Of a stretch of 64,000 nt of DNA, positions 1 to 64,000 are shown in pieces. How positions within the stretch are numbered: the stretch's first letter is position 1; every line of letters begins with the position of its first letter. A program made the position numbers and the translations under genes. The notes below the pieces were generated by a model, which had not been told where the DNA came from, did no database searches, and saw nothing but the letters and a program-made list of their open reading frames with translations. The DNA is from Fidelibacterota bacterium (GTDB lineage Bacteria; Fidelibacterota; UBA2242): NCBI GenBank assembly GCA_016782645.1, contig JADHYC010000003.1:2819-66818 (forward strand), written 5' to 3'.

Positions 1-1082
1 AGACGGGCTGTAGTCTCCTCGGTGATGCCGTCGGCGAAATACTCGTCCTCAGACGAGCTTAAATTCTCGAAGGGCAATACCACCAACATTTTTCTTTGGG
101 ACACAAGCTCCTTTTCAATTGGGATGAAATAGCGTAATGTGATTCCAACAGCAAGCGCCACGACAAGAACCAGCCCACCAACCCAAAACCATCGTCGGGC
201 CCGTCTTCTAACCGCCCTCAACGGGGCTGCTGGTCGATTTCGTGTAGTCGGAGCAGCCGTTATACGCTGAAGATGACGTAAATCAGCTACAAGATCTCCT
301 GCAGTCTGGTATCGCTCGGCCGGATTCTTCTCGATGCACTTCTTGACGATTCGCTCAAGCTCCAAAGGTACTTCGGTTCTTAAACCCGTCACTGTCTCTG
401 GCTCTTCATTCAAAATAGAATAGATTACTGCCTGTTCATAATCGCCTTTAAATGGTAATTGTCCGGTAACCATCTCATACAGTACAGTACCCAGTGACCA
501 AATATCTGTTCTGTGATCAACATCCTCTCCACGCGTCTGCTCAGGTGACATATAGGCTGCTGTACCTGTTGTGGTGCCAGTTTTGGTAAGCCTTGCTTGT
601 CCGGCTAATTTCGCAAGACCAAAATCCAAAATCTTCGCAATCCCATCCTTGGTAATCATTATATTAGCCGGTTTGATATCTCTATGCACAATGTCACGTT
701 CATATGCTCTGGCGAGACCTTGAGCAACTTGTATGGCAATTTCAATAGCTTCCTTAATTTTGACAGGACCACTCTTGATCTTTTGATTCAACGTCTTACC
801 TTCATAGTAATCCATGCATATGAACATTTGTCCTTCATCGGTTTCATCAATCTCATGAATAGTACAAATGTTATTGTGTTGAAGAGCTGATGCTGCTTGA
901 GCTTCCTGGATGAATCGAGACTTTGCCTCTGGATCGAGACTAAATGCTGGGGGAAGAAATTTTAGGGCAACGGTGCGTTTTAGCTTCGTGTCCTCTGCTT
1001 TATAGACTACGCCCATTCCGCCCTCGCCGAGTTTTTCGAGTATACGATAATGTGAAATTACTTTCCCATTTGGGATCGCCAT
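1..1082 (-). CDS. Ser/Thr protein kinase (Hanks-type), partial; CDS runs off window start
   Basis: Reverse-strand translation from ATG at 1082 gives MAIPNGKVISHYRILEKLGEGGMGVVYKA...HRDIKPANIM...DFGLAK...MSPEQ. The C-terminal region has the VVLPFENLSSSEDEYFADGITEE motif, typical of TolB-N/CadC-like sensor fusions. No stop codon occurs before position 1. Confidence 0.9.
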   Translation of the reverse strand, partial: MAIPNGKVISHYRILEKLGEGGMGVVYKAEDTKLKRTVALKFLPPAFSLDPEAKSRFIQEAQAASALQHNNICTIHEIDETDEGQMFICMDYYEGKTLNQKIKSGPVKIKEAIEIAIQVAQGLARAYERDIVHRDIKPANIMITKDGIAKILDFGLAKLAGQARLTKTGTTTGTAAYMSPEQTRGEDVDHRTDIWSLGTVLYEMVTGQLPFKGDYEQAVIYSILNEEPETVTGLRTEVPLELERIVKKCIEKNPAERYQTAGDLVADLRHLQRITAAPTTRNRPAAPLRAVRRRARRWFWVGGLVLVVALAVGITLRYFIPIEKELVSQRKMLVVLPFENLSSSEDEYFADGITEETTAR

Positions 1083-1190
1083 ATTAATACCTTATAGGTT
1101 ATCGAGAGCTATTCCTGCCATGGACGGGTCCACCTACATGCGGAAAGTGGGAAATTGTTTTCCCAGCATATACGCCGTCTTTTTGGTGGA

Positions 1191-2471
1191 TCATAATGTT
1201 TCTCTTTTTATTACTACCAGTGTAATATCATCCATCTGTGGAGCATCTCCAGTATGAAGTTTTACCGCTGCTATGATTTTCTCAATCAGCGTACTTGCGA
1301 GTTCATCCCTGTGCTTCATTGTAACCTCTACCAGTCTATTCTCACCGAATTCCTCCTCGTCGGCATTCATAGCTTCAGTGATGCCATCGGAGTACACTAA
1401 CAACAGGTCTCCCGGACTAAATGGAATCACCTGTTCTTTAAAAATAAAGTTTTCTAGGAAACCAAGAACAGTGCCACCGGTCTCCAATCGGCGAGGTTCT
1501 TTGTCTCCTGAGAAAAGAAATGGATAATCATGACCAGCATTAGAGTAGTATAATTCGTTTTTCTGGGTATTCAGTATTCCATAAAACAGGGTGGCAAACT
1601 TTTGAACGTCAGTGCTTTGAAAGAGGAGTTTATTTGACCGTTGGAGACAATCTTTGCAAGAGGTACTAAAGAGAGTCTGTCCTCGAAGTGTTGCCTGAAG
1701 GTTTGCCATCAACATCGCTGCTGGCATTCCTTTCCCTGAGATATCACCCAGACATATTGCCAGATGATGGTCATCGATGCGAATAAAATCATAATAATCT
1801 CCCCCAACCTCTTTAGCTGGAATACTTTTTCCAGCAATGTCATATCCAGCAATTTGAGGATTTTCCTTTGGCAACAAGTTAATCTGAATTTCATAGGCTA
1901 CTTTCAGTTCCTCTTCCATACGCAGGAGGATCTGTTCTTCTTCATACAAACGGGCGTTTTCAATAACCTGTGCCGATTGGCTGGCAATAATACACATCAG
2001 CCGCTGATCTTCAACGGTAAAACCTTCTTTCGCCTGCTTATTGAAGATATTTAGCACCCCTATCATACGACCTTTCAAGCATAAAGGGACACTCAGAAGC
2101 GATTTAATATTAAAATCCTTTCGATAAGCTATACTGAAGCGTTGATCCTTCTGAAAGTCGTTGATGACCAGAGGTTTTTGGTTCTTTAACATCCACCCTG
2201 ACAGTTGGATGCCAAAGTGGTAGGGGACCACATCAACTTTCGAGTCTACCTTACGTACCATAGTTTGGAAAGGCTTATCCGGTTTTTTCTCATCGAGAAG
2301 CATTATCGATCCCTGTTCCACTTTCAAATGTTTGATACACTTTTGGATGATCAGTTCCACTACCTGGTTTAGTTCTCTCGCGGAGCTTACTGCAGTAGCT
2401 ATTTCATTCAAAATAGAAAGTTCCTGAACAGCAGCACGCAGCCGATGTACTTCATGAGGATCTATTGTCAT
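1191..2471 (-). CDS. GAF domain + PP2C/SpoIIE-type (RsbU-like) serine phosphatase
   Basis: N-terminal GAF-like region. C-terminal GGDYYDF...GDISGKGMPAAMLMA...SDGITEA motifs are characteristic of the SpoIIE/RsbU PP2C family. Confidence 0.85.
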   Translation of the reverse strand: MTIDPHEVHRLRAAVQELSILNEIATAVSSARELNQVVELIIQKCIKHLKVEQGSIMLLDEKKPDKPFQTMVRKVDSKVDVVPYHFGIQLSGWMLKNQKPLVINDFQKDQRFSIAYRKDFNIKSLLSVPLCLKGRMIGVLNIFNKQAKEGFTVEDQRLMCIIASQSAQVIENARLYEEEQILLRMEEELKVAYEIQINLLPKENPQIAGYDIAGKSIPAKEVGGDYYDFIRIDDHHLAICLGDISGKGMPAAMLMANLQATLRGQTLFSTSCKDCLQRSNKLLFQSTDVQKFATLFYGILNTQKNELYYSNAGHDYPFLFSGDKEPRRLETGGTVLGFLENFIFKEQVIPFSPGDLLLVYSDGITEAMNADEEEFGENRLVEVTMKHRDELASTLIEKIIAAVKLHTGDAPQMDDITLVVIKRETL

Positions 2472-2508
2472 GATCTGATTAATGCTTTTTAGTCAAGGTC
2501 GATATTCC

Positions 2509-3318
2509 TCAGCCTGTTTCATAGCTCTCAATGGCTTCATCAACCGTGTCAAAGCTTTTGAACACTTTTACCAATTGTGTCGTCATTAAGACGCTGTAAA
2601 TTTTACGTGTAGGGCGGGCAATCCTCAAATCACCTCCAGCATTGCATAATGAAGTATAGGAAGCAAGTAGAGCTCCCAAACCGGTACTAGCAAACCATTT
2701 CACTTTTCCCATATCTACCACAATCTTTATTTGACTCTTTTCAATGAGCTCCTTGATATAAGGATGTAAGTGAATACTTTCTGGACCATTCATCATCTTG
2801 CCAGATAATGTTAAGAGCGTGACATCTCCTTTAATAGTTTCTTTAATCCTCATTTCGCTATTCTCCTCCTTTTTTTTCTTTTTAATGTACTTAATCAGAG
2901 TAATTTCATTAATATTGTCTGGTTTTCTCTCAAAATTTACTTCATCCATTAGCGCTTTTATGAGAGGGATTCCTAAACCACCATTCTTATAAGCCATGAA
3001 GTCTTGATTAATATTAAACTGTTCAATATCATCAAATTCAAATGCTTCTCCTCTGTTCTTAATTACTGCTTTGATTGCTTTCTCATCAATTGAAACTTTT
3101 AAGTCAACGCAGGATAGTCGATTACTACTAACTCCATGACGGAAGGCATTGTGGCAGGCTTCCCCAATGGCTAATTCAACCAAGTCTGCTTCCATATCTT
3201 CAAGACCATGTTGGGTGGAAATAAAGTGAATTAACTCCTTTATTTGTTCTAAATGTTTTTCAGAACCAGAAATTGAGATTTTGTAAATTGGATTGGATGA
3301 AGTTGAAATTCTGATCAT
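2509..3318 (-). CDS. Fusion protein: RsbW-like anti-sigma regulatory factor (HATPase_c_2 Ser kinase) + STAS anti-sigma-factor antagonist
   Basis: N-terminal half has ELAIGEACHNAFRHG...GGLGIPLIKALMDEV (RsbW/SpoIIAB kinase motifs). A KKKKKEE linker follows. C-terminal half is STAS-like (IVVDMGKVKWFASTGLGALL, a putative phospho-Ser/Thr site). The stop overlaps the downstream PP2C start (ATGA). Confidence 0.75.
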   Translation of the reverse strand: MIRISTSSNPIYKISISGSEKHLEQIKELIHFISTQHGLEDMEADLVELAIGEACHNAFRHGVSSNRLSCVDLKVSIDEKAIKAVIKNRGEAFEFDDIEQFNINQDFMAYKNGGLGIPLIKALMDEVNFERKPDNINEITLIKYIKKKKKEENSEMRIKETIKGDVTLLTLSGKMMNGPESIHLHPYIKELIEKSQIKIVVDMGKVKWFASTGLGALLASYTSLCNAGGDLRIARPTRKIYSVLMTTQLVKVFKSFDTVDEAIESYETG

Positions 3319-4034
3319 TGGTCAACTCTAATTACAGTAACAGTTATATTATCATTACCACCGCGCTCATTAGCTAAATTGACAAGCTCTTTGCAGGCAT
3401 TTGTTGGGGAATGCTTCTCCACTATTCGTAGCATCTCCTCACCACCTACTTTTCCAGAAAGACCATCAGAACACAGAAGAAGCACATCACCGTTCTCAAG
3501 TTTTTCACTCGAAATATCAGGTTGTATATTTCCACTTCCCACCGCTTGTAAAATTAAGTTCTTATTAGGGTGAACCTCAGCTATATCATTGGTGATAATA
3601 CCCTTATCCACCATCTGCTGTACCAATGAATGATCCTTAGTAATCTGACGCCATGTTCCCTGCCTGAACAGGTAAATTCTACTATCACCAACGTGGGCAA
3701 AATGTGCAATACTGTCCTTAATTAAAACTGCCACGATAGTGGCCCCCATTCCTTTGAAGTTTTGGTCCTCAGCAGCCTTAAATATTATCTTTTGATTAGT
3801 ATCTAAAATTGCTGACCGGAGAAATAGTGACGGATTTAAAACCGGCTTTAACTTAAATGATTCACAAATGATATTGACAGTCATCCGTGAAGCCGTTTTG
3901 CCACCGCGGTGTCCTCCCATTCCATCAGCTACTATAAAAAGGTACCCCCAAGAAGTTATTTCAGAGCCAAAGTAGTCCTGATTTGTTTCCCGGACCTTCC
4001 CTTTGTCAGAATAATTACCGTCTAAAAGTTTCAA
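3315..4034 (-). CDS. PP2C-family Ser/Thr protein phosphatase (Stp/PrpC-like)
   Basis: DGMGGHRGG, VGDSRIYL and CSDGLSG motifs; ~240 aa, typical of bacterial PP2C phosphatases. Confidence 0.85.
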   Translation of the reverse strand: MKLLDGNYSDKGKVRETNQDYFGSEITSWGYLFIVADGMGGHRGGKTASRMTVNIICESFKLKPVLNPSLFLRSAILDTNQKIIFKAAEDQNFKGMGATIVAVLIKDSIAHFAHVGDSRIYLFRQGTWRQITKDHSLVQQMVDKGIITNDIAEVHPNKNLILQAVGSGNIQPDISSEKLENGDVLLLCSDGLSGKVGGEEMLRIVEKHSPTNACKELVNLANERGGNDNITVTVIRVDQ

Positions 4035-4301
4035 TTTTTACACCTACATCAATTCCACATAGTATTTACCGGCTTTTCACATAGCAATATAATCTTGAGT
4101 GATAACATTTTGCAATAAAAAAATTAAGAAAAATGACAAATTTTAACATTGTAGATTAAATAATAAATACGTTTCAAATGATGCACTATGTTTTAAAATG
4201 AATGGTATGTAAATACTATACTGAATGATATATTGTCTTTTTACTCGTAAAAATTGCGATCGGTAATGGGAGAGGGAGAATTCTTCTGGTAAAGGTGGTC
4301 T

Positions 4302-4559
4302 TTATTTCTCATCAGAATCAATACTGACAGGGGTAAATTGTAGAATGTATAGGCCTGAACACACACTTGCCACATACGCATAGCTATAAACGTCACAGGC
4401 CTCCCCAGGAGTTTCATAGTATCCCACTTCATAAGGATTCGATGGTGTGGAGACATCTATGATACGAAGCCCTACATCGATTGATTGGAGGAGGGTTTTT
4501 CTATTATGTATACAGTTTACGTTATGCGGAGCAGTGAAGGCTTTATTTATCCGGTTCAT
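4302..4559 (-). pseudogene. Fragment of an LVIVD-repeat (beta-propeller surface) protein, one repeat unit only
   Basis: [46 protein letters not shown] matches the LVIVD repeat consensus (IDVSNPSNP..G.YDTPG.A.GV.V...YAYVA). Only 85 aa, no N-terminal or further repeats, GC-rich context. Confidence 0.4.
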
Positions 4560-4608
4560 TAATTAGTTAGAAAGCCTGAACATTTGATTCCGTTAGGTTT
4601 AGGTCACT

Positions 4609-5889
4609 CTAATTTTCTGCGTGATTAATCAGAGCTTCCAGGTAGCGTGATTTCACCTGTTGGCTTGCAAGGGCCTGTTTGAACGGAGGAAGTTTTAGAA
4701 TTACGCCTAAAACTCCAGCCATGGCTCGATGACTCCATAAGACCTGATTGTCAAAAATCAGGTTCTGCAACTTACCCCGTTCAATGGCCATCAACACCAC
4801 CCTGTGTGTGCCATTCAGGGGGGTAATAACTCTACTTGGTCGAGATTTCAGGTGAATACTGTTCTTTGTGCAAGTCCTAACGCAAACACCGCATCCCAGA
4901 CAGAGATCTTCATCCAACTTCGCCACTTTCATTTTGGGCTTGGCTGGGTTGTTCGATGAAACCAATGTCATTGCTTCTACCGGGCAGGCGGTCACACACT
5001 TGCCACATCCGTTGCAATCAGATTCGGACACAATAGGGATAAAGTTGGTTGTATGGACAGGGTTGAGAATTGCAAAACGTCTGGCAACGATCATCGCCTC
5101 GCAGCAGCACCCACAGCAGTTGCAAATGAAATTAACTTTCTCTCTTACATTTTCACCGAACTGAACCAGTTTTTGTTCATAAGCTTCCTGCAATAAATCA
5201 AGACATTCTTCCTTCTCTATCGAACGGGCACAACCGTACTTAATAAGCGACGCTGCTGTGTTGTTAAATGTCATGCATATTTCCTGCGGTGCATTGCAGG
5301 CTCTGCCCATATGATGCATCTTGTGACGGCAATAACAGATCCCAACACCCCGGTAAGTAGCATTATTTATGACTTCAGTCGCTCGCTCGTAATCCAGAAC
5401 ATACAGTGCATTTTCTTCGGACAAGGCAGGTTCATGGACAAAGGTACGCCCCAACTGAGTTTGGCCCTGGGTGAATAGCTCCCTGATGAAATCTTCTTCC
5501 ACATTTATGTATTCATAAAACAGTTCACTTAATACCTTCTGATCAATGTCATTTCGCACACGCATTAAGGAGAACTCGAAAAACCCCGCCATCGGAGGCG
5601 GCAGAGCATAAACGGACTCCCCATTCTGTTCGATGTCAACCAGGATAGCGCGACCAGCCAATTCATCCAGCACCTTTTGAGTGCTAGTCAGATCCATTTT
5701 CCAGATACGGCTGGCTTTTTTCGCTGTGAAGGATTTGATAGGCATGAGTGAAACCAGTTTGGCCTCTTTCTCACTAAAAAGCATTTTCAAGATTTTGAAT
5801 AATAGTTCAGAAGAGGGTGCGCCCTGAGGATAACGATTCAATCTGTCTGCTAGATTGGAATAACTGGATTTGATTGTGCTATGAGCCAT
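4609..5889 (-). CDS. Cys-rich iron-sulfur protein with two 4Fe-4S ferredoxin-type motifs
   Basis: CNGCGKCVTACP and CLGCGVCVRTC ferredoxin motifs, plus additional Cys clusters (CNCCGCCCEAM, CYCRHKMHHMGRAC). Function unknown. Confidence 0.6.
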   Translation of the reverse strand: MAHSTIKSSYSNLADRLNRYPQGAPSSELLFKILKMLFSEKEAKLVSLMPIKSFTAKKASRIWKMDLTSTQKVLDELAGRAILVDIEQNGESVYALPPPMAGFFEFSLMRVRNDIDQKVLSELFYEYINVEEDFIRELFTQGQTQLGRTFVHEPALSEENALYVLDYERATEVINNATYRGVGICYCRHKMHHMGRACNAPQEICMTFNNTAASLIKYGCARSIEKEECLDLLQEAYEQKLVQFGENVREKVNFICNCCGCCCEAMIVARRFAILNPVHTTNFIPIVSESDCNGCGKCVTACPVEAMTLVSSNNPAKPKMKVAKLDEDLCLGCGVCVRTCTKNSIHLKSRPSRVITPLNGTHRVVLMAIERGKLQNLIFDNQVLWSHRAMAGVLGVILKLPPFKQALASQQVKSRYLEALINHAEN

Positions 5890-5996
5890 GGTTTTATTTT
5901 TGTCTTTCTAACAGTCAATGCGTGAGATACGCCGGTTTTCGAAGCGATTTCATTTGGTAATTCTTAGCTGTTTTGAAAATAGCTCATACTCTTAAA

Positions 5997-6029
5997 TCGT
6001 TGAACAGCTCAAGACGTTATCTCCACGCA
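5997..6029 (+). repeat. Direct repeat copy 1 (atcgttgaacagctcaagacgttatctccacgc)
   Basis: ~85% identical to copy 2 at 6715-6744, same orientation. Together they flank ORF 6136..6666. Confidence 0.6.
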
Positions 6030-6135
6030 ATGATTCCACTGCTTGCACTCTGACGCCGAATTAAAGATTTTCGAATATCGTTATTTTATTTATATGGCGT
6101 CAAGTGCGAAGCAGTTTCGTTATGCATCTTTTTCA

Positions 6136-6666
6136 TTATTCATTTTCTTCCTCTAACAAGTCAGTAAGAAGTTTTCTAACATCCATATAATCCAAATTTC
6201 TCAACAGAAATGAGGAATCAATATAATAGTTAGAAAGCTTCTTCCAATATAATCCACTTTGTAGCCTGTCTAAGAATTCTCGAATTTTATACCTTATAAC
6301 CTTGTTGTCGGGATTGGAGATTCCTGTCACATCACCGATCTTGCTTCGATAGTCGATGATAACTCGACTAAATTGCTTTGGTACTCGCTTACCTCTAAAA
6401 AACCAAAGATCCGCCTTGATTTGCATTTCTTCTGCATAAAATTCAATCCATCCAATAATGCGGTTGTATTTCCAAGAGATCTTCCGAGGATTAATAGGAG
6501 GTGGATTATCGCACAAGTATTGTTCATAACTACTATCGTAATTAAATCCATTCTTCTTTTCTTGTTCAATCCTGCGATCCCGAATTTTAGTTAAGTACTC
6601 GTGATATTTTTCGAGTTGTTCTCGATAGATTGGAACACGAAAGATTAAATTATCCTTACGCGACAT
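6136..6666 (-). CDS. Hypothetical protein (176 aa), very AT-rich
   Basis: Intact ORF rich in K/N/Y/I. No recognisable motif. Flanked by ~30-bp direct repeats. Confidence 0.5.
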   Translation of the reverse strand: MSRKDNLIFRVPIYREQLEKYHEYLTKIRDRRIEQEKKNGFNYDSSYEQYLCDNPPPINPRKISWKYNRIIGWIEFYAEEMQIKADLWFFRGKRVPKQFSRVIIDYRSKIGDVTGISNPDNKVIRYKIREFLDRLQSGLYWKKLSNYYIDSSFLLRNLDYMDVRKLLTDLLEEENE

Positions 6667-6714
6667 AGTATTTAAAAATTAAAAATGGTTTTGAATGTTC
6701 TAAACTCTGAAATC

Positions 6715-6744
6715 ATCGAATAGCTCAAGGCGATATCTCCACGC
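6715..6744 (+). repeat. Direct repeat copy 2 (atcgaatagctcaaggcgatatctccacgc)
   Basis: Matches 5997-6029. Confidence 0.6.
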
Positions 6745-6893
6745 GAGTTATTTGTTCATTAGTCGTAACATTTGCTTTATTGTGGTGAAAAACTAATATA
6801 CCCGATTAGTAATGATTTATTTTCATCATAATTGAATAATAGGCGTATTAAAAAACACGCTTCACCATCACCATATCCATTAGGAATTGAGAA

Positions 6894-7700
6894 TTAAACA
6901 AGAATTCTAATAATATCATCAGGATCACCAATATCTGATAAATTTATTTTTGAAATGTCTTTTGTACGTGATAATGTTATTTGATATGGTGCTTCAGTAG
7001 TGGCATTTAAATAATAACCTGAACCGGCTCCTATTTGCTGAATAGCTACGGTTTCGGCTTCAACACTTGTAATATGTGCAGTTTTCATACCTATATTCCG
7101 AAATCTAAAATCTAAAATTGCAGGTGTACAAAAGGGAATATCAAACTCTATAAATTCTTTAGGTTTAAATTTCATATTACATTCTATAGGTTCAAATTCA
7201 TAGAATTTAAGACGTTTCGATTCAATTATCGCTCTTTTTAATATTTCATTGCTTTTCCAGTATAAACGAGAATTAGAAATGTCAAACCATCTCCAAATAA
7301 AAGATAAATATTTTTTTTCAAATACATTTTCATATTTATTATACAGAGTTTGAAGTTTATTCTTAATGATATAATCATAATAGAATCTTCCATATTTCAT
7401 TCGATCTAATTGTTCTTTTTTATTGGCAAAGTTTTCAATTGAGTTCTGTAAATATGGTATTGTAGAATTATTTAAATCCTGATTTAATACATTGCTCTTA
7501 TAGTATTGTTGTACTTTATTGATTGCTTTATTTAGTTCTTTCACTGAGTAAAAAGTTTTTTTCCAAGACTTTTCATAAGCATCTATATATTCAAGTTTGA
7601 GTTTAGCAGGACGAAATTTCCTTTTGTATATGTAAATTGGTATTGCTATTGCGATTATTGGAATAAAAATATATGCAATAAATAAAGTAATATTATCCAT
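6894..7700 (-). CDS. Hypothetical membrane-anchored protein (N-terminal TM helix)
   Basis: N-terminus MDNITLFIAYIFIPIIAIAIPIYIY is strongly hydrophobic. The remainder is a K/N/Y-rich soluble region with no recognised domain. Confidence 0.5.
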   Translation of the reverse strand: MDNITLFIAYIFIPIIAIAIPIYIYKRKFRPAKLKLEYIDAYEKSWKKTFYSVKELNKAINKVQQYYKSNVLNQDLNNSTIPYLQNSIENFANKKEQLDRMKYGRFYYDYIIKNKLQTLYNKYENVFEKKYLSFIWRWFDISNSRLYWKSNEILKRAIIESKRLKFYEFEPIECNMKFKPKEFIEFDIPFCTPAILDFRFRNIGMKTAHITSVEAETVAIQQIGAGSGYYLNATTEAPYQITLSRTKDISKINLSDIGDPDDIIRILV

Positions 7701-7904
7701 TATTTCACAACTTTACTATTGATTAGAATATATCCTATGATTATATGACATAATTCACAATTTCAATGTTTCTCATCAGAGAAATTTTTAGTGATAAGAA
7801 CTTTTAAATAAAACTTTCTTCATAATTTTAATTTACTTATTGACAATCCTATTTTCAAGACTTAATGCAGCCACCTCTTGATATATTACTAAGGAGAGCG
7901 TATA

Positions 7905-7958
7905 ATGGATTACATCGTCTTGAATATCGAACAAGGAATTCTGAATGTTGATTTTTGA
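7905..7958 (+). CDS. Mini-ORF 1 (MDYIVLNIEQGILNVDF, 17 aa) with strong SD
   Basis: AAGGAG lies 8 nt upstream of the ATG. A near-identical leader and first four codons recur at 8044. Confidence 0.3.
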   Translation: MDYIVLNIEQGILNVDF

Positions 7959-7989
7959 AGTAAAATTCAATATTCGCTAATCGATGTTC

Positions 7990-8020
7990 CCTGCCTGACG
8001 GCAGGCAGGCTTGTTCATTA
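7990..8020 (+). terminator. GC-rich hairpin (cctgcctg-acgg-caggcagg) followed by T-rich tract
   Basis: Perfect 8-bp GC stem in a ~28% GC region, followed by cttgttcattatt. It sits between the two mini-ORFs. Confidence 0.35.
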
Positions 8021-8043
8021 TTAAACGATTCTAAAGGATTTTA

Positions 8044-8100
8044 ATGGATTACATCATAGACAATAAAAATAGGATAAAACTGAAGATAAATTCACTGTAA
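8044..8100 (+). CDS. Mini-ORF 2 (MDYIIDNKNRIKLKINSL, 18 aa) with SD-like AAAGGA
   Basis: Shares the 14-nt string taATGGATTACATC with mini-ORF 1. Confidence 0.3.
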   Translation: MDYIIDNKNRIKLKINSL

Positions 8101-8242
8101 AATGCAATTAATAAATAGCCCCCATTAGTAACTCCCGGATTTTCTTTTTCTTATTCCATTGACATCCAACAGATTAAAGTGTTTTTACACTCTGAACGGC
8201 GAACACTGAACCTGTGAACGCCTACAATAATTTTTATACTTA

Positions 8243-9310
8243 TCACTCAAACCGATACTGAATTCCAGTAGATAAAAACCACTTATCATAATAGATCCCG
8301 ATATATCTGGTTTCATTCCTCATGAGTGCTAATTTCCCTGTCATTGATAACTTACCGATAACCGGTCTTTCCCAACCGAGGAAAAATTGATTCTGTACGT
8401 TTTGCTCCGGGTCAGGGTTGTAATACATCAGATGTTCAGTCGGATCATCTGTATATTGTTTTAACTGGACTTGTGTAATGACTTGAATTATTGTTTTGAA
8501 TATTTTTCTTGTTGCATAAAGTTGGAGTGAGAGGTTATAAAATGATGAGTAATCACTATTGGAATCAGTAAAAAGAAGTCTGCAATTGGCTCCTGCTATC
8601 ATTTTCTTTCTGTATTCCACACCGATTTGGGTAGATAATATTTTGTCCTTCTGAAAAGGTAGATTAGAGGTTTCATCGCTATCTCCTTCATGAAAGATCG
8701 TACGATTAAGATAGCGGGCTTCAGTATAATCAAGTTTCCAGTTTAGTATAGTGTACGGGTTTAGAGAATGAAGAAGTTCCAGAATAATTCCTTTTTGTTC
8801 GGAATTGAATAGTTTAAATGACTCGTAATAATTATTACGATAATATAATCCGATTTGTGAGATCGTTTTAGCCTTTTTGTATCCTAATCTTCCGTTAATT
8901 TCGCCATTTAGATAATCTCCATTATTGTTTATCCATATTTTATTAAAAAGATTGATGTGAATTGAGAAGAATAATGAAGGTGAAAAATCATGCTTATTTC
9001 GAAGGTTAAAGGTATTTGTTACTTTTTTCTCTCTGGGATTGTTCTGATATACAGCAAAATTCCCTATCCAGTCTATCAATAAAAATTTTTTACTTTTAGT
9101 TTTTGTATAATTTAATCCACACCAGAATTGACCGTTATTATCGAGAACTTCTTTTTCACTGTCTTCGAAGATATTACTTTCTTGTGCAAATTCTGATTTA
9201 AGAAAAAATGAGAAAGATTTTATTATTTCTGCTTCTAAAGAACTGCAGAATAGAAAGACATGTAAATAAAAAATTGTTAAGAATATATTTTTCGTTTTTT
9301 TAGTATTCAA
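8243..9310 (-). CDS. Hypothetical secreted protein, probable outer-membrane beta-barrel
   Basis: N-terminal signal peptide (MNTKKTKNIFLTIFYLHVFLFCSSLEA). C-terminus ends ...GIQYRFE with an alternating hydrophobic pattern. Confidence 0.5.
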   Translation of the reverse strand: MNTKKTKNIFLTIFYLHVFLFCSSLEAEIIKSFSFFLKSEFAQESNIFEDSEKEVLDNNGQFWCGLNYTKTKSKKFLLIDWIGNFAVYQNNPREKKVTNTFNLRNKHDFSPSLFFSIHINLFNKIWINNNGDYLNGEINGRLGYKKAKTISQIGLYYRNNYYESFKLFNSEQKGIILELLHSLNPYTILNWKLDYTEARYLNRTIFHEGDSDETSNLPFQKDKILSTQIGVEYRKKMIAGANCRLLFTDSNSDYSSFYNLSLQLYATRKIFKTIIQVITQVQLKQYTDDPTEHLMYYNPDPEQNVQNQFFLGWERPVIGKLSMTGKLALMRNETRYIGIYYDKWFLSTGIQYRFE

Positions 9311-9431
9311 TATAAGTGGTTGTTAGTTACTTAAGTTTTGAGTATAAATGAATTTTTAAAATTCAACGTGTGGTGATTTTTAAATAATTCTTTAGCATCT
9401 TATCCGCTAACTGGCTGATATCTTCGACATA

Positions 9432-9845
9432 TTAATATGACTTATTTTTCATTCCAAGTTGATTAGAAATGTTCTTTCCCTTTTCTATCTCTTGAATAGT
9501 CTCGCCTATTTGTTCAATGACTCCTTCAAGATTCTCATATATATCTGTGTTTATGTACCTTAGAAAATGAATACCGTAAGTCTCTATATACTTCTGTCTA
9601 TCATTGTCTTTTGTTTTTGATCCTGGTTGAAAATGACTCGTACCATCAACTTCAATAGCTAATTTTAATTTTGGACAGTAGAAATCAATTACATAAGAGC
9701 TAACACTATACTGCCTTCGAAATTTACAACCATAAACTTGTTTTCCTTTGAGTTTTGACCATAATATAATTTCAGCTTCTGTCATATTTCTTCTTAGATA
9801 TTTTCTTCTTTTTGTTTCTTTTTTTCTATTAAAAACTTTAGTCAT
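9432..9845 (-). CDS. DUF559 (Vsr/restriction-endonuclease-like fold) domain protein
   Basis: LWSKLKGKQ...YRFRRQ...IDFYCPKLKLAIEVDGTSH...D..RQK.IE..G..FLRY is the classic DUF559 pattern. Confidence 0.8.
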   Translation of the reverse strand: MTKVFNRKKETKRRKYLRRNMTEAEIILWSKLKGKQVYGCKFRRQYSVSSYVIDFYCPKLKLAIEVDGTSHFQPGSKTKDNDRQKYIETYGIHFLRYINTDIYENLEGVIEQIGETIQEIEKGKNISNQLGMKNKSY

Positions 9846-9864
9846 TAGTTTTTACTTTTTATAC

Positions 9865-10008
9865 TACCACCCCTCAATCCCCTCCTTGGCAAGGAGGGGA
9901 AAAAGGGGTGGTTAATACATTTACAAAATCAAAAAACATCTTTTTAAATTACTTTCCCTTCTTCCCTTTCTGGTAGCTGCCGGTGGAAAAAGAGGTGGTT
10001 AATGCTTG
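9865..10008. repeat. Nested palindromic element plus a degenerate second copy
   Basis: Outer stem accacccct/aggggtggt and inner stem cccctcctt/aaggagggg at 9866-9911. The 3' half GGAAAAAG(G/A)GGTGGTTAAT recurs at 9986-10004. Confidence 0.6.
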
Positions 10009-10084
10009 TTAAAATCAATTGTTAAAAATAGATTTTTTCTGCAAAACTTGAGTTAATTATTCATACTAGCTGTAACAGGACTGC

Positions 10085-11143
10085 TTATCGATTGAATTCT
10101 TTAATTTCCTTGATTGTCTGTAAATAAGAAGTACGAATAGAATCCAGATGTGCTATATAATTAGGTAAATTAGTGGATGGGATATTTTGAAATAAAAACA
10201 GGTATTCAGTATACAAGTTAGTCATCGGCGTTTCTGATTGTAAAAGCCCTTTATTGTTTGATAGTTCAGCATAGTTTGCAAAGTCACTTTCGTATGCTAT
10301 AGAGGGTCCCCAGGAACGACCGTTTTCTTCAAAAGTATTGGTGGAATATACATTCGATTCTCCTGATAAAGCTGTCATTTCTGTACTGAACTGAGACAGC
10401 CTTTTTCGAAGCAATTCTTCTTCTTTTACAGCATCTATTATTAGTTCAATTTGATTAATTTTATTTTCGAGGATTTTTATTAAGTCCTCCTGTATGACTT
10501 TTTTCTGTTTTTGATTTATGAAAAGAGATAAAAACGTGTCGTCTTCGGGAAGGATATTTTGAGTATACAGAGTAAAATATTTTTGACTGTTTAACAACCA
10601 GTCTCTTCTTTGCTTGAGTTCAAGTAAATATAGAAGATTGTTTTTTCTTTTTGTTGAATCTGCCCTGTTTTCCAGTTCAGAAATGGTTGAATCAATTTCA
10701 ATAGTCAGGACGATATAATACTTCTCAAATATCTGATTTGCGCTGGATTTTAATTCAAGCAATTTTTGATAAAATGATATTACATTTTGGTTTAATTCTG
10801 CTTTTTTTTCAGTTATCTTTACTAATTTTCTGCGGTTGAACCAGCTGGGATTATTTTGAGATTCTAATTTATTAGTTTCAATATTTAATTTCTGCAGAGC
10901 ATTTTCCGGTGTAGAATGCTGTTTTTTGAGTTTGATGATTTCGCTGATATTGTGAATAAGTTTATTGTGATATTCTTGAATTGCACTACTGCTGAATGCT
11001 ATTCCTACAATTAATGCGAAATTGAACCCGAAGACTATAAGTAGTTGATATTTGTCTGCCTGCCGAAGCCCGCCTTCCAAAGTACTTGTACGGCGGATAG
11101 ACCTCGGCGCAGGCTGGGATTTTTTTCTCATTTGTTTTATCAC
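10085..11143 (-). CDS. Hypothetical membrane protein with extensive coiled-coil
   Basis: N-terminal TM helix (LLIVFGFNFALIVGIAF). The rest is Q/E/K/L-rich with heptad-like character. Lies immediately downstream of the NtrC-type regulator. Confidence 0.5.
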   Translation of the reverse strand: MIKQMRKKSQPAPRSIRRTSTLEGGLRQADKYQLLIVFGFNFALIVGIAFSSSAIQEYHNKLIHNISEIIKLKKQHSTPENALQKLNIETNKLESQNNPSWFNRRKLVKITEKKAELNQNVISFYQKLLELKSSANQIFEKYYIVLTIEIDSTISELENRADSTKRKNNLLYLLELKQRRDWLLNSQKYFTLYTQNILPEDDTFLSLFINQKQKKVIQEDLIKILENKINQIELIIDAVKEEELLRKRLSQFSTEMTALSGESNVYSTNTFEENGRSWGPSIAYESDFANYAELSNNKGLLQSETPMTNLYTEYLFLFQNIPSTNLPNYIAHLDSIRTSYLQTIKEIKEFNR

Positions 11144-11215
11144 TGGATTATGGACGAATAATCTCCAATTAAAAATCTATTCCTTGTGATCTCTGCGTTC
11201 TCTAGGGTGAATTTT

Positions 11216-12583
11216 TTATAAATATTCTTCCTCTCTAACATCATATTTTTCCATTTTGTAATAAAGAGTACTTGTCTTGATGTTTAATTTTTTAGCAGCG
11301 CGTTGCTTTACGCCATTTGTTTCATGCAATGCGTTGATTATCATTTCTCGTTCCATTTTGCTTAGAGTTTGTATCAGATCTCCGTCCGGGATTTGAAATG
11401 AATCTTCTTTTATATTATCTATATCTGTAAAAGTAAAAAGTGAATCAGTAAAAACATCCTCATCAATGAAAACAAGAGCGCGTTCAATGAAATTTTCTAA
11501 CTCTCTAATATTTCCGGGCCAGGAATATGCCTGGAGCTTTCGAATGACACTTGCTGTCACTTGGGGAATATTACGATTGAGTTTTTTCGATTTTATTTTA
11601 AGTATGAAATCGAGCAATAATGGAATGTCCTCTTTTCTGTTACGTAGAGGGGGGATATGTATTGGAATTACGTTAAGTCTATAAAACAGGTCGGAGCGGA
11701 AGAATTTTTCTTTTACTGTCTGCTTTAAATCTTTATTTGTTGCAGCAATTAACCGGAAATCGCTTTTAATATATTTTTCGCCACCTACTCTTTGAAAGCG
11801 TTTATTTTGCAATACTCTTAGTAATTTTACTTGAAGGGCAGGGGACATCTCTCCGATTTCATCCAGAAAAAGTGTTCCATTGTCGCTTTGTTCAAATTTA
11901 CCGATATGAACTTTCATGGCTCCTGTGAATGCACCTTTTTCGTGCCCAAAGAGTTCACTCTCTAAAAGATTTTCATTTAATGCTCCGCAATTAACGGCTA
12001 TAAATGGTCTGTCCTTACCAAAGCTTTCGTTATGAATAGTATAAGCGACAAGCTCTTTCCCGGTTCCACTTTCACCTGTGATCAATATAGAGCTATCAAT
12101 GTTTGCTACTTTTGAGATTTGCGCTTTTATTTTTTTTATAGACTCTGAAATCCCAATTAAGAGTGGTACCTCAATAGGTGCCGCTTTTATTTCCTGTTTT
12201 AATGCCCATCGTTCATAAACTGCTGCTACTTTCTTTCTTAGCTCGGCTATTGAAAAAGGTTTTGTTATAAAATCTTCAGCACCATGTTTCATCGAATCAA
12301 CTGCAATATCTACTGTTGCATAAGCAGTGATTAAGATAACGTCGGTTGCCAGATTTTGCTTTTGAATTGTTTTAAATAATTCAATTCCGTCTATTTTTGG
12401 CATTTTTATATCAGTAATTACCAGATGAAATAAAGATGATTCAAATTTATCCAATCCTTCTTTACCATCAACCGCTGAATCAACAAAATATCCTTCTTTT
12501 TTCAGAGATGTAACGATACCTTCTCTCATTGATTGGTTATCTTCGACGGCTAAGATTCGATATTTTTTCTTTAGATCACTCAT
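11216..12583 (-). CDS. Sigma54-dependent Fis-family response regulator (NtrC/AtoC-like)
   Basis: REC domain (ILAVEDN...DIKMPKIDGIEL); AAA+ sigma54-interaction domain (GESGTGKELVA, GAFTGA, ESELFGHEKGAFTGA); C-terminal Fis-type HTH. Confidence 0.9.
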   Translation of the reverse strand: MSDLKKKYRILAVEDNQSMREGIVTSLKKEGYFVDSAVDGKEGLDKFESSLFHLVITDIKMPKIDGIELFKTIQKQNLATDVILITAYATVDIAVDSMKHGAEDFITKPFSIAELRKKVAAVYERWALKQEIKAAPIEVPLLIGISESIKKIKAQISKVANIDSSILITGESGTGKELVAYTIHNESFGKDRPFIAVNCGALNENLLESELFGHEKGAFTGAMKVHIGKFEQSDNGTLFLDEIGEMSPALQVKLLRVLQNKRFQRVGGEKYIKSDFRLIAATNKDLKQTVKEKFFRSDLFYRLNVIPIHIPPLRNRKEDIPLLLDFILKIKSKKLNRNIPQVTASVIRKLQAYSWPGNIRELENFIERALVFIDEDVFTDSLFTFTDIDNIKEDSFQIPDGDLIQTLSKMEREMIINALHETNGVKQRAAKKLNIKTSTLYYKMEKYDVREEEYL

Positions 12584-12584
12584 A

Positions 12585-13967
12585 TTAACTCTTCGGTAAA
12601 ATTAAGACAAACTCCGTGCCGTTCTCATCAGAGCGAACAAGATAAATATTTCCCCCGTGCTGCTCGACGATAGATTTAGTGATGGTCAGCCCTAAACCGA
12701 CGCCACTCGCCTTGGTGCTGAAGAAAGCATCAAAAATCTGAGACTGGATTTCTTGTGGGATAGATTTGCCTTTATTACGAAAATGTATTTTTAACTCTGT
12801 TTTGCAATTTATTATTTTTACTTCAATATTGTTAGAACTATCAGATGCCTCAATGCTGTTTTTTAACAAATTGTAGAAGGCATGCCGCATTTTTCCAGGA
12901 TGGATGTTTGTCTTTCCATTACCAACAATAGAAATATTACGGTTGGGAAATTCACTCTGAATTTGTGATACAGACTCTTGGAGGATTTGCCTTATGTCGG
13001 TAAAAATAGTGTTATGTTCAATTGGTCGGGCATAAGTTAAAAATGATTCAACGATTTCCGAAAGATGTTTTACTTCTCTCGAAATGGCTTTTGTATACTT
13101 TGCAATTTTAGAAGAGTGTTCCGATTCTTCTAACAACAAGTCTGCATTTACTTGCATTCCGCCAAGAGGATTTCTAATCTCATGCGCTACTGAAGCGATT
13201 AGCTGTTTGTTTTCTTTTTCTCTTTGATCAATTTCAGATTGCATTTTTTGCATGGTTTTACCAAGGAATCCTATTTCATCATTACGATTCTCAAGTGAAA
13301 ATGATCTACCGCGTCCTTTTCCAATTTCAGAAGCAAATTGAGTGAGTTTATATAGAGGGTGAGTTAAAGTTTGAGATAGTATTAGCGATATAACAATACT
13401 TATTAAAAGAACTATTCCTCCAATGGTGAAGATTTGTCGACGAAGTTTTGCAGTTTCCTGAAAAAAATCAGCATTAGCATCAATGGCTAAAATAGTAGTA
13501 GAACTGTCAGGAAAAGAAACCGGACAGAAGACAGATTTGTAATGATTTCCTGATCTGTCGGAGAATAGAGGTGAACTAACTGTTTTGCCTTCTAATGCTT
13601 GAGAGATTTCCCTTTTGTGAAGCATAACGGATTTGACTGCGCTTTCTTCCTTTCCTACAGATAGAATAATAATTCCTGATTCCTGAATAATATAGATTGT
13701 ATTAGCGGAAAATTGTAATAAATGTCGGCTAAAGAATTGCTTCAGTGAATCTTTTACAATAAGCGATTCGGGATATTTGTTTAGGAATTCAATCAGGGAA
13801 AAGTCTAACTTTTTTCTGAAGAGAGTAATATTAGATTTCATGTGCTGAGATAACTGTTTTTCCAATGCTTGCCTAGTCTGCCAGTAAATCGGTACCGACA
13901 AAGATAGAATAACCAGTATAACAAGTGAGCCGGTAACTAAAGCAATTTTCCAGGATAATTTTTTCAT
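12585..13967 (-). CDS. Sensor histidine kinase (TM, HAMP-like, HisKA, HATPase_c)
   Basis: H-box ASVAHEIRNPLGGMQ. The C-terminal G-boxes GVGLGLTITKSIVEQHGGNI. Two TM segments. The stop is 1 nt from the regulator start. Confidence 0.85.
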   Translation of the reverse strand: MKKLSWKIALVTGSLVILVILSLSVPIYWQTRQALEKQLSQHMKSNITLFRKKLDFSLIEFLNKYPESLIVKDSLKQFFSRHLLQFSANTIYIIQESGIIILSVGKEESAVKSVMLHKREISQALEGKTVSSPLFSDRSGNHYKSVFCPVSFPDSSTTILAIDANADFFQETAKLRRQIFTIGGIVLLISIVISLILSQTLTHPLYKLTQFASEIGKGRGRSFSLENRNDEIGFLGKTMQKMQSEIDQREKENKQLIASVAHEIRNPLGGMQVNADLLLEESEHSSKIAKYTKAISREVKHLSEIVESFLTYARPIEHNTIFTDIRQILQESVSQIQSEFPNRNISIVGNGKTNIHPGKMRHAFYNLLKNSIEASDSSNNIEVKIINCKTELKIHFRNKGKSIPQEIQSQIFDAFFSTKASGVGLGLTITKSIVEQHGGNIYLVRSDENGTEFVLILPKS

Positions 13968-14107
13968 TTCACCATAAGTTAATGATATATTTTTATTTAT
14001 AAAAAAATAAGAGTTTGGAAATTATTAATAATGAGCCGTGCAAAAATCTTTCTTTTTCATTTTGAAATGGATTAAATTTGTGACCATTTGAAATTAATAG
14101 AGTATTC

Positions 14108-15424
14108 ATGAAAATTGGAATCCGAAGAGAAGACAAGAACGAGTGGGAGGGAAGAGTTCCCATAATTCCTGAACATGTAAAAGAACTATATCAAAAGTAT
14201 GATATTAAATTTGTTGTTCAACCGTCAAGTATTCGAGCATTTAGTGTTGAAGAATATCGTCAAGCAGGTGCAATAATTCAGGAAGATCTTTCAGAATGTT
14301 CGATCATTTTGGCTATAAAAGAGATACAGGAAGATTTTTTCATTCAAAATAAAGTTTACGTATTTTTTTCACATACGATTAAAGGTCAACAACATAACAT
14401 GCCTATGCTTAAACGCATGATGGAACTTAAAGATACGCTCATTGATTATGAACGAATTGTTGATGATAAAGGAAAGCGTATTGTTTTTTTTGGTCGTTTT
14501 GCCGGGATTGCGGGGATGATTGACGTATTTTGGGCTTTTGGTCAGCGTCTGGAGTGGGAAGGTTATAAAACTCCCTTTAGTAAATTAAAACAAGCGCTTA
14601 ATTATTCAGGTTTGGATGAAGTTAAGTCTGTTTATAAAGGGATTGGGAAGGTTATCAAGAAGGAGGGCTTGCCAAAGGATATTATTCCATTAATAGTTGG
14701 TTTTGCCGGATATGGTAATGTTTCCAGAGGTGCCCAGGAAATGTTTGACCTGTTTCCTCATAAAAAAATAGAACCGAAACATTTAAAAGATTTCATGAAA
14801 AAACGCAATTTCTCAAGTCATCATTTATATAAAGTGATTTTTAAAGAAAAAGATATGGTACAACCTACTGATTCATCAATTTCATTTACTCTGCAAGATT
14901 ATTATCATCATCCTGAAAAATATACTTCAAAGTTTGAAGATTACCTCCCTCATTTGAAAGTTTTAGTGAATGCGATTTACTGGGACAAGATGTACCCGAA
15001 GCTTGTCACAAAAAAGTATTTAAAAACTATTTATGAAGCAGGGAAAACGCTGCCTTTGAGAGTGATTGGTGATATAAGCTGCGATGTTGAAGGTTCGATT
15101 GAATGTAATTTAGCGACTACAAATTCAGGTAACCCTGTGTATATTTATGATCCATTAAATCAAACCATAAGATATGGGGTAGAAGGTAATGGTTCTGTTA
15201 TATTGGCAATTGATAATCTTCCTTGTGAATTACCTAAAGAGTCATCATCGATTTTCAGTGGTGTTTTGGAACACTTTATACCTCGATTGGTAGAAGTTGA
15301 TTTTTCAGTACCTTTTGAGAAAGTTAATATTCACCCAGAGATCAAACGTGCTACTATTTTGTATAAAGGGGAGTTAACACCTGATTACAAATATTTATTG
15401 GAGTATTTGAATATATCTAAATAA
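14108..15424 (+). CDS. Lysine-ketoglutarate reductase / saccharopine dehydrogenase (NAD+, L-lysine-forming), LKR domain homolog
   Basis: Strong similarity to the N-terminal LKR half of eukaryotic AASS: REDKNEWEGRVP, FFSHTIKGQQHNMPML, LIDYERIVDDKGKRIVFFGRFAGIAGMIDV. Confidence 0.85.
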   Translation: MKIGIRREDKNEWEGRVPIIPEHVKELYQKYDIKFVVQPSSIRAFSVEEYRQAGAIIQEDLSECSIILAIKEIQEDFFIQNKVYVFFSHTIKGQQHNMPMLKRMMELKDTLIDYERIVDDKGKRIVFFGRFAGIAGMIDVFWAFGQRLEWEGYKTPFSKLKQALNYSGLDEVKSVYKGIGKVIKKEGLPKDIIPLIVGFAGYGNVSRGAQEMFDLFPHKKIEPKHLKDFMKKRNFSSHHLYKVIFKEKDMVQPTDSSISFTLQDYYHHPEKYTSKFEDYLPHLKVLVNAIYWDKMYPKLVTKKYLKTIYEAGKTLPLRVIGDISCDVEGSIECNLATTNSGNPVYIYDPLNQTIRYGVEGNGSVILAIDNLPCELPKESSSIFSGVLEHFIPRLVEVDFSVPFEKVNIHPEIKRATILYKGELTPDYKYLLEYLNISK

Positions 15425-15496
15425 TTATTTGAGTAGTTAATTAGATACAATAATTTCTATTTCTTTTTGATTAACAAGAAATCGTTTTAAATATTA

Positions 15497-16834
15497 TTGG
15501 AAGAGGAGATGAAAATGAAGAATGTTTTGGTTTTAGGTGCTGGTCTTGTTTCAAGACCATTAGTAAGGTATTTGTTAGATGAGCCGGAATTCCATGTAAA
15601 AGTTGCGAGCCGGACTGTTAGTAAAGCTGAAAAGTTGATTCAAGGACATCCGAGAGGTAACGCACAGGCATTAAATGTAAAGGATACTGAACAATTAAGA
15701 GATTTAATTAAAGAATGTGATATAGCAATCAGCCTTTTACCCTATACCTATCATGTAAAAGTTGCTGAGATGTGTATTGAATTCAAAAAGAACATGGTAA
15801 CAACTTCTTATATTAGTGCTCCAATGAAAATATTAGATGAAAATGCACGTAAGGCGAATGTATTAATTCTGAATGAAATTGGTGTAGATCCAGGAATTGA
15901 TCACATGTCTGCAATGAGAATTATTCACAAAGTCGAAAATAGTGGCGGAAAGGTTGTTAGCTTTCGTTCCTATTGTGGTGGTTTACCGGCGCCTGAAGCT
16001 AATACAAATCCTTTCGGATATAAATTTAGTTGGAGTCCGCGTGGTGTTTTAATGGCAGGTAGAAATGATGCGAAGTATCTGGAGAATGGTAAGGTAATAG
16101 AGATTCCTGGGAAGGAACTCTTCAAACATCATTGGCCATTGGAGATCGAAGATGAGGGATTGTTTGAAACTTACCCGAATAGGGATTCCATACCATATAT
16201 TGAGACTTATGGACTTAAATATGCTCACACAATGTTTCGAGGAACGATAAGAAACATCGGTTGGTGTGATACACTTTATTGCATTGCCAAATTAGGTCTG
16301 CTTAATGATGCTGGAAGGGATGATCTGAAAGGCATAACATTCGATGATTTGATAGGGAAATTAGTAAATACTAGAGAAGGAATATCTACACATGAAGCAA
16401 CTGAAAAGTTCCTTGGTGATGATGCTACTGAAAGAGTTTTCGATATGCTCGACTGGTTAGGATTATTTAGCAGTGAAACCCTTCCTGATGAAAATAATCT
16501 TCTTGATGTTATGACTGATAAGTTTCTTAAGAAGATGTCTTATGAAAAAAATGAACGCGATATGATTGTTCTCTTTCATGATTTTATTGCTGAATGGTCG
16601 GATAAGAAAAAAAGAATCACTTCAACATTAATAGATTTTGGAATTCCCGATAGCGATTCTTCAATGGCTCGCACAGTTAGTCTTCCGGCAGCTATTGCTA
16701 CAAAGATGATCCTAAAGGGGAAAATTGATGTCACTGGTGTTCATGCTCCTGTTTTATCAGAAATTTATAACCCTGTTTTGGATGAGCTCGAGACGATGAA
16801 TATCGTCTGTAAAGAGAAAGAGTATTCTCTATAA
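15497..16834 (+). CDS. Saccharopine dehydrogenase (L-glutamate-forming), SDH domain homolog
   Basis: NAD(P)-binding VLVLGAGLVSRP; LLPYTYHVKVAEMCIE...MVTTSYIS...GVDPGIDHMSAM...YKFSWSPRGVLMAG matches the AASS SDH half. The true start may be ATG at 15509 or 15515, after the GAAGAGGAG SD. Confidence 0.85.
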   Translation: MEEEMKMKNVLVLGAGLVSRPLVRYLLDEPEFHVKVASRTVSKAEKLIQGHPRGNAQALNVKDTEQLRDLIKECDIAISLLPYTYHVKVAEMCIEFKKNMVTTSYISAPMKILDENARKANVLILNEIGVDPGIDHMSAMRIIHKVENSGGKVVSFRSYCGGLPAPEANTNPFGYKFSWSPRGVLMAGRNDAKYLENGKVIEIPGKELFKHHWPLEIEDEGLFETYPNRDSIPYIETYGLKYAHTMFRGTIRNIGWCDTLYCIAKLGLLNDAGRDDLKGITFDDLIGKLVNTREGISTHEATEKFLGDDATERVFDMLDWLGLFSSETLPDENNLLDVMTDKFLKKMSYEKNERDMIVLFHDFIAEWSDKKKRITSTLIDFGIPDSDSSMARTVSLPAAIATKMILKGKIDVTGVHAPVLSEIYNPVLDELETMNIVCKEKEYSL

Positions 16835-17747
16835 ACTTTTGATACTTCATAAACCTGTTTTATCCCGACGAATGGCAGGGCAAACGGATTTTTATAGTTG
16901 AATTGTAGCTGCGAATTGTCAAGTTCGTAGGTTGTGTCTTTCAGCTGACGGATTCGACGTTACGTGAATAAAACCCATTTAGTTCCGCTATTTGTTGGGG
17001 AAGGAAACTGATTTAGTTCAGTTAAGAACAAACCGATTTTTCCGAAGGTGTGTCTATGATGCACGAAGACCAATTGGTTTTTATTATCTTGTTCAGCTAT
17101 TTTGTAAGATTATTCGTGATGGGATAAAAGCGCAATTCCTCAACTGCTATGAATGAGCCTTAAAGTACTCCTTCCCAATCTATATCGAGCAATCATTCCT
17201 AAATCCCAGCCTGGGAATGGAAAATGGAATACGAAAGATAAAACTGATTTCAGAGCGCCAGGATTGGCTTTATTCAAGTGCGAGGAGTTTTTAATAGAGA
17301 GAATGTTTTTAAAGTTGGAGAGATAGAGTTGTAGGTTTGCGGTGTTAGCGTTATCAAGCTGGGGCTTGGGAATGAAAATATTGTGCTATGTCTTGGGAAC
17401 AAGATTATTATGCCGGAACTTAGGAACAAGGAAGAGAAAAGAGTCGGGGCTTGTGTCAAAGACATCTCTCCGAGAGGAACGAGATGTGTCACCGTACCTA
17501 GAATATTTCTTATGTAGTCCTCCATGACTTCTTTCTTTAAAACGTATCTGAATATTAATATTTCTTCAACATGTCTCCCCTGCGAAACGGTGTGTTTGTA
17601 GAAAACAGAATAGTGATATTCAAGGTAATAATAACCTTCTAAGAACGACCTGTCAAATAAAATTTTATTGTAAAAGTGTACATTTAGATTATTTTATAAG
17701 TGTGTATGGTCTAATATTTTTTAATAAAATAAAAAGAGGAGGCTCAG

Positions 17748-19673
17748 ATGAGTAAAACGTTTTTATTTTTTACATTAATTTTGATAGCGCTATTTTTTAT
17801 GCTGGGATGTACACAGGAAGTGAAGCAAGCCGAAGCTCCGCTTATTCCAATGGAGGACTTTTTTAAAAATCCCCAAAAAATAGCATTTCAACTCTCGCCC
17901 AACGGTGAATATTTAGCATTTCTACAACCGTGGGAAAATCGTTTGAATGTGCATGTCCAAAAGATTGGTGAGGATAAAGCGGTGCGAGTAACTGATGCCA
18001 CAGAGCGTGATATTGCAGGATATTTTTGGGCAAATAATAACCGTTTAGCCTTTGTTAAAGATAAGGGAGGTGATGAGAACTATAAACTTTACGCCGTTGA
18101 TGTTGATGCTTCAAACCTCAAAGAATTAACACCATTTGAAAAAGTACGCGTTCAAATTATAGATGATCTGGAAGACAATGAAGATGAAATGATCATCGGG
18201 CTTAATAAACGGGATAAAAGGATTTTCGATGCTTATCGTATTAATATTAATACCGGGGAAATGGATGTGATTGCCCAGAATCCTGGCAATATCACTGGCT
18301 GGTTAACTGATAATGATGGTCTTTTACGTGCCGCAGTTACTGCAGATGGCGTTAATACGAGCGTACTTTATCGCGAAAAAGAATCCGATGACTTTAAAAC
18401 AATCATTACCATGAGCTTTAAAGAAACATTAGCTCCATTATATTTCACTTTTGATAATAAAAATATTTATGCTGCTTCTAATTTAGGTCGAGATAAAACA
18501 ACCATTGTAAAATATGACATCGCTAATGCTAAAGAATTGGAAGTTATTTATGAACATCCCGAAGTAGATGTTTACAGACTACTCAGATCCAAGAAAAGGA
18601 AAGTAATTACCGGCGTGTCTTTCTTTACAGATATGAGGCACTACTATTTTTTTGACGATATGCGCAAAGACTTGCAAAAGATATTAGAAAAGAAATTACA
18701 GGGTTATGAAGTAGTTGTTGCCAGTATGAGTAAGGATGAAAGAAAGGTATTGGTAAGAACCTATAGTGATAAGTCACGTGGCGATTACTATTATTATAAT
18801 CTCGATACAAAAGAATTAAATAAGTTGGTTGAGATAAGCCCATGGCTTAATGAAAAACATCTGGCAGATATGAAGCCCATCAAGTATCAATCAAGAGATG
18901 GCTTGACCATCAATGGCTATTTAACCTTGCCAAAAGGTGTGAAAGCAAAGAATTTACCCGTAGTCGTTAATCCTCACGGTGGACCTTGGGCACGTAATCA
19001 CTGGGGATTTAATCCCGAAGTACAGTTTTTAGTCAACCGCGGCTATGCTCTATTGCAGATGAACTTTAGAGGTTCTACCGGCTATGGGCGTGAATTCTGG
19101 GAAATTAGCTTCAAACAGTGGGGCAGGACAATGCAAGATGATATAACTGACGGTGTTAAATGGCTTATTAATCAGGGCATCGCTGATCCTCAACGCATAG
19201 GTATCTACGGTGGTTCATACGGTGGTTATGCTACATTAGCGGGTTTAACTTTTACTCCTGATTTATATACCTGTGGGGTTGATTATGTTGGTGTTTCAAA
19301 TCTATTTACATTTATGAATACTATCCCGCCATACTGGGAACCATACCGCCAGATGTGGTACGAGATGGTTGGTGACCCCGAAAAGGATGCTGAAATGATG
19401 AAAGCAGCTTCGCCCGTTTTTCATGTTGATAAGATTAAAGCTCCTCTTTTTGTTGCCCAGGGCGCTAATGATCCACGTGTAAATAAAGATGAATCAGATC
19501 AAATGGTGGCGGCGTTGAAAAAACGAGGTATTGATGTTCCTTATATGGTCAAGGATAACGAAGGACACGGCTTTCGCAATGAAGAGAATCGCTTTGATTT
19601 CTATCGTGAAATGGAAGAATTTCTTGCGAAGCACTTAGAAGGAAGGATTTTAGAGAAAAAGGATTTGGATTAA
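17748..19673 (+). CDS. S9-family serine peptidase (prolyl oligopeptidase / acylaminoacyl-peptidase-like), lipoprotein
   Basis: Lipobox FFMLGC. The N-terminal is beta-propeller-like. C-terminal alpha/beta hydrolase domain with GGSYGGY (Ser), DPRV (Asp), GHGF (His). Strong SD AGAGGAGG. Confidence 0.85.
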   Translation: MSKTFLFFTLILIALFFMLGCTQEVKQAEAPLIPMEDFFKNPQKIAFQLSPNGEYLAFLQPWENRLNVHVQKIGEDKAVRVTDATERDIAGYFWANNNRLAFVKDKGGDENYKLYAVDVDASNLKELTPFEKVRVQIIDDLEDNEDEMIIGLNKRDKRIFDAYRININTGEMDVIAQNPGNITGWLTDNDGLLRAAVTADGVNTSVLYREKESDDFKTIITMSFKETLAPLYFTFDNKNIYAASNLGRDKTTIVKYDIANAKELEVIYEHPEVDVYRLLRSKKRKVITGVSFFTDMRHYYFFDDMRKDLQKILEKKLQGYEVVVASMSKDERKVLVRTYSDKSRGDYYYYNLDTKELNKLVEISPWLNEKHLADMKPIKYQSRDGLTINGYLTLPKGVKAKNLPVVVNPHGGPWARNHWGFNPEVQFLVNRGYALLQMNFRGSTGYGREFWEISFKQWGRTMQDDITDGVKWLINQGIADPQRIGIYGGSYGGYATLAGLTFTPDLYTCGVDYVGVSNLFTFMNTIPPYWEPYRQMWYEMVGDPEKDAEMMKAASPVFHVDKIKAPLFVAQGANDPRVNKDESDQMVAALKKRGIDVPYMVKDNEGHGFRNEENRFDFYREMEEFLAKHLEGRILEKKDLD

Positions 19674-19847
19674 TTTGGTAAAGCCTCTAATTTAATTTTT
19701 TCATTCTTTACAGATTTTAGTGTAGTAAGTATTCCAGTTGGAAATAAATCTTATATGTTTTTAATATTGTTATGATTATTGGTTAGTGTTTTTCTTAACT
19801 TTCCGATTCACAAATTTGTTAATTCATTTGGTAAAATAGAGGAAATT

Positions 19848-20804
19848 ATGAGTAAAAAGTATATAAAAGATTTGCAAGAAGGCGATTTAATATCAAATTA
19901 TTTTGGTGTATTGATTAAGTCGCTTCGAAAGACTAAAACGGATAAGGATTATCTCGATCTAATATTAGTTGATAAAACAGGAAGGATTAATGCTAAAGTA
20001 TGGGACAGGGTAGAGAATGTAAAAGATAATTTTGAGAAAGGTGATCCCGTAGCTGTTAAAGGTCTGGTCGTTTCTTTTAATGAAGAACTTCAGCTAAAAG
20101 TTGATAGTGTCAGGCGTGTTGATCCTGAATTGGATAAAAAATATGGGTTTAATTTTATGGATCTTGTGCCAACAACTGAGAAAGATATTAATCAGATGTG
20201 GGATGAAGTTCAGGAGTTCATTCAGTCAATTCAAAACCCATATTTGAAATCGGTAGTAAGTGATATTTATTTAAAATTTGGAGACTTAATAAAAATTTAT
20301 CCTGCTTCAATGATACTTCATCACCCGTATCGTGGTGGATTACTCGAGCATATTCAGTCAACGAGTAATCTGGCTGTATCAATTTCTAAAAATTACCCTA
20401 ATCTTGATGGAGACCTTGTTCTTACTGGAATATTGTTGCATGATATTGGGAAATTGAAAGAATTAGAACCAGATATGGCGACTTCATACACAGATGAGGG
20501 GAATTTTATTGGACATATAGTCCTTGGAAGAGACATTCTACTTGAAGCGATTTCTAAAATTGATAATTTCCCTGAGACTCTTAAACTGAAACTCGAACAT
20601 ATTATCCTCTCTCATCAAGGAAAATACGAGTGGCAATCACCTAAAGAACCGGAGTTTCTTGAAGCGTTGATAGTGTATTTGATTGATGAGATGGATACAA
20701 GGATCAACCAAATGAAAACTGAGATCGAGTCGGATAATACTGAGGGGGATTGGACTTCAAAGAAAAATTATTTTCATCGTCCTCTTTATAAAGGTGATTC
20801 GTAA
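19848..20804 (+). CDS. OB-fold + HD-domain protein, YhaM-like 3'-5' exoribonuclease
   Basis: OB-fold N-terminus (KVWDRVENV...GDPVAVKGLV); HD motif HHPYRGGLLEH...LLHDIGK. Start chosen at ATG 19848 (RBS-like gaggaaatt upstream). The ORF is open from 19779. Confidence 0.7.
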   Translation: MSKKYIKDLQEGDLISNYFGVLIKSLRKTKTDKDYLDLILVDKTGRINAKVWDRVENVKDNFEKGDPVAVKGLVVSFNEELQLKVDSVRRVDPELDKKYGFNFMDLVPTTEKDINQMWDEVQEFIQSIQNPYLKSVVSDIYLKFGDLIKIYPASMILHHPYRGGLLEHIQSTSNLAVSISKNYPNLDGDLVLTGILLHDIGKLKELEPDMATSYTDEGNFIGHIVLGRDILLEAISKIDNFPETLKLKLEHIILSHQGKYEWQSPKEPEFLEALIVYLIDEMDTRINQMKTEIESDNTEGDWTSKKNYFHRPLYKGDS

Positions 20805-20806
20805 AA

Positions 20807-20831
20807 CCGCAGAGACGCAAGGTCGCAGAGG
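20807..20831. repeat. Left arm of imperfect inverted repeat flanking the GxxExxY gene (ccgcagagacgcaaggtcgcagagg)
   Basis: The reverse complement of 21262-21285 is ccgcaaagacgccgtgacgcaaag, ~70% identical. Confidence 0.5.
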
Positions 20832-20860
20832 TTTATTATTTTATAGTAAAGAAAAAAACT

Positions 20861-21247
20861 ATGAATAGAGAAGAATATAACAGAATTTCTAAAATTATTT
20901 TAGATAGTTGCATAACAGTTCATAAGGAAATGGGACCTGGATTACTTGAATCCGTATATGAATTGTGTTTGATGAAGGAATTTGATCTTCGCAATCTCAA
21001 AGCGAATAATCAAGTTCCAATACCCCTTATATATAAAGGATTTGAACTATCAAGAGAATTCCGAATTGATATTCTGGTTGAAAATGCTATTATTTTGGAG
21101 ATTAAATCCTGTGAGAACCTGTTAGCAGTTCATAAGGACCAAATAATATCTTGTCTGAAATTAACAAAGAAAAAATTAGGCTTTTTAGTTAACTTTAATA
21201 CACCCTTATTAAAAGATGGATTCAAAAGATTTGTCAATAATTTTTAA
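20861..21247 (+). CDS. GxxExxY family protein (PD-(D/E)xK-like, PDDEXK_3)
   Basis: GPGLLESVYE motif; ~128 aa; family pattern ...EIKS. Confidence 0.85.
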   Translation: MNREEYNRISKIILDSCITVHKEMGPGLLESVYELCLMKEFDLRNLKANNQVPIPLIYKGFELSREFRIDILVENAIILEIKSCENLLAVHKDQIISCLKLTKKKLGFLVNFNTPLLKDGFKRFVNNF

Positions 21248-21261
21248 TAAAAATAGAATTT

Positions 21262-21285
21262 CTTTGCGTCACGGCGTCTTTGCGG
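21262..21285. repeat. Right arm of inverted repeat flanking the GxxExxY gene
   Basis: ctttgcgtcacggcgtctttgcgg; pairs with 20807-20831. Confidence 0.5.
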
Positions 21286-21310
21286 TTATTACAAAGATTT
21301 TTATTGAAAA

Positions 21311-21913
21311 ATGAACAACAGAATTAAGAGTATTGCATTCATGGGGATCTTTATTGCTCTTGTATTAGGAGTAGGTTATGCTTTAGCATTGGTACCAAAT
21401 GTTGAGCTAGTTACGGCAATGATTTTTCTTTCGGGTGTTCTAATGGGAATAAAAAGGGGTATCTTTGTTGGCATTATTGGGGAGTTCCTTTTTTCTGCTC
21501 TAAACCCTGTCGGATCCGGTTTGCTTTTTCCACCAATGTTAATTACTCAGGTTATATCTATGGGGTTTATTGGAGCAGTGGGTGGTTTATTGAGACAATA
21601 TATAATTAATTGGAAACCTAATCCGATTAATGTAATCGTTATTGGGGCAGTAAGTTTTACAATAACTTTAATATATGATATTTTTGTTTCGTTAGCTTTT
21701 CCTATTTCAGCTGGATTCAATTTTAAAGAAACTATTGGAGTTGTTATTACCAGTGGTATTGCATTTAGTGTAATCCATCTGATAGTAAATACAATTATAT
21801 TTATAACATTAGTACCAGTAACAGCACAGATGATTATTAAAGCCGTTCCATATTTTTCAGATGTTTGTAAAAGGGAGATGGAGAAACCACTAATGGACGC
21901 TAAATACCACTAA
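21311..21913 (+). CDS. Small polytopic membrane protein, ECF-transporter S-component-like
   Basis: ~5-6 predicted TM helices and ~200 aa, with the typical ECF S-component architecture. No diagnostic motif. Confidence 0.4.
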   Translation: MNNRIKSIAFMGIFIALVLGVGYALALVPNVELVTAMIFLSGVLMGIKRGIFVGIIGEFLFSALNPVGSGLLFPPMLITQVISMGFIGAVGGLLRQYIINWKPNPINVIVIGAVSFTITLIYDIFVSLAFPISAGFNFKETIGVVITSGIAFSVIHLIVNTIIFITLVPVTAQMIIKAVPYFSDVCKREMEKPLMDAKYH

Positions 21914-21917
21914 TAGT

Positions 21918-23699
21918 ATGATGAAAGTTAAAAAAATAAAAAAGCGTAGAAGAATATGGGTAGGAATTTGTATACTACTTTTTACTTTTATTAGTGATTC
22001 TGCATTTGGACAAATGGCAATGGGTGATACTTTATCTGAATTTAAAAACATTACATATAATATTTGTGATGAATTGTTGGAAAGAAGTGATTTTTTTGTT
22101 TTTTCTTATGATGATTGGGGATTCAAAGGTGTATTTTCTTTGCTAGGACTTCCTGCTTCAACAATTAAAATATGCTACAATGATATGCTTGAAAATGATC
22201 CATTGTATGGTCAGGTTCCTATGTCATGGTTAAATCCTGGATATACTTATATGGAGATTAATAGAAAATCCGGAATCTGCAATTTTTCGATTTCCTTTCC
22301 GGAAGATAAACGACCAATTTCGAGATTTGACTATTATAGAGGAGATTATAGTTTTTTAAACTTTAGAGCTATGGTGGCAGGGCATTTATCTGATAGAACA
22401 AAATGGTATTTTTCCGGCGAAAATTTAGGATATGATGGTGCAGTCTCTTTGTATGGTCCAGATAAATATAAATTAGGTGAAAGTTTATCTCAATCTTATT
22501 ATCTGGATATTAGAACTAACTTGAATAAATGGGTGTTTGATGTCGGTGCGGCTTATGAAAAATATATGCCAGGGATTTCTAATGTTTCATTAGCAATGAC
22601 TGGCTATCCAGTATGGACTTTTGCCGGAAGGAATAAAGAGTATCGAACGAATTCCTATATTAAAGCAAGCAGTGGAAGTGATAAGGATTCTACAATCGTC
22701 GGATTTCAAATTTCGAGTTTTTTATATAGAAATGCAAATGATAACAATATCTTCTCTTTTAGCGGAGAGGCAAGTCAGTTTTCGGGACTATTTAGGAAAG
22801 ACTTTGTATTGAAGAAACGTAAATTTACGCTGTCGTTTTTTCCTCTTGCTCATACAGTATATTTTAGGAACAGTGTTGAGAAAAAGCAGGTTCTATTTAA
22901 TATTAATTTGGAAAACAGTCGTAATGGAAAGTTCTTTGATTATGTATTAGAAATAGGTATTGCTAATAGAGAATTAGTAGGGTTTGCAGAATTTAAAGTA
23001 CCACTATTGCAAGAATTTAGTTCTTGTGTAAGTTATCGAAAGGACTACGCGCTTTATCCGATAATATATGAAGCACATTTTAATAATACTCCGTCACTGT
23101 TTCCTGGTGATAATGGATTTAGTTATTCAATTGGTTCAATGGATTTATACTATAATCAGAAATTTATCAGATCGCAGTCTTCTATTAAGAGAGTTAAAAG
23201 TGATTTTCTTATCCCTTTTAGAACAACTATTGATGATACATTACCAATGTACCGGATAGAAAACCTTGATATAATATATTTAAGTGAAGATATAAAAATA
23301 CAATTTCCATGGAAAACCAGTATCCATGGAAGAGTAATATTCACTCCTTCAGGTAACGATGATAAATGTTTACGATTTCAAGGATGGGGACGAGTTTTGC
23401 AAAAACTTGATCTGTTTCACAATAATTTGCATCTATATGCGGCAGGTGAAGTTGTTTATTATAATGGTGGTAGTTCTTTAGCATGGTTTGAAGAGTTAAG
23501 GAATTTTGGGGAAACTGGTACTAAATATTTTACAAATGAAAGGCTCAGCTTTACAACCAGGTTCGGAGCTCATATCGGGGATTTTCACGTTTTCTATGTT
23601 ATTTATAATGTTGAGGGGAGAAATTTCTCGACTTTAGCTTTAATGCCTTATAGAAATCGCCTTAAGATTTTAGGAATCGAATGGGCATTTTTAAATTGA
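21918..23699 (+). CDS. Hypothetical secreted protein (593 aa), possible outer-membrane beta-barrel
   Basis: N-terminal signal peptide. Rich in Y/F/G/N beta-strand-like segments. No recognised domain. Confidence 0.5.
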   Translation: MMKVKKIKKRRRIWVGICILLFTFISDSAFGQMAMGDTLSEFKNITYNICDELLERSDFFVFSYDDWGFKGVFSLLGLPASTIKICYNDMLENDPLYGQVPMSWLNPGYTYMEINRKSGICNFSISFPEDKRPISRFDYYRGDYSFLNFRAMVAGHLSDRTKWYFSGENLGYDGAVSLYGPDKYKLGESLSQSYYLDIRTNLNKWVFDVGAAYEKYMPGISNVSLAMTGYPVWTFAGRNKEYRTNSYIKASSGSDKDSTIVGFQISSFLYRNANDNNIFSFSGEASQFSGLFRKDFVLKKRKFTLSFFPLAHTVYFRNSVEKKQVLFNINLENSRNGKFFDYVLEIGIANRELVGFAEFKVPLLQEFSSCVSYRKDYALYPIIYEAHFNNTPSLFPGDNGFSYSIGSMDLYYNQKFIRSQSSIKRVKSDFLIPFRTTIDDTLPMYRIENLDIIYLSEDIKIQFPWKTSIHGRVIFTPSGNDDKCLRFQGWGRVLQKLDLFHNNLHLYAAGEVVYYNGGSSLAWFEELRNFGETGTKYFTNERLSFTTRFGAHIGDFHVFYVIYNVEGRNFSTLALMPYRNRLKILGIEWAFLN

Positions 23700-23761
23700 A
23701 TATTTATTATAGTTGATTTAACTTTGATTCAATCTAATTGATAATGAAAGGGAGGACAGAT

Positions 23762-25018
23762 ATGAATTATAAAAGAGCATTTTTTATTGTTGGAATAATT
23801 TTAATTTTTTCATTGTTACTTCTTGCTCAAGATATTGAAGAAAAAACAATTTATCTAAAGTCTGGTGGTAAAGTTACAGGTAAAATCATATCTACAGATC
23901 CTGAAACTGGAGATATTGAAATTCAAACGGCGTATGGTGTATTAGAAATTAAGGGAGAAGATATTCTCCAGGAAGTTGTCTCTATAATTTTGAAGTCTGG
24001 TGATAGGTTAAAAGGTTTGATTATTTACGAAGATAATGAGAAGATACACTTCCAATCCGATTATGGTTTGTTGAAAGTTAATAAAGGCGATATAGAACAA
24101 ATTGATTATGAATTGGAAAAGGGTGAGGGGAAAGTTTCTAAAATAGAGGAGAAGTTTAGCCTTGGTAAAGAACGTCAGATTGATGTTTTTTACGATCCCA
24201 CAGGCTATGTCTTAGATAAAGGAACTTTGTATGTCAGTGGACTTTCCTGGGGATTTGGAATTACAAATAGGTTGCAGATAACTTCTAAGTGGTCAGGTTA
24301 TTTTTTAGGTGATTTCAATGTCCGTCCCAAAATTCAGATTTTCAGAAAGGGCAGCTGGGAAAAAGAACATGCCTTATCTATTGGTGGACATATTCACATG
24401 AGATATATTCCTGATAAATATGAGTGGACTGAAAAAACCTTCCAATTTGAACAAGGACATTATAGTTCAGAAGGTTGGATAACTAGTCCTGATAGCACTA
24501 TTGATCTCTATTATGGAGAGTATTTGAGGATTGGATCGAAAGTGGAATTGGAAGAGGGTGAACGACGGTATAATGATGAATTTGGTTATATTGAGAGTGG
24601 ATGGGTTGATATAGATGAACCGGACAATCGTCAGTATTATGAGGTTTTTGCAGCTTATACTTTTTCAAGGGCACGAAAGGGAAAGGCCGGAAGGATATCA
24701 CATACGCTGGGAGCGTATTTAAGTAAATTTTCTAAAAGTGATGATTTTATGTATAAAATTTATTTGGGTGGTGCTGTAGATATAAGGAAAAATATTATTT
24801 TCAACTATGAAATTTATTATGATCCCTGGTATGTTGAATGGTGGAAAAGGACAGGTATATTTTATTATGAAGAAGATGAACTCAGCAAGACGAAACCCAA
24901 AAAGGAATATGTATCACCTTTCCATTTCGATATGGGATTTATTTATGCCTACAGAGATTGGCTGCGATTCGGAATACATTTTCAGCCGTATATATTTGCG
25001 ATTTATATGAAGTTTTAG
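23762..25018 (+). CDS. Hypothetical outer-membrane beta-barrel-like protein
   Basis: SD AGGGAGG before ATG 23762. The signal peptide is present. C-terminus ...IFAIYMKF ends with an aromatic residue, the OMP signature. Confidence 0.5.
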   Translation: MNYKRAFFIVGIILIFSLLLLAQDIEEKTIYLKSGGKVTGKIISTDPETGDIEIQTAYGVLEIKGEDILQEVVSIILKSGDRLKGLIIYEDNEKIHFQSDYGLLKVNKGDIEQIDYELEKGEGKVSKIEEKFSLGKERQIDVFYDPTGYVLDKGTLYVSGLSWGFGITNRLQITSKWSGYFLGDFNVRPKIQIFRKGSWEKEHALSIGGHIHMRYIPDKYEWTEKTFQFEQGHYSSEGWITSPDSTIDLYYGEYLRIGSKVELEEGERRYNDEFGYIESGWVDIDEPDNRQYYEVFAAYTFSRARKGKAGRISHTLGAYLSKFSKSDDFMYKIYLGGAVDIRKNIIFNYEIYYDPWYVEWWKRTGIFYYEEDELSKTKPKKEYVSPFHFDMGFIYAYRDWLRFGIHFQPYIFAIYMKF

Positions 25019-25652
25019 TTGGGAAGATGCTCAAACCGCTAATGCTCCAAAGGAGTCTAGGGAAACGCAAATGAGTGTGTTCTTTAACCGCTGCTTGTTG
25101 GCACATGGACTGTACGATTGACAAGACTAAGAATAACACTACGATTTAACACTATCGGGCTTTTAAACTGATAGTGGTAATTGTTGCCACATAGGATTAA
25201 CACCATGATTTACCTGTCCGGCTTTTTTTGACGGATTGTGGTGATTACAGGTTCTGCACTATAAACAATAACCTTTTCAAGGGTTTTCCAGTAGAAACAG
25301 TTGAAACTGTTCTTAGGTTAGGTGGACCCTTTTACACCACATTGAAACGTGGTGCTAATCTTAGTTGGAGTTTAAAAATCCGACAAATTAGGATTAACAT
25401 CAGACTTTCCCAAAGGGATCCATTACTGGGACAGTCTGGTGATGAGAGGGACATACCTTCCCCGATAACCTCTTCAGAGGTTTATAAAGTGCTAATCCCA
25501 TATTTACAAACACACTAATAGGAATGACACCAAGATTCACTCTATCTTCCAGCTTCTGATATATCGTAATATCAATTTATAAATCTGTGTAGATATTAAT
25601 TCCAGATAAAAAATATAATCATAAATTATATGCAGTTTAAAAGTGAGTTTAT

Positions 25653-28600
25653 ATGAAGTTTTTAAAAATACTTTTCTTTTATGCCATTTTTTTCGCTATC
25701 AGTTTTGCTCGACCTACCTGGGTTTCTCTTGATAGTTCCGATGAAACGAAGCCACTCGTTGAAGTCCTTTCCTCAAATCAAGATGAAACGGTGTTAAAAT
25801 TCCAATTAAATGGTTTTTATGTCGATGAAATTGAGATTAATGGTGAAATATATTCCATGTTTTCAGTTCCCAATCTTACAACCCTTCACAAAAAAAGTTT
25901 GCCTGATTTCCCAAAATTTACAGGAAGTATTATAGTTCCTGATGATGCAAAAATGATGTACACGATTGAATATGAAGATTGGGCTGAGTATAAATATTAT
26001 GCACCTGTTCCTTCTAAGGGTGCGATTTCACGAAACATTGATCCTGCGACCGTACCTTATGTTTTTAGTGAAATTTATGATAAAAACGAACCTTTCCCTG
26101 GTGAAAACATAGAGTTAGGAGCACCTTATATTCTTCGTGATTATCGAGGATTAACAGTTCGCTTTGTGCCATTTCAATATATTCCTGACAAAGGTATAAT
26201 TCGTGTTTGTAGAGAGATAGTTGTTAAAGTATCAAAAGTGGGAGCCGGTGAAATCAATACGAAATCCCGTGAGAGAGATTCCGCGAGAATACCGAAAAAT
26301 CTACAAAATTTGTACAAAGCTCATTTCATTAACTATGAGTACGTAACTCGTGGTAAATATGAGCAACTTTCGGAGCCAGGAAAGTTAATTGTTATTACTT
26401 ATGATGATTTTGTCAATGACGTGCAGGAGCTTGTTGATTGGAAAATCCAGAAGGGATTGGAAACGGACTTAGTTCCATTATCCACAATTGGAAGTTCTTC
26501 AAGTGACATAAAGGATTATCTGCAAGATCAATATGACAGTGAAGAGAGCTTTACGTATGTTATTCTTGTTGGTGATGCTCAGCAGATTCCTCCTCTTTAT
26601 GGAACGGTGGAGAGTGCTGCATCTGATGGATCATATTGTTTATTAGAGGGAGATGATTTTTACTCGGATGCGTTTATATCCAGAATTTCAGCGCAAAATT
26701 CTTCTCAAGTCTTGAATCAGATTAGCAAAATCGTCAATTATGAAAAGAGTCCGGATACAGGAGTAAATGCTGATTGGTATTCTAAAGGGACAGGTATTGC
26801 CAGTGATGAATTAGGTGGCACTGAGTTAAGAGATTGGGAAAGAGCTGATTTTTTGAGAGATATGTTACTGAGTTTTACATATACAGAAATTGATCAGATT
26901 TATGATCCTGGTGCTACATCATCTCAGGTTATTAATGCAGTAAGTGAGGGGCGTTCAATTCTTAATTACATCGGACACGGCTCCGGAACTTCATGGGGAA
27001 CGACTGGTTTCAGTGTTTCGCATGTATCGCAATTAAGCAATGGACACAAAATACCGTTTATTATTGATGTATCGTGTTCCAACGGATCCTTTACCGGATA
27101 TAGTGATTGTCTGGCGGAAGCATGGGTGAAAGCCGGCACATCAGAAAATCCCAAAGGTGCAATAGGTATGTTTTCTGCCTCTACAGGAGCGTCCTGGGTT
27201 CCTCCTTGTGTTATGCAACATGAAGCTATCGAACTGCTAACAACAAACCAGAAGCAGTCAGTTGGAGGTTTAGTATTTCATGGAATTTATGCTACTCTGG
27301 ATGAATATCCTGATAATGATGGAGTAGCGGTTATGGAGCAGTACAATTTATTTGGCGATTGCAGTTTAATTATTCGTACTACACCGCCGGATTATTTGTA
27401 TACTTCTCATCAGCCGGTTATTATCGTGGGTTCCCAGACTTTTGATGTATCGATGTCCGGAACTCCCGATGTGCTCGTATCGCTTTCAAAAGATAGCGTT
27501 CTCTATGCTTCTGGTGAAACAAACATAGCTGGATATGTCACACTTCAATTAAAGGAAGAAATAAATGAACCGGGTGAATTTATTTTAACTGCTACTGCTT
27601 TTAATAAAGTGCCTCTTATTAAAACAATTCAGGCAATTACTCCCGAAGGTCCATGGCTGACTTTTCAAGATTATACAATAGAAGATACTGGCTCAGGGAA
27701 TGGCAATAGAAAATGGGATTTCGGAGAGATGATAGATTTATATGTTTCGCTAAAAAATGTCGGCATAGACTCGGCTTTAAATCCTGTGACGAAAATATCA
27801 ACTGAAGACCAATACGTTGTTATCATACAGGACAGTTCGTCTTATCCTGATATTGACAGCGCAGGTGTTGAGCAGAATGAAGTTGCTTTTACAATGACGG
27901 CAAATGTTAACACACCAAATAGTCATTATGCTGAATTTCATATCGGCACGTTTGTTAATGATACATTAGGATGGGACAATAAATTTTCAATTCCAATTTA
28001 TTCACCATTGATTGGTCTCCTTGACTTTACTTTAAATGTAGTTGGTGGAAATGGGGATGATGTGTTTGATGCCGGTGAAACTGCTCAACTTATTGTTTCT
28101 CTGGAAAATACAGGTGGTTCCACTGCTGAAAATGTTGTGGGGACCATTAGTACTGATGATCAATATTTAACAATACAAAATGCGACTTACAACTATGGAA
28201 TCGTTTTTGCCGACGGTGGAACGGTTATAAATTCTTCATATCCTTATTTAATTGGAGCATTGCCAACAACGCCAGTTGAACATCATGTAGAGTTAAACCT
28301 GGCGATTACAGGTGATAATGGATATTTGACAAATCTGAGTATAGATTTTATCATCGGTTTTCCTGAAATTCTTGTGTGGGATAAGGATGGAAATCATAAT
28401 AGTGGGACAGTTCTGAATGCGTTAGTTACTGATAGTCTGGGAAAATCTTCAAATTATGTTATTGGTTCTTTACCATCAGATAATCTCAGCTATTATAAAG
28501 CAATATTTATATTTCTTGGTGTATCTCCCGACAATTATAAATTAACCGAGTCCGATGCAGAGCTATTGGTGGAATTTTTAAATAACGGTGGATGCATTTA

Positions 28601-29810
28601 TATGGAAGGCGGCGAAACATGGGCTTTTGATTCTCCAACATCTTTACATTCATATTTTAATATTAATGGGACAAGCGATGGTTCCGGAGATACTCAATTT
28701 ATCATTGGACAATCAGACAGTTATACTGAAGGCTTAGAATTTTCTTACAGTGGTGATAATTCCTACATGGATCGCTTAAGTCCTATTAATCCGGCAGTTT
28801 CTGTGTTCAAGAATCAAAATCCTTCCTATGTAAATACAGTTGCTAATGACGCTGAAGTGTATAAAACAATTGGAGTAAGTTTTGAGTTTGGTGGACTTGT
28901 TGACGACGGTGATACTAATACCAAGGAATTTCTACTAGGAAAAATGCTGGAATTTTTCGACATCGGTCTAACCGAACCTGGTCTTTGCGATTCCTGGATA
29001 AAGGGCGATCCGGATAATAATCTAATAATAAATGTTCTTGATATTGTGAAAGTTATTGGGTTTATTCTGGAAACTAGTAACCCTGACACATGCCAGAAAT
29101 GGGCGAGTGATCTTAATGAGGATAATAAAATTGATGTGTTAGATTTAGTGCCGATGATTAATATTATATTAAATCAAAGTTCAAAAGGGATGGCAAAAAG
29201 AAATTATGATATTGCTACAAGGTCTACAATTATACACGATGGTAGAATAGTAAGAATTATATCCGATGGTTCAATAGCAGCAATTCAACTCAAACTGAAA
29301 AGTAATGATGCGGATGCTGTTAAATTTTATCCTTCTGATGATTTAAATTCTATGGAATGGATGGTAGAAAAAGTTAATGACGGAATTAATGTTGTAATTT
29401 TCAGTACACAGAGAATGTTTTTACTTAAAGAAGCAAAACTTTTTACCATAGATGGAAATTTTGAAGTTGAAAATGTCGTAATAGCAAATGCTTTAGGTGA
29501 CCGTGTTGAGAATGGTGTTCAGGTTATTCCTTTAACTTTTACTCTTAGACAGAATTATCCAAACCCTTTTAATCCAAGTACTAAGATCAGCTACGAAATA
29601 CCAAAAGAATCTGATGTAAGACTAGCGATCTTTAATATCAGAGGTGAATTAGTTACATGGATAGTTGATTGTCGTAGTTACCCAGAGTATTATGAGGTTG
29701 AATGGGATGGCAAAAATGAAAGAGGGTATAGTGTAGCATCAGGAATCTACTTCTATCGTATCCAGGCTGGGTCGTATGTGAAGACTATGAAGATGGTGTT
29801 GATGAAGTAG
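25653..29810 (+). CDS. Peptidase C25 (gingipain-like cysteine protease) with dockerin-like module and T9SS C-terminal sorting domain
   Basis: Signal peptide. Catalytic His (NYIGHGSGTSW) and Cys (IIDVSCSNGSF) context of C25. Dockerin-like duplicated segments (GDPDNNLIINVLDIVKVI / DLNEDNKIDVLDLVPMI). C-terminal NYPNPFNPSTKISYEIP...IYFYRI is a type-A T9SS CTD. Confidence 0.85.
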   Translation: MKFLKILFFYAIFFAISFARPTWVSLDSSDETKPLVEVLSSNQDETVLKFQLNGFYVDEIEINGEIYSMFSVPNLTTLHKKSLPDFPKFTGSIIVPDDAKMMYTIEYEDWAEYKYYAPVPSKGAISRNIDPATVPYVFSEIYDKNEPFPGENIELGAPYILRDYRGLTVRFVPFQYIPDKGIIRVCREIVVKVSKVGAGEINTKSRERDSARIPKNLQNLYKAHFINYEYVTRGKYEQLSEPGKLIVITYDDFVNDVQELVDWKIQKGLETDLVPLSTIGSSSSDIKDYLQDQYDSEESFTYVILVGDAQQIPPLYGTVESAASDGSYCLLEGDDFYSDAFISRISAQNSSQVLNQISKIVNYEKSPDTGVNADWYSKGTGIASDELGGTELRDWERADFLRDMLLSFTYTEIDQIYDPGATSSQVINAVSEGRSILNYIGHGSGTSWGTTGFSVSHVSQLSNGHKIPFIIDVSCSNGSFTGYSDCLAEAWVKAGTSENPKGAIGMFSASTGASWVPPCVMQHEAIELLTTNQKQSVGGLVFHGIYATLDEYPDNDGVAVMEQYNLFGDCSLIIRTTPPDYLYTSHQPVIIVGSQTFDVSMSGTPDVLVSLSKDSVLYASGETNIAGYVTLQLKEEINEPGEFILTATAFNKVPLIKTIQAITPEGPWLTFQDYTIEDTGSGNGNRKWDFGEMIDLYVSLKNVGIDSALNPVTKISTEDQYVVIIQDSSSYPDIDSAGVEQNEVAFTMTANVNTPNSHYAEFHIGTFVNDTLGWDNKFSIPIYSPLIGLLDFTLNVVGGNGDDVFDAGETAQLIVSLENTGGSTAENVVGTISTDDQYLTIQNATYNYGIVFADGGTVINSSYPYLIGALPTTPVEHHVELNLAITGDNGYLTNLSIDFIIGFPEILVWDKDGNHNSGTVLNALVTDSLGKSSNYVIGSLPSDNLSYYKAIFIFLGVSPDNYKLTESDAELLVEFLNNGGCIYMEGGETWAFDSPTSLHSYFNINGTSDGSGDTQFIIGQSDSYTEGLEFSYSGDNSYMDRLSPINPAVSVFKNQNPSYVNTVANDAEVYKTIGVSFEFGGLVDDGDTNTKEFLLGKMLEFFDIGLTEPGLCDSWIKGDPDNNLIINVLDIVKVIGFILETSNPDTCQKWASDLNEDNKIDVLDLVPMINIILNQSSKGMAKRNYDIATRSTIIHDGRIVRIISDGSIAAIQLKLKSNDADAVKFYPSDDLNSMEWMVEKVNDGINVVIFSTQRMFLLKEAKLFTIDGNFEVENVVIANALGDRVENGVQVIPLTFTLRQNYPNPFNPSTKISYEIPKESDVRLAIFNIRGELVTWIVDCRSYPEYYEVEWDGKNERGYSVASGIYFYRIQAGSYVKTMKMVLMK

Positions 29811-29976
29811 TATCAAATGACCATCGCACTGATGTAATTTTGAACTATATTTAACGCCGGTAATCAGCCGCGCTGCTTTTTGCGTCGGCTGAATTAGCCT
29901 TGTTAGCCCTGAATGTTTACGGACTCATTTAACACCATAAACCAATAAATCAATGTTCTGAAATCTTGTTGCAAGA

Positions 29977-30612
29977 CTAGGCCGAATCCGTAACAAGGTC
30001 ATTTTTCTTTAAATTAGACCGGAGAGCTCTTTTAATGACATATAAGAGTATAGTACCTAATACAGCCACAATAGCCAATATGATGGAATAAAATTCTAAT
30101 TCACCAACCAACATCTTTTTAATATCGAGCCTAAATTCTTCAAATGACAGAAAGTCATAGATACGTCGCCATTTTATAGTAGTAGATGGTGGCACCGTAG
30201 TGAATACGCGGTATGGCTCTGTTAACGGCTTATTGCCAGCCTTAAGAACATTTTTAACTCGAATAGCAAAAATAGCTTTTATACGATCATAGTCAACTTC
30301 TGGTATCATCACCTCATTCGTAGCGCTCTGATTATCTGGAGATATTTTAACTGGATCTACATTTTCCTTAACTGGATCATTTATATCTGATTTTCTGATT
30401 GCAGTTTCAGACTTCATAAAATCTAACATTACAGGCCATGATGGATGATCAATGCCTAAAACTGTAGCCAAAATGGGCTTACCATCCTCTTCACTGATAA
30501 TCTCACCGTCCTTCGTTAAAGGCTGAGGATCATCTGCAAGAATCTCTATAGCCTTCATAGCCGATTTGTAACGAGTGTAATAAGGCAATATTTTTGATGA
30601 TACACTATCCAA
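29977..30612 (-). CDS. Hypothetical tail-anchored membrane protein
   Basis: Single C-terminal TM helix (FYSIILAIVAVLGTILLYVI). No recognised domain. Confidence 0.45.
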   Translation of the reverse strand: MDSVSSKILPYYTRYKSAMKAIEILADDPQPLTKDGEIISEEDGKPILATVLGIDHPSWPVMLDFMKSETAIRKSDINDPVKENVDPVKISPDNQSATNEVMIPEVDYDRIKAIFAIRVKNVLKAGNKPLTEPYRVFTTVPPSTTIKWRRIYDFLSFEEFRLDIKKMLVGELEFYSIILAIVAVLGTILLYVIKRALRSNLKKNDLVTDSA

Positions 30613-30775
30613 TTTAAGGCCAGCAGCCAGTATCAGGCCGCATAAAGTTTAGGGCATAGGTTAATATAGTAAGCCCACTGATTATTCGATTCACTAACCT
30701 TCTAACTTTCTTTTCATCCATTATTTTCACCTACAAATTATCGAAGTGGATCAACAGAGGTTGGAGCGCTAACAT

Positions 30776-32602
30776 CTAATTATACATTTTTTCCCTGTTA
30801 TCAATAATTTCAGCATTTTTCTCTAACTCTTTTGTCCAATTATTATAAATAGAGGTCTTTTTGCGAGTTAGAAGTTTATCGCGAATTACTTCTTTTTCCA
30901 CTTTGTATTTTTCATCATCAATATCTGCCCTTGACAACAATTTAACTATTACTATTTGGTTTCCAATACTTATCGGTTTGGAAATCTGTCCCGGTTTCAG
31001 GGCTAAAATAGTACCGGTTAAAAGATTTGATCTACTTAACCCTTTTAATGGCTTATTTAGAGTTACTGATTCATGTTTAGTATAATTGAGTTTTGGATTG
31101 GTTTTTACCGCAAATTCAAGGCTTGGATTTTCATCAAGCTCGTTATAAAATTCATTTGCTATTTTAGTAAGTTTTTCTGTTCTTTTAGTTTTTAGTAAAG
31201 GGGATTTAATTTGATCCTTCACATTGTCTATTGATTTATACAAAGCTACATTTATTGAATCGAGTTTTAAGATCACATAACCATTTTCTGTACTTAGAAC
31301 TTCAGAAATTGAACCTAGCGGTTTATTTGAAAAAGCAAAGCGAGCAGCTTGAGGAAAATGTCCAATACCTGAAACATATTTACTCTTTTCTTTAACAGGT
31401 GAGGATGTTTGGATTTTAAGGTTATGACTATCAGCAGCAGCGGCAAATCCATATTCATTAGCGTCAAAAGCAAAAAGATTGGATTTTGAACGTATATGTT
31501 CCAATGTTTCAGGACCGGGCTTTATTTTTAATAAAATATGACTAGCTTTGACCTGCTTTTCGCCATTTTTATTGCGCTTATCTTCTACTTTGATGATATG
31601 ATAGCCGAATCTTGTTAAAACCGGGTCTGTGATATCACCTATTTTGACGGAGAAAGCAGCTCTCTCAAAAGCAGGAACCATTTGCCCTTTGCCAAACCAT
31701 CCGAGATCGCCGCCACTTTTCACTCCACTGGGGTCTTCAGTGTATTCTGTTGCAACAGTTTCGAATGATTCTCCATTTTCAATACGGTTTTTAAGGTTCA
31801 TTGCGAGCTGATATACTGAAATTGAATCAGAAGATGTGGGCTTAATGTCAAGGAAAATATAATTAAGAATGCGAGTTTCCTCTACAAAGAACTTCTCTTT
31901 GTTTTCATAATAGTATGATGATATTTCCTCATCGGTAATCGGGAAGCTATCATTTTTTACAATAGAAAAAGGGAAAGTAAGGGATTCTACATCAAAATTC
32001 ACATTTGAAGTAGTGTATTCAGACAATATTTCTTTATCACTTACCATTGCCTGGCTTTGGATAAAAATTCTGATTTTTTCAAAGGGTATGGTAGCGCGTA
32101 TGTATTGTTCTACTCCAAACCATTCATCTCCTTGGGGATTATGAAGGCGATCTAAGTATTTTTGGTGATCGAATTTTCCATCTGTCTGAAATACTTCATT
32201 TTCGATAAGGAACTTAGGTGGGTTATTTTCAAGAATATCATAAATCTCATTGTCAGTAGCTTGTAAACCAAGGCGTTCTATTTCTTCAATGACTAAAGTT
32301 TCAGTTACAAATCTGTTCCAAATCTGATCGGAGATTCTATCTACAGTTATATCATCAATTTCCTGTCCTTTTTCTCGAATATTACTTAATTCAGTTTGAA
32401 TTAATTCGGAAAAGCGAGTGGCGTCTAATTTATTGCCATTGACTATCCCTGCAATTCCCTGTAGTTTGGATTTTCCTGATATGATGTCCATAATATTTGC
32501 TCCACCAACAAGTCCACCGATTGTCATACTCAAAACAAAGACAATTATCAAAGCCCAAAGAATGATGTGCATGTTATGTCTCAAATTTGTCATTAATCCC
32601 AT
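30776..32602 (-). CDS. ppiD: Periplasmic chaperone / peptidyl-prolyl cis-trans isomerase, PpiD/SurA-like (parvulin domain)
   Basis: N-terminal TM anchor. Parvulin PPIC motif GGDLGWFGKGQMVPAFERAAFS...GYHIIKV; ~600 aa architecture of PpiD. Confidence 0.75.
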   Translation of the reverse strand: MGLMTNLRHNMHIILWALIIVFVLSMTIGGLVGGANIMDIISGKSKLQGIAGIVNGNKLDATRFSELIQTELSNIREKGQEIDDITVDRISDQIWNRFVTETLVIEEIERLGLQATDNEIYDILENNPPKFLIENEVFQTDGKFDHQKYLDRLHNPQGDEWFGVEQYIRATIPFEKIRIFIQSQAMVSDKEILSEYTTSNVNFDVESLTFPFSIVKNDSFPITDEEISSYYYENKEKFFVEETRILNYIFLDIKPTSSDSISVYQLAMNLKNRIENGESFETVATEYTEDPSGVKSGGDLGWFGKGQMVPAFERAAFSVKIGDITDPVLTRFGYHIIKVEDKRNKNGEKQVKASHILLKIKPGPETLEHIRSKSNLFAFDANEYGFAAAADSHNLKIQTSSPVKEKSKYVSGIGHFPQAARFAFSNKPLGSISEVLSTENGYVILKLDSINVALYKSIDNVKDQIKSPLLKTKRTEKLTKIANEFYNELDENPSLEFAVKTNPKLNYTKHESVTLNKPLKGLSRSNLLTGTILALKPGQISKPISIGNQIVIVKLLSRADIDDEKYKVEKEVIRDKLLTRKKTSIYNNWTKELEKNAEIIDNREKMYN

Positions 32603-32952
32603 GATTTTATTAAACCTCCTAATTAATTTTCACATGTAAAAAACAGTTGTTAAATTTAGCAATTATTAAATGTCAGGCAAACTCAAATTATTGATGTAAA
32701 AAATAAATAATGTTCACTGGATTAATAGGTGTCTGAACAAACCCGTTTTAATCCACCAGCTGGCGGACAAACGGGTTTTGTGGTTTTATATTATTGTATT
32801 TACATCAATGTCAGTAGTGAGCTCATGGAACAACAGGAAACTCAAATAGGAGTGTTTGAGTTACGGAAAACCGGTGCTTTTGTCCCAAATAGTCGGGATC
32901 TCTCTGAGGGGAACGAGAATAGGGGGGTACCTCTTTAATAGGAAAATGTGGG

Positions 32953-35900
32953 CTATTCCTTCGATTCCATTACTACTTTATACAATGCTTCACCCAGTTC
33001 TTCAATTTTATAAGGTTTGGCAACAACTCCAACAAAACCATATTTTTCAAATTCAGACATTATAGGATCATTATAGTATCCGCTGGATACAATGGCTTTA
33101 GCATCAGGATCAATTTTTAATAGTTTCTTAATGGCATATTTGCCTCCCATACCGCCAGGTATAGTTAAATCCATTATAACGGCATCAAAAGGTATGCTGG
33201 ATTTTAAGGTATTTTTATATAAACTAATTGTCTCATTACCATCTTTTGCAAATTCTATCTCATATCCAAGGTTTTCGATCATTTTACCAGCGACTTCTCT
33301 GAGCAGCTCATCATCATCCATTAACAAGATCCTACCTTTGCCAGTGAGAGGTTTTCCTTCCCTTTTTCCCTCTTCAAGTGCTTTTTTCGTAGATGCAGGA
33401 AGATATATAGAGAATTTTGTGCCAACTCCTAACTTAGAATCTACTGTGATCAGACCATCATGATTTTTTATTATTGAAAAAACGGTTGCGAGACCAAGTC
33501 CACTTCCCTTTGTTTTTGTTGTGAAGTAAGGGTCAAATATTTTATTTAGATACTTCTCTGATATTCCAATTCCCTGATCTTCAATATTTATCTTTACATA
33601 TTTACCAGCATTGAGAAATAAGGTACTTTCCTTTCCGATATTAATGTTTTCAACGTTTATCACAATAGTTCCACCATCAGGCATAGCCTGATCCGCATTG
33701 ATTACCAGATTGTTGATTACTTGACTTATCTGACCCCTATCAATTTCAACCTGCCTGATATCGTGAGGGATGGCAAATTTACAAATAACGTTGGAACCGG
33801 TAAGTGCAAAAGTTGCTGACTCTTTTAACAAATTAACAACAGAAGCAATTTCCTTAACTGGCGCACCACCATTTGAAAATGTAAGCAACCGTTGAGTGAG
33901 ATCCTTTGCTCTCATAGATGCTTTTTCTGCCCTTACTAATCTATCGTATACCTTATCCTCTGGCTTTGCGTACATTTTCGCTAGAGTGATATTGCCAAAT
34001 ATGGCTGTGAGTATGTTATTAAAATCGTGTGCAATACCGCCTGCAAGGATTCCGATTGATTCAAGTTTCTGGCTTTTCAGTGCTTCTTCTTCTAATTTCT
34101 TGCGTTCGGTTATATCACGAAAAAAGACCATATCGGCAGGTTTCCCTTGCCAGATTGTTCTTGTGGCAGTCACTTCTATTGGCAATTCTACGCCATCTTT
34201 TCGTAATAGTGTTGCTTCGAAGAAATTATCAATAGGTTTTCCTTTAATTCTAATTCTTCTTTTGGATCTATTTAATACTTTTTCAGTGTTGCTATGAGGA
34301 GTTAAGTCCTTTAAATTAAGTTTTAATAACTCTTTTATGCTATATCCGGTTAACTCAGCAGACCTTCTATTTACGTAGACATAATCTCCGTCCTCATTAT
34401 TTATTGCGATACTATCAAATGCATTTTGAGCTAGAGATTTAAAGTTAGCTTCACTATCTCTTATAGCTTTTTCAGATTTTTTTCGCTTAGTGATATTTCT
34501 TATTACTGCAAAAGTGGCTTTGTCACCTTTGTACTCTATTATTGTAACATTGGCTTCAACGTCAATTGTTGTACCATCCTTCTTCTTAAATACAGTTTCA
34601 TATCGAGAGGGCACATATTTTCCCCGGTCTCTTAGTCTCTTACGTTCCATTAGAATTTCAACACTTTTTTCAGTATAAATATCTCGATAATCTTTCATAA
34701 ACAGCTCATCATAAGTGTACCCAAGCATCTCAGAAAATTGTTTATTAAAGAAGATGAATTTATCCCTCTGACTGATGACAATTCCATCATTTATACTCTC
34801 TACTAATAAGCGGTATTTTTCCTCGCTTTCCTGCACTTTTTCATCGGAACGTTTATGCTCAATAGAGAGTCCAATCTGACTTGATACAAATTCCAGGAGT
34901 TCCAGGTCTTTTTCATTATAAGCGTTCTCATCGGTGTAACTCTGAACCACAAGAGCACCTACTACTTCATTTTCTACTTTCAAAGGTACTCCAAGCCATA
35001 CCTTTGAAAGCGTACCAACGACTTCTACCTTTCCAGATTTAATCAACTCTTTTAATTTTTTTTGTTTAGCTAAAAGAGATTTTTCATTCTTTATAACATA
35101 GGCTGTACATGTCTTTCCAGCTGGAAAAGTTTCAAAATGGTCTTTTTCATCTGCAAAGTATGGAAGGGAAATTTTTTCTTCTTCTTTATTATACAGCGCA
35201 ATAAAGAAATTTGTTGTGTCTAAGACTTTACCAAGTTCAAGCTGGATTATTCTGGAAAGTTCACCCATACTTTTTGTAGCATGTACGGAAGTGGCAATCT
35301 GGTACAACGATTTTTGGATTATTTCTGCCCGCTTGCGTTCGGTGATATCTCTAAAAATATTTGCAAAATGCCCAATTTTGGGGCAGAAGGATGTGATTTC
35401 ATACCATCTTCCAAATCTTGGGTAGTAGTCAATAAAATATTCTGCTTCGCCAGTTTGAGCAACTCTGGCATATCTTTCTATGAATGGTGTGTCTCTTCCA
35501 TATACCTCTGTTGCTCTTTTACCCTCTATATCTTCTCTCTTCCAGGACAGAATTCTTTCAGTGGCACTATTTACTTTCTCAAGAATGTAATCAACAGGTT
35601 TTCCATTTTTATCTACAATAAGTTTGTGTACTACTAGTCCATCCATCATATTTTCAAATAGCTCTCTGTAATCCCTTTCAGAATTACGAAGTGCTTCTTC
35701 AGCTTTCTTTCGTTCGGTGATGTCCAAAAGTTGTGCTACGCTTTTTATTCTACCTTTTGAATCCTTAATAATTGTAGAACTGATTTCCACTCGTCTGCTT
35801 ATACCATTTGGTCTTACGATGTTGAATTCATATCTTGGAGGAACGTCTTCTCCTTTTTGCCTGCGAATATAATAATCTGTTACCAAAGTAAGACTTTCTC

Positions 35901-37065
35901 CGTCAAGAAATTCACGGAAATCCTTGCCTATGATTTCAGTGCGTGGACGGTCAAGGATTTTACAAAATTCATCGTTTACATACAGAAATTTATAGTCATC
36001 ATCGATAATAATAATTCCATCATGAGAATTTTCCACAATTGAGCGAAATCGTTCTTCACTTTTATGTAGTGTCTCTTCTGCCTGCTTGCGTTCGGTGATA
36101 TCCGAAGATATACCTATATATGCGATAGTATTACCTTTATCATCTTTCAGAATTGATGTTGAAAGTTCTATTGGAAATTCAGTACCATCTTTTCTCACAT
36201 TGAGGAGTTCGCCTTTCCAACTACCTTTCATTGTTGAAGAACGAATCTTTTCCTTAAGGTTTTTAGGGTTGCTTGGAGAAAAAATAAGATTAATTGTTTT
36301 TCCTAAAATTTCATTTTCTTTAAAACCATAAGTTTCAAGAAATGTTTTGTTTATAAAAATAATTTTATGATCTTTATTTGTAACGCTGACGCATTCTTTC
36401 ATGCTTTTGACAGTCTGGGATAGCATCGTTAGTTCTTTGTTAATAGCTTTAAGTTCCTCCTCAGCACGCTTAAGTTCTGTGATATCAGTTTGAGTTCCCC
36501 ACGCTTCGATAAGTTTTCCATTTTTTATTGTTGCTGTCATAGAGTTTGAAAAATATTTTTCTTCACCGTTTTTGTCAATCTCATGTGAAATTCCACCTGA
36601 AATCTGAAATCCATTATGGATAAAGGTTTTAAGATATTCTCTATTTTCAGGGTTATCGGGCATGACTTCAGAGAGCTGAATACCCAAAATTTCACTTTTT
36701 ATCGTTCCCATCATCTTGGCGTATGTTTCATTACATTCCACACACTTGCTTTTGAAGAATTTGTTGAGCATTTTGTCTTCTGGTAGAGTTATATCAACGG
36801 GATTTTTAACTCTAAAGCACCAAATACCAACTGTACTGGAATCAATAAAATTTCTGAGTTTTTCTTCGCTATTTTTTAGCTCTCTTTCTACCTTCTTGTG
36901 TTTGATTTTTCCTGATTCTAGGTCTGCAATTCGTTGACGCATTTCTGTCAATTCATTTATTAATTGTTCTTTCGTTTTTCCTGTCTGCGTCTTCTTTGTG
37001 TTGTGGCAGCGATGAGTAGGTAACATGGCAGATAGATCTTTATCTTTCATTATTTTTTTCTCCAA
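32953..37065 (-). CDS. Multi-PAS/GAF hybrid sensor histidine kinase with C-terminal receiver domain (1370 aa)
   Basis: At least six PAS-like repeats (recurring ITERK(K/R)AEE linkers), a GAF-like region, HisKA (GGIAHDFNNILTAI), HATPase_c (GSGLGLATVFSII), and C-terminal REC (ILLMDDDELLREV...DLTIPGGMGG). Confidence 0.85.
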   Translation of the reverse strand: MEKKIMKDKDLSAMLPTHRCHNTKKTQTGKTKEQLINELTEMRQRIADLESGKIKHKKVERELKNSEEKLRNFIDSSTVGIWCFRVKNPVDITLPEDKMLNKFFKSKCVECNETYAKMMGTIKSEILGIQLSEVMPDNPENREYLKTFIHNGFQISGGISHEIDKNGEEKYFSNSMTATIKNGKLIEAWGTQTDITELKRAEEELKAINKELTMLSQTVKSMKECVSVTNKDHKIIFINKTFLETYGFKENEILGKTINLIFSPSNPKNLKEKIRSSTMKGSWKGELLNVRKDGTEFPIELSTSILKDDKGNTIAYIGISSDITERKQAEETLHKSEERFRSIVENSHDGIIIIDDDYKFLYVNDEFCKILDRPRTEIIGKDFREFLDGESLTLVTDYYIRRQKGEDVPPRYEFNIVRPNGISRRVEISSTIIKDSKGRIKSVAQLLDITERKKAEEALRNSERDYRELFENMMDGLVVHKLIVDKNGKPVDYILEKVNSATERILSWKREDIEGKRATEVYGRDTPFIERYARVAQTGEAEYFIDYYPRFGRWYEITSFCPKIGHFANIFRDITERKRAEIIQKSLYQIATSVHATKSMGELSRIIQLELGKVLDTTNFFIALYNKEEEKISLPYFADEKDHFETFPAGKTCTAYVIKNEKSLLAKQKKLKELIKSGKVEVVGTLSKVWLGVPLKVENEVVGALVVQSYTDENAYNEKDLELLEFVSSQIGLSIEHKRSDEKVQESEEKYRLLVESINDGIVISQRDKFIFFNKQFSEMLGYTYDELFMKDYRDIYTEKSVEILMERKRLRDRGKYVPSRYETVFKKKDGTTIDVEANVTIIEYKGDKATFAVIRNITKRKKSEKAIRDSEANFKSLAQNAFDSIAINNEDGDYVYVNRRSAELTGYSIKELLKLNLKDLTPHSNTEKVLNRSKRRIRIKGKPIDNFFEATLLRKDGVELPIEVTATRTIWQGKPADMVFFRDITERKKLEEEALKSQKLESIGILAGGIAHDFNNILTAIFGNITLAKMYAKPEDKVYDRLVRAEKASMRAKDLTQRLLTFSNGGAPVKEIASVVNLLKESATFALTGSNVICKFAIPHDIRQVEIDRGQISQVINNLVINADQAMPDGGTIVINVENINIGKESTLFLNAGKYVKINIEDQGIGISEKYLNKIFDPYFTTKTKGSGLGLATVFSIIKNHDGLITVDSKLGVGTKFSIYLPASTKKALEEGKREGKPLTGKGRILLMDDDELLREVAGKMIENLGYEIEFAKDGNETISLYKNTLKSSIPFDAVIMDLTIPGGMGGKYAIKKLLKIDPDAKAIVSSGYYNDPIMSEFEKYGFVGVVAKPYKIEELGEALYKVVMESKE

Positions 37066-37282
37066 AGATAAAAGTAGAAAATATTTTAATAAGGTTGAGA
37101 TGATCTCTCAAGATCATTTAGTTCCTTGGCTTTAGGTTGGGAATGAATAATAATTTCGACAGTTCTGGTGATATTTGTAAAAATTTCAGCAATTTTAAAA
37201 GAATTAAATGGCTAAATATTACTACGATTGCTCATGAGTTCTACTTAATATTTTACCCCTTTAAAATATACTGAATATTTTC

Positions 37283-38554
37283 TTATTGTAAAAGATTAAC
37301 AAGAAACAGGCTAATATCGGGTATATACGTAATAACTATTAAAGCTGCTAAGAGAATAAATAAAAATGGGAGGCTGACTTTATAAAGAGTCAGGATTGGT
37401 TTATTAAATCGAAAGCTTGAGATGAAAAGATTCAGTCCTATCGGGGGTGTTAAATATCCTATTTCCAGATTGGTTAGAAAGATTATCCCCAGATGAATTG
37501 GATTAATTCCATAATTTGTTGCAATTGGAATAATAATTGGAACAACAATGATTATCGCTGAAAATATATCAAGTAATGCACCAGTAATGAGTAAAAATAT
37601 ATTAAGTAAGAGTAGAAACGCTATTTTCGAGGAGATGATGCTCTGTATCCAGTGAAGAATGCTCTGTGGTATTTGTGCATCAATCAAGAATGCTGTAAGT
37701 CCCATTGAACAGCTTAAAATAATGAGGATTCCACCCACAAGTTGTACGCTATCTCGCATAATGCGGACAATATCTTTTTTAAATTTTAAGTCTCTCTTTA
37801 TGAAAAACTCTGCAATGAGAACATAGAAAGCAGTAACTGCAGAAGCTTCAACTGCAGTAACGTACCCTCCATATATACCGCCTAATATGATAATTGGAAT
37901 AGGTAATTCCCAGATTGATTCCCTTATCGCTACTAATACTTTTTTAATAGAAAAAGATTTTTTAATACTCAGCTTTGAAACATCTTTCTTAATTGAGTAT
38001 AAAGATAGGAGAACAATAATAAGTATTCCTGGGATAATACCCGCAATGAAAAGTTTATTAATGGAAACTGAAGCGACAATACCATATAAAATTAATGGAA
38101 GACTTGGGGGAAAGAGTAGACCGAGACTTCCAGAACAGGTTATTAATCCTAAAGAGAAATTTTCGCTGTACTTTTTACTTTTGAGAATGGGATAAATAAG
38201 TCCACCAATTGCTATGATTGTGATACCAGATGCGCCTGTAAAACAGGTAAATAAAGCGCAAGTTACTAAAGAGACGATAGCGACTCCACCAGGCATCCAA
38301 CCAAGAAAAGCATCAGCAAGATTGAATAGTCTCTTTGGTGCATTACTTTCCGCAAGAATATATCCGGTAAGTGTAAAAAGAGGAATAGCCAGAAGTGTAG
38401 GGGCAGAAGCAATTCTGTATAATTCAACTATGACAACAGTTGGATCAATATCTGTAATTAAAAATTGGAAAACAGCCGAAATACCGATAGCTGCAAAGAG
38501 CGGCAAGCCGATCATTATTAATATTATAACGAAAAGTAAAATTCCTAATGACAT
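37283..38554 (-). CDS. dctM: TRAP transporter large permease subunit
   Basis: ~12 TM helices. Family-typical length and glycine-rich TM segments. Downstream of dctQ/dctP. Confidence 0.9.
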   Translation of the reverse strand: MSLGILLFVIILIMIGLPLFAAIGISAVFQFLITDIDPTVVIVELYRIASAPTLLAIPLFTLTGYILAESNAPKRLFNLADAFLGWMPGGVAIVSLVTCALFTCFTGASGITIIAIGGLIYPILKSKKYSENFSLGLITCSGSLGLLFPPSLPLILYGIVASVSINKLFIAGIIPGILIIVLLSLYSIKKDVSKLSIKKSFSIKKVLVAIRESIWELPIPIIILGGIYGGYVTAVEASAVTAFYVLIAEFFIKRDLKFKKDIVRIMRDSVQLVGGILIILSCSMGLTAFLIDAQIPQSILHWIQSIISSKIAFLLLLNIFLLITGALLDIFSAIIIVVPIIIPIATNYGINPIHLGIIFLTNLEIGYLTPPIGLNLFISSFRFNKPILTLYKVSLPFLFILLAALIVITYIPDISLFLVNLLQ

Positions 38555-38562
38555 TTTTGTGA

Positions 38563-38577
38563 TTGACTATTGACTAT
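38563..38577. repeat. Heptamer tandem repeat (TTGACTA)x2, directly upstream of the dctM start
   Basis: ttgactattgactat. The same heptamer appears, in the same gene-relative orientation, at 62204-62230 upstream of smc. Confidence 0.7.
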
Positions 38578-38702
38578 CATTATTCGCTCCGCTACCCTGA
38601 TCGTCCCGATTCATTGGGAGCAGGCGGGGATTTATAAATTGATGATAAATTTTCATTTCACTATGATTGATAATTGATAATTGATTACTGCCACTTTTCA
38701 CC

Positions 38703-39164
38703 TTACTTATTATCCAATATTTTAATAGGAAAGGAGATTGCTAATAATAGAAATCCTACAGGTAATATTATTTCTATAATCCAGGCTGGACAAAATCCAC
38801 CGATAATAGAATTGGTTTCCATTTCCAATTTAACGAAGGAGATAGAATACCATGTCATAATAATGCACATAAAGGATGCAAATATGCTAATAATCCAGCT
38901 TACAACTTTTTTAGGAGTCGAATTAAGATTACGTAATAGAATATCTATCGAGATGTGTTTTCCACGTAATGTAGTTAGAACAGCGCCGATGAATGTTATC
39001 CACAATACACCATTTCTCATGAGTTCTTCAACGGCGTTAAAGCCTATTGAAAAGAAATTTCGAAGTATGACTTGTAGAAATGAGAGCATTACTAAAGACA
39101 GCATTACAAAAACTGCCATGGCAGTAGTTATTTTTTCGATGGCTATACGGATTTTATGAACCAT
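38703..39164 (-). CDS. dctQ: TRAP transporter small permease subunit
   Basis: ~150 aa, four TM helices; overlaps dctP stop. Confidence 0.75.
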   Translation of the reverse strand: MVHKIRIAIEKITTAMAVFVMLSLVMLSFLQVILRNFFSIGFNAVEELMRNGVLWITFIGAVLTTLRGKHISIDILLRNLNSTPKKVVSWIISIFASFMCIIMTWYSISFVKLEMETNSIIGGFCPAWIIEIILPVGFLLLAISFPIKILDNK

Positions 39165-40164
39165 GTAAAGACCGGTATTCTTTTAATAGGGATAGAACCT
39201 TGTCTAAAAGTTCCTGGGAATAAAGTTTTCCAACTAATTTTTCACGGATTGTTCGACCTGCTTCATCGAATTCAGCCATTGTTTTGGAATCTTTTACAGA
39301 TGAGAGTATTATGCCAGACTCCTGTAAGACTTTGATGGATTCTTCGTTTTCTATTCTACTTTGTAAAACGATTTTGCGCATATTTTCTTTTGTTTTTACT
39401 ATAAAAATTTCACGGATGTCTTCTGGCATAGAACTTAACATTTTTGTTGTTATAAGAACAGCACCGACAGAATTAGTTAGCGGGTAATCCATCATATAGT
39501 TAGTTTTAGTAAACCACTGTAATGCAAGTACACCATAAGGAGATATGTAGACACCGTTTATTAAACCGGTTTGTAGAGAAGTATGTACATCTGTAACGTC
39601 TAATGGGATTGAGGGGATATTCATAACCTTAAAAGTAGTACGAGCAAGAGGATCACCTTTCCAGAGCCACATCTTTACTTTACTGAAATCTTCCAAACAG
39701 TTGACAGGTGTTTTTGTAAAAAGATATATAAAGCCTACCTCAGCCCACCCGGCAAGGAGAAAACCTTTTTTAGTGAATCGTTTTTGGAATTCTTCAAAGA
39801 GAGCATTGTAAACATAATCAACCTCATCGCTGTTTCTAAAGAGGAATGGGAGGTCAAAGATACGAATTTCGGGGACGATTTCACCTAAGCCAACTCCGGT
39901 GAAGGCACCCGAGTGAATCTGACCTAATCTCATTTTTCGGAGGACGTCTTTTTCTCCGCCCATAACGCCATTTGGATAAACTCGAAATTTTATTTGACCA
40001 TTAGTTAATTCTATAATCTCTTTTTCAAAGTTGCGCATTTCATTCATCCAGCTGGACCCCTCAGGAGCAACAGTTGCCATTTTTATTATATATGTTTTTT
40101 GAGATAGTAATGTAGAAGAAGCGAGCAGTAAAGCCATAAATAAAACCTGACGAATCGTTTTCAT
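39154..40164 (-). CDS. dctP: TRAP transporter substrate-binding protein (DctP family)
   Basis: Signal peptide, DctP-family pattern. Start taken at the internal ATG 40164 preceded by the AGGTGA SD. The ORF is open to 40212. Confidence 0.85.
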   Translation of the reverse strand: MKTIRQVLFMALLLASSTLLSQKTYIIKMATVAPEGSSWMNEMRNFEKEIIELTNGQIKFRVYPNGVMGGEKDVLRKMRLGQIHSGAFTGVGLGEIVPEIRIFDLPFLFRNSDEVDYVYNALFEEFQKRFTKKGFLLAGWAEVGFIYLFTKTPVNCLEDFSKVKMWLWKGDPLARTTFKVMNIPSIPLDVTDVHTSLQTGLINGVYISPYGVLALQWFTKTNYMMDYPLTNSVGAVLITTKMLSSMPEDIREIFIVKTKENMRKIVLQSRIENEESIKVLQESGIILSSVKDSKTMAEFDEAGRTIREKLVGKLYSQELLDKVLSLLKEYRSLHGS

Positions 40165-40279
40165 ATTGTTCACCTCATATTTTACTGATTGATTATTCAT
40201 ACAATAAACCAATTTTTTCTAAAAGGATGTCTTTGACAAGCAAAGCCAAATAGGTTTTAACTCTCAATTTGTAATGTCT

Positions 40280-41221
40280 TCAATCCTCAGGAAACCAGTA
40301 CAAGTCTTCATCTTTTTTCAGTTTCAATGCCTTTCTTTTTGCAATCTCGTTCATTAATCGAATTTCTGGATATTTCTCAATGTCTGTTTCTAAGACCTCT
40401 TTTAATAATTGATCAAACAATTCTTTATCCTGGATTTGAAATGCATAATAACGGGCATAAAATACTTTTGCCAGTAGAAATTTATTGTCATTTAGTTCCA
40501 TATTTTTCAGGAAATGTTTGCGTCCAAGCTCTGGATTGCCACCTAATATTGGTGGTCTTGCAGCATAATAGCTGCCATAAAAAAGATGTACACCAGCAAA
40601 GTTGTATTTTTCATTCAGTTCCAGAACTCGCCGCATAATCATTTCAACTTTGGAGAGATTGACTAACGTTTTAGGATCACTAAGATGATGCAAAATATAG
40701 GAACCCCAGTTATATCCAAGCCAGAAAAGTGCTGGAACATCTTTTTGGTTATACAAAGGCAGCAATTTTTCTAAGTCTGACGGAATTATTCTTTCATTAA
40801 AACGTTTTTTCTCGGGTAATGCACGAAAGGAATATTTTAATCCTCGAAGGTAAAATCTGGATGCTCTCTCAGGATCATTATCCTCAATAAATGCCATCGC
40901 AAAGGCTCCAAAACTTTGTGCGGCTAATAAATTCAATCGAGGGTTATCCGGGTCTCTCGAAAGCAGTATTTCTATAGTTTTCAAATTGCTGGCAAGGAAT
41001 TGCTCTGCTAATTTCAGGTCTTCTTCTTCATAAACTGCTGAAATTCCACTTTCTATAAAATTTGATGCGGAATTCATTACAAATCTATTTAGACTACAGC
41101 TATTCAGGAGAAGCAGGGAAAAAATAGTAAAATGTAAAATATAAAACGTGAAACGTGATTTACAATTTGCAATTTGCAATTTGAAATTTACAATTCGAAG
41201 CTTATGCCTGTAGATTATCAT
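40280..41221 (-). CDS. TatT-like TRAP transporter T-component (TPR-like helical lipoprotein); start uncertain
   Basis: Lipobox LLLNSC. All-helical ~300-aa protein adjacent to dctPQM, as in TPR-protein-associated TRAP transporters. The 5' end overlaps heptamer repeats, so the true start is probably downstream of 41221. Confidence 0.55.
   Translation of the reverse strand: MIIYRHKLRIVNFKLQIANCKSRFTFYILHFTIFSLLLLNSCSLNRFVMNSASNFIESGISAVYEEEDLKLAEQFLASNLKTIEILLSRDPDNPRLNLLAAQSFGAFAMAFIEDNDPERASRFYLRGLKYSFRALPEKKRFNERIIPSDLEKLLPLYNQKDVPALFWLGYNWGSYILHHLSDPKTLVNLSKVEMIMRRVLELNEKYNFAGVHLFYGSYYAARPPILGGNPELGRKHFLKNMELNDNKFLLAKVFYARYYAFQIQDKELFDQLLKEVLETDIEKYPEIRLMNEIAKRKALKLKKDEDLYWFPED
41144..41183. 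repeat. Tandem short repeats (AAACGTG)x2 and (CAATTTG)x3
   Basis: aaacgtgaaacgtga ... caatttgcaatttgcaatttg. Confidence 0.7.
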
Positions 41222-41252
41222 GTTTTTTTTCTTATTATTCCATCTTATTCTC

Positions 41253-42749
41253 TCATCTCGAATACTTATGTAGTTTTTGTTCTTCTTCGGAAGCTATGAT
41301 GATAGAAATACGTCCAACCCAGATTTCAAAATCAGATTTAATGGGAAGATATGCCGGAGCACCTCTAAGCCATCCTCGGAATTTACCTGTAAATCCGACG
41401 ATCCCTTTATAGTAGTTTTCACCAGAAATTAACTGCACTAGTTCTTCTTTACCTCTGCATATTACCGGTTCTCTTTTGTTTTCAAATATTATGTCAGAAA
41501 TTACGAAATTCTCATCAATGATTGTCATAACCCGTTCATTTCTTTGTTCTTTTACAAGCTGGCGGGAATAAAAAAGTATAGAGGTTGCATCTATTGTATT
41601 ATTAGGTAAATATTTTTCTAAGTATTCAATATGGCCGTCTTCCCTCACTGCTCTGCAAATAAATTTTCCTTCTTCTCTGTAGAAATCGTATACTTTTTCA
41701 CATATAATCTTATTTTCTCGTAAATGAAGGAAATGTTGAAGAACTTGTTTTGTATTTTGATTGATAATTGTGATGTAATCACTGTGTAGAGATGCAATGA
41801 ATTCTAGAGCAGGATTAGAGTCAAGACTGAAAATTACTTTATATGCATCATGACCTTTGAAGGAAAGTGTTTCTGCAATAACAGTGTTCAATTCGCCGAC
41901 TTTAATTGGTCCCCAATGAACATTATATAGAACATTTTCTCCGATAGGGAAAAACCTGTTTGAAGAATCTCTATAAGGGATAGGATAAAAATCGTGTGTA
42001 TATGGATTTCCTATATTTCTTTCTTGAATCCATTTAATTACCCTGGAAGTTTCCGGGTGATTCGGAAACAGATAAGCAAAAATTCCGTTGTATTTCTCAG
42101 CCTCCTTATAATTTTCAGTTTTAATATTAACGTCAGCGAGTAATAGTAATATTTCAGCATCGTAGGAATATTTTAAGCCCTTTTCAAGAATTTTAATTGC
42201 TTCATTGTATTTACATTGTTTGATATAGATATCACCAATTATGGGATATGGTAGAGTAAATTTTTTATTATCTGAAATAGCATCTTTGAGATAGTCAAGG
42301 GATTCTTCATATTTTTTTCTTTCATAAAGGTACAATCCAAGGTAATACTCGGGAATTTCAGAATTTGAGTGATGTTTAATTGCTGCCTTAAGATATTTAA
42401 AGCTATTCTTCAGATTTCTCCGCTTATATTCAATCATTCCTTTTAGTAAAAGAGTAGGGCCATATTTATGGTTATTTTTAAGAGAAACATTAATATAAAG
42501 GTCTGCATCCATATATTTTCCTTCAAGAAAATACAAGAAAGCGGCGTTATGGGCAGAAACTTCCTTTTGTTCTGAAGAGTTAATTTCTTCAATATACAAT
42601 ATTTTTGCTGTTTCTCTCTGATTTAGCAGCCATGACTTTTGAGCTTCTGTTAGATTTGCTAAAGGAGTGTCAACGATTGAGCTGAAGAGGGAAATAGGGG
42701 AGATTAAGGTAGAGGTTATTAATAATTTTAGTAATAAAAATTTTTTCAT
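41253..42749 (-). CDS. TPR-repeat protein with signal peptide and C-terminal domain of unknown function
   Basis: N-terminal signal peptide. Multiple TPR-like repeats (AAFLYFLEGKY..., YYLGLYLYERKKYEES..., IIGDIYIKQCKYNEAIKILEKGL). Confidence 0.6.
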   Translation of the reverse strand: MKKFLLLKLLITSTLISPISLFSSIVDTPLANLTEAQKSWLLNQRETAKILYIEEINSSEQKEVSAHNAAFLYFLEGKYMDADLYINVSLKNNHKYGPTLLLKGMIEYKRRNLKNSFKYLKAAIKHHSNSEIPEYYLGLYLYERKKYEESLDYLKDAISDNKKFTLPYPIIGDIYIKQCKYNEAIKILEKGLKYSYDAEILLLLADVNIKTENYKEAEKYNGIFAYLFPNHPETSRVIKWIQERNIGNPYTHDFYPIPYRDSSNRFFPIGENVLYNVHWGPIKVGELNTVIAETLSFKGHDAYKVIFSLDSNPALEFIASLHSDYITIINQNTKQVLQHFLHLRENKIICEKVYDFYREEGKFICRAVREDGHIEYLEKYLPNNTIDATSILFYSRQLVKEQRNERVMTIIDENFVISDIIFENKREPVICRGKEELVQLISGENYYKGIVGFTGKFRGWLRGAPAYLPIKSDFEIWVGRISIIIASEEEQKLHKYSR

Positions 42750-42855
42750 AAATTAAACTGATTTTTACAAGTGAAATTTATATCCTTAACATTGAAAATC
42801 AAACCTTTTACAGGTGATTATTTAAATGCGGATATAAAAAAATGGGTTTTTAGAT

Positions 42856-43419
42856 ATGCGAAGAAAAATTTTAATTATTGTATCGAGAGTGATGAGGATA
42901 GTCATTGTATCCTGTGTTATTGCCCTAGTTTTTAATTCATTTTCTCCTAAAGGCATACCGTTGATAACAAGGTATCGGAAAATCACTATTAGAGGAAATG
43001 AATTAAAAGTTCCTATTTTTATTGTGAATTCGGATAGAAATTTTGATAATAAAAATCGCCAATTTGGTTTTGCTATGCATCCTGCAGAGGAAATTAATCT
43101 TAAAGATGCATTTAAATGTTTTGCAAATGGTACTGCGATATTTATTGACACAAGGACCTCTGATAGATATAGATTGGGGCATATTCCTGGAGCAATATCT
43201 CTTCCGATAGAGGAATTAAGTTTTGAAGAATTTTCATTAGAGAATCTTGGTTTAGATCAGAAAATTGTTACTTATTGCGATGGTGAAGAGTGTTCTGAAA
43301 GTATTGATCTTGCATTATATCTGGAAGAAATTGGATTTTCTAATATTTACTTTTTCATAAGTGGTTGGCAGGAGTGGAAGAACGCCGGTTATCAGAGTTC
43401 GGAGGGGGATAAGCCATGA
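42856..43419 (+). CDS. Rhodanese-like sulfurtransferase domain protein, membrane-anchored
   Basis: N-terminal TM. Rhodanese fold with active-site loop VTYCDGEECSES. The stop overlaps the downstream MauE gene start. Confidence 0.8.
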   Translation: MRRKILIIVSRVMRIVIVSCVIALVFNSFSPKGIPLITRYRKITIRGNELKVPIFIVNSDRNFDNKNRQFGFAMHPAEEINLKDAFKCFANGTAIFIDTRTSDRYRLGHIPGAISLPIEELSFEEFSLENLGLDQKIVTYCDGEECSESIDLALYLEEIGFSNIYFFISGWQEWKNAGYQSSEGDKP

Positions 43420-43859
43420 AAAGTAATAAATTTATTTTAATTATTACGTATGCTGTCCGCTTTATATTGGGTTTTCTTTTCCTTTATGCTTCAATCGATA
43501 AGATGATTAATCCAGCAAGATTTGCAGAAGTTGTTTATCACTATCGTGTTTTACCGATTGAATTGCTGAATATAGTTGCTTTATTAGTTCCCTGGATAGA
43601 AGCAGTGCTTGGTGTGACTTTATTATTAGGTATTTGGGTAGAGACATCAGCATTTATATTGAGCAGCATAACATTATTTTTTATCGTGTTAATGATTAGC
43701 GCGATTGCGAGAGGTTTAAATATCGAGTGTGGATGTTTTACACTTGATCCTGAGGGTTCATTAGTAAGCTGGAAGCGTGTTATTGAAGATTTCTTTATAT
43801 TTGCTGGTAGTATGTTTTTGTTTTTTAGGGCTACGGGTAGAAAGCAATTGGAAAAATGA
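43416..43859 (+). CDS. MauE/DoxX family membrane protein
   Basis: Four TM helices. FLYASIDKMINPARFAEVVYHYRVLP and CGCF are typical of MauE (methylamine utilisation)/DoxX. Confidence 0.7.
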   Translation: MKSNKFILIITYAVRFILGFLFLYASIDKMINPARFAEVVYHYRVLPIELLNIVALLVPWIEAVLGVTLLLGIWVETSAFILSSITLFFIVLMISAIARGLNIECGCFTLDPEGSLVSWKRVIEDFFIFAGSMFLFFRATGRKQLEK

Positions 43860-43884
43860 TTTCAATCTGCTTAGAAACTACTTC

Positions 43885-44700
43885 CTTGATATATTTATTA
43901 TCATTTTTTCAAAAGGTTCAAAATATGTTCTTGTTGTAATAAAATAAGGTCTGCCTCACTTTCAATGAATGGCTTCACATCTTCTTTAATACGATTCCGA
44001 CTTAACGATTTAATTTTTTACAAATTTCCACCAGTTATTTTTTGTAAGATATGAAAGACTACTATCAGTTTGTTGAATTGTATTGTTTAAGTAAGTGAAA
44101 TTTGGTTGGATATCTTGCCAATGGTTGAGGTAGAATGCAAGATCATATAGATCACGACCTTTAGGATAACTTCTGCAGAGAATAGCGTGTAATTTACAAA
44201 AAAAAAGTTGGCAAGTCATGATGCCTTACAGCAAACGGAAAATACTTGTTAATCAGTGTTGTCTCAGTTTGAAATCCTTCAGGAGGATTAGTGTCAATCT
44301 CAATCTTAACATTCAATTTTTCATTTTTATTTGGTGATAATCCGGCATCATAAAGAAGCCTCTCAAATTTGATAAAGACTGATTGGACTATCTTTTCTAC
44401 CTGCTTTTTGAGTGAGATTTGATAACCTGCTAGTTCCAAGCCTTGCTTAAGTGAGTCTAACTCTTTTATAGTAATACTTTTAGAGTTTTGATATTCTAGA
44501 TGAAAATCAAGATCCTCCGAAAACCGATTTATTTTATGCAGAATTCTTAGAGCTGTTCCACCGTGAAAAATTAATCTATTCAATAAATTTTGTTCAAATA
44601 GTCTTCTAAGAATAACATGCTGGAGATATTCACGAAGTTTATTTCTTGCCAGTCTCTGATTTGATTCATTTTTAATAACTTGTAGTGCTTTGTCCCTTAT
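43885..44700 (-). pseudogene. AbiEii/AbiGii-family nucleotidyltransferase toxin, disrupted by at least two frameshifts
   Basis: Three consecutive frames carry family segments. Frame a has RELLIRDKALQ...LREYLQHVILRRLFEQNLLNRLIFHGGTALRILH...RFSEDLDFHLEY. Frame b has ...YPKGRDLYDLAFYL. Frame c has KEDVKPFIESEADLILLQQEHILNLLKK. Confidence 0.65.
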
Positions 44701-44852
44701 AAGTAATTCTCGCTAAATTATTCAGGTAAAATGTTTTTAAGCAAATTATGAACTGCTCGTTGGATTTTTTTTGATTTCATTCGTTCTGTGAATTCTTCCA
44801 ATTTGTTAATATTAAGAATATCAAGATTCTGAAACCGCATTTCCTTTAATCG

Positions 44853-45215
44853 TTAGGGTGTCCACTCACCTTTTTGAAAGTAAAAAAGGTCTATTAATGC
44901 TTTTTCAGGAGCTGCGATGAAAAATTGCTGCTGAGGATTTAATCTTATTCCGCTTTTGAAGTATTCACGATATCCCCAGAATCTAACATGATGAATTGAA
45001 AAGTATTTGAAGATACCAATCTTCGTTTGCCAGGAAGCAGTTTGTCGTGTTGTTACAGATTCTAGTACCTTCACAGATTCTGGAATTAGTCCATAAAAGT
45101 CCAACGCTGTATGCAAACTTATATAAGAAGGTCGATAAAGGTAGTTTGCGATGAATCCTTCAGAACTCTCTTTTTTTTGGTATGTTTCAGGAATAAGGTA
45201 CTTCCCCCTACGAAG
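44853..45215 (-). pseudogene. AbiEi antitoxin remnant (C-terminal domain only; N-terminal wHTH missing, internal stop before the toxin)
   Basis: ...RRGKYLIPETYQKKESSEGFIANYLYRPSYISLHTALDFYGLIPESV...FWGY...EKALIDLFYF matches the AbiEi C-terminal domain. The frame abuts the Hsp20 terminator, leaving no room for the N-terminal domain. Confidence 0.55.
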
Positions 45216-45310
45216 CTGTATTAGTTTATTATTATTTACACATCGAGATAATCTTGCATTAGAAGTCGGTCGTGACGTTTATAAATTTCAAATTTTTATT
45301 TTGATAAATA

Positions 45311-45342
45311 AAAAGCCCCGGATTAACACGGGGCTTTTTCAT
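45311..45342. terminator. Bidirectional rho-independent terminator
   Basis: aaaaaGCCCCGgattaacaCGGGGCttttt: 6-bp GC stem with A-run 5' and T-run 3', immediately downstream of the hsp20 stop. Confidence 0.65.
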
Positions 45343-45358
45343 TTTTCTTCAGTAGGTT

Positions 45359-45787
45359 TTATTTGACCTTAATTTCGATCTGTTTGGAAACTGCTTCTTT
45401 CAGTTTAGGAATTACAATATTGAGCATTCCATCCTTAAATTCAGCTGAGACACTGTCCTGATTCACCATTTCCGGTAATCTGAAGCATCTTTGAAATGAC
45501 CCAAAGATTCTTTCGGTGCGATTATAATTCTTTTCCTTTACCTTTGTGTCCTGTTTCTTTTCACCAGAGATTGACAAAAGATTATCTTTGATATTAACTT
45601 TTACATCTTCCTTTTTAATGCCCGGTAATTCAACTCCCACGTTAAATTCCTTATCATTTTCTTCAATATCAACTACAGGTTTGAAGGTAGAAAGAGAACT
45701 TTCTTCCTCATAAGTAGGGCTGAAAAACAAATTAAAAAGTCGATCATGTTCATCATGATAACCTGCTAAGAGCTTCTTGGAATCCAT
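45359..45787 (-). CDS. Hsp20/alpha-crystallin family small heat-shock protein
   Basis: Alpha-crystallin domain (FKPVVDIEENDKEFNVGVELPGIKKEDVKV...LSISGEKK). Confidence 0.9.
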   Translation of the reverse strand: MDSKKLLAGYHDEHDRLFNLFFSPTYEEESSLSTFKPVVDIEENDKEFNVGVELPGIKKEDVKVNIKDNLLSISGEKKQDTKVKEKNYNRTERIFGSFQRCFRLPEMVNQDSVSAEFKDGMLNIVIPKLKEAVSKQIEIKVK

Positions 45788-46153
45788 CTTGTTAATGTCA
45801 AGGCTTTTCCTCCTATTTTATTTTTCCTTTTTTAAAAACCAATCTTTAATAAGACAATAGCTGTGCCTGAATTGCAATTATCTATTTTTTGGCAGAGCCT
45901 ATGAAATAGTGTCTTTTGAAGATTGACTATGTGTCTTTGTTGTGCTATCTTGGCAATAAGTAAAAATATTTTTCCTGACATAAAGTCTTTTTCCAATTTA
46001 TTTTGCAAGTTGTTGAAGAGAATGTACTCTTGATTAATATCCAAATCTTTAAAATATTAATTTGCTCAGTAAGACAATATCAAATGTTCGTATTCTTGAC
46101 TATCTTTGGCATGTTAGGTAAATTCACTAGTCAATAATATTGAAAGATGTTCT

Positions 46154-46531
46154 ATGGGTAGAGTTAAATTAAAAAACATGGTTTTTTATGGGTATCATGG
46201 AGTAGTCGAACAAGAAAAGGTATTGGGTGGAAAATATGAAGTGGATATTGAATTCGAATTTGACATGACTTCCGCTATTAAAACTGACCATTTACGTGAT
46301 ACTATTAGTTATGAGGAGATTTATCAGTTAGTTCAGGATATTGTGACGCATTCAAAGTTTCACCTTATTGAAGCGTTAGCTGGTAAACTTCTTCGTGTTA
46401 TTTTTAATACTTATCCTGTTGATCTTGTTCTCGTAAGGATTAGGAAACCGAATGCTCCAGTTAAAGGTGTTCTCGATACTGTGGAAGTTGAAATTTCAAG
46501 AACCCGCGAAGAGATGAGGAAATTACTTTGA
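46154..46531 (+). CDS. folB: Dihydroneopterin aldolase
   Basis: MVFYGYHGVVEQEKVLGGKYEVDIEF...; ~120 aa FolB pattern. Confidence 0.85.
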   Translation: MGRVKLKNMVFYGYHGVVEQEKVLGGKYEVDIEFEFDMTSAIKTDHLRDTISYEEIYQLVQDIVTHSKFHLIEALAGKLLRVIFNTYPVDLVLVRIRKPNAPVKGVLDTVEVEISRTREEMRKLL

Positions 46532-47040
46532 AGCATCCCTGTGTGTTTTTAGGTTTAGGCTCAAATATCGGAGATCGTAAAAAATATCTCTTTAGAGCAA
46601 TAGAAGAATTATGCAGGTCCGATAAAATAAGTCAATTAAACACTTCATCGATTTATGAAACTGAACCTTTATATAATCCTGATCAAAAATACTTTTTTAA
46701 TATGGTAGTAGAAATTGGAACAGATTATGAGCCGTTGGAGCTGCTTCACTATTGCAAAAAGATTGAATTAAAAATAGGAAGAAGATTTAACACTCCAAGA
46801 AATAGTCCTAGGAAAATTGACATAGACATTGAATTTTTTCATCATAAACTTGTTAACATAGAAGAACTAGTAATTCCTCATCCTCATTTATACGAAAGAC
46901 GTTTTGTTTTAGAGCCTCTATCTGAAATTGCTCCAAAATTTATATGCCCAAAGACTGGGAAGAATGTTTCACAATTATTTAAAGAGTGTCAGGATATCGG
47001 TTATGTTAATAAATTTGAAGAAAAGATAATATCAAAATAA
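46528..47040 (+). CDS. folK: 2-amino-4-hydroxy-6-hydroxymethyldihydropteridine diphosphokinase (HPPK)
   Basis: VFLGLGSNIGDR...PRKIDIDI...; overlaps folB stop. Confidence 0.85.
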   Translation: MKHPCVFLGLGSNIGDRKKYLFRAIEELCRSDKISQLNTSSIYETEPLYNPDQKYFFNMVVEIGTDYEPLELLHYCKKIELKIGRRFNTPRNSPRKIDIDIEFFHHKLVNIEELVIPHPHLYERRFVLEPLSEIAPKFICPKTGKNVSQLFKECQDIGYVNKFEEKIISK

Positions 47041-47059
47041 GAAAAGGTGATTAAAAAGT

Positions 47060-47704
47060 ATGAAAAACCTCTATTATATTGCTATTGAAGGTGTTATCGG
47101 TGTTGGGAAAACCTGTTTAGCGGAAATGTTAACCGAAAAGCTTTCTGCCAAACTGGTGGTTGAAAAATTTGAGGAAAATCCGTTTCTTGAAGATTTTTAC
47201 GCTGAACCAGAAAGATATGCTTTTCAAACACAGCTGTATTTTCTTCTTAGCAGATATAGGCAGCAGCTAGAGCTGAAGCAAATAGATCTTTTCCATAATT
47301 TGCTCATTAGCGATTATATGTTCGCAAAGGATAAACTTTTTGCTCATTTAAATCTTAACGAAAAAGAATTAATACTTTACAATTTAATTGCAAAATTACT
47401 CGAGAGAGAAATACCAAAACCTGATTTAGTAGTTTTTCTGCAAGCAAGTACGGATATACTGATGGATAATATAAAAAAGAGAGGTAGAACTTATGAAAGG
47501 AGCATGTCTCACGAATATATTGAATCCTTGAATCAGATTTATAATGAATATTTTTTTAGATACAAAGATAGTCCATTGATTATTGTTAATACGAATGAAA
47601 TTGACTTTGTTCATAATGAGGGAGACCTTGATGAACTGTTACAGGTCATAAGGCAGCCCGTTTCAGGAACTCGATATTACAATCCTGAAAGAAAGTCTAA
47701 ATGA
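47060..47704 (+). CDS. Deoxynucleoside kinase (dCK/dGK family)
   Basis: P-loop IAIEGVIGVGKT; FEENPFLEDFY; ...FQTQLYFLLSRYRQ. Confidence 0.85.
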   Translation: MKNLYYIAIEGVIGVGKTCLAEMLTEKLSAKLVVEKFEENPFLEDFYAEPERYAFQTQLYFLLSRYRQQLELKQIDLFHNLLISDYMFAKDKLFAHLNLNEKELILYNLIAKLLEREIPKPDLVVFLQASTDILMDNIKKRGRTYERSMSHEYIESLNQIYNEYFFRYKDSPLIIVNTNEIDFVHNEGDLDELLQVIRQPVSGTRYYNPERKSK

Positions 47705-47901
47705 TAAAATTATTGTTCCAATTACTGCTTTTAATATTTTTGGGTAATTTAATATGGAAAATTATTAAAATGTATTTACCAAAAATTGAGAAAAAATCTG
47801 AAGTAAAAGGGAAAAAACCTGGTAAATCTTTTCATATTGATGAAAGCCAAATTGAAGATGCTAAATTCAAGGAAATTGATGAATCCGAAGATAAAACATG
47901 A
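47701..47901 (+). CDS. Small hypothetical membrane protein (66 aa)
   Basis: ATGA overlap with the upstream stop; one TM helix followed by a K/E-rich tail. Confidence 0.35.
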   Translation: MIKLLFQLLLLIFLGNLIWKIIKMYLPKIEKKSEVKGKKPGKSFHIDESQIEDAKFKEIDESEDKT

Positions 47902-47917
47902 GTAGCCATATTAAGGA

Positions 47918-48556
47918 TTGTTTACGAACCTTCAAAATATACAACCCAAAATAATATTTATTTTTACCATTGCTGGGTTTCTGCTTCTTACTTGCGGCAA
48001 GGTGAATATTGATGAGAACAAAGAGGGGTGGATGAACTTGATCTTAGAACATTTAAATCGATATCCTGAAATGGAAGTTCAAGACCTTTATAAGATTATT
48101 TATCAAGCAACACTTGGGCCGGCGCACTTGGGTACAAATGAGAAGATAATATTGAGTTATTTGAATAGAGAAATTGAATCTATTAATGCTGATCCTGAAA
48201 TTGATCTGGTAGAAAATATTTCACCATCGGGCAAGTATATTAGGATTAATCTGAAAAAATTTAAAAATAAAAGTGGGAATGTTAAACTCTTGGCAAATGT
48301 CATCGCTTTATCTGCAAAGGAAAAAGTTTTAAATATGGAAATTTTGAATAAACGGTGGAAGATGATTGCAAGAATTGTAGATTCAGGAGATTTGCTTTTT
48401 GATAAAGAAGAATTTCGACAGTTTAGCAATTTTATTATTTCTAATAAGTCTGAGATCCCTCATCATTCTAAAAAGTATCGTGAATGCTATTCTCCATCTT
48501 ACAGAGTTGTATTAAAAAACTATTGGGATGAAGTTGCCCGGGATGTTTTTGATTAG
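47918..48556 (+). CDS. Hypothetical lipoprotein
   Basis: Lipobox LLLTCGK; no recognised domain. Confidence 0.5.
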   Translation: MFTNLQNIQPKIIFIFTIAGFLLLTCGKVNIDENKEGWMNLILEHLNRYPEMEVQDLYKIIYQATLGPAHLGTNEKIILSYLNREIESINADPEIDLVENISPSGKYIRINLKKFKNKSGNVKLLANVIALSAKEKVLNMEILNKRWKMIARIVDSGDLLFDKEEFRQFSNFIISNKSEIPHHSKKYRECYSPSYRVVLKNYWDEVARDVFD

Positions 48557-48609
48557 GCATGGTCTATTTGTAAAAATTATTATGATAATATTTTTAAAGT
48601 TGTTTTACT

Positions 48610-49035
48610 ATGTTTGTCACAACGTTAATTATTGCGTTTCTTTTTGGAATTGAAATTGCTTTTATTCAGATAAAGTTTCATGAGCGAAGCTTAAAAACCC
48701 GTACTTTTTCAGCTTTGGGCTTAACGGTAATTTTATCTATTACTATCGGTTATTTATTCTATCATTTTGGACTTATTAACAGCCTATTTTTTTATTTAAT
48801 GTTAATTATTGCCGGTGTATCTGTGGGGTTTTTTATACTGTTAGAGCGCTTGGTTTTAAAATATTGGTGGATGGTTATCGTAACTGGTATAGTAACGGGT
48901 GTTGTTAGTTTAATATTAATGAGGAAAAATTCTTCTATCGCTGCATTTGAATCTTTCACAGCAGGTATAATGCTAAGTTTAGGTTATTTAATTTATGGTA
49001 ATTTTAAGAGAATATGGCAAAGAACGGATGATTAA
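48610..49035 (+). CDS. Hypothetical integral membrane protein (4 TM)
   Basis: Hydrophobic segments throughout; no motif recognised. Confidence 0.45.
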   Translation: MFVTTLIIAFLFGIEIAFIQIKFHERSLKTRTFSALGLTVILSITIGYLFYHFGLINSLFFYLMLIIAGVSVGFFILLERLVLKYWWMVIVTGIVTGVVSLILMRKNSSIAAFESFTAGIMLSLGYLIYGNFKRIWQRTDD

Positions 49036-49921
49036 AGTTTTTATAACAGGTGCCAGCGGATTTCTTGGGGGACATCTTGCTAAATTATCTGCGGAAAAGT
49101 ACAGTACGGTAGGTGCATATCATTCATATAAATTTGATATTCTAAAAGTAAAAAGTGTTTATTGTGATTTGTCCAAACCAGAACTACTGAAGAATTTGTT
49201 CGATTCTAATAAGCCTAAATTAATTATTCACAATGCAGCTTATCCAAATCCCGATAAATGTGAAAAAAATCCAGATTTGGCATTTGAAATTAATACAGGA
49301 TCTACTGGCGCCATTGCAAAATGGGCAGAAAGGAATAATTGTCGCCTGGTTTTTATTTCCACTGATATGGTATTTAATGGCAGGCAAGGGAATTACTCTG
49401 AAGAAGATCCGGTGGGACCACTTAGTATTTACGCTAAGACAAAAGTGGAGGCGGAAAAGCTCGTTTTACACGAATGCAAGAATGCAGTGGTTTGTAGGAT
49501 AGCATTAATGTATGGCAGAGGAGTGCTTCCAAGACAATATAGCTCTGAGTGGCTTGAAAGAGTTCTTAAGGAAAAATATAATAGTGAAATAGAAGAACCT
49601 ATTCTACTATTTACCGATCAGTATCGAAGTATGATTTCTGTAAATAATGCTGCAAGAGCGGTTATGGAAGTCGCTTTTACTGATTATTGTGGAATAATTC
49701 ATCTTGGTGGAGCAGAAAGAATAAGCCGCTATGAATTCGGGAAAAAGTTATGCGGTGCGTTAGGGCTACCTGAGAGTTTAATAAGAGAAACAAAGTATGA
49801 TGATGCAGCAGTCAATACACCTCGACCAAAAGATGTAAGTTTGAATATCTCCAGAGCTTCATCGTTTTTAAAAACAAAGCTTTTGAATGTTGATGAAGGG
49901 TTAAAAGAAATTTGTCAATAA
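49028..49921 (+). CDS. Extended SDR NAD(P)-dependent epimerase/reductase, RmlD (dTDP-4-dehydrorhamnose reductase)-like
   Basis: MIKVFITGASGFLGGHL Rossmann motif; YAKTKVEAE catalytic Y-x3-K; ~298 aa. Start taken at ATG 49028, overlapping the upstream stop. Confidence 0.7.
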   Translation: MIKVFITGASGFLGGHLAKLSAEKYSTVGAYHSYKFDILKVKSVYCDLSKPELLKNLFDSNKPKLIIHNAAYPNPDKCEKNPDLAFEINTGSTGAIAKWAERNNCRLVFISTDMVFNGRQGNYSEEDPVGPLSIYAKTKVEAEKLVLHECKNAVVCRIALMYGRGVLPRQYSSEWLERVLKEKYNSEIEEPILLFTDQYRSMISVNNAARAVMEVAFTDYCGIIHLGGAERISRYEFGKKLCGALGLPESLIRETKYDDAAVNTPRPKDVSLNISRASSFLKTKLLNVDEGLKEICQ

Positions 49922-50068
49922 TAATAGAGAAATTAATTTGTAGGTTGATTCTATAAGTTTTGAATCTTGAATATTTTTTGTATTTTTAAAAGAAGATAGA
50001 ATAATCCAACTGCTCGCAAATTACACCAATTTAATAAAATTCGTCAAATAGATATTGAAATAATTTTG

Positions 50069-50791
50069 TCAAGAGCTGGATCGCTCGACAAACATATATC
50101 CAGCGCCGCGTATGCTTTTTATATAAACAGGTTTTTTTGTATCAGGTTCAAAATATTTTCGTAAACGGGCGATGAAATTATCCACTGTCCTGGTTTCAAT
50201 TTTGGAACTGATATTCCAGACTTTTTCCAGCAATTCCTCACGCGATACGATTTTATCTTTTTTTTGAATCAGATATTTCATTACCATAGCTTCTTGTTGA
50301 GTAAGTCGAAATTTTTTATTTACCGATTTGCAGGAAAAGTCAGCGAAATTTATTTCATTTTCGCCAAATTGATACGTTGACACGGATTCAATAGCCGTTT
50401 GATACCACCTCTTGCGTCGTAAAATACCTTTAACCCGCGCCAGTAATTCCTGTAAATGAAATGGTTTTGTAAGGTAATCGTCAGCTCCGATTTCAAGCCC
50501 TCGCACGCGGTCATGGACTGCGGTCCTGGCAGTTAACATAAGAATAGGAGTCATGGGAGATTTTTCACGGACATATTTTGTAACTTCAAACCCGTTAATA
50601 TAGGGAAGCATAATATCAAGAATAATCAGGTCATAAGGTTGTGAATCAAATTGTTCCAGTGCTTTTTTCCCATCCTTCGCCCAGACAACTGAGTAGCCTT
50701 CTTCGCTCAGGTTGAATAATAAACCTTCCGCGAGCGTTTCCTCATCTTCGACCAACAATATTTTACTATTTTGTAAGTTATCCTCATTCAT
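50069..50791 (-). CDS. OmpR-family response regulator (REC + winged-helix)
   Basis: ILLVEDEETLAEGL...DLIILDIMLPYINGFEV...LTARTAVHDRVRGLEIGADDYLTKPF; C-terminal trans_reg_C. Confidence 0.9.
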   Translation of the reverse strand: MNEDNLQNSKILLVEDEETLAEGLLFNLSEEGYSVVWAKDGKKALEQFDSQPYDLIILDIMLPYINGFEVTKYVREKSPMTPILMLTARTAVHDRVRGLEIGADDYLTKPFHLQELLARVKGILRRKRWYQTAIESVSTYQFGENEINFADFSCKSVNKKFRLTQQEAMVMKYLIQKKDKIVSREELLEKVWNISSKIETRTVDNFIARLRKYFEPDTKKPVYIKSIRGAGYMFVERSSS

Positions 50792-50810
50792 ATAAAACTC
50801 TTTAAAGAAT

Positions 50811-51836
50811 TCAATAGGTTGAAGATTTAAGCAATTTATTTAAACGGTGTCGTTTTGATGCCGGATAGACAGGTAGTTCAATGCGAAAAGTTGCACCCTG
50901 ATTAAGTCCTTTGCTATAGGCTCTGATCTTTCCGCCATGATATTTTACAATTTCTTTTACCAGAGTAAGTCCCAGACCAGACCCTCGCAAATCAGGGACG
51001 TCCGGATGATTAACCCTGTAGAATTTGTCGAAAATTCTTTTCTTTTCGTTCGCTGAAAAACCAATTCCCTGATCCTGAAACTCTATTACGTACTTTTTAG
51101 GGCTACATTGCATGTTAATAGTTATTTTTAATTTTTCCGTCGAGTACTTCATTGCATTATTGACAAGATTGTCAAACAGGATTTTGAATGCGTTTTTGTC
51201 AATGATACAGTTACAATGCGCTTCTCCTGTTATTGTAATAGTTCCCGGAGGTAATTTAATCTGTTGGACAATTTCTTCAATTATTTCTTTTATAATATGT
51301 TTTACCTTATATATGCTGCAATGGAACCGATTCTTTTTTTTCTCAAGCCGGGCAATTTCAAGAATAGCATTAATTAATTTGTTAAGCCGATTGGCATCTT
51401 TTTGCATAAATTCGATAAATTCCAATTGTTTTGAGCGTGAAATGTCCCGGACGGTGAGAGTGTCCAAATATAACTGAATAGATGTTAAAGGGGTTTTCAA
51501 TTCATGTGTGACATTGGCTATAAAATTATCATATAGTTTAGTTAGTTTGTACTGTAATCTCAGGCGCCGGAAAATAAGCAATATTCCCAATGACATAGCC
51601 ACAAGTAATACTAAACCGATTACAAAAATAGCTATTGCTCCTCCTGCCTGGATGTTGATTGAATATTGCTCGCCAATATGCTTTAAAATGACATAATTAG
51701 CTACAAACCGGGCGATCCAAAGACCTAACAAAGAGAAACAGGCTACCTGTGCCAGAATAAAAAGAATTATTGCATACGCCTGTGAATACTTTTTTCGCAT
51801 TTTTTTTAGCCTATTTAATTCATAAATATTAGCCAC
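50811..51836 (-). CDS. Sensor histidine kinase (2 TM, HisKA, HATPase_c)
   Basis: H-box NVTHELKTPLTSIQ; G-boxes GSGLGLTLVKEIVKYHGGKI. Confidence 0.85.
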   Translation of the reverse strand: MANIYELNRLKKMRKKYSQAYAIILFILAQVACFSLLGLWIARFVANYVILKHIGEQYSINIQAGGAIAIFVIGLVLLVAMSLGILLIFRRLRLQYKLTKLYDNFIANVTHELKTPLTSIQLYLDTLTVRDISRSKQLEFIEFMQKDANRLNKLINAILEIARLEKKKNRFHCSIYKVKHIIKEIIEEIVQQIKLPPGTITITGEAHCNCIIDKNAFKILFDNLVNNAMKYSTEKLKITINMQCSPKKYVIEFQDQGIGFSANEKKRIFDKFYRVNHPDVPDLRGSGLGLTLVKEIVKYHGGKIRAYSKGLNQGATFRIELPVYPASKRHRLNKLLKSSTY

Positions 51837-52247
51837 TAAGTCTCTAAGACACTAAGAACCAATAATTTATCTATTGTGCGATCTTTACGTTTAATCATTT
51901 TTTATGAACTATTATCAAAGTTCTAAGTTATCTTAAATCAACATTTTGCGCCTTGGCTTGCCCTGTAGGGAAGAATGACCGTATCAGGGTGTCTTTTTCC
52001 AACGGAATCCCTCTGGGAGTGGCTATAAATAATCCAGGTTAGACCAAATTAAGACTATCTACAACTTTTACAATACTTTTACAAAACCTTACTTCAATAT
52101 TTTGTAAAATAAAGTAGAGAGAAATTTTACAAGTTCAAAGCAGAAAAAAATGGCTCAAAGGATAATAAAAATATTAACGATGGACTTATGGCCGAAGAAA
52201 CACACAATACCGTGAGGGAAAAAAATTTATAAAAGGAGTATTTCTCT

Positions 52248-53726
52248 ATGAAAATATTAATGGTTTCTCCTGAAACCCCGAAAACTTTTTGGAGTTTTTC
52301 ACATGCGGTAAAATTTGTTTCAAAGAAATCGTCTGAGATTCCCCTAGGATTAATCACCATGGCGGCAATCTTACCGGAAAAATGGGAAAAGCGCTTAATT
52401 GATATGAATGTTTCTAGGTTAAGGGATAAGGATATTTTATGGGCGGATTTTGTTTTCTTAAGTGGGATGAATGTTCATATTACGTCTATTAAAAAAATTA
52501 TCAGTCGCTGCAACGATTTGGGTGTAAAAATCGTGGCTGGCGGACCTTTAGCCACAACAAACCACCAACAATTTTTAGGGGTGGATCATTTCGTGCTCAA
52601 CGAAGCGGAAATTACTTTACCGCTTTTCCTACAAGACCTGGAAGCCGGCACGCCAAAACATGTATATGCGACTAATGAATATCCGGATATTTCCAAAACG
52701 CCCAAACCTATGTGGAATTTACTTAAGACGAAGAAGTATGTTTCAATGAACATACAATATTCTCGGGGTTGCCCGTACAATTGCGAATTTTGCAGTATAA
52801 CGATGTTAAACGGTCGTAAGCCGAGAACAAAAAGCAGAGAGCAGTTTTTAGATGAATTGACTTCTTTATATAATACAGGTTGGCGCCGTAATGTTTTCAT
52901 TGTTGATGATAATTTTATTGGCAATAAGAAAAAATTAAAAGCTGATATTTTACCGGCAATGATTGAATGGATGGAAGAAAGGAATCGCCCTTTTACTTTT
53001 ACAACCGAAGCTTCTATAAATATCGCTGACGATGATGAGTTAATGGATCTGATGGTAAAAGCGGGGTTTTACCATACTTTTATCGGTATAGAGACGCCCA
53101 ATAATGAAAGTCTTGCCGAATGTGGAAAATCAATGAATCTCAGTCGAGACATTGTATCATCCGTAAAAAAGTTACAACACAAGGGGTTTATCGTTTCTGG
53201 AGGTTTTATCGTCGGCTTTGATAATGACCCGCCAGATATTTTTAATCAACAGATTAACCTTATCCAAAAAAGTGGAATTGTTACTGCAATGGTCGGCTTG
53301 CTAAATGCTCCAAAAGGGACTAAACTCTATAATAGGTTAGGCAAAGAAAATCGTCTAATTGGAATTATGAGTGGCGACAACCTGGATGGTTCTACAAATT
53401 TTATTCCCAAAATGAACTATCAACAACTAATAACCGGATATAAAGGAATTTTACGGTTTATTTATTCTCAGAAGAATTATTATGAACGCGTTAAAACCTT
53501 TTTAAAAGAATATTCCCAGCCTGTCATCAACTCAAGAATGCCATCGTTTTCTGATATTCGTGCATTGTTTCGCTCTGTATGGAAACTGGGGATTTTTGAA
53601 AAAGGCAGACGATATTACTGGAAGTTGCTGTTTTACAGCCTGTTCAAACATCCTAAGAAATTTCCTCTTGCTGTAACCTTAGCTATATATGGATTTCATT
53701 TTCGTAGAGTTGTGGAATCGATATAA
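52248..53726 (+). CDS. B12-binding domain radical SAM protein (DUF4070 C-terminal domain)
   Basis: N-terminal cobalamin-binding Rossmann-like domain; radical SAM CPYNCEFC; long C-terminal DUF4070-like tail. SD AAAAGGAG. Confidence 0.85.
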   Translation: MKILMVSPETPKTFWSFSHAVKFVSKKSSEIPLGLITMAAILPEKWEKRLIDMNVSRLRDKDILWADFVFLSGMNVHITSIKKIISRCNDLGVKIVAGGPLATTNHQQFLGVDHFVLNEAEITLPLFLQDLEAGTPKHVYATNEYPDISKTPKPMWNLLKTKKYVSMNIQYSRGCPYNCEFCSITMLNGRKPRTKSREQFLDELTSLYNTGWRRNVFIVDDNFIGNKKKLKADILPAMIEWMEERNRPFTFTTEASINIADDDELMDLMVKAGFYHTFIGIETPNNESLAECGKSMNLSRDIVSSVKKLQHKGFIVSGGFIVGFDNDPPDIFNQQINLIQKSGIVTAMVGLLNAPKGTKLYNRLGKENRLIGIMSGDNLDGSTNFIPKMNYQQLITGYKGILRFIYSQKNYYERVKTFLKEYSQPVINSRMPSFSDIRALFRSVWKLGIFEKGRRYYWKLLFYSLFKHPKKFPLAVTLAIYGFHFRRVVESI

Positions 53727-54246
53727 ATTCTAGGTACAATTAGAGATAGCAAATTGTCTATAGGAAGTCGGTGTACTTCAAGACTATAAGACATTTCTTT
53801 TAAGAATAGCTGTAAGTTTAACTTAAAGAATTACCGGATGTTTGTATAGGGAAGAGTTCTTTTCTGTTGGGTGATATTCCTGAAATTGGTCAAGTAATTA
53901 CGATTTGCCACCTACCGATTTTAGAAGTGGTTTTGGCTTTCCAATTTTTTTCGGGGCTTCTACAATATTTTGAATCATTTAGATCTTTAAAAATTTTAAT
54001 GGAAAATCACAAGAAATTGAGGCAAAATTATTATCTTTTATTGATGTTTCTAACTTTATAACAATGAATAATCACTCTTAACACAAATGACAATTATAAT
54101 CTTACCACCAGACAAATATTATGGAATTTTATAAATATGATATTAAATTTTCACAATTTAAGGATAGTGGAAAATTAAAGGTTCAAAATGCAAGATAATC
54201 TCGAGAAAAGTAAAATACAGACTCAATATATAGTGATGTTTTTCGC

Positions 54247-54957
54247 ATGATGTGGAGAAAAATAATGAAAATTTTTTGTATATTTTTTATTTTTTTATTA
54301 GCGACTATTACATTTGCTCAAAATCTTCAGTTACATTATGATTTTGGAGAAGATCGTCACTATTTCACATCAACTCTGGAAATGTTTAAACCTGATGATT
54401 ACGGTGCAACCTTTTGGTTTGTTGATATTGATTATAATGATGGAGCAGGTGAAAAAAGCGCTTGTATGGCTTATTTGGAAATTGCCCGTTTTTTTAAGTG
54501 GCCTTTTTTTAAAAATAACAATGCCTTGAGCAAATTAAGTACTACTATTCAGTATAATGATGGTTTAGATACTTTTAGCGGTTTTGGGAATGTGTGGTTG
54601 GCTGGTATGAGTTATCCTGTTAACCTTGGATTTGTTACAATTGATACAGATATTCTTTTCAGGAAAGCAGAGAATCAGGATGCTAATTTTCAATTTACTT
54701 TTGTATGGTTTAAACCATTCTTTGATGGTAAAGTATCTTTCAGCGGTTTTATGGATATCTGGGGACAGGGAAATTTTGATTTTGACGCGGATGGGACTGA
54801 AAAACAGGTTGTATTGTTAACCGAACCTCAACTATGGTACAATGTTAATAAGTATCTTTTTGTCGGTGGCGAAGTTGAAATTAGTCGTAACTTTATATAC
54901 GGAGCAGGCGACAAACTTAAAGTTATGCCCACTCTGGGTTTAAAATGGAACTTCTAA
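54247..54957 (+). CDS. Hypothetical secreted protein, beta-barrel-like
   Basis: Signal peptide FIFLLATITFA; ends ...LGLKWNF (C-terminal aromatic). Confidence 0.5.
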   Translation: MMWRKIMKIFCIFFIFLLATITFAQNLQLHYDFGEDRHYFTSTLEMFKPDDYGATFWFVDIDYNDGAGEKSACMAYLEIARFFKWPFFKNNNALSKLSTTIQYNDGLDTFSGFGNVWLAGMSYPVNLGFVTIDTDILFRKAENQDANFQFTFVWFKPFFDGKVSFSGFMDIWGQGNFDFDADGTEKQVVLLTEPQLWYNVNKYLFVGGEVEISRNFIYGAGDKLKVMPTLGLKWNF

Positions 54958-55145
54958 GCAAAAGAATAGAAAGTAAATAGCTAACATTTCTCACTTCGTA
55001 ACCTATTGATAATGCGATATATGATAAGTATGAAAGTAAAAAAGGCTATAAACTCAATAGCCCAGCCATTTATGGCCGGGAAAAGATATATTATTAAGGT
55101 TTTTACACCGTTTACGGCGTTTCTACATGATTTCAATGGAATTAT

Positions 55146-57029
55146 TTATAGTCCGTTTTTAGCCAATATTTTCTCTATTTCGTTCATTGCCCAGTTCATC
55201 TCTTTCATAGTTTTATTGAAAGGTTCGGCAGTGGTCATATCAACCCCAGCTTTTTTAAGCAGGCTAATAGGATAATCGGAGCCACCCGAGGAGATGAAAT
55301 TGATGTATTTTTTCAATGCCCCTTTTTCATTGTTTCTGACCTTTTCTGAAAGGGCAGTAGCGCCTGTCCATGAAGTTGAATATTGGTAGACATAAAAATT
55401 ATAGTAAAAATGCGGAATATAAGCCCATTCCACATTGATAATGTCATCAACATAACAAATGCCTTTATCGTGACCATAATAGGCTCTTACTATCTCTTTA
55501 TAAAGTTCAGAAAGTGAGTCACCGGTAAGCTGTTCGCCGCGTTCAGCTATTTCATGTATTCTGAGTTCAAATTCGGCAAATTGTGTTTGACGAAAGACTG
55601 AACCTTTAATCCCATCAAGATATTCCATCAATAAATTTAGTCTGATATTTTCATCTTTAATACTTTCTAAGTAGTCATGAAAAAGTAATATTTCATTGAA
55701 TGTAGAAGCTACTTCTGCTACAAAAATTGAATAATCGGCTGTTGGATAAGGTTGTTTATTGTTTGAGTAATAGCTGTGCATAGTATGTCCAAGTTCATGA
55801 GCAAGTGTGCTGACATCGTTGTAAGTTCCATTGAAATTTAATAGAATATATGGATGGACATCATAGGCACTACCGTTTGAATATGCTCCTGAACGCTTTC
55901 CCGGTGTTGGATAAACATCAATCCAGCGGTCATTAAGAGCTTTATTAATAACTTTGATGTACTTTTTTCCTAATGGCTTCAGTGCTGATATGACCATTTC
56001 TTTTGCTTCATCAATTGTGTATTCTATATCCAGTTCTTTTACAACAGGAGCATATAGGTCGGAATATTTTAGTTGCTCAACCCCCAGCATGCGCTTTTTA
56101 ATTTTTAAATATCGGTGAAAGGATTCCAAATTATCATTAACATTTTTAATTAAAGAATAATATACCTCGACAGGGATATTATTTGCATCCAGCGCGCTTT
56201 CAAGCGAATTGTTATAACTACGTACTCTGGCATAGAACATATCTTTTTTCACATTTGCATCGAGGTTTGTTCCAAAAGTGCGTTTAAATTCATTTAGTTT
56301 GCCAAAGAAAGTCTGGAAAACCGCTTCTCTATCTTTACGGTTAGGTAATGTGCGGTATTTGGTGTAGCCTGACTGGTTTAAAAGAGCTTTTGAGCCGTCA
56401 ATTAATTCTATTTCTGGAAAGGGTAGCTCGGCATTGCTAAAAATACTGAAAATTGAATAAGGAGTTCCTGCCATTAATCCAGTTTCGGCAATAATTTTTT
56501 CCTCCTTTTCAGAAAGTAAATGTTCTTTACTTCGTTGTAGATCATACAAATAGAATTTATAATCCTTTAAGCGGGATTCATTTAATATAAATTCATCAAT
56601 TTTCTTTTTATCCATTTTAAGTATTTCAGGGTTGATGAATGAAGATTTCGAATTATAGTCTGTATATAGTTGAGAGATTTCCTGTTTCATTGCAAGATAT
56701 TTTGAGCTTCGTGTATCCTGATCGAATTTCATTCCTGCATAGCTGCGAAGACATCCCAATTCCTTTTTAATCTTACTATCTGATTTCAGACATGATAATA
56801 AATTGTATGGAGATTTGGATATTTCTCCTTTGAATTTCAAAATGTTATCAAATTGAGTAACAAGGACATTTTTAACATCTGCCCATGCTTCATCAGTGTC
56901 ATAAAGATCTGTTAAGTCCCATGTGTATTCTACAGGAATTTCGGATCTTTCGCGAGTTTGTGAGACAACGTTCGAATTAGTTAGAAAAAAAGTTAAAAGA
57001 ATTATAATAATACTCATTATTTTCTCCAT
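55146..57029 (-). CDS. M3-family oligoendopeptidase (PepF-like), secreted
   Basis: Signal peptide; zinc motif HELGHTMHSYY plus downstream E (M3B). Confidence 0.85.
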   Translation of the reverse strand: MEKIMSIIIILLTFFLTNSNVVSQTRERSEIPVEYTWDLTDLYDTDEAWADVKNVLVTQFDNILKFKGEISKSPYNLLSCLKSDSKIKKELGCLRSYAGMKFDQDTRSSKYLAMKQEISQLYTDYNSKSSFINPEILKMDKKKIDEFILNESRLKDYKFYLYDLQRSKEHLLSEKEEKIIAETGLMAGTPYSIFSIFSNAELPFPEIELIDGSKALLNQSGYTKYRTLPNRKDREAVFQTFFGKLNEFKRTFGTNLDANVKKDMFYARVRSYNNSLESALDANNIPVEVYYSLIKNVNDNLESFHRYLKIKKRMLGVEQLKYSDLYAPVVKELDIEYTIDEAKEMVISALKPLGKKYIKVINKALNDRWIDVYPTPGKRSGAYSNGSAYDVHPYILLNFNGTYNDVSTLAHELGHTMHSYYSNNKQPYPTADYSIFVAEVASTFNEILLFHDYLESIKDENIRLNLLMEYLDGIKGSVFRQTQFAEFELRIHEIAERGEQLTGDSLSELYKEIVRAYYGHDKGICYVDDIINVEWAYIPHFYYNFYVYQYSTSWTGATALSEKVRNNEKGALKKYINFISSGGSDYPISLLKKAGVDMTTAEPFNKTMKEMNWAMNEIEKILAKNGL

Positions 57030-57592
57030 GACTGCCCCTTGATGAAATTTTCAGTTTTTAACTCAAAGTTTATGATTCATAATTACAACCCATAAAATTT
57101 GCATTTATTATTAATATTCAGCAACTATTTTTTCTTATCACCTGATTATTTTGGACTTTTTTAATAATTAGCTAAAAGGGTTCTACCCTTTGGTAAAGCC
57201 GAACCCCATTCTGAAAATATTAATTTCATTCCGATTTATTCGGTATTCAACTTATTAGAGGATCGTAATAAACCCCTTCCGGCTTCGCAAGGTTCTACTC
57301 TTATTAGAGGGGAATTCCCCCTTTATAAAAAAGGAGGAATAAAAAGGGGATTGTAAAAATATTCCATTATTGCCTAAGTTATAGAAAGATAAAAAATATT
57401 GAGAGTTAATGCTTCACGTTAACTTATTTGTATATGCATGATCTGTAGATTGTTTAAAAACAATTTTTCAATATTGAATTTCCGATTTTGAATTGTATAT
57501 TTGTTTAGGTAATAAGAAGATTTAGATACTTGATATGGGATTCTTGAATTTTAGTACTCGAATCCAGAGCAGAAAATAAATCAGGAGAAGTG

Positions 57593-58102
57593 ATGGCTAA
57601 CAAAATTAAAGATTCTGATAAAGAAAAATATAAAATAAAAAGAAAGTCCTGGGACGAATATTTTCTTGATATAGCAGATATGGTGGCGTCACGTTCTACC
57701 TGTTTTAGGAATAAGGTTGGGGCAGTTATTGTAAAGGATAAAGTGATTATTGCCACAGGATATAATGGAGCCCCGACTCACCAACCCAATTGTCTTGAAA
57801 TAGGTAATTGTTACCGGGACAGGCATAAAATCAGATCGGGAACCCAGCTGGAAAGGTGTCGTGCAGTTGGTTCACATGCAGAATCCAATGCTATTGTTCT
57901 TGCTGCGCGAAATGGTCAAAGTACTTCAAGCGGGACAATATATATTGTAGGTCATAGATTTATTTGTAACCAGTGTAAGGCAATTATTGCTAATGCTAAA
58001 ATTGATCGTGTTATCCAGAGAATAATAAATGGAAAAGTGGAAGAAGTAATACCATCAAGGGATTGGACTATTCATCCTGTAGATCAGGAAAATTCAAACT
58101 AA
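57593..58102 (+). CDS. dCMP deaminase / CMP-dCMP-type zinc deaminase
   Basis: HAESNAI and C..C (CNQCKAII) zinc ligands. SD AGGAG before ATG 57593. Confidence 0.8.
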   Translation: MANKIKDSDKEKYKIKRKSWDEYFLDIADMVASRSTCFRNKVGAVIVKDKVIIATGYNGAPTHQPNCLEIGNCYRDRHKIRSGTQLERCRAVGSHAESNAIVLAARNGQSTSSGTIYIVGHRFICNQCKAIIANAKIDRVIQRIINGKVEEVIPSRDWTIHPVDQENSN

Positions 58103-58130
58103 ATGTAAATTGACGATCATTTTTCACGTT

Positions 58131-58826
58131 TCATTTTCTTCTTTTTTTTATACCTGCTAAATCCAGCAATTCACTAAAACAATGAATCATAAAGTCTGGA
58201 TTTAGCTTACGCAGTTCATCTTCGGAGCGCATTCCATAAGTAACTGCACATGTAAATGTCTTTGCTGCTTTTCCAGATAAAATATCCTTGTCACTATCTC
58301 CAACCATAATTGCTTCATCTGTTTTCACCGAAAATTTTTTCAATATATAAAGAAGAGGCTCCGGGTTCGGCTTTTTCGCTTCAAGAGAATCACCACCAAG
58401 AATTATGTTAAAATATTTATGGAGATTAAAGTGCTTCAAAATTTCAAATGTGTAGTTGTATGCTTTATTGGAAATAACTGCCATAGATATTCCATTTAAA
58501 TCGGATAAAGTTTCTTTAATCATTGGATATGGGGTGGTTGTATCAAAAAGATGTTCTGAGTAATATTCTTTATACTTCTTTACAGCTCGAGATAAAAATT
58601 CATTATCCCAGGAATAGTGTTCATCATTATGTACTGATTCGCCAAAAGCACGGCTTACTGATTTATTTATTCCGTCACCGATATGCCGGGTGCATTGATT
58701 AAGATTAATGGGTTCATATCCATAATATCTCAGAGTAAAGTTGATTGAAGTGGCAATATCCCTGATTGAGTCAACAAGTGTACCATCAAGATCGAAGAGA
58801 ATTGCTTTAATTTTGAGGCTATTCAT
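58131..58826 (-). CDS. HAD-IA family hydrolase (phosphoglycolate-phosphatase-like)
   Basis: Motif I LFDLDGTLVDS; motif II S/T; C-terminal VGDSDKD. Confidence 0.8.
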   Translation of the reverse strand: MNSLKIKAILFDLDGTLVDSIRDIATSINFTLRYYGYEPINLNQCTRHIGDGINKSVSRAFGESVHNDEHYSWDNEFLSRAVKKYKEYYSEHLFDTTTPYPMIKETLSDLNGISMAVISNKAYNYTFEILKHFNLHKYFNIILGGDSLEAKKPNPEPLLYILKKFSVKTDEAIMVGDSDKDILSGKAAKTFTCAVTYGMRSEDELRKLNPDFMIHCFSELLDLAGIKKRRK

Positions 58827-58982
58827 GGCTGAGGAGTATAATAGATATAATTAGAAAATTCAATTTAATATTTTCTTTAAAGTTCTGCTATGCTCACTCA
58901 TAGCAGTTGAGAACTTTCTGGAAATTCAATTCGGTGCTTGATACTGGGAATTGAAGTTGGGTTTTTCTGTGGGATGTTTTTT

Positions 58983-60059
58983 TCATATTTTCTCATCAAT
59001 AAGTTTATAACTTCTACTTCCTAATCCTATTTTTTCGCCATATATCAATTGTGTGTTAGCGTCAATATTTGGGTATGAAAGTTCGGATATATTTTTATTA
59101 TTTATTATTGTTAGATCCAAAACTGCCTGGTCTATAGCAACAGGATCTTTTCCTGCCAATACACCGATATCATCAATTATTGGTTTTGATTTTACTCCAA
59201 AACAGTCACAATCCTGTGTCATTTTGATTAAAAATGTAAAGTACCCGATTTTACCTTTTTTCTGTTTGATAATTCCAAGTGCATGCTCCGCAATCTGTTT
59301 TTGGAGTTCTGTTGATGAATTGTCCCATTTAAATTTCACTGCACTAAAACGGCAAACGGCTATGCATTCGCCGCAACCTATGCATATAGTTTCATCTATA
59401 GTAGCAAAATTATCACCAACATTTATTGCGTTTTCGGGGCACCATTCGGCACAAATACCACAGGCAGTACATTTATTTTGGTTAATCATAGGTTTGGAGA
59501 CCGAATGTTGCGTTAATTTTCCTTTTCTGCTTGCCATTCCCATACCCATATTTTTAATTGTTGCAGCAAGTCCTATGTTTATATGACCTGTTACATGACT
59601 GATTACGATTAAAGAATTTGCGGTTACTAAATCTACAGCAAGACTTACAGATTTATTTATCGGAGCGTCAATTCTTATTTCAATTTCATTTCTGCCGGCA
59701 ATTCCATCGGAAATAATTATAGGTGCACCAATAGTTTTAAGAGAAAACCCATGTTCATGTGCAAGAGTGATATGATCGACGGCGTTATCGCGAGCACTTT
59801 TGTAAAGTACATTAGTGTCCGTAACAAATGGTTTGGCGCCAAAACTTTTTACTATTCTTACGATAGGTTCTATGTATGCTGGCGGTAAAAATGTATTATT
59901 TCCTTTTTCACCAAAGTGAACTTTCAGAGCTGTAAGGTCATTTTTACCTATTATTTTGTCGAAACCTGCTTTATGAAAAAGCTTCTTTAGACGGCTTTTA
60001 ACTTTATTATCAGGATCGGTTGTTTTAAATCTTATTAAATGTACATTGCATGTTTGCAT
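58983..60059 (-). CDS. DUF362 domain protein with two 4Fe-4S ferredoxin motifs
   Basis: CTACGICAEWCPENAI and CIGCGECIAVCRFSAV; N-terminal DUF362-like region. Confidence 0.7.
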   Translation of the reverse strand: MQTCNVHLIRFKTTDPDNKVKSRLKKLFHKAGFDKIIGKNDLTALKVHFGEKGNNTFLPPAYIEPIVRIVKSFGAKPFVTDTNVLYKSARDNAVDHITLAHEHGFSLKTIGAPIIISDGIAGRNEIEIRIDAPINKSVSLAVDLVTANSLIVISHVTGHINIGLAATIKNMGMGMASRKGKLTQHSVSKPMINQNKCTACGICAEWCPENAINVGDNFATIDETICIGCGECIAVCRFSAVKFKWDNSSTELQKQIAEHALGIIKQKKGKIGYFTFLIKMTQDCDCFGVKSKPIIDDIGVLAGKDPVAIDQAVLDLTIINNKNISELSYPNIDANTQLIYGEKIGLGSRSYKLIDEKI

Positions 60060-60357
60060 ATTTCACCTTTCGTTTTTGACAATGTGCGAATTTAATATAA
60101 AAAGTTATTGATTACATAAAATAACAAAAATTTATTGCATGTGATGCTAGTAATGGAGGTTTTAAAACAGTCTTTTTAATAAGTCCCTGAAATCGGAACT
60201 CCCTCAGAAAATCAAAGGGAAATATAATAACTTTAAGGAAAGTCTAAGACTAAAATCCTTTTGCTTTCGCTACTTTGAATGTATATTTTCTTGTGTAAAT
60301 AGTGAAATTTGCTTTTAATTGGAAATATAAGGGATAAAAATAGCTAAGGCAAAAACT

Positions 60358-61053
60358 ATGAACGGTAAACGCTACATACTTATTACTTTTTTAACAATTT
60401 ACTTTTTTCTTTTATTGAATTCATCACTCGCAGGTAAACGATTTAATATTGACGATCCATACGCTAAATATGGCGGACTAACACTAATTCAGACTGATCG
60501 TGGTTCTGGTCTGGGGGGGTTTTTTGAATGGTCAATAAATACTTCAAATAGGATTGGTATTAATGCTAGTTTATTAATGGTAAAAGGGAAATATGATTAT
60601 CCTATTGTTGTATATGATTATTCATATCGTCCTTACGTTATTGAGAAATCGGATAAAAAGCGTTTAAGTTTACTACCGGTATATGCCAATTATAAGAGAA
60701 TATTATTTACTGACGCAATTGCAAATAATTTCCGACCGTTTCTAAACATATCCCTCGGTCCAGTTATTGCCTTTGATCCACCAAACATTCCGGATTTTCT
60801 AAAAAGGTGGAAAAAAATGACAACTGCTTATACCTTTGGAGGAAGAATAGGAGCGGGGGTAGATTTTTTGTATGGTCCGGGTACGATTATTACCCTTTAT
60901 TTTGGTTATGATTATATTCATTTTGCTAAGAAAATTGATATAACTAAGTATGAGGGTGAAATTCCCGAAGATTGGGTATTCCCAGAAGATTATAACGGGT
61001 TAAAAAATTACAGTGGTTTAATACTTAAAATTGGTTTTGGTAAGAAATATTAA
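60358..61053 (+). CDS. Hypothetical secreted protein
   Basis: Signal peptide; Y/G-rich; no known motif. Confidence 0.45.
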   Translation: MNGKRYILITFLTIYFFLLLNSSLAGKRFNIDDPYAKYGGLTLIQTDRGSGLGGFFEWSINTSNRIGINASLLMVKGKYDYPIVVYDYSYRPYVIEKSDKKRLSLLPVYANYKRILFTDAIANNFRPFLNISLGPVIAFDPPNIPDFLKRWKKMTTAYTFGGRIGAGVDFLYGPGTIITLYFGYDYIHFAKKIDITKYEGEIPEDWVFPEDYNGLKNYSGLILKIGFGKKY

Positions 61054-61781
61054 TGCACGATTTTCAGTTTTACATCCCCCCGGAAAAAGTGAGGAATAAA
61101 TTAGTAACTTTTGATGGTGAAGAATACAGACACTGCTGCCGTGTTTTGAGGAAAAATAGGGGGGATGTAGTAAAAGTTTTTGACGGATATGGTTTTCATT
61201 ATAATGTTCGTATTCTAAATATTTATGATAATTACGCTGAAGGTGAAATTATAAAATCCTACCCTAAAGAAAAGAGTGTTTTTCCTGAAGTAATTTTGGG
61301 TGTAGGGAAAATTAAAAATAGTGCATTAGATACAATTGTGAGTCAAGTGTCGAGCCTTGGAGTTGCTCATTTTTATCCTTTATTAACAAGACACTCTGTT
61401 AAGAGGGGATTCAAAAAAGGGCGCTTTGAAAGAATAGCGATTGAATCAGTCAAGCAGTGTGGGTCTGCTTATTTACCCAAGATTCATGACAAGGTTAGCT
61501 TTGATAATTGGTTAAATATTACTCAAGATGAAAAGTTGAAACTTATTGCAGAACAAGTCAGTTCGATGTCGTTACTTAAAGTAATGGATGAGATGAAAAA
61601 TATAGATAAAGTTACCGTAATGATTGGTCCTGAGGGTGGATTTAGTGACGATGAAATCAAGACTGCTAAAGGAAATGGTTTTATTCCTGTTAATATTTCT
61701 AAACGTCGGTTAAGGACAGAGCTGGCTGTAGTAGTTATGCTTGCGAATATATATTCGCTAGTTTCAATGGAGGATGTATAA
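61053..61781 (+). CDS. rsmE: 16S rRNA (uracil1498-N3)-methyltransferase
   Basis: RsmE family pattern (PUA-like N-terminus, C-terminal SPOUT). TAATG overlap with the upstream gene. Confidence 0.75.
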   Translation: MHDFQFYIPPEKVRNKLVTFDGEEYRHCCRVLRKNRGDVVKVFDGYGFHYNVRILNIYDNYAEGEIIKSYPKEKSVFPEVILGVGKIKNSALDTIVSQVSSLGVAHFYPLLTRHSVKRGFKKGRFERIAIESVKQCGSAYLPKIHDKVSFDNWLNITQDEKLKLIAEQVSSMSLLKVMDEMKNIDKVTVMIGPEGGFSDDEIKTAKGNGFIPVNISKRRLRTELAVVVMLANIYSLVSMEDV

Positions 61782-62130
61782 ATTGGAAAAAGATTGTATT
61801 TTTTGTAAAATTGCTTCTGGTGAAATAGGTACTGAATTTTTATATGAATCGGATGATATTGTTGCTTTTAGAGATTTGAACCCACAAGCACCGACTCACA
61901 TTTTATTAATTCCCAAAAAACACATTCCAAAGATCAGTGAGATTAAAAAAGAAGATGAAGCACTTATAGGAAAAATGATAGATGTGGCAAATTTATTAGC
62001 AGCTAAGGAAAATATCTTAGAAAATGGTTATCGTATGGTTTTTAATTGCGGCAAAGATGCTGGGCAGGAGGTATTTCACATTCATCTTCATTTACTTGGT
62101 GGTCGTAAGATGATATGGCCGCCGGGTTAA
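61774..62130 (+). CDS. HIT-family (histidine triad) protein
   Basis: CIFCKI...; HIHLHLLGG histidine triad. Confidence 0.85.
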   Translation: MYKLEKDCIFCKIASGEIGTEFLYESDDIVAFRDLNPQAPTHILLIPKKHIPKISEIKKEDEALIGKMIDVANLLAAKENILENGYRMVFNCGKDAGQEVFHIHLHLLGGRKMIWPPG

Positions 62131-62203
62131 ATGTGATTTGTGATTGCAGATAATCAATTAAAAATTAACAATTAATAATGAATAATGACCAATTATCAAT
62201 CGA

Positions 62204-62230
62204 CAATAGTCAATAGTCAATAGTCAATCG
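62204..62230. repeat. Heptamer tandem repeat (AATAGTC)x3, directly upstream of the smc start
   Basis: caatagtcaatagtcaatagtcaatcg. It is the reverse complement of the (TTGACTA)n unit at 38563-38577, so both sit in the same orientation relative to the downstream gene. Confidence 0.7.
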
Positions 62231-62233
62231 AAA

Positions 62234-64000
62234 ATGTATATTTCAACGCTCAGTCTCTATGGTTTTAAATCTTTTTTAAAGAAGTCTGAAATACACTTTG
62301 GGAGTGGAGTAACTACCGTTGTAGGACCGAATGGCTGCGGTAAAACTAATATTGTCGATGCTATCAGATGGGTAATCGGAGAACAAAAATCCAGCATTCT
62401 TCGGACTGATAGAATTACTGATGTAATATTTAATGGAACATCCTCACGCAGACAGTTAAACCTGGCGGAAGTATCTTTAACCATTCACAATGTAAGTGGG
62501 AGAATACCTATAGAGTATTCGGATATAATGATCACACGTAGAGTTTACCGTAATGGTGAAAGTGAATATTTTATAAATAAAAGTCTTTGCAGGCTCAAGG
62601 ATATTACTGACCTGTTTATTGACACAGGAATGGGTGCAAATGCTTACTCTATCATTGAGTTAAAAATGATAGAGAATATACTGAGTGAAACCTTTGAAGA
62701 GAGGAAAAGGCTTTTTGAAGAGGCTGCAGGAGTTAATAAATATAGAGTTCAAAGAAAAGCGGCTATCAGGAAGTTGGATGCAACTCGTGATGATCTTGTC
62801 AGGTTAACCGATATTATTACTGAAGTGGAATCAAAAGTTAAAAGCCTTAGGAGACAACTCAGGCGTTATGAGAAATATCAGGAAGTAACACAAAAACTTG
62901 TGGATACAGAAGTTGTTCTGGCATCGCGTAGAGTATTGAATATCCGAAAGAATTTAGAGCCAGTATCTTCTGAGATAAAAGAAAAAGAGTCTAAACTCCA
63001 GAAAATAATTAGTGAATTAAAAACCAAGGAAAATTACTGGCAATCCAAACAAAAGTTGTTTGAAGAAAAGGAAAAACTCTTCCAGGAGAAAAACATAGAA
63101 CTTGATAAACTAAAATTTGAAAGAAATAAATTTCAAACAGAGGATTTACTGCTAAAAGAACAGTACCGTAATGTTTCTCAGACTATTTCTAGATTAGAGA
63201 AAGAAATTAATTCGCTCGGTGAAAATACTTCCTATTCAAAAGATAAGGAAAATTCGCTGCAAAATGAACATGATAATATTAAATTAAAATTAGGTAAAAA
63301 GCGAACTGAGTTTCAGGAAATATTGAGCGAGCATCAAAAAATTGAATTATTATTTAAAGATATTAATAAAGAAATTCAATCTCTTTATGATGAACGTTAT
63401 TCACTTCTCAGGCAGCAGGCGGAATACACAGCAAGATATAGTAGCCTTAAGGAAAATATCATACAGCGAGAAAAGGAATTAGAGTTAATTAAAGGGCAGA
63501 TAGAAAAACAAACCTCAAACGAAGAATTAATCAGTCAAACAATAGCGGACACTAACGGCAAGGTTAAGATATTTAAAGATAACCTTGAAAAATATAAGGA
63601 GGCAGAAAAAAAGGAAAAAGAGAGGAACCTGAACCTGATTGGTAAAGAAAGAGATTTAACTGATAAAATGAGGGTTCTTGAATCGGAACAGGATAAACTT
63701 ACAGACAGGATACAGTTTTATAGTGGAATAATTCAATCCAAGGAAGGGTTTAGTCCTGGATTACAATATGTATTGGACAATTTGCATGATTTTCCTGGAA
63801 TTAAAGGAGCACTGTCTGACCTTATTTCTGTAGATTCGAGATATTATCTGTCTGTTGAAGCAGTGATCAAGGATATTTCCCGACTTTTAGTTGCTGACAA
63901 TAGATCATCTGCTATTAATGCTTTAGATAAGTTGGCTAATCTTGGCAAGGGTAAGGTATCTATAATTCCGCTCGACGTGAAACTACAGACAGGTAAGAGT
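62234..64000 (+). CDS. smc: Chromosome segregation protein SMC (N-terminal part; continues past window end)
   Basis: MYISTLSLYGFKSF...VVGPNGCGKTNIVDAIRWVIGEQ (Walker A), followed by a long coiled-coil. No stop before 64000. Confidence 0.9.
   Translation, partial: MYISTLSLYGFKSFLKKSEIHFGSGVTTVVGPNGCGKTNIVDAIRWVIGEQKSSILRTDRITDVIFNGTSSRRQLNLAEVSLTIHNVSGRIPIEYSDIMITRRVYRNGESEYFINKSLCRLKDITDLFIDTGMGANAYSIIELKMIENILSETFEERKRLFEEAAGVNKYRVQRKAAIRKLDATRDDLVRLTDIITEVESKVKSLRRQLRRYEKYQEVTQKLVDTEVVLASRRVLNIRKNLEPVSSEIKEKESKLQKIISELKTKENYWQSKQKLFEEKEKLFQEKNIELDKLKFERNKFQTEDLLLKEQYRNVSQTISRLEKEINSLGENTSYSKDKENSLQNEHDNIKLKLGKKRTEFQEILSEHQKIELLFKDINKEIQSLYDERYSLLRQQAEYTARYSSLKENIIQREKELELIKGQIEKQTSNEELISQTIADTNGKVKIFKDNLEKYKEAEKKEKERNLNLIGKERDLTDKMRVLESEQDKLTDRIQFYSGIIQSKEGFSPGLQYVLDNLHDFPGIKGALSDLISVDSRYYLSVEAVIKDISRLLVADNRSSAINALDKLANLGKGKVSIIPLDVKLQTGKS

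Follow-up and report, generated by a model that had tools for sequence, protein, structure and literature searches.

We report, from a 64,000-nucleotide stretch of DNA (hereafter the window) of Candidatus Marinimicrobia (Neomarinimicrobiota), a locus that most likely encodes a conventional three-gene partner switch, namely an RsbW-like GHKL kinase, a STAS antagonist and a GAF-SpoIIE PP2C phosphatase, in which the first two genes have very recently been fused. The fusion is a one-base difference in the length of a poly-A tract at the boundary between the rsbW-like gene and the STAS gene. The fused allele is a genuine, heritable variant, polymorphic in a recombining population. A small PP2C gene lies upstream of the partner-switching module and a membrane Hanks kinase array downstream of it (Table 1).

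Table 1. Features of the locus, in window coordinates
Feature	Positions	Strand	Basis or remark
PP2C Ser/Thr phosphatase, stand-alone	3315..4034	(-)	239 aa, TTG start; ORF call and Pfam
269-aa HATPase_c_2 + STAS ORF	2509..3318	(-)	ORF call and Pfam
RsbW/SpoIIAB-like GHKL kinase half, residues 1-155	2854..3318	(-)	HATPase_c_2 at residues 21-143, E=1.1e-18
Poly-A tract A5-G-A8, Lys linker codons	2870..2883 (A8 run 2877-2870)	(-)	Site of the 1-nt length difference
Junction elements inside the fused ORF	2851..2869	(-)	Window sequence; gene calls of split alleles
STAS (RsbV/SpoIIAA-like) half, residues 156-269	2509..2853	(-)	STAS at residues 162-262, E=1.1e-9
GAF-SpoIIE phosphatase (RsbU/RsbP-type), 426 aa	1191..2471	(-)	SpoIIE E=2.8e-47, GAF_2 E=4.8e-16
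Hanks-type Ser/Thr kinase, partial	1..1082	(-)	ATG at 1082, leaves the window at position 1; Pkinase E=1.5e-54

The N-terminal half of the 269-aa protein is recovered by the Pfam HATPase_c_2 profile with a score of 67.9 bits (cut-off 27.4), matches the solved RsbW structure 6m36 in sequence (E=2.9e-9, with KNRGEAF aligned to ADEGDSF), and shows the Bergerat fold in Foldseek comparisons, with target-normalised TM-scores (TMt) of 0.82-0.92 to RsbW, SpoIIAB and UsfX. It possesses the N-box residues E53 and N57 and a G2 box of the form GGLG. Across an alignment of natural kinase-STAS fusions E53, N57 and G116 do not vary and G114 is present in at least 90% of the sequences, and the family alignment displays E53, N57, G90 and G116 as invariant positions. 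The G1 box (DxG), whose Asp contacts adenine in GHKL kinases, departs from this pattern: Asn88 takes the place of the Asp in the ADEG motif of RsbW, rendering the kinase activity uncertain. Among the 18 closest family sequences, with that of the window included, 10 have N at this position, 5 have D, 2 have H and 1 has S, while the natural kinase-STAS fusions in the alignment retain the Asp.

The C-terminal half scores 38.4 bits against the Pfam STAS profile (cut-off 22.6), matches TM1081 and SpoIIAA in sequence, and shows TMt values of 0.86-0.89 to SpoIIAA; thus, for the two halves together, sequence and fold matches to the solved structures of RsbW, SpoIIAB, SpoIIAA and RsbV concur. In the alignment with SpoIIAA (1th8_B), Ser211 within the motif WFASTGLG pairs with the first Ser of DSSGLG, which is Ser58, the phosphorylated site; Ser211 is likewise invariant across the natural fusions. 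The two domains are joined by the poly-Lys/Glu linker that had initially been described (KKKKKEENSE, residues 146-155), its 10 residues comparing with roughly 9-16 in natural fusions, all within a single ORF. An AF2 model of the fusion shows both domains folded and the linker at low confidence (pTM 0.51).

All four genes are co-directional, in agreement with the initial annotation, and the ORF list places them on the minus strand; Pfam supports the domains assigned to each of the four. The stand-alone phosphatase is detected by the profiles PP2C_2 (E=1.7e-21) and PP2C (E=1.9e-15), and the metal-binding motifs DGMGGH, GDSR, SDGL and GGNDN are legible in its translation. Its stop codon overlaps the ATG of the 269-aa ORF in an ATGA at 3318-3315; the next two junctions are gaps of 37 nt (fused ORF to GAF-SpoIIE) and 108 nt (GAF-SpoIIE to kinase). 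Hence, the translational coupling proposed for the whole four-gene set does not extend to all of it, the PP2C/fusion pair being the only one that overlaps. The placement of the GAF-SpoIIE gene directly after RsbW-STAS is retained in L002, L006-L010, L014 and L020.

The partial kinase covers the first 360 codons, which encode the kinase domain with legible VALK, HRDIKPAN and DFG motifs, a transmembrane helix and the beginning of the extracytoplasmic part. In L020 it heads a series of four successive kinase ORFs, and the three complete ones are Pkinase-TPR proteins. A TolB-N-like C-terminal motif, earlier attributed to this kinase, finds no backing in the full-length kinases of L020, which show Pkinase and TPR domains and no Pfam match to TolB_N at E<=0.01. 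The observation that the cluster is devoid of a sigma factor was borne out across the 64-kb window: phmmer searches with RpoE, SigF and SigB seeds found no sigma-70-family gene there, even as the RpoE seed detected ECF sigmas in related loci in the same test, and a Pfam scan of 24 window ORFs found no sigma factor domain.

At the junction, the elements of a two-gene layout are still intact within the fused ORF. A Shine-Dalgarno-like GGAGGAG at 2869-2863 is followed by the ancestral-frame TAG stop at 2860-2858, which is out of frame in the fused allele, and by the STAS ATG at 2853-2851, which becomes Met156 of the fusion; the gene calls of the split alleles stop at this same TAG and begin at this same ATG. 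Relatives conserve a GGAG motif ahead of the STAS ATG. The run is A8 in each fused locus with a tract reading, namely the window and 18 contigs, while the split loci have either A9 (L014-L019) or an interrupted tract, A4-C-A7 or A4-T-A7 (L034-37 and L001).

The fused allele is present in 20 contigs besides the window, distributed over three haplotypes, and in all 20 a 269-aa gene is called. Tract readings from 26 contigs, fetched by exact match to the fused or the split RsbW sequence, gave A8 in five F1 contigs and L038 (F1b), in five F2a and in three F2b contigs, A9 in six contigs, and an interrupted tract in four contigs and L001; a further F2a contig, L030, is counted as fused by its gene call alone and not by its tract. 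Tract length is constant inside each haplotype. This, together with the recurrence of the fused allele in 20 contigs, indicates a heritable allele and not a random sequencing error. The initial annotation had warned that a frameshift or sequencing error at the poly-A tract might have joined two genes artificially: a frameshift is indeed what joins them, but as a reproducible, heritable allele and not as a sequencing error, and the single 269-aa ORF is real in the source genome.

A single 90% cluster mixes fused 269-aa proteins (including GenBank MBL7135129.1, which is identical to the window protein) with split proteins of 153/154 aa and 114 aa, such as the pair MCK4689434.1/MCK4689433.1. The population diverges by 2-3% at the DNA level, a range spanning the A8, A9 and interrupted tracts. 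The STAS coding sequences of the fused F2 and the split Int1 haplotypes are identical over 342 nt, F2b differs by 0.3% from the split A9 haplotype and by 2.1% from the fused F1, and the variable sites among haplotypes form a mosaic pattern. The history of the allele implies a minimum of two changes in the tract, or transfers.

In the relatives examined beyond this population the two genes are separate. Without exception, the nearest homologues that are not identical (51-64% identity) are stand-alone HATPase_c_2 proteins of 148-152 aa, several with tails like KKGGK, and kinase and STAS genes are distinct in nine of nine more distant relatives in which both are readable. L002 and L005-L011 each encode the pair in two ORFs, whose junction is an ATGA overlap, an overlap of 11 nt or a stop close by, and the overlap points to probable translational coupling of the pair in those relatives. 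The same loci are without a long A run, so a conserved slippery run of the kind expected for programmed slippage or recoding is absent. Split genes in every more distant Marinimicrobia/Fidelibacterota relative examined rule out a conserved fusion device.

Comparison with known systems places both the module and its fusion in context. The Bacillus modules RsbW-RsbV-RsbU/RsbP and SpoIIAB-SpoIIAA-SpoIIE have the same three components in the same order (kinase, STAS, with PP2C nearby), and their folds (TMt 0.8-0.9), N-box, G2 box and STAS Ser are conserved here. Unlike them, the present module has a GAF phosphatase sensor, an Asn in the G1 box and, in the fused allele, kinase and STAS in one polypeptide, and no sigma gene was found either in its operon or anywhere in the 64 kb of the window. 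A single polypeptide in which HATPase_c_2 precedes STAS is itself a recurrent, known architecture, found in at least 20 of the database's 150 best cluster representatives. The two-domain examples of about 250-275 aa (Bryobacterales MCY4584572.1, the P0034 cluster) share domain order, size and linker length with the window protein, but they retain a canonical G1 DxGxG and are just 22-29% identical to it, and so are independent fusions. In P0034 the fusion looks uniform (every one of the 15 members listed, out of 53, measures 256-262 aa), in contrast to the mixture of fused and split proteins in the cluster of the window protein. In Mycobacterium tuberculosis, Rv1364c, a sensor-PP2C-GHKL kinase-STAS chain, is reported to phosphorylate and dephosphorylate its own STAS domain (PMC7693655), and the database protein P0088 has the SpoIIE-HATPase_c_2-STAS order of Rv1364c. 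The likeness lies in a GHKL kinase domain placed covalently ahead of its STAS substrate; here, however, the phosphatase is a separate gene, and the fusion arises by a 1-nt indel and is unconserved in orthologues.

We propose that the ancestral state was an rsbW gene with a Lys-rich tail (...KKGGE, TAG), which preceded the ATG of STAS by 4 nt. The Lys codons of one sublineage would have lost their interrupting base, converting A4-C/T-A7 to A9, and a further loss from A9 to A8 would have moved the rsbW frame into that of STAS, yielding the 269-aa protein with a linker of roughly 10 residues. The tethered STAS may then, as in Rv1364c, be bound and phosphorylated inside the fused molecule or its dimer, and the GAF-PP2C would still reset the STAS Ser. 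Free STAS is probably still made in part from the retained Shine-Dalgarno sequence and ATG, and the output partner, be it a sigma factor or another protein, would be encoded elsewhere.

This scenario has to be weighed against three others. That the fusion is a homopolymer sequencing or assembly artefact in an organism truly possessing two genes would fit a single-base difference in a run of eight or nine A, the classic site of such errors, a metagenome-assembled source genome, and split versions within the same 90% cluster. We nevertheless hold it to be very improbable: A8 recurs in 20 further contigs (assemblies, GenBank MAGs and separate run assemblies, with samples possibly partly shared), two of them with stated coverage of 34x and 22x, and the F2 and A9 haplotypes differ in tract length within an identical 30-nt context, which argues against a context-specific systematic error. 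Least credible of all is the view, close to that of the initial annotation, of a dedicated, evolved RsbW-STAS single-chain switch that forms with the Hanks kinases a new hybrid Ser/Thr device with an output other than sigma sequestration. In its favour, there is a fused ORF, the linker resembles those of natural fusions in length, the adjoining Hanks kinases and two PP2Cs are conserved in several relatives, and the window yielded no sigma gene; but sister haplotypes and all other species examined have split orthologues, the signals of the two-gene layout persist at the junction, kinase-STAS chains are already known, and partner switches commonly lack a sigma gene nearby. The split orthologues already contradict a purpose-built design.

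A more attractive, though still unlikely, alternative is that the poly-A run is a functional switch, in which replication slippage (phase variation), transcriptional slippage or both toggle between the tethered (fused) and free (split) states, so that lineages, or single cells, would differ in the ratio of fused to separate proteins and thereby in signalling set-point. Tract length does differ between otherwise nearly identical haplotypes (F2 versus Int1; F2b versus A9), both states recur across many samples, and the tract is a coding homopolymer of frame-changing, variable length in close relatives; the 64-kb window has only one other run of at least nine A/T. Nine-A runs are prone to transcriptional slippage, which in Shigella mxiE yields one product from two overlapping ORFs (PMC1088944). 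As in mxiE and the A9 run of Thermus thermophilus dnaX, a coding A8/A9 run here sets the downstream frame; unlike such contingency or slippage sites, the run is unconserved across species, and both outcomes are potentially functional proteins instead of ON and OFF states. Against the switch, the long run is absent in the more distant relatives and interrupted in L001 and L034-37, so that it is not a conserved recoding signal; recombination, seen in the mosaic variable sites, could account for how the alleles are distributed, with no need for repeated slippage; and the same data fit an indel that is neutral, or that is tolerated though mildly deleterious. If anything less likely is a fuller version, in which the heritable and/or transcriptional toggle tunes the set-point; as a companion possibility, the Asn G1 box may set apart a family of RsbW-like proteins whose kinase activity is altered or lost and whose STAS partner the adjacent Hanks kinases phosphorylate instead. 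M. tuberculosis offers a parallel in PknD, which phosphorylates the STAS protein Rv0516c (PMC1847690): receptor-type Ser/Thr kinases accompany a STAS protein in both cases, and here they adjoin the module in several relatives, but the link here is that of gene neighbourhood alone, and the residue modified in Rv0516c, Thr2, belongs to an N-terminal extension that the window STAS lacks. Were the toggle true, it would be a phase-variable gene fusion tuning a signalling set-point, unlike on/off gene switching.

GenBank labels the fused protein just 'anti-sigma factor antagonist', which calls for caution in the annotation of metagenome-assembled genomes. On the reading that we favour, a change of one nucleotide has very recently fused a standard pair into the single-chain RsbW-STAS protein, which is no new signalling design; other bacteria have independently fixed the same fused architecture. 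The fused and split alleles form a natural before-and-after pair, one base apart in almost identical backgrounds, that could be used for testing the effect of tethering on a partner switch. They also illustrate a route by which such fusions are born, from overlapping, translationally coupled genes and a homopolymer of Lys codons.

Each of the four co-directional minus-strand genes at the start of the window carries the domain initially annotated for it, with every match above the Pfam curated cut-off: PP2C_2 in the PP2C gene (E=1.7e-21), HATPase_c_2 (residues 21-143, E=1.1e-18) and STAS (residues 162-262, E=1.1e-9) in the fused ORF, GAF_2 (E=4.8e-16) and SpoIIE (E=2.8e-47) in the following phosphatase, and Pkinase (E=1.5e-54) in the Hanks kinase. 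In sequence matches the N-terminal half of the fused protein recovers Bacillus subtilis RsbW (6m36, E=2.9e-9) and SpoIIAB, and its C-terminal half TM1081 and SpoIIAA. An AlphaFold2 model built from a 15-sequence alignment (pLDDT 79.4, pTM 0.51) places the predicted N-terminal half on RsbW, SpoIIAB and UsfX with target-normalised TM-scores of 0.82-0.92, and the C-terminal half on SpoIIAA and RsbV with scores of 0.86-0.89. The catalytic motifs of both PP2Cs and the Hanks kinase read as intact in the translations. Translational coupling, proposed for all four genes, finds its ATGA overlap only at the PP2C/fusion junction, whereas 37 and 108 nt separate the genes at the next two. In a promoter and terminator scan of positions 1-4700, the number of sites did not exceed that in shuffled sequence. 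Upstream of the PP2C gene, a 570-nt gap contains an 85-aa ORF (4302-4559, minus) with a single LVIVD repeat match (E=1.1e-6); this ORF resembles a gene remnant and is also called in locus L021.

Features of the signalling module and of the rsbW-like/STAS junction
Feature	Position	Strand	Details
PP2C	4034-3315	minus	239 aa, TTG start
HATPase_c_2 + STAS fused ORF	3318-2509	minus	269 aa
GHKL G1-box codon (Asn88)	3055-3057	minus	Asp to Asn
A8 run of the A5-G-A8 tract	2877-2870	minus
Shine-Dalgarno-like GGAGGAG	2869-2863	minus
TAG	2860-2858	minus	out of frame in the window
ATG (Met156)	2853-2851	minus	followed by MRIKETIKG...
GAF-SpoIIE phosphatase	2471-1191	minus	426 aa
Hanks kinase	ATG at 1082	minus	first 360 codons; runs off the window start

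Along the minus strand, the sequence of the linker region is ATT AAA AAG AAA AAA AAG GAG GAG AAT AGC GAA ATG AGG, which places 10 residues between ...IKYI and MRIKE... (natural fusions range from 9 to 16). The sequence from Met156 onward is a typical STAS-protein start. Addition of a single A shifts the upstream frame to ...KKKKKGGE-TAG, with the stop 4 nt before the STAS ATG.

A word-indexed search recovered one 99%-identical fused protein, and six others (51-64% identity) that are stand-alone HATPase_c_2 proteins of 148-152 aa, several of them with tails such as KKGGK, KKEGN or KKGDK that correspond to the split reading frame. The fused protein belongs to a 90%-identity cluster of 32 proteins, from Candidatus Marinimicrobia/Neomarinimicrobiota MAGs wherever named; this cluster contains fused 269-aa forms (MBL7135129.1, identical to the window protein, MCK4295142.1 and MCK4448585.1) as well as split pairs of 153/154 aa and 114 aa, such as MCK4689434.1 with MCK4689433.1. 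When DNA was compared across the fetched loci, the alleles differed at the junction in the tract alone: A5-G-A8 is fused (the window, L020-L029, L031-L033 and L038, with L030 assigned by its fused gene call), while A5-G-A9 (L014-L019) and A5-G-A4-C-A7 (L034-L037) are split, and A4-T-A7 gives a split reading in L001, an 89%-identical relative whose contig is cut at the tract. In genome and metagenome scans (the JGI metagenome scan yielding four loci), the two genes are always separate ORFs in the species-level relatives L002 and L005-L011 (61-77% identity), which include Neomarinimicrobiota and Fidelibacterota MAGs, several deposited only as uncultured bacteria. In these relatives the two ORFs overlap by ATGA or by 11 nt (with the end ...NED*), or else a stop lies nearby, and there is a GGAG motif in front of the STAS ATG. 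Hence, the two genes were ancestrally separate and translationally coupled. The most parsimonious route would lead from an interrupted run of Lys codons to an uninterrupted A9 and then to A8, the last step moving the kinase frame into the STAS frame. With relatives and sister haplotypes split, the initial view of the RsbW-STAS fusion as a special device is not supported.

A frameshift or sequencing error at the poly-A tract, raised at the outset as an artefactual origin of the fusion, is difficult to reconcile with the recurrence of A8 in 20 contigs besides the window, drawn from metagenome assemblies, two GenBank MAGs and separate run assemblies that perhaps partly share samples; the stated coverage of two of the SPAdes contigs is 34x and 22x. 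Tract length is, moreover, constant inside each haplotype group: A8 in all of F1 (the window and L020-L024, plus L038 as F1b), in the five F2a contigs with the tract read and in the three of F2b, and A9 in all six contigs of the A9 haplotype, with four contigs forming the interrupted haplotype. The F2 and A9 haplotypes share the flanking 30 nt and differ in run length, which argues against a context-driven systematic error. Thus, judged from these assembled sequences, the fusion is a real feature and a polymorphic allele, with a small residual doubt. A different proposal accepts both alleles and treats the tract as a switch. In many bacteria, runs of nine A are prone to slippage during transcription, and replication makes them hypermutable; some fused protein might then come from the A9 allele and some split protein from the A8 allele, and a population might toggle between the two forms. 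Slippage that joins two ORFs has a precedent in Shigella mxiE (PMC1088944), and the rarity of such runs points the same way, as the 64 kb hold 14 A/T runs of at least 8 and only one of 9. Nevertheless, every other relative lacks the run or has it interrupted, which speaks against a programmed role, and we regard the toggle as improbable. The sole 9-base run of the window, at 44198-44206, lies at the end of another ORF (44194-44583, minus).

The gene fusion is a very recent, one-base and polymorphic one. DNA within the in-group, the near-identical relatives of the window, differs by about 2-3%, and its variable sites are mosaic. The STAS coding sequence of the fused F2 haplotypes is identical to that of a split, interrupted haplotype over 342 nt, and in the segment downstream of STAS F2b lies 0.3% from the split A9 haplotype and 2.1% from fused F1; hence, the tract changed more than once or was moved by recombination. 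Two neighbor-joining trees from different segments disagree, and because of recombination, evident in these discordant trees and mosaic sites, independent slippage events cannot be counted so as to separate a single from a repeated origin of the fusion. Fused and split haplotypes show 0-8 differences per gene, too few for a dN/dS or relaxed-selection test.

The fused kinase-STAS architecture itself is not new. Rv1364c of Mycobacterium tuberculosis combines sensor, PP2C, GHKL kinase and antagonist domains in a single chain, and is reported to autophosphorylate and autodephosphorylate its own antagonist domain (PMC7693655). When 1.84 billion cluster representatives were searched exhaustively, 7151 matched at E<=0.001, and about 20 of the best 150 span both domains in one stretch (13 of these being 235-275 aa). 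All ten of the both-domain proteins scanned with Pfam have HATPase_c_2 followed by STAS; they include six two-domain proteins (258-274 aa), one REC-HATPase_c_2-STAS protein and one with the SpoIIE-HATPase_c_2-STAS order of Rv1364c. The database fusions are 22-29% identical to the window protein, and are therefore independent. One of them, a Bryobacterales cluster with 53 members, seems to be fused throughout, since all 15 listed members are 256-262 aa, in contrast to the mixed 90% cluster of the window protein.

The GHKL G1-box Asp is replaced by Asn88 in the fused ORF, where KNRGEAF aligns opposite ADEGDSF of RsbW. Over the 18 closest sequences, made up of 17 stand-alone homologues plus the window protein, the residue is N in 10, D in five, H in two and S in one, while RsbW and the natural fusions retain D. 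The N-box Glu and Asn and the G1/G2 glycines are invariant across the 18, suggesting that the nucleotide site is still under selection. Asn88 may mark a kinase-weak or altered-nucleotide subfamily; mycobacteria are known to possess kinase-negative RsbW homologues.

No cognate sigma factor was found within the 64-kb window, in agreement with the initial annotation; yet such an absence is not unusual, since the SypA/SypE, BtrV/BtrW and RbaV systems act on other outputs (PMC8256260). Two Neomarinimicrobiota relatives have an ECF-type sigma gene on the minus strand (L007 7183-7683; L008 7055-7609), divergent from the RsbW-like gene and some 400 bp upstream of it. As it is followed by a 327-aa ORF that we take to be its own, putative, anti-sigma factor, and is absent from the in-group and the window, it is probably unrelated to the module.

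Elsewhere in the window, G+C falls from 0.39-0.44 over 1-6000 (the signalling operon and a Fer4 gene) to 0.30-0.34 over 6001-12000, a stretch that may be an inserted island; its ORFs at 6136-6666, 6894-7700, 8243-9310 and 10085-11143 had no Pfam match, and 9432-9845 encodes a DUF559 endonuclease-like protein. Other regulators and large genes comprise an NtrC-type sigma-54 activator and its histidine kinase (11216-13967), a gingipain-like C25 peptidase of 1385 aa (25653-29810), and a hybrid PAS/GAF histidine kinase of 1370 aa that includes a receiver domain (32953-37065).

The order RsbW-like, STAS, GAF-SpoIIE is kept in L002, L006-L010, L014 and L020, and Hanks kinases adjoin the module in L008, L009, L010, L014 and L020; the small upstream PP2C was seen in the in-group alone. 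In L020, which has the same fused allele as the window, the kinase truncated at the window start opens a series of four paralogous Hanks kinase genes that follow one another after the GAF-PP2C gene (5659-13853), an array that extends beyond the window start. The fourth is truncated, and the other three are complete Pkinase-TPR proteins of 853, 753 and 894 aa. The TolB_N-like motif initially read in the kinase finds no confirmation, as Pfam detected no TolB_N in the full-length L020 homologues, with Pkinase and TPR repeats seen instead. Apparent disruptions of the GAF-PP2C gene in two fused-allele scaffolds (L026 2123-2222; L031 2668-2767) are 100-N scaffold gaps rather than a pseudogene. Two RsbW-STAS modules lie on one 21.6-kb contig, CAYPST010000069.1 (L010 6083-8404 and L011 7977-8805); hence, paralogous partner switches exist in the group.

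All components of a phosphorylation-controlled partner switch are present, and rather than an unusual hybrid Ser/Thr device the locus is an ordinary partner-switching module with a recent one-base fusion. We propose that the GAF-PP2C would dephosphorylate Ser211 of the STAS domain, and that the RsbW-like protein would bind unphosphorylated STAS or another target and phosphorylate STAS. In the fused allele this would take place inside the tethered molecule or its dimer, by analogy with Rv1364c, with some free STAS probably still arising at the internal start. The same STAS or kinase may also receive input from the Hanks kinases and the small PP2C, a link proposed in the window from gene neighbourhood; the action of PknD on Rv0516c in M. 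tuberculosis is a precedent for Hanks-kinase input to a STAS protein (PMC1847690). The pair of fused and split alleles offers a natural comparison, of modest interest, between the tethered and separate forms of one module.
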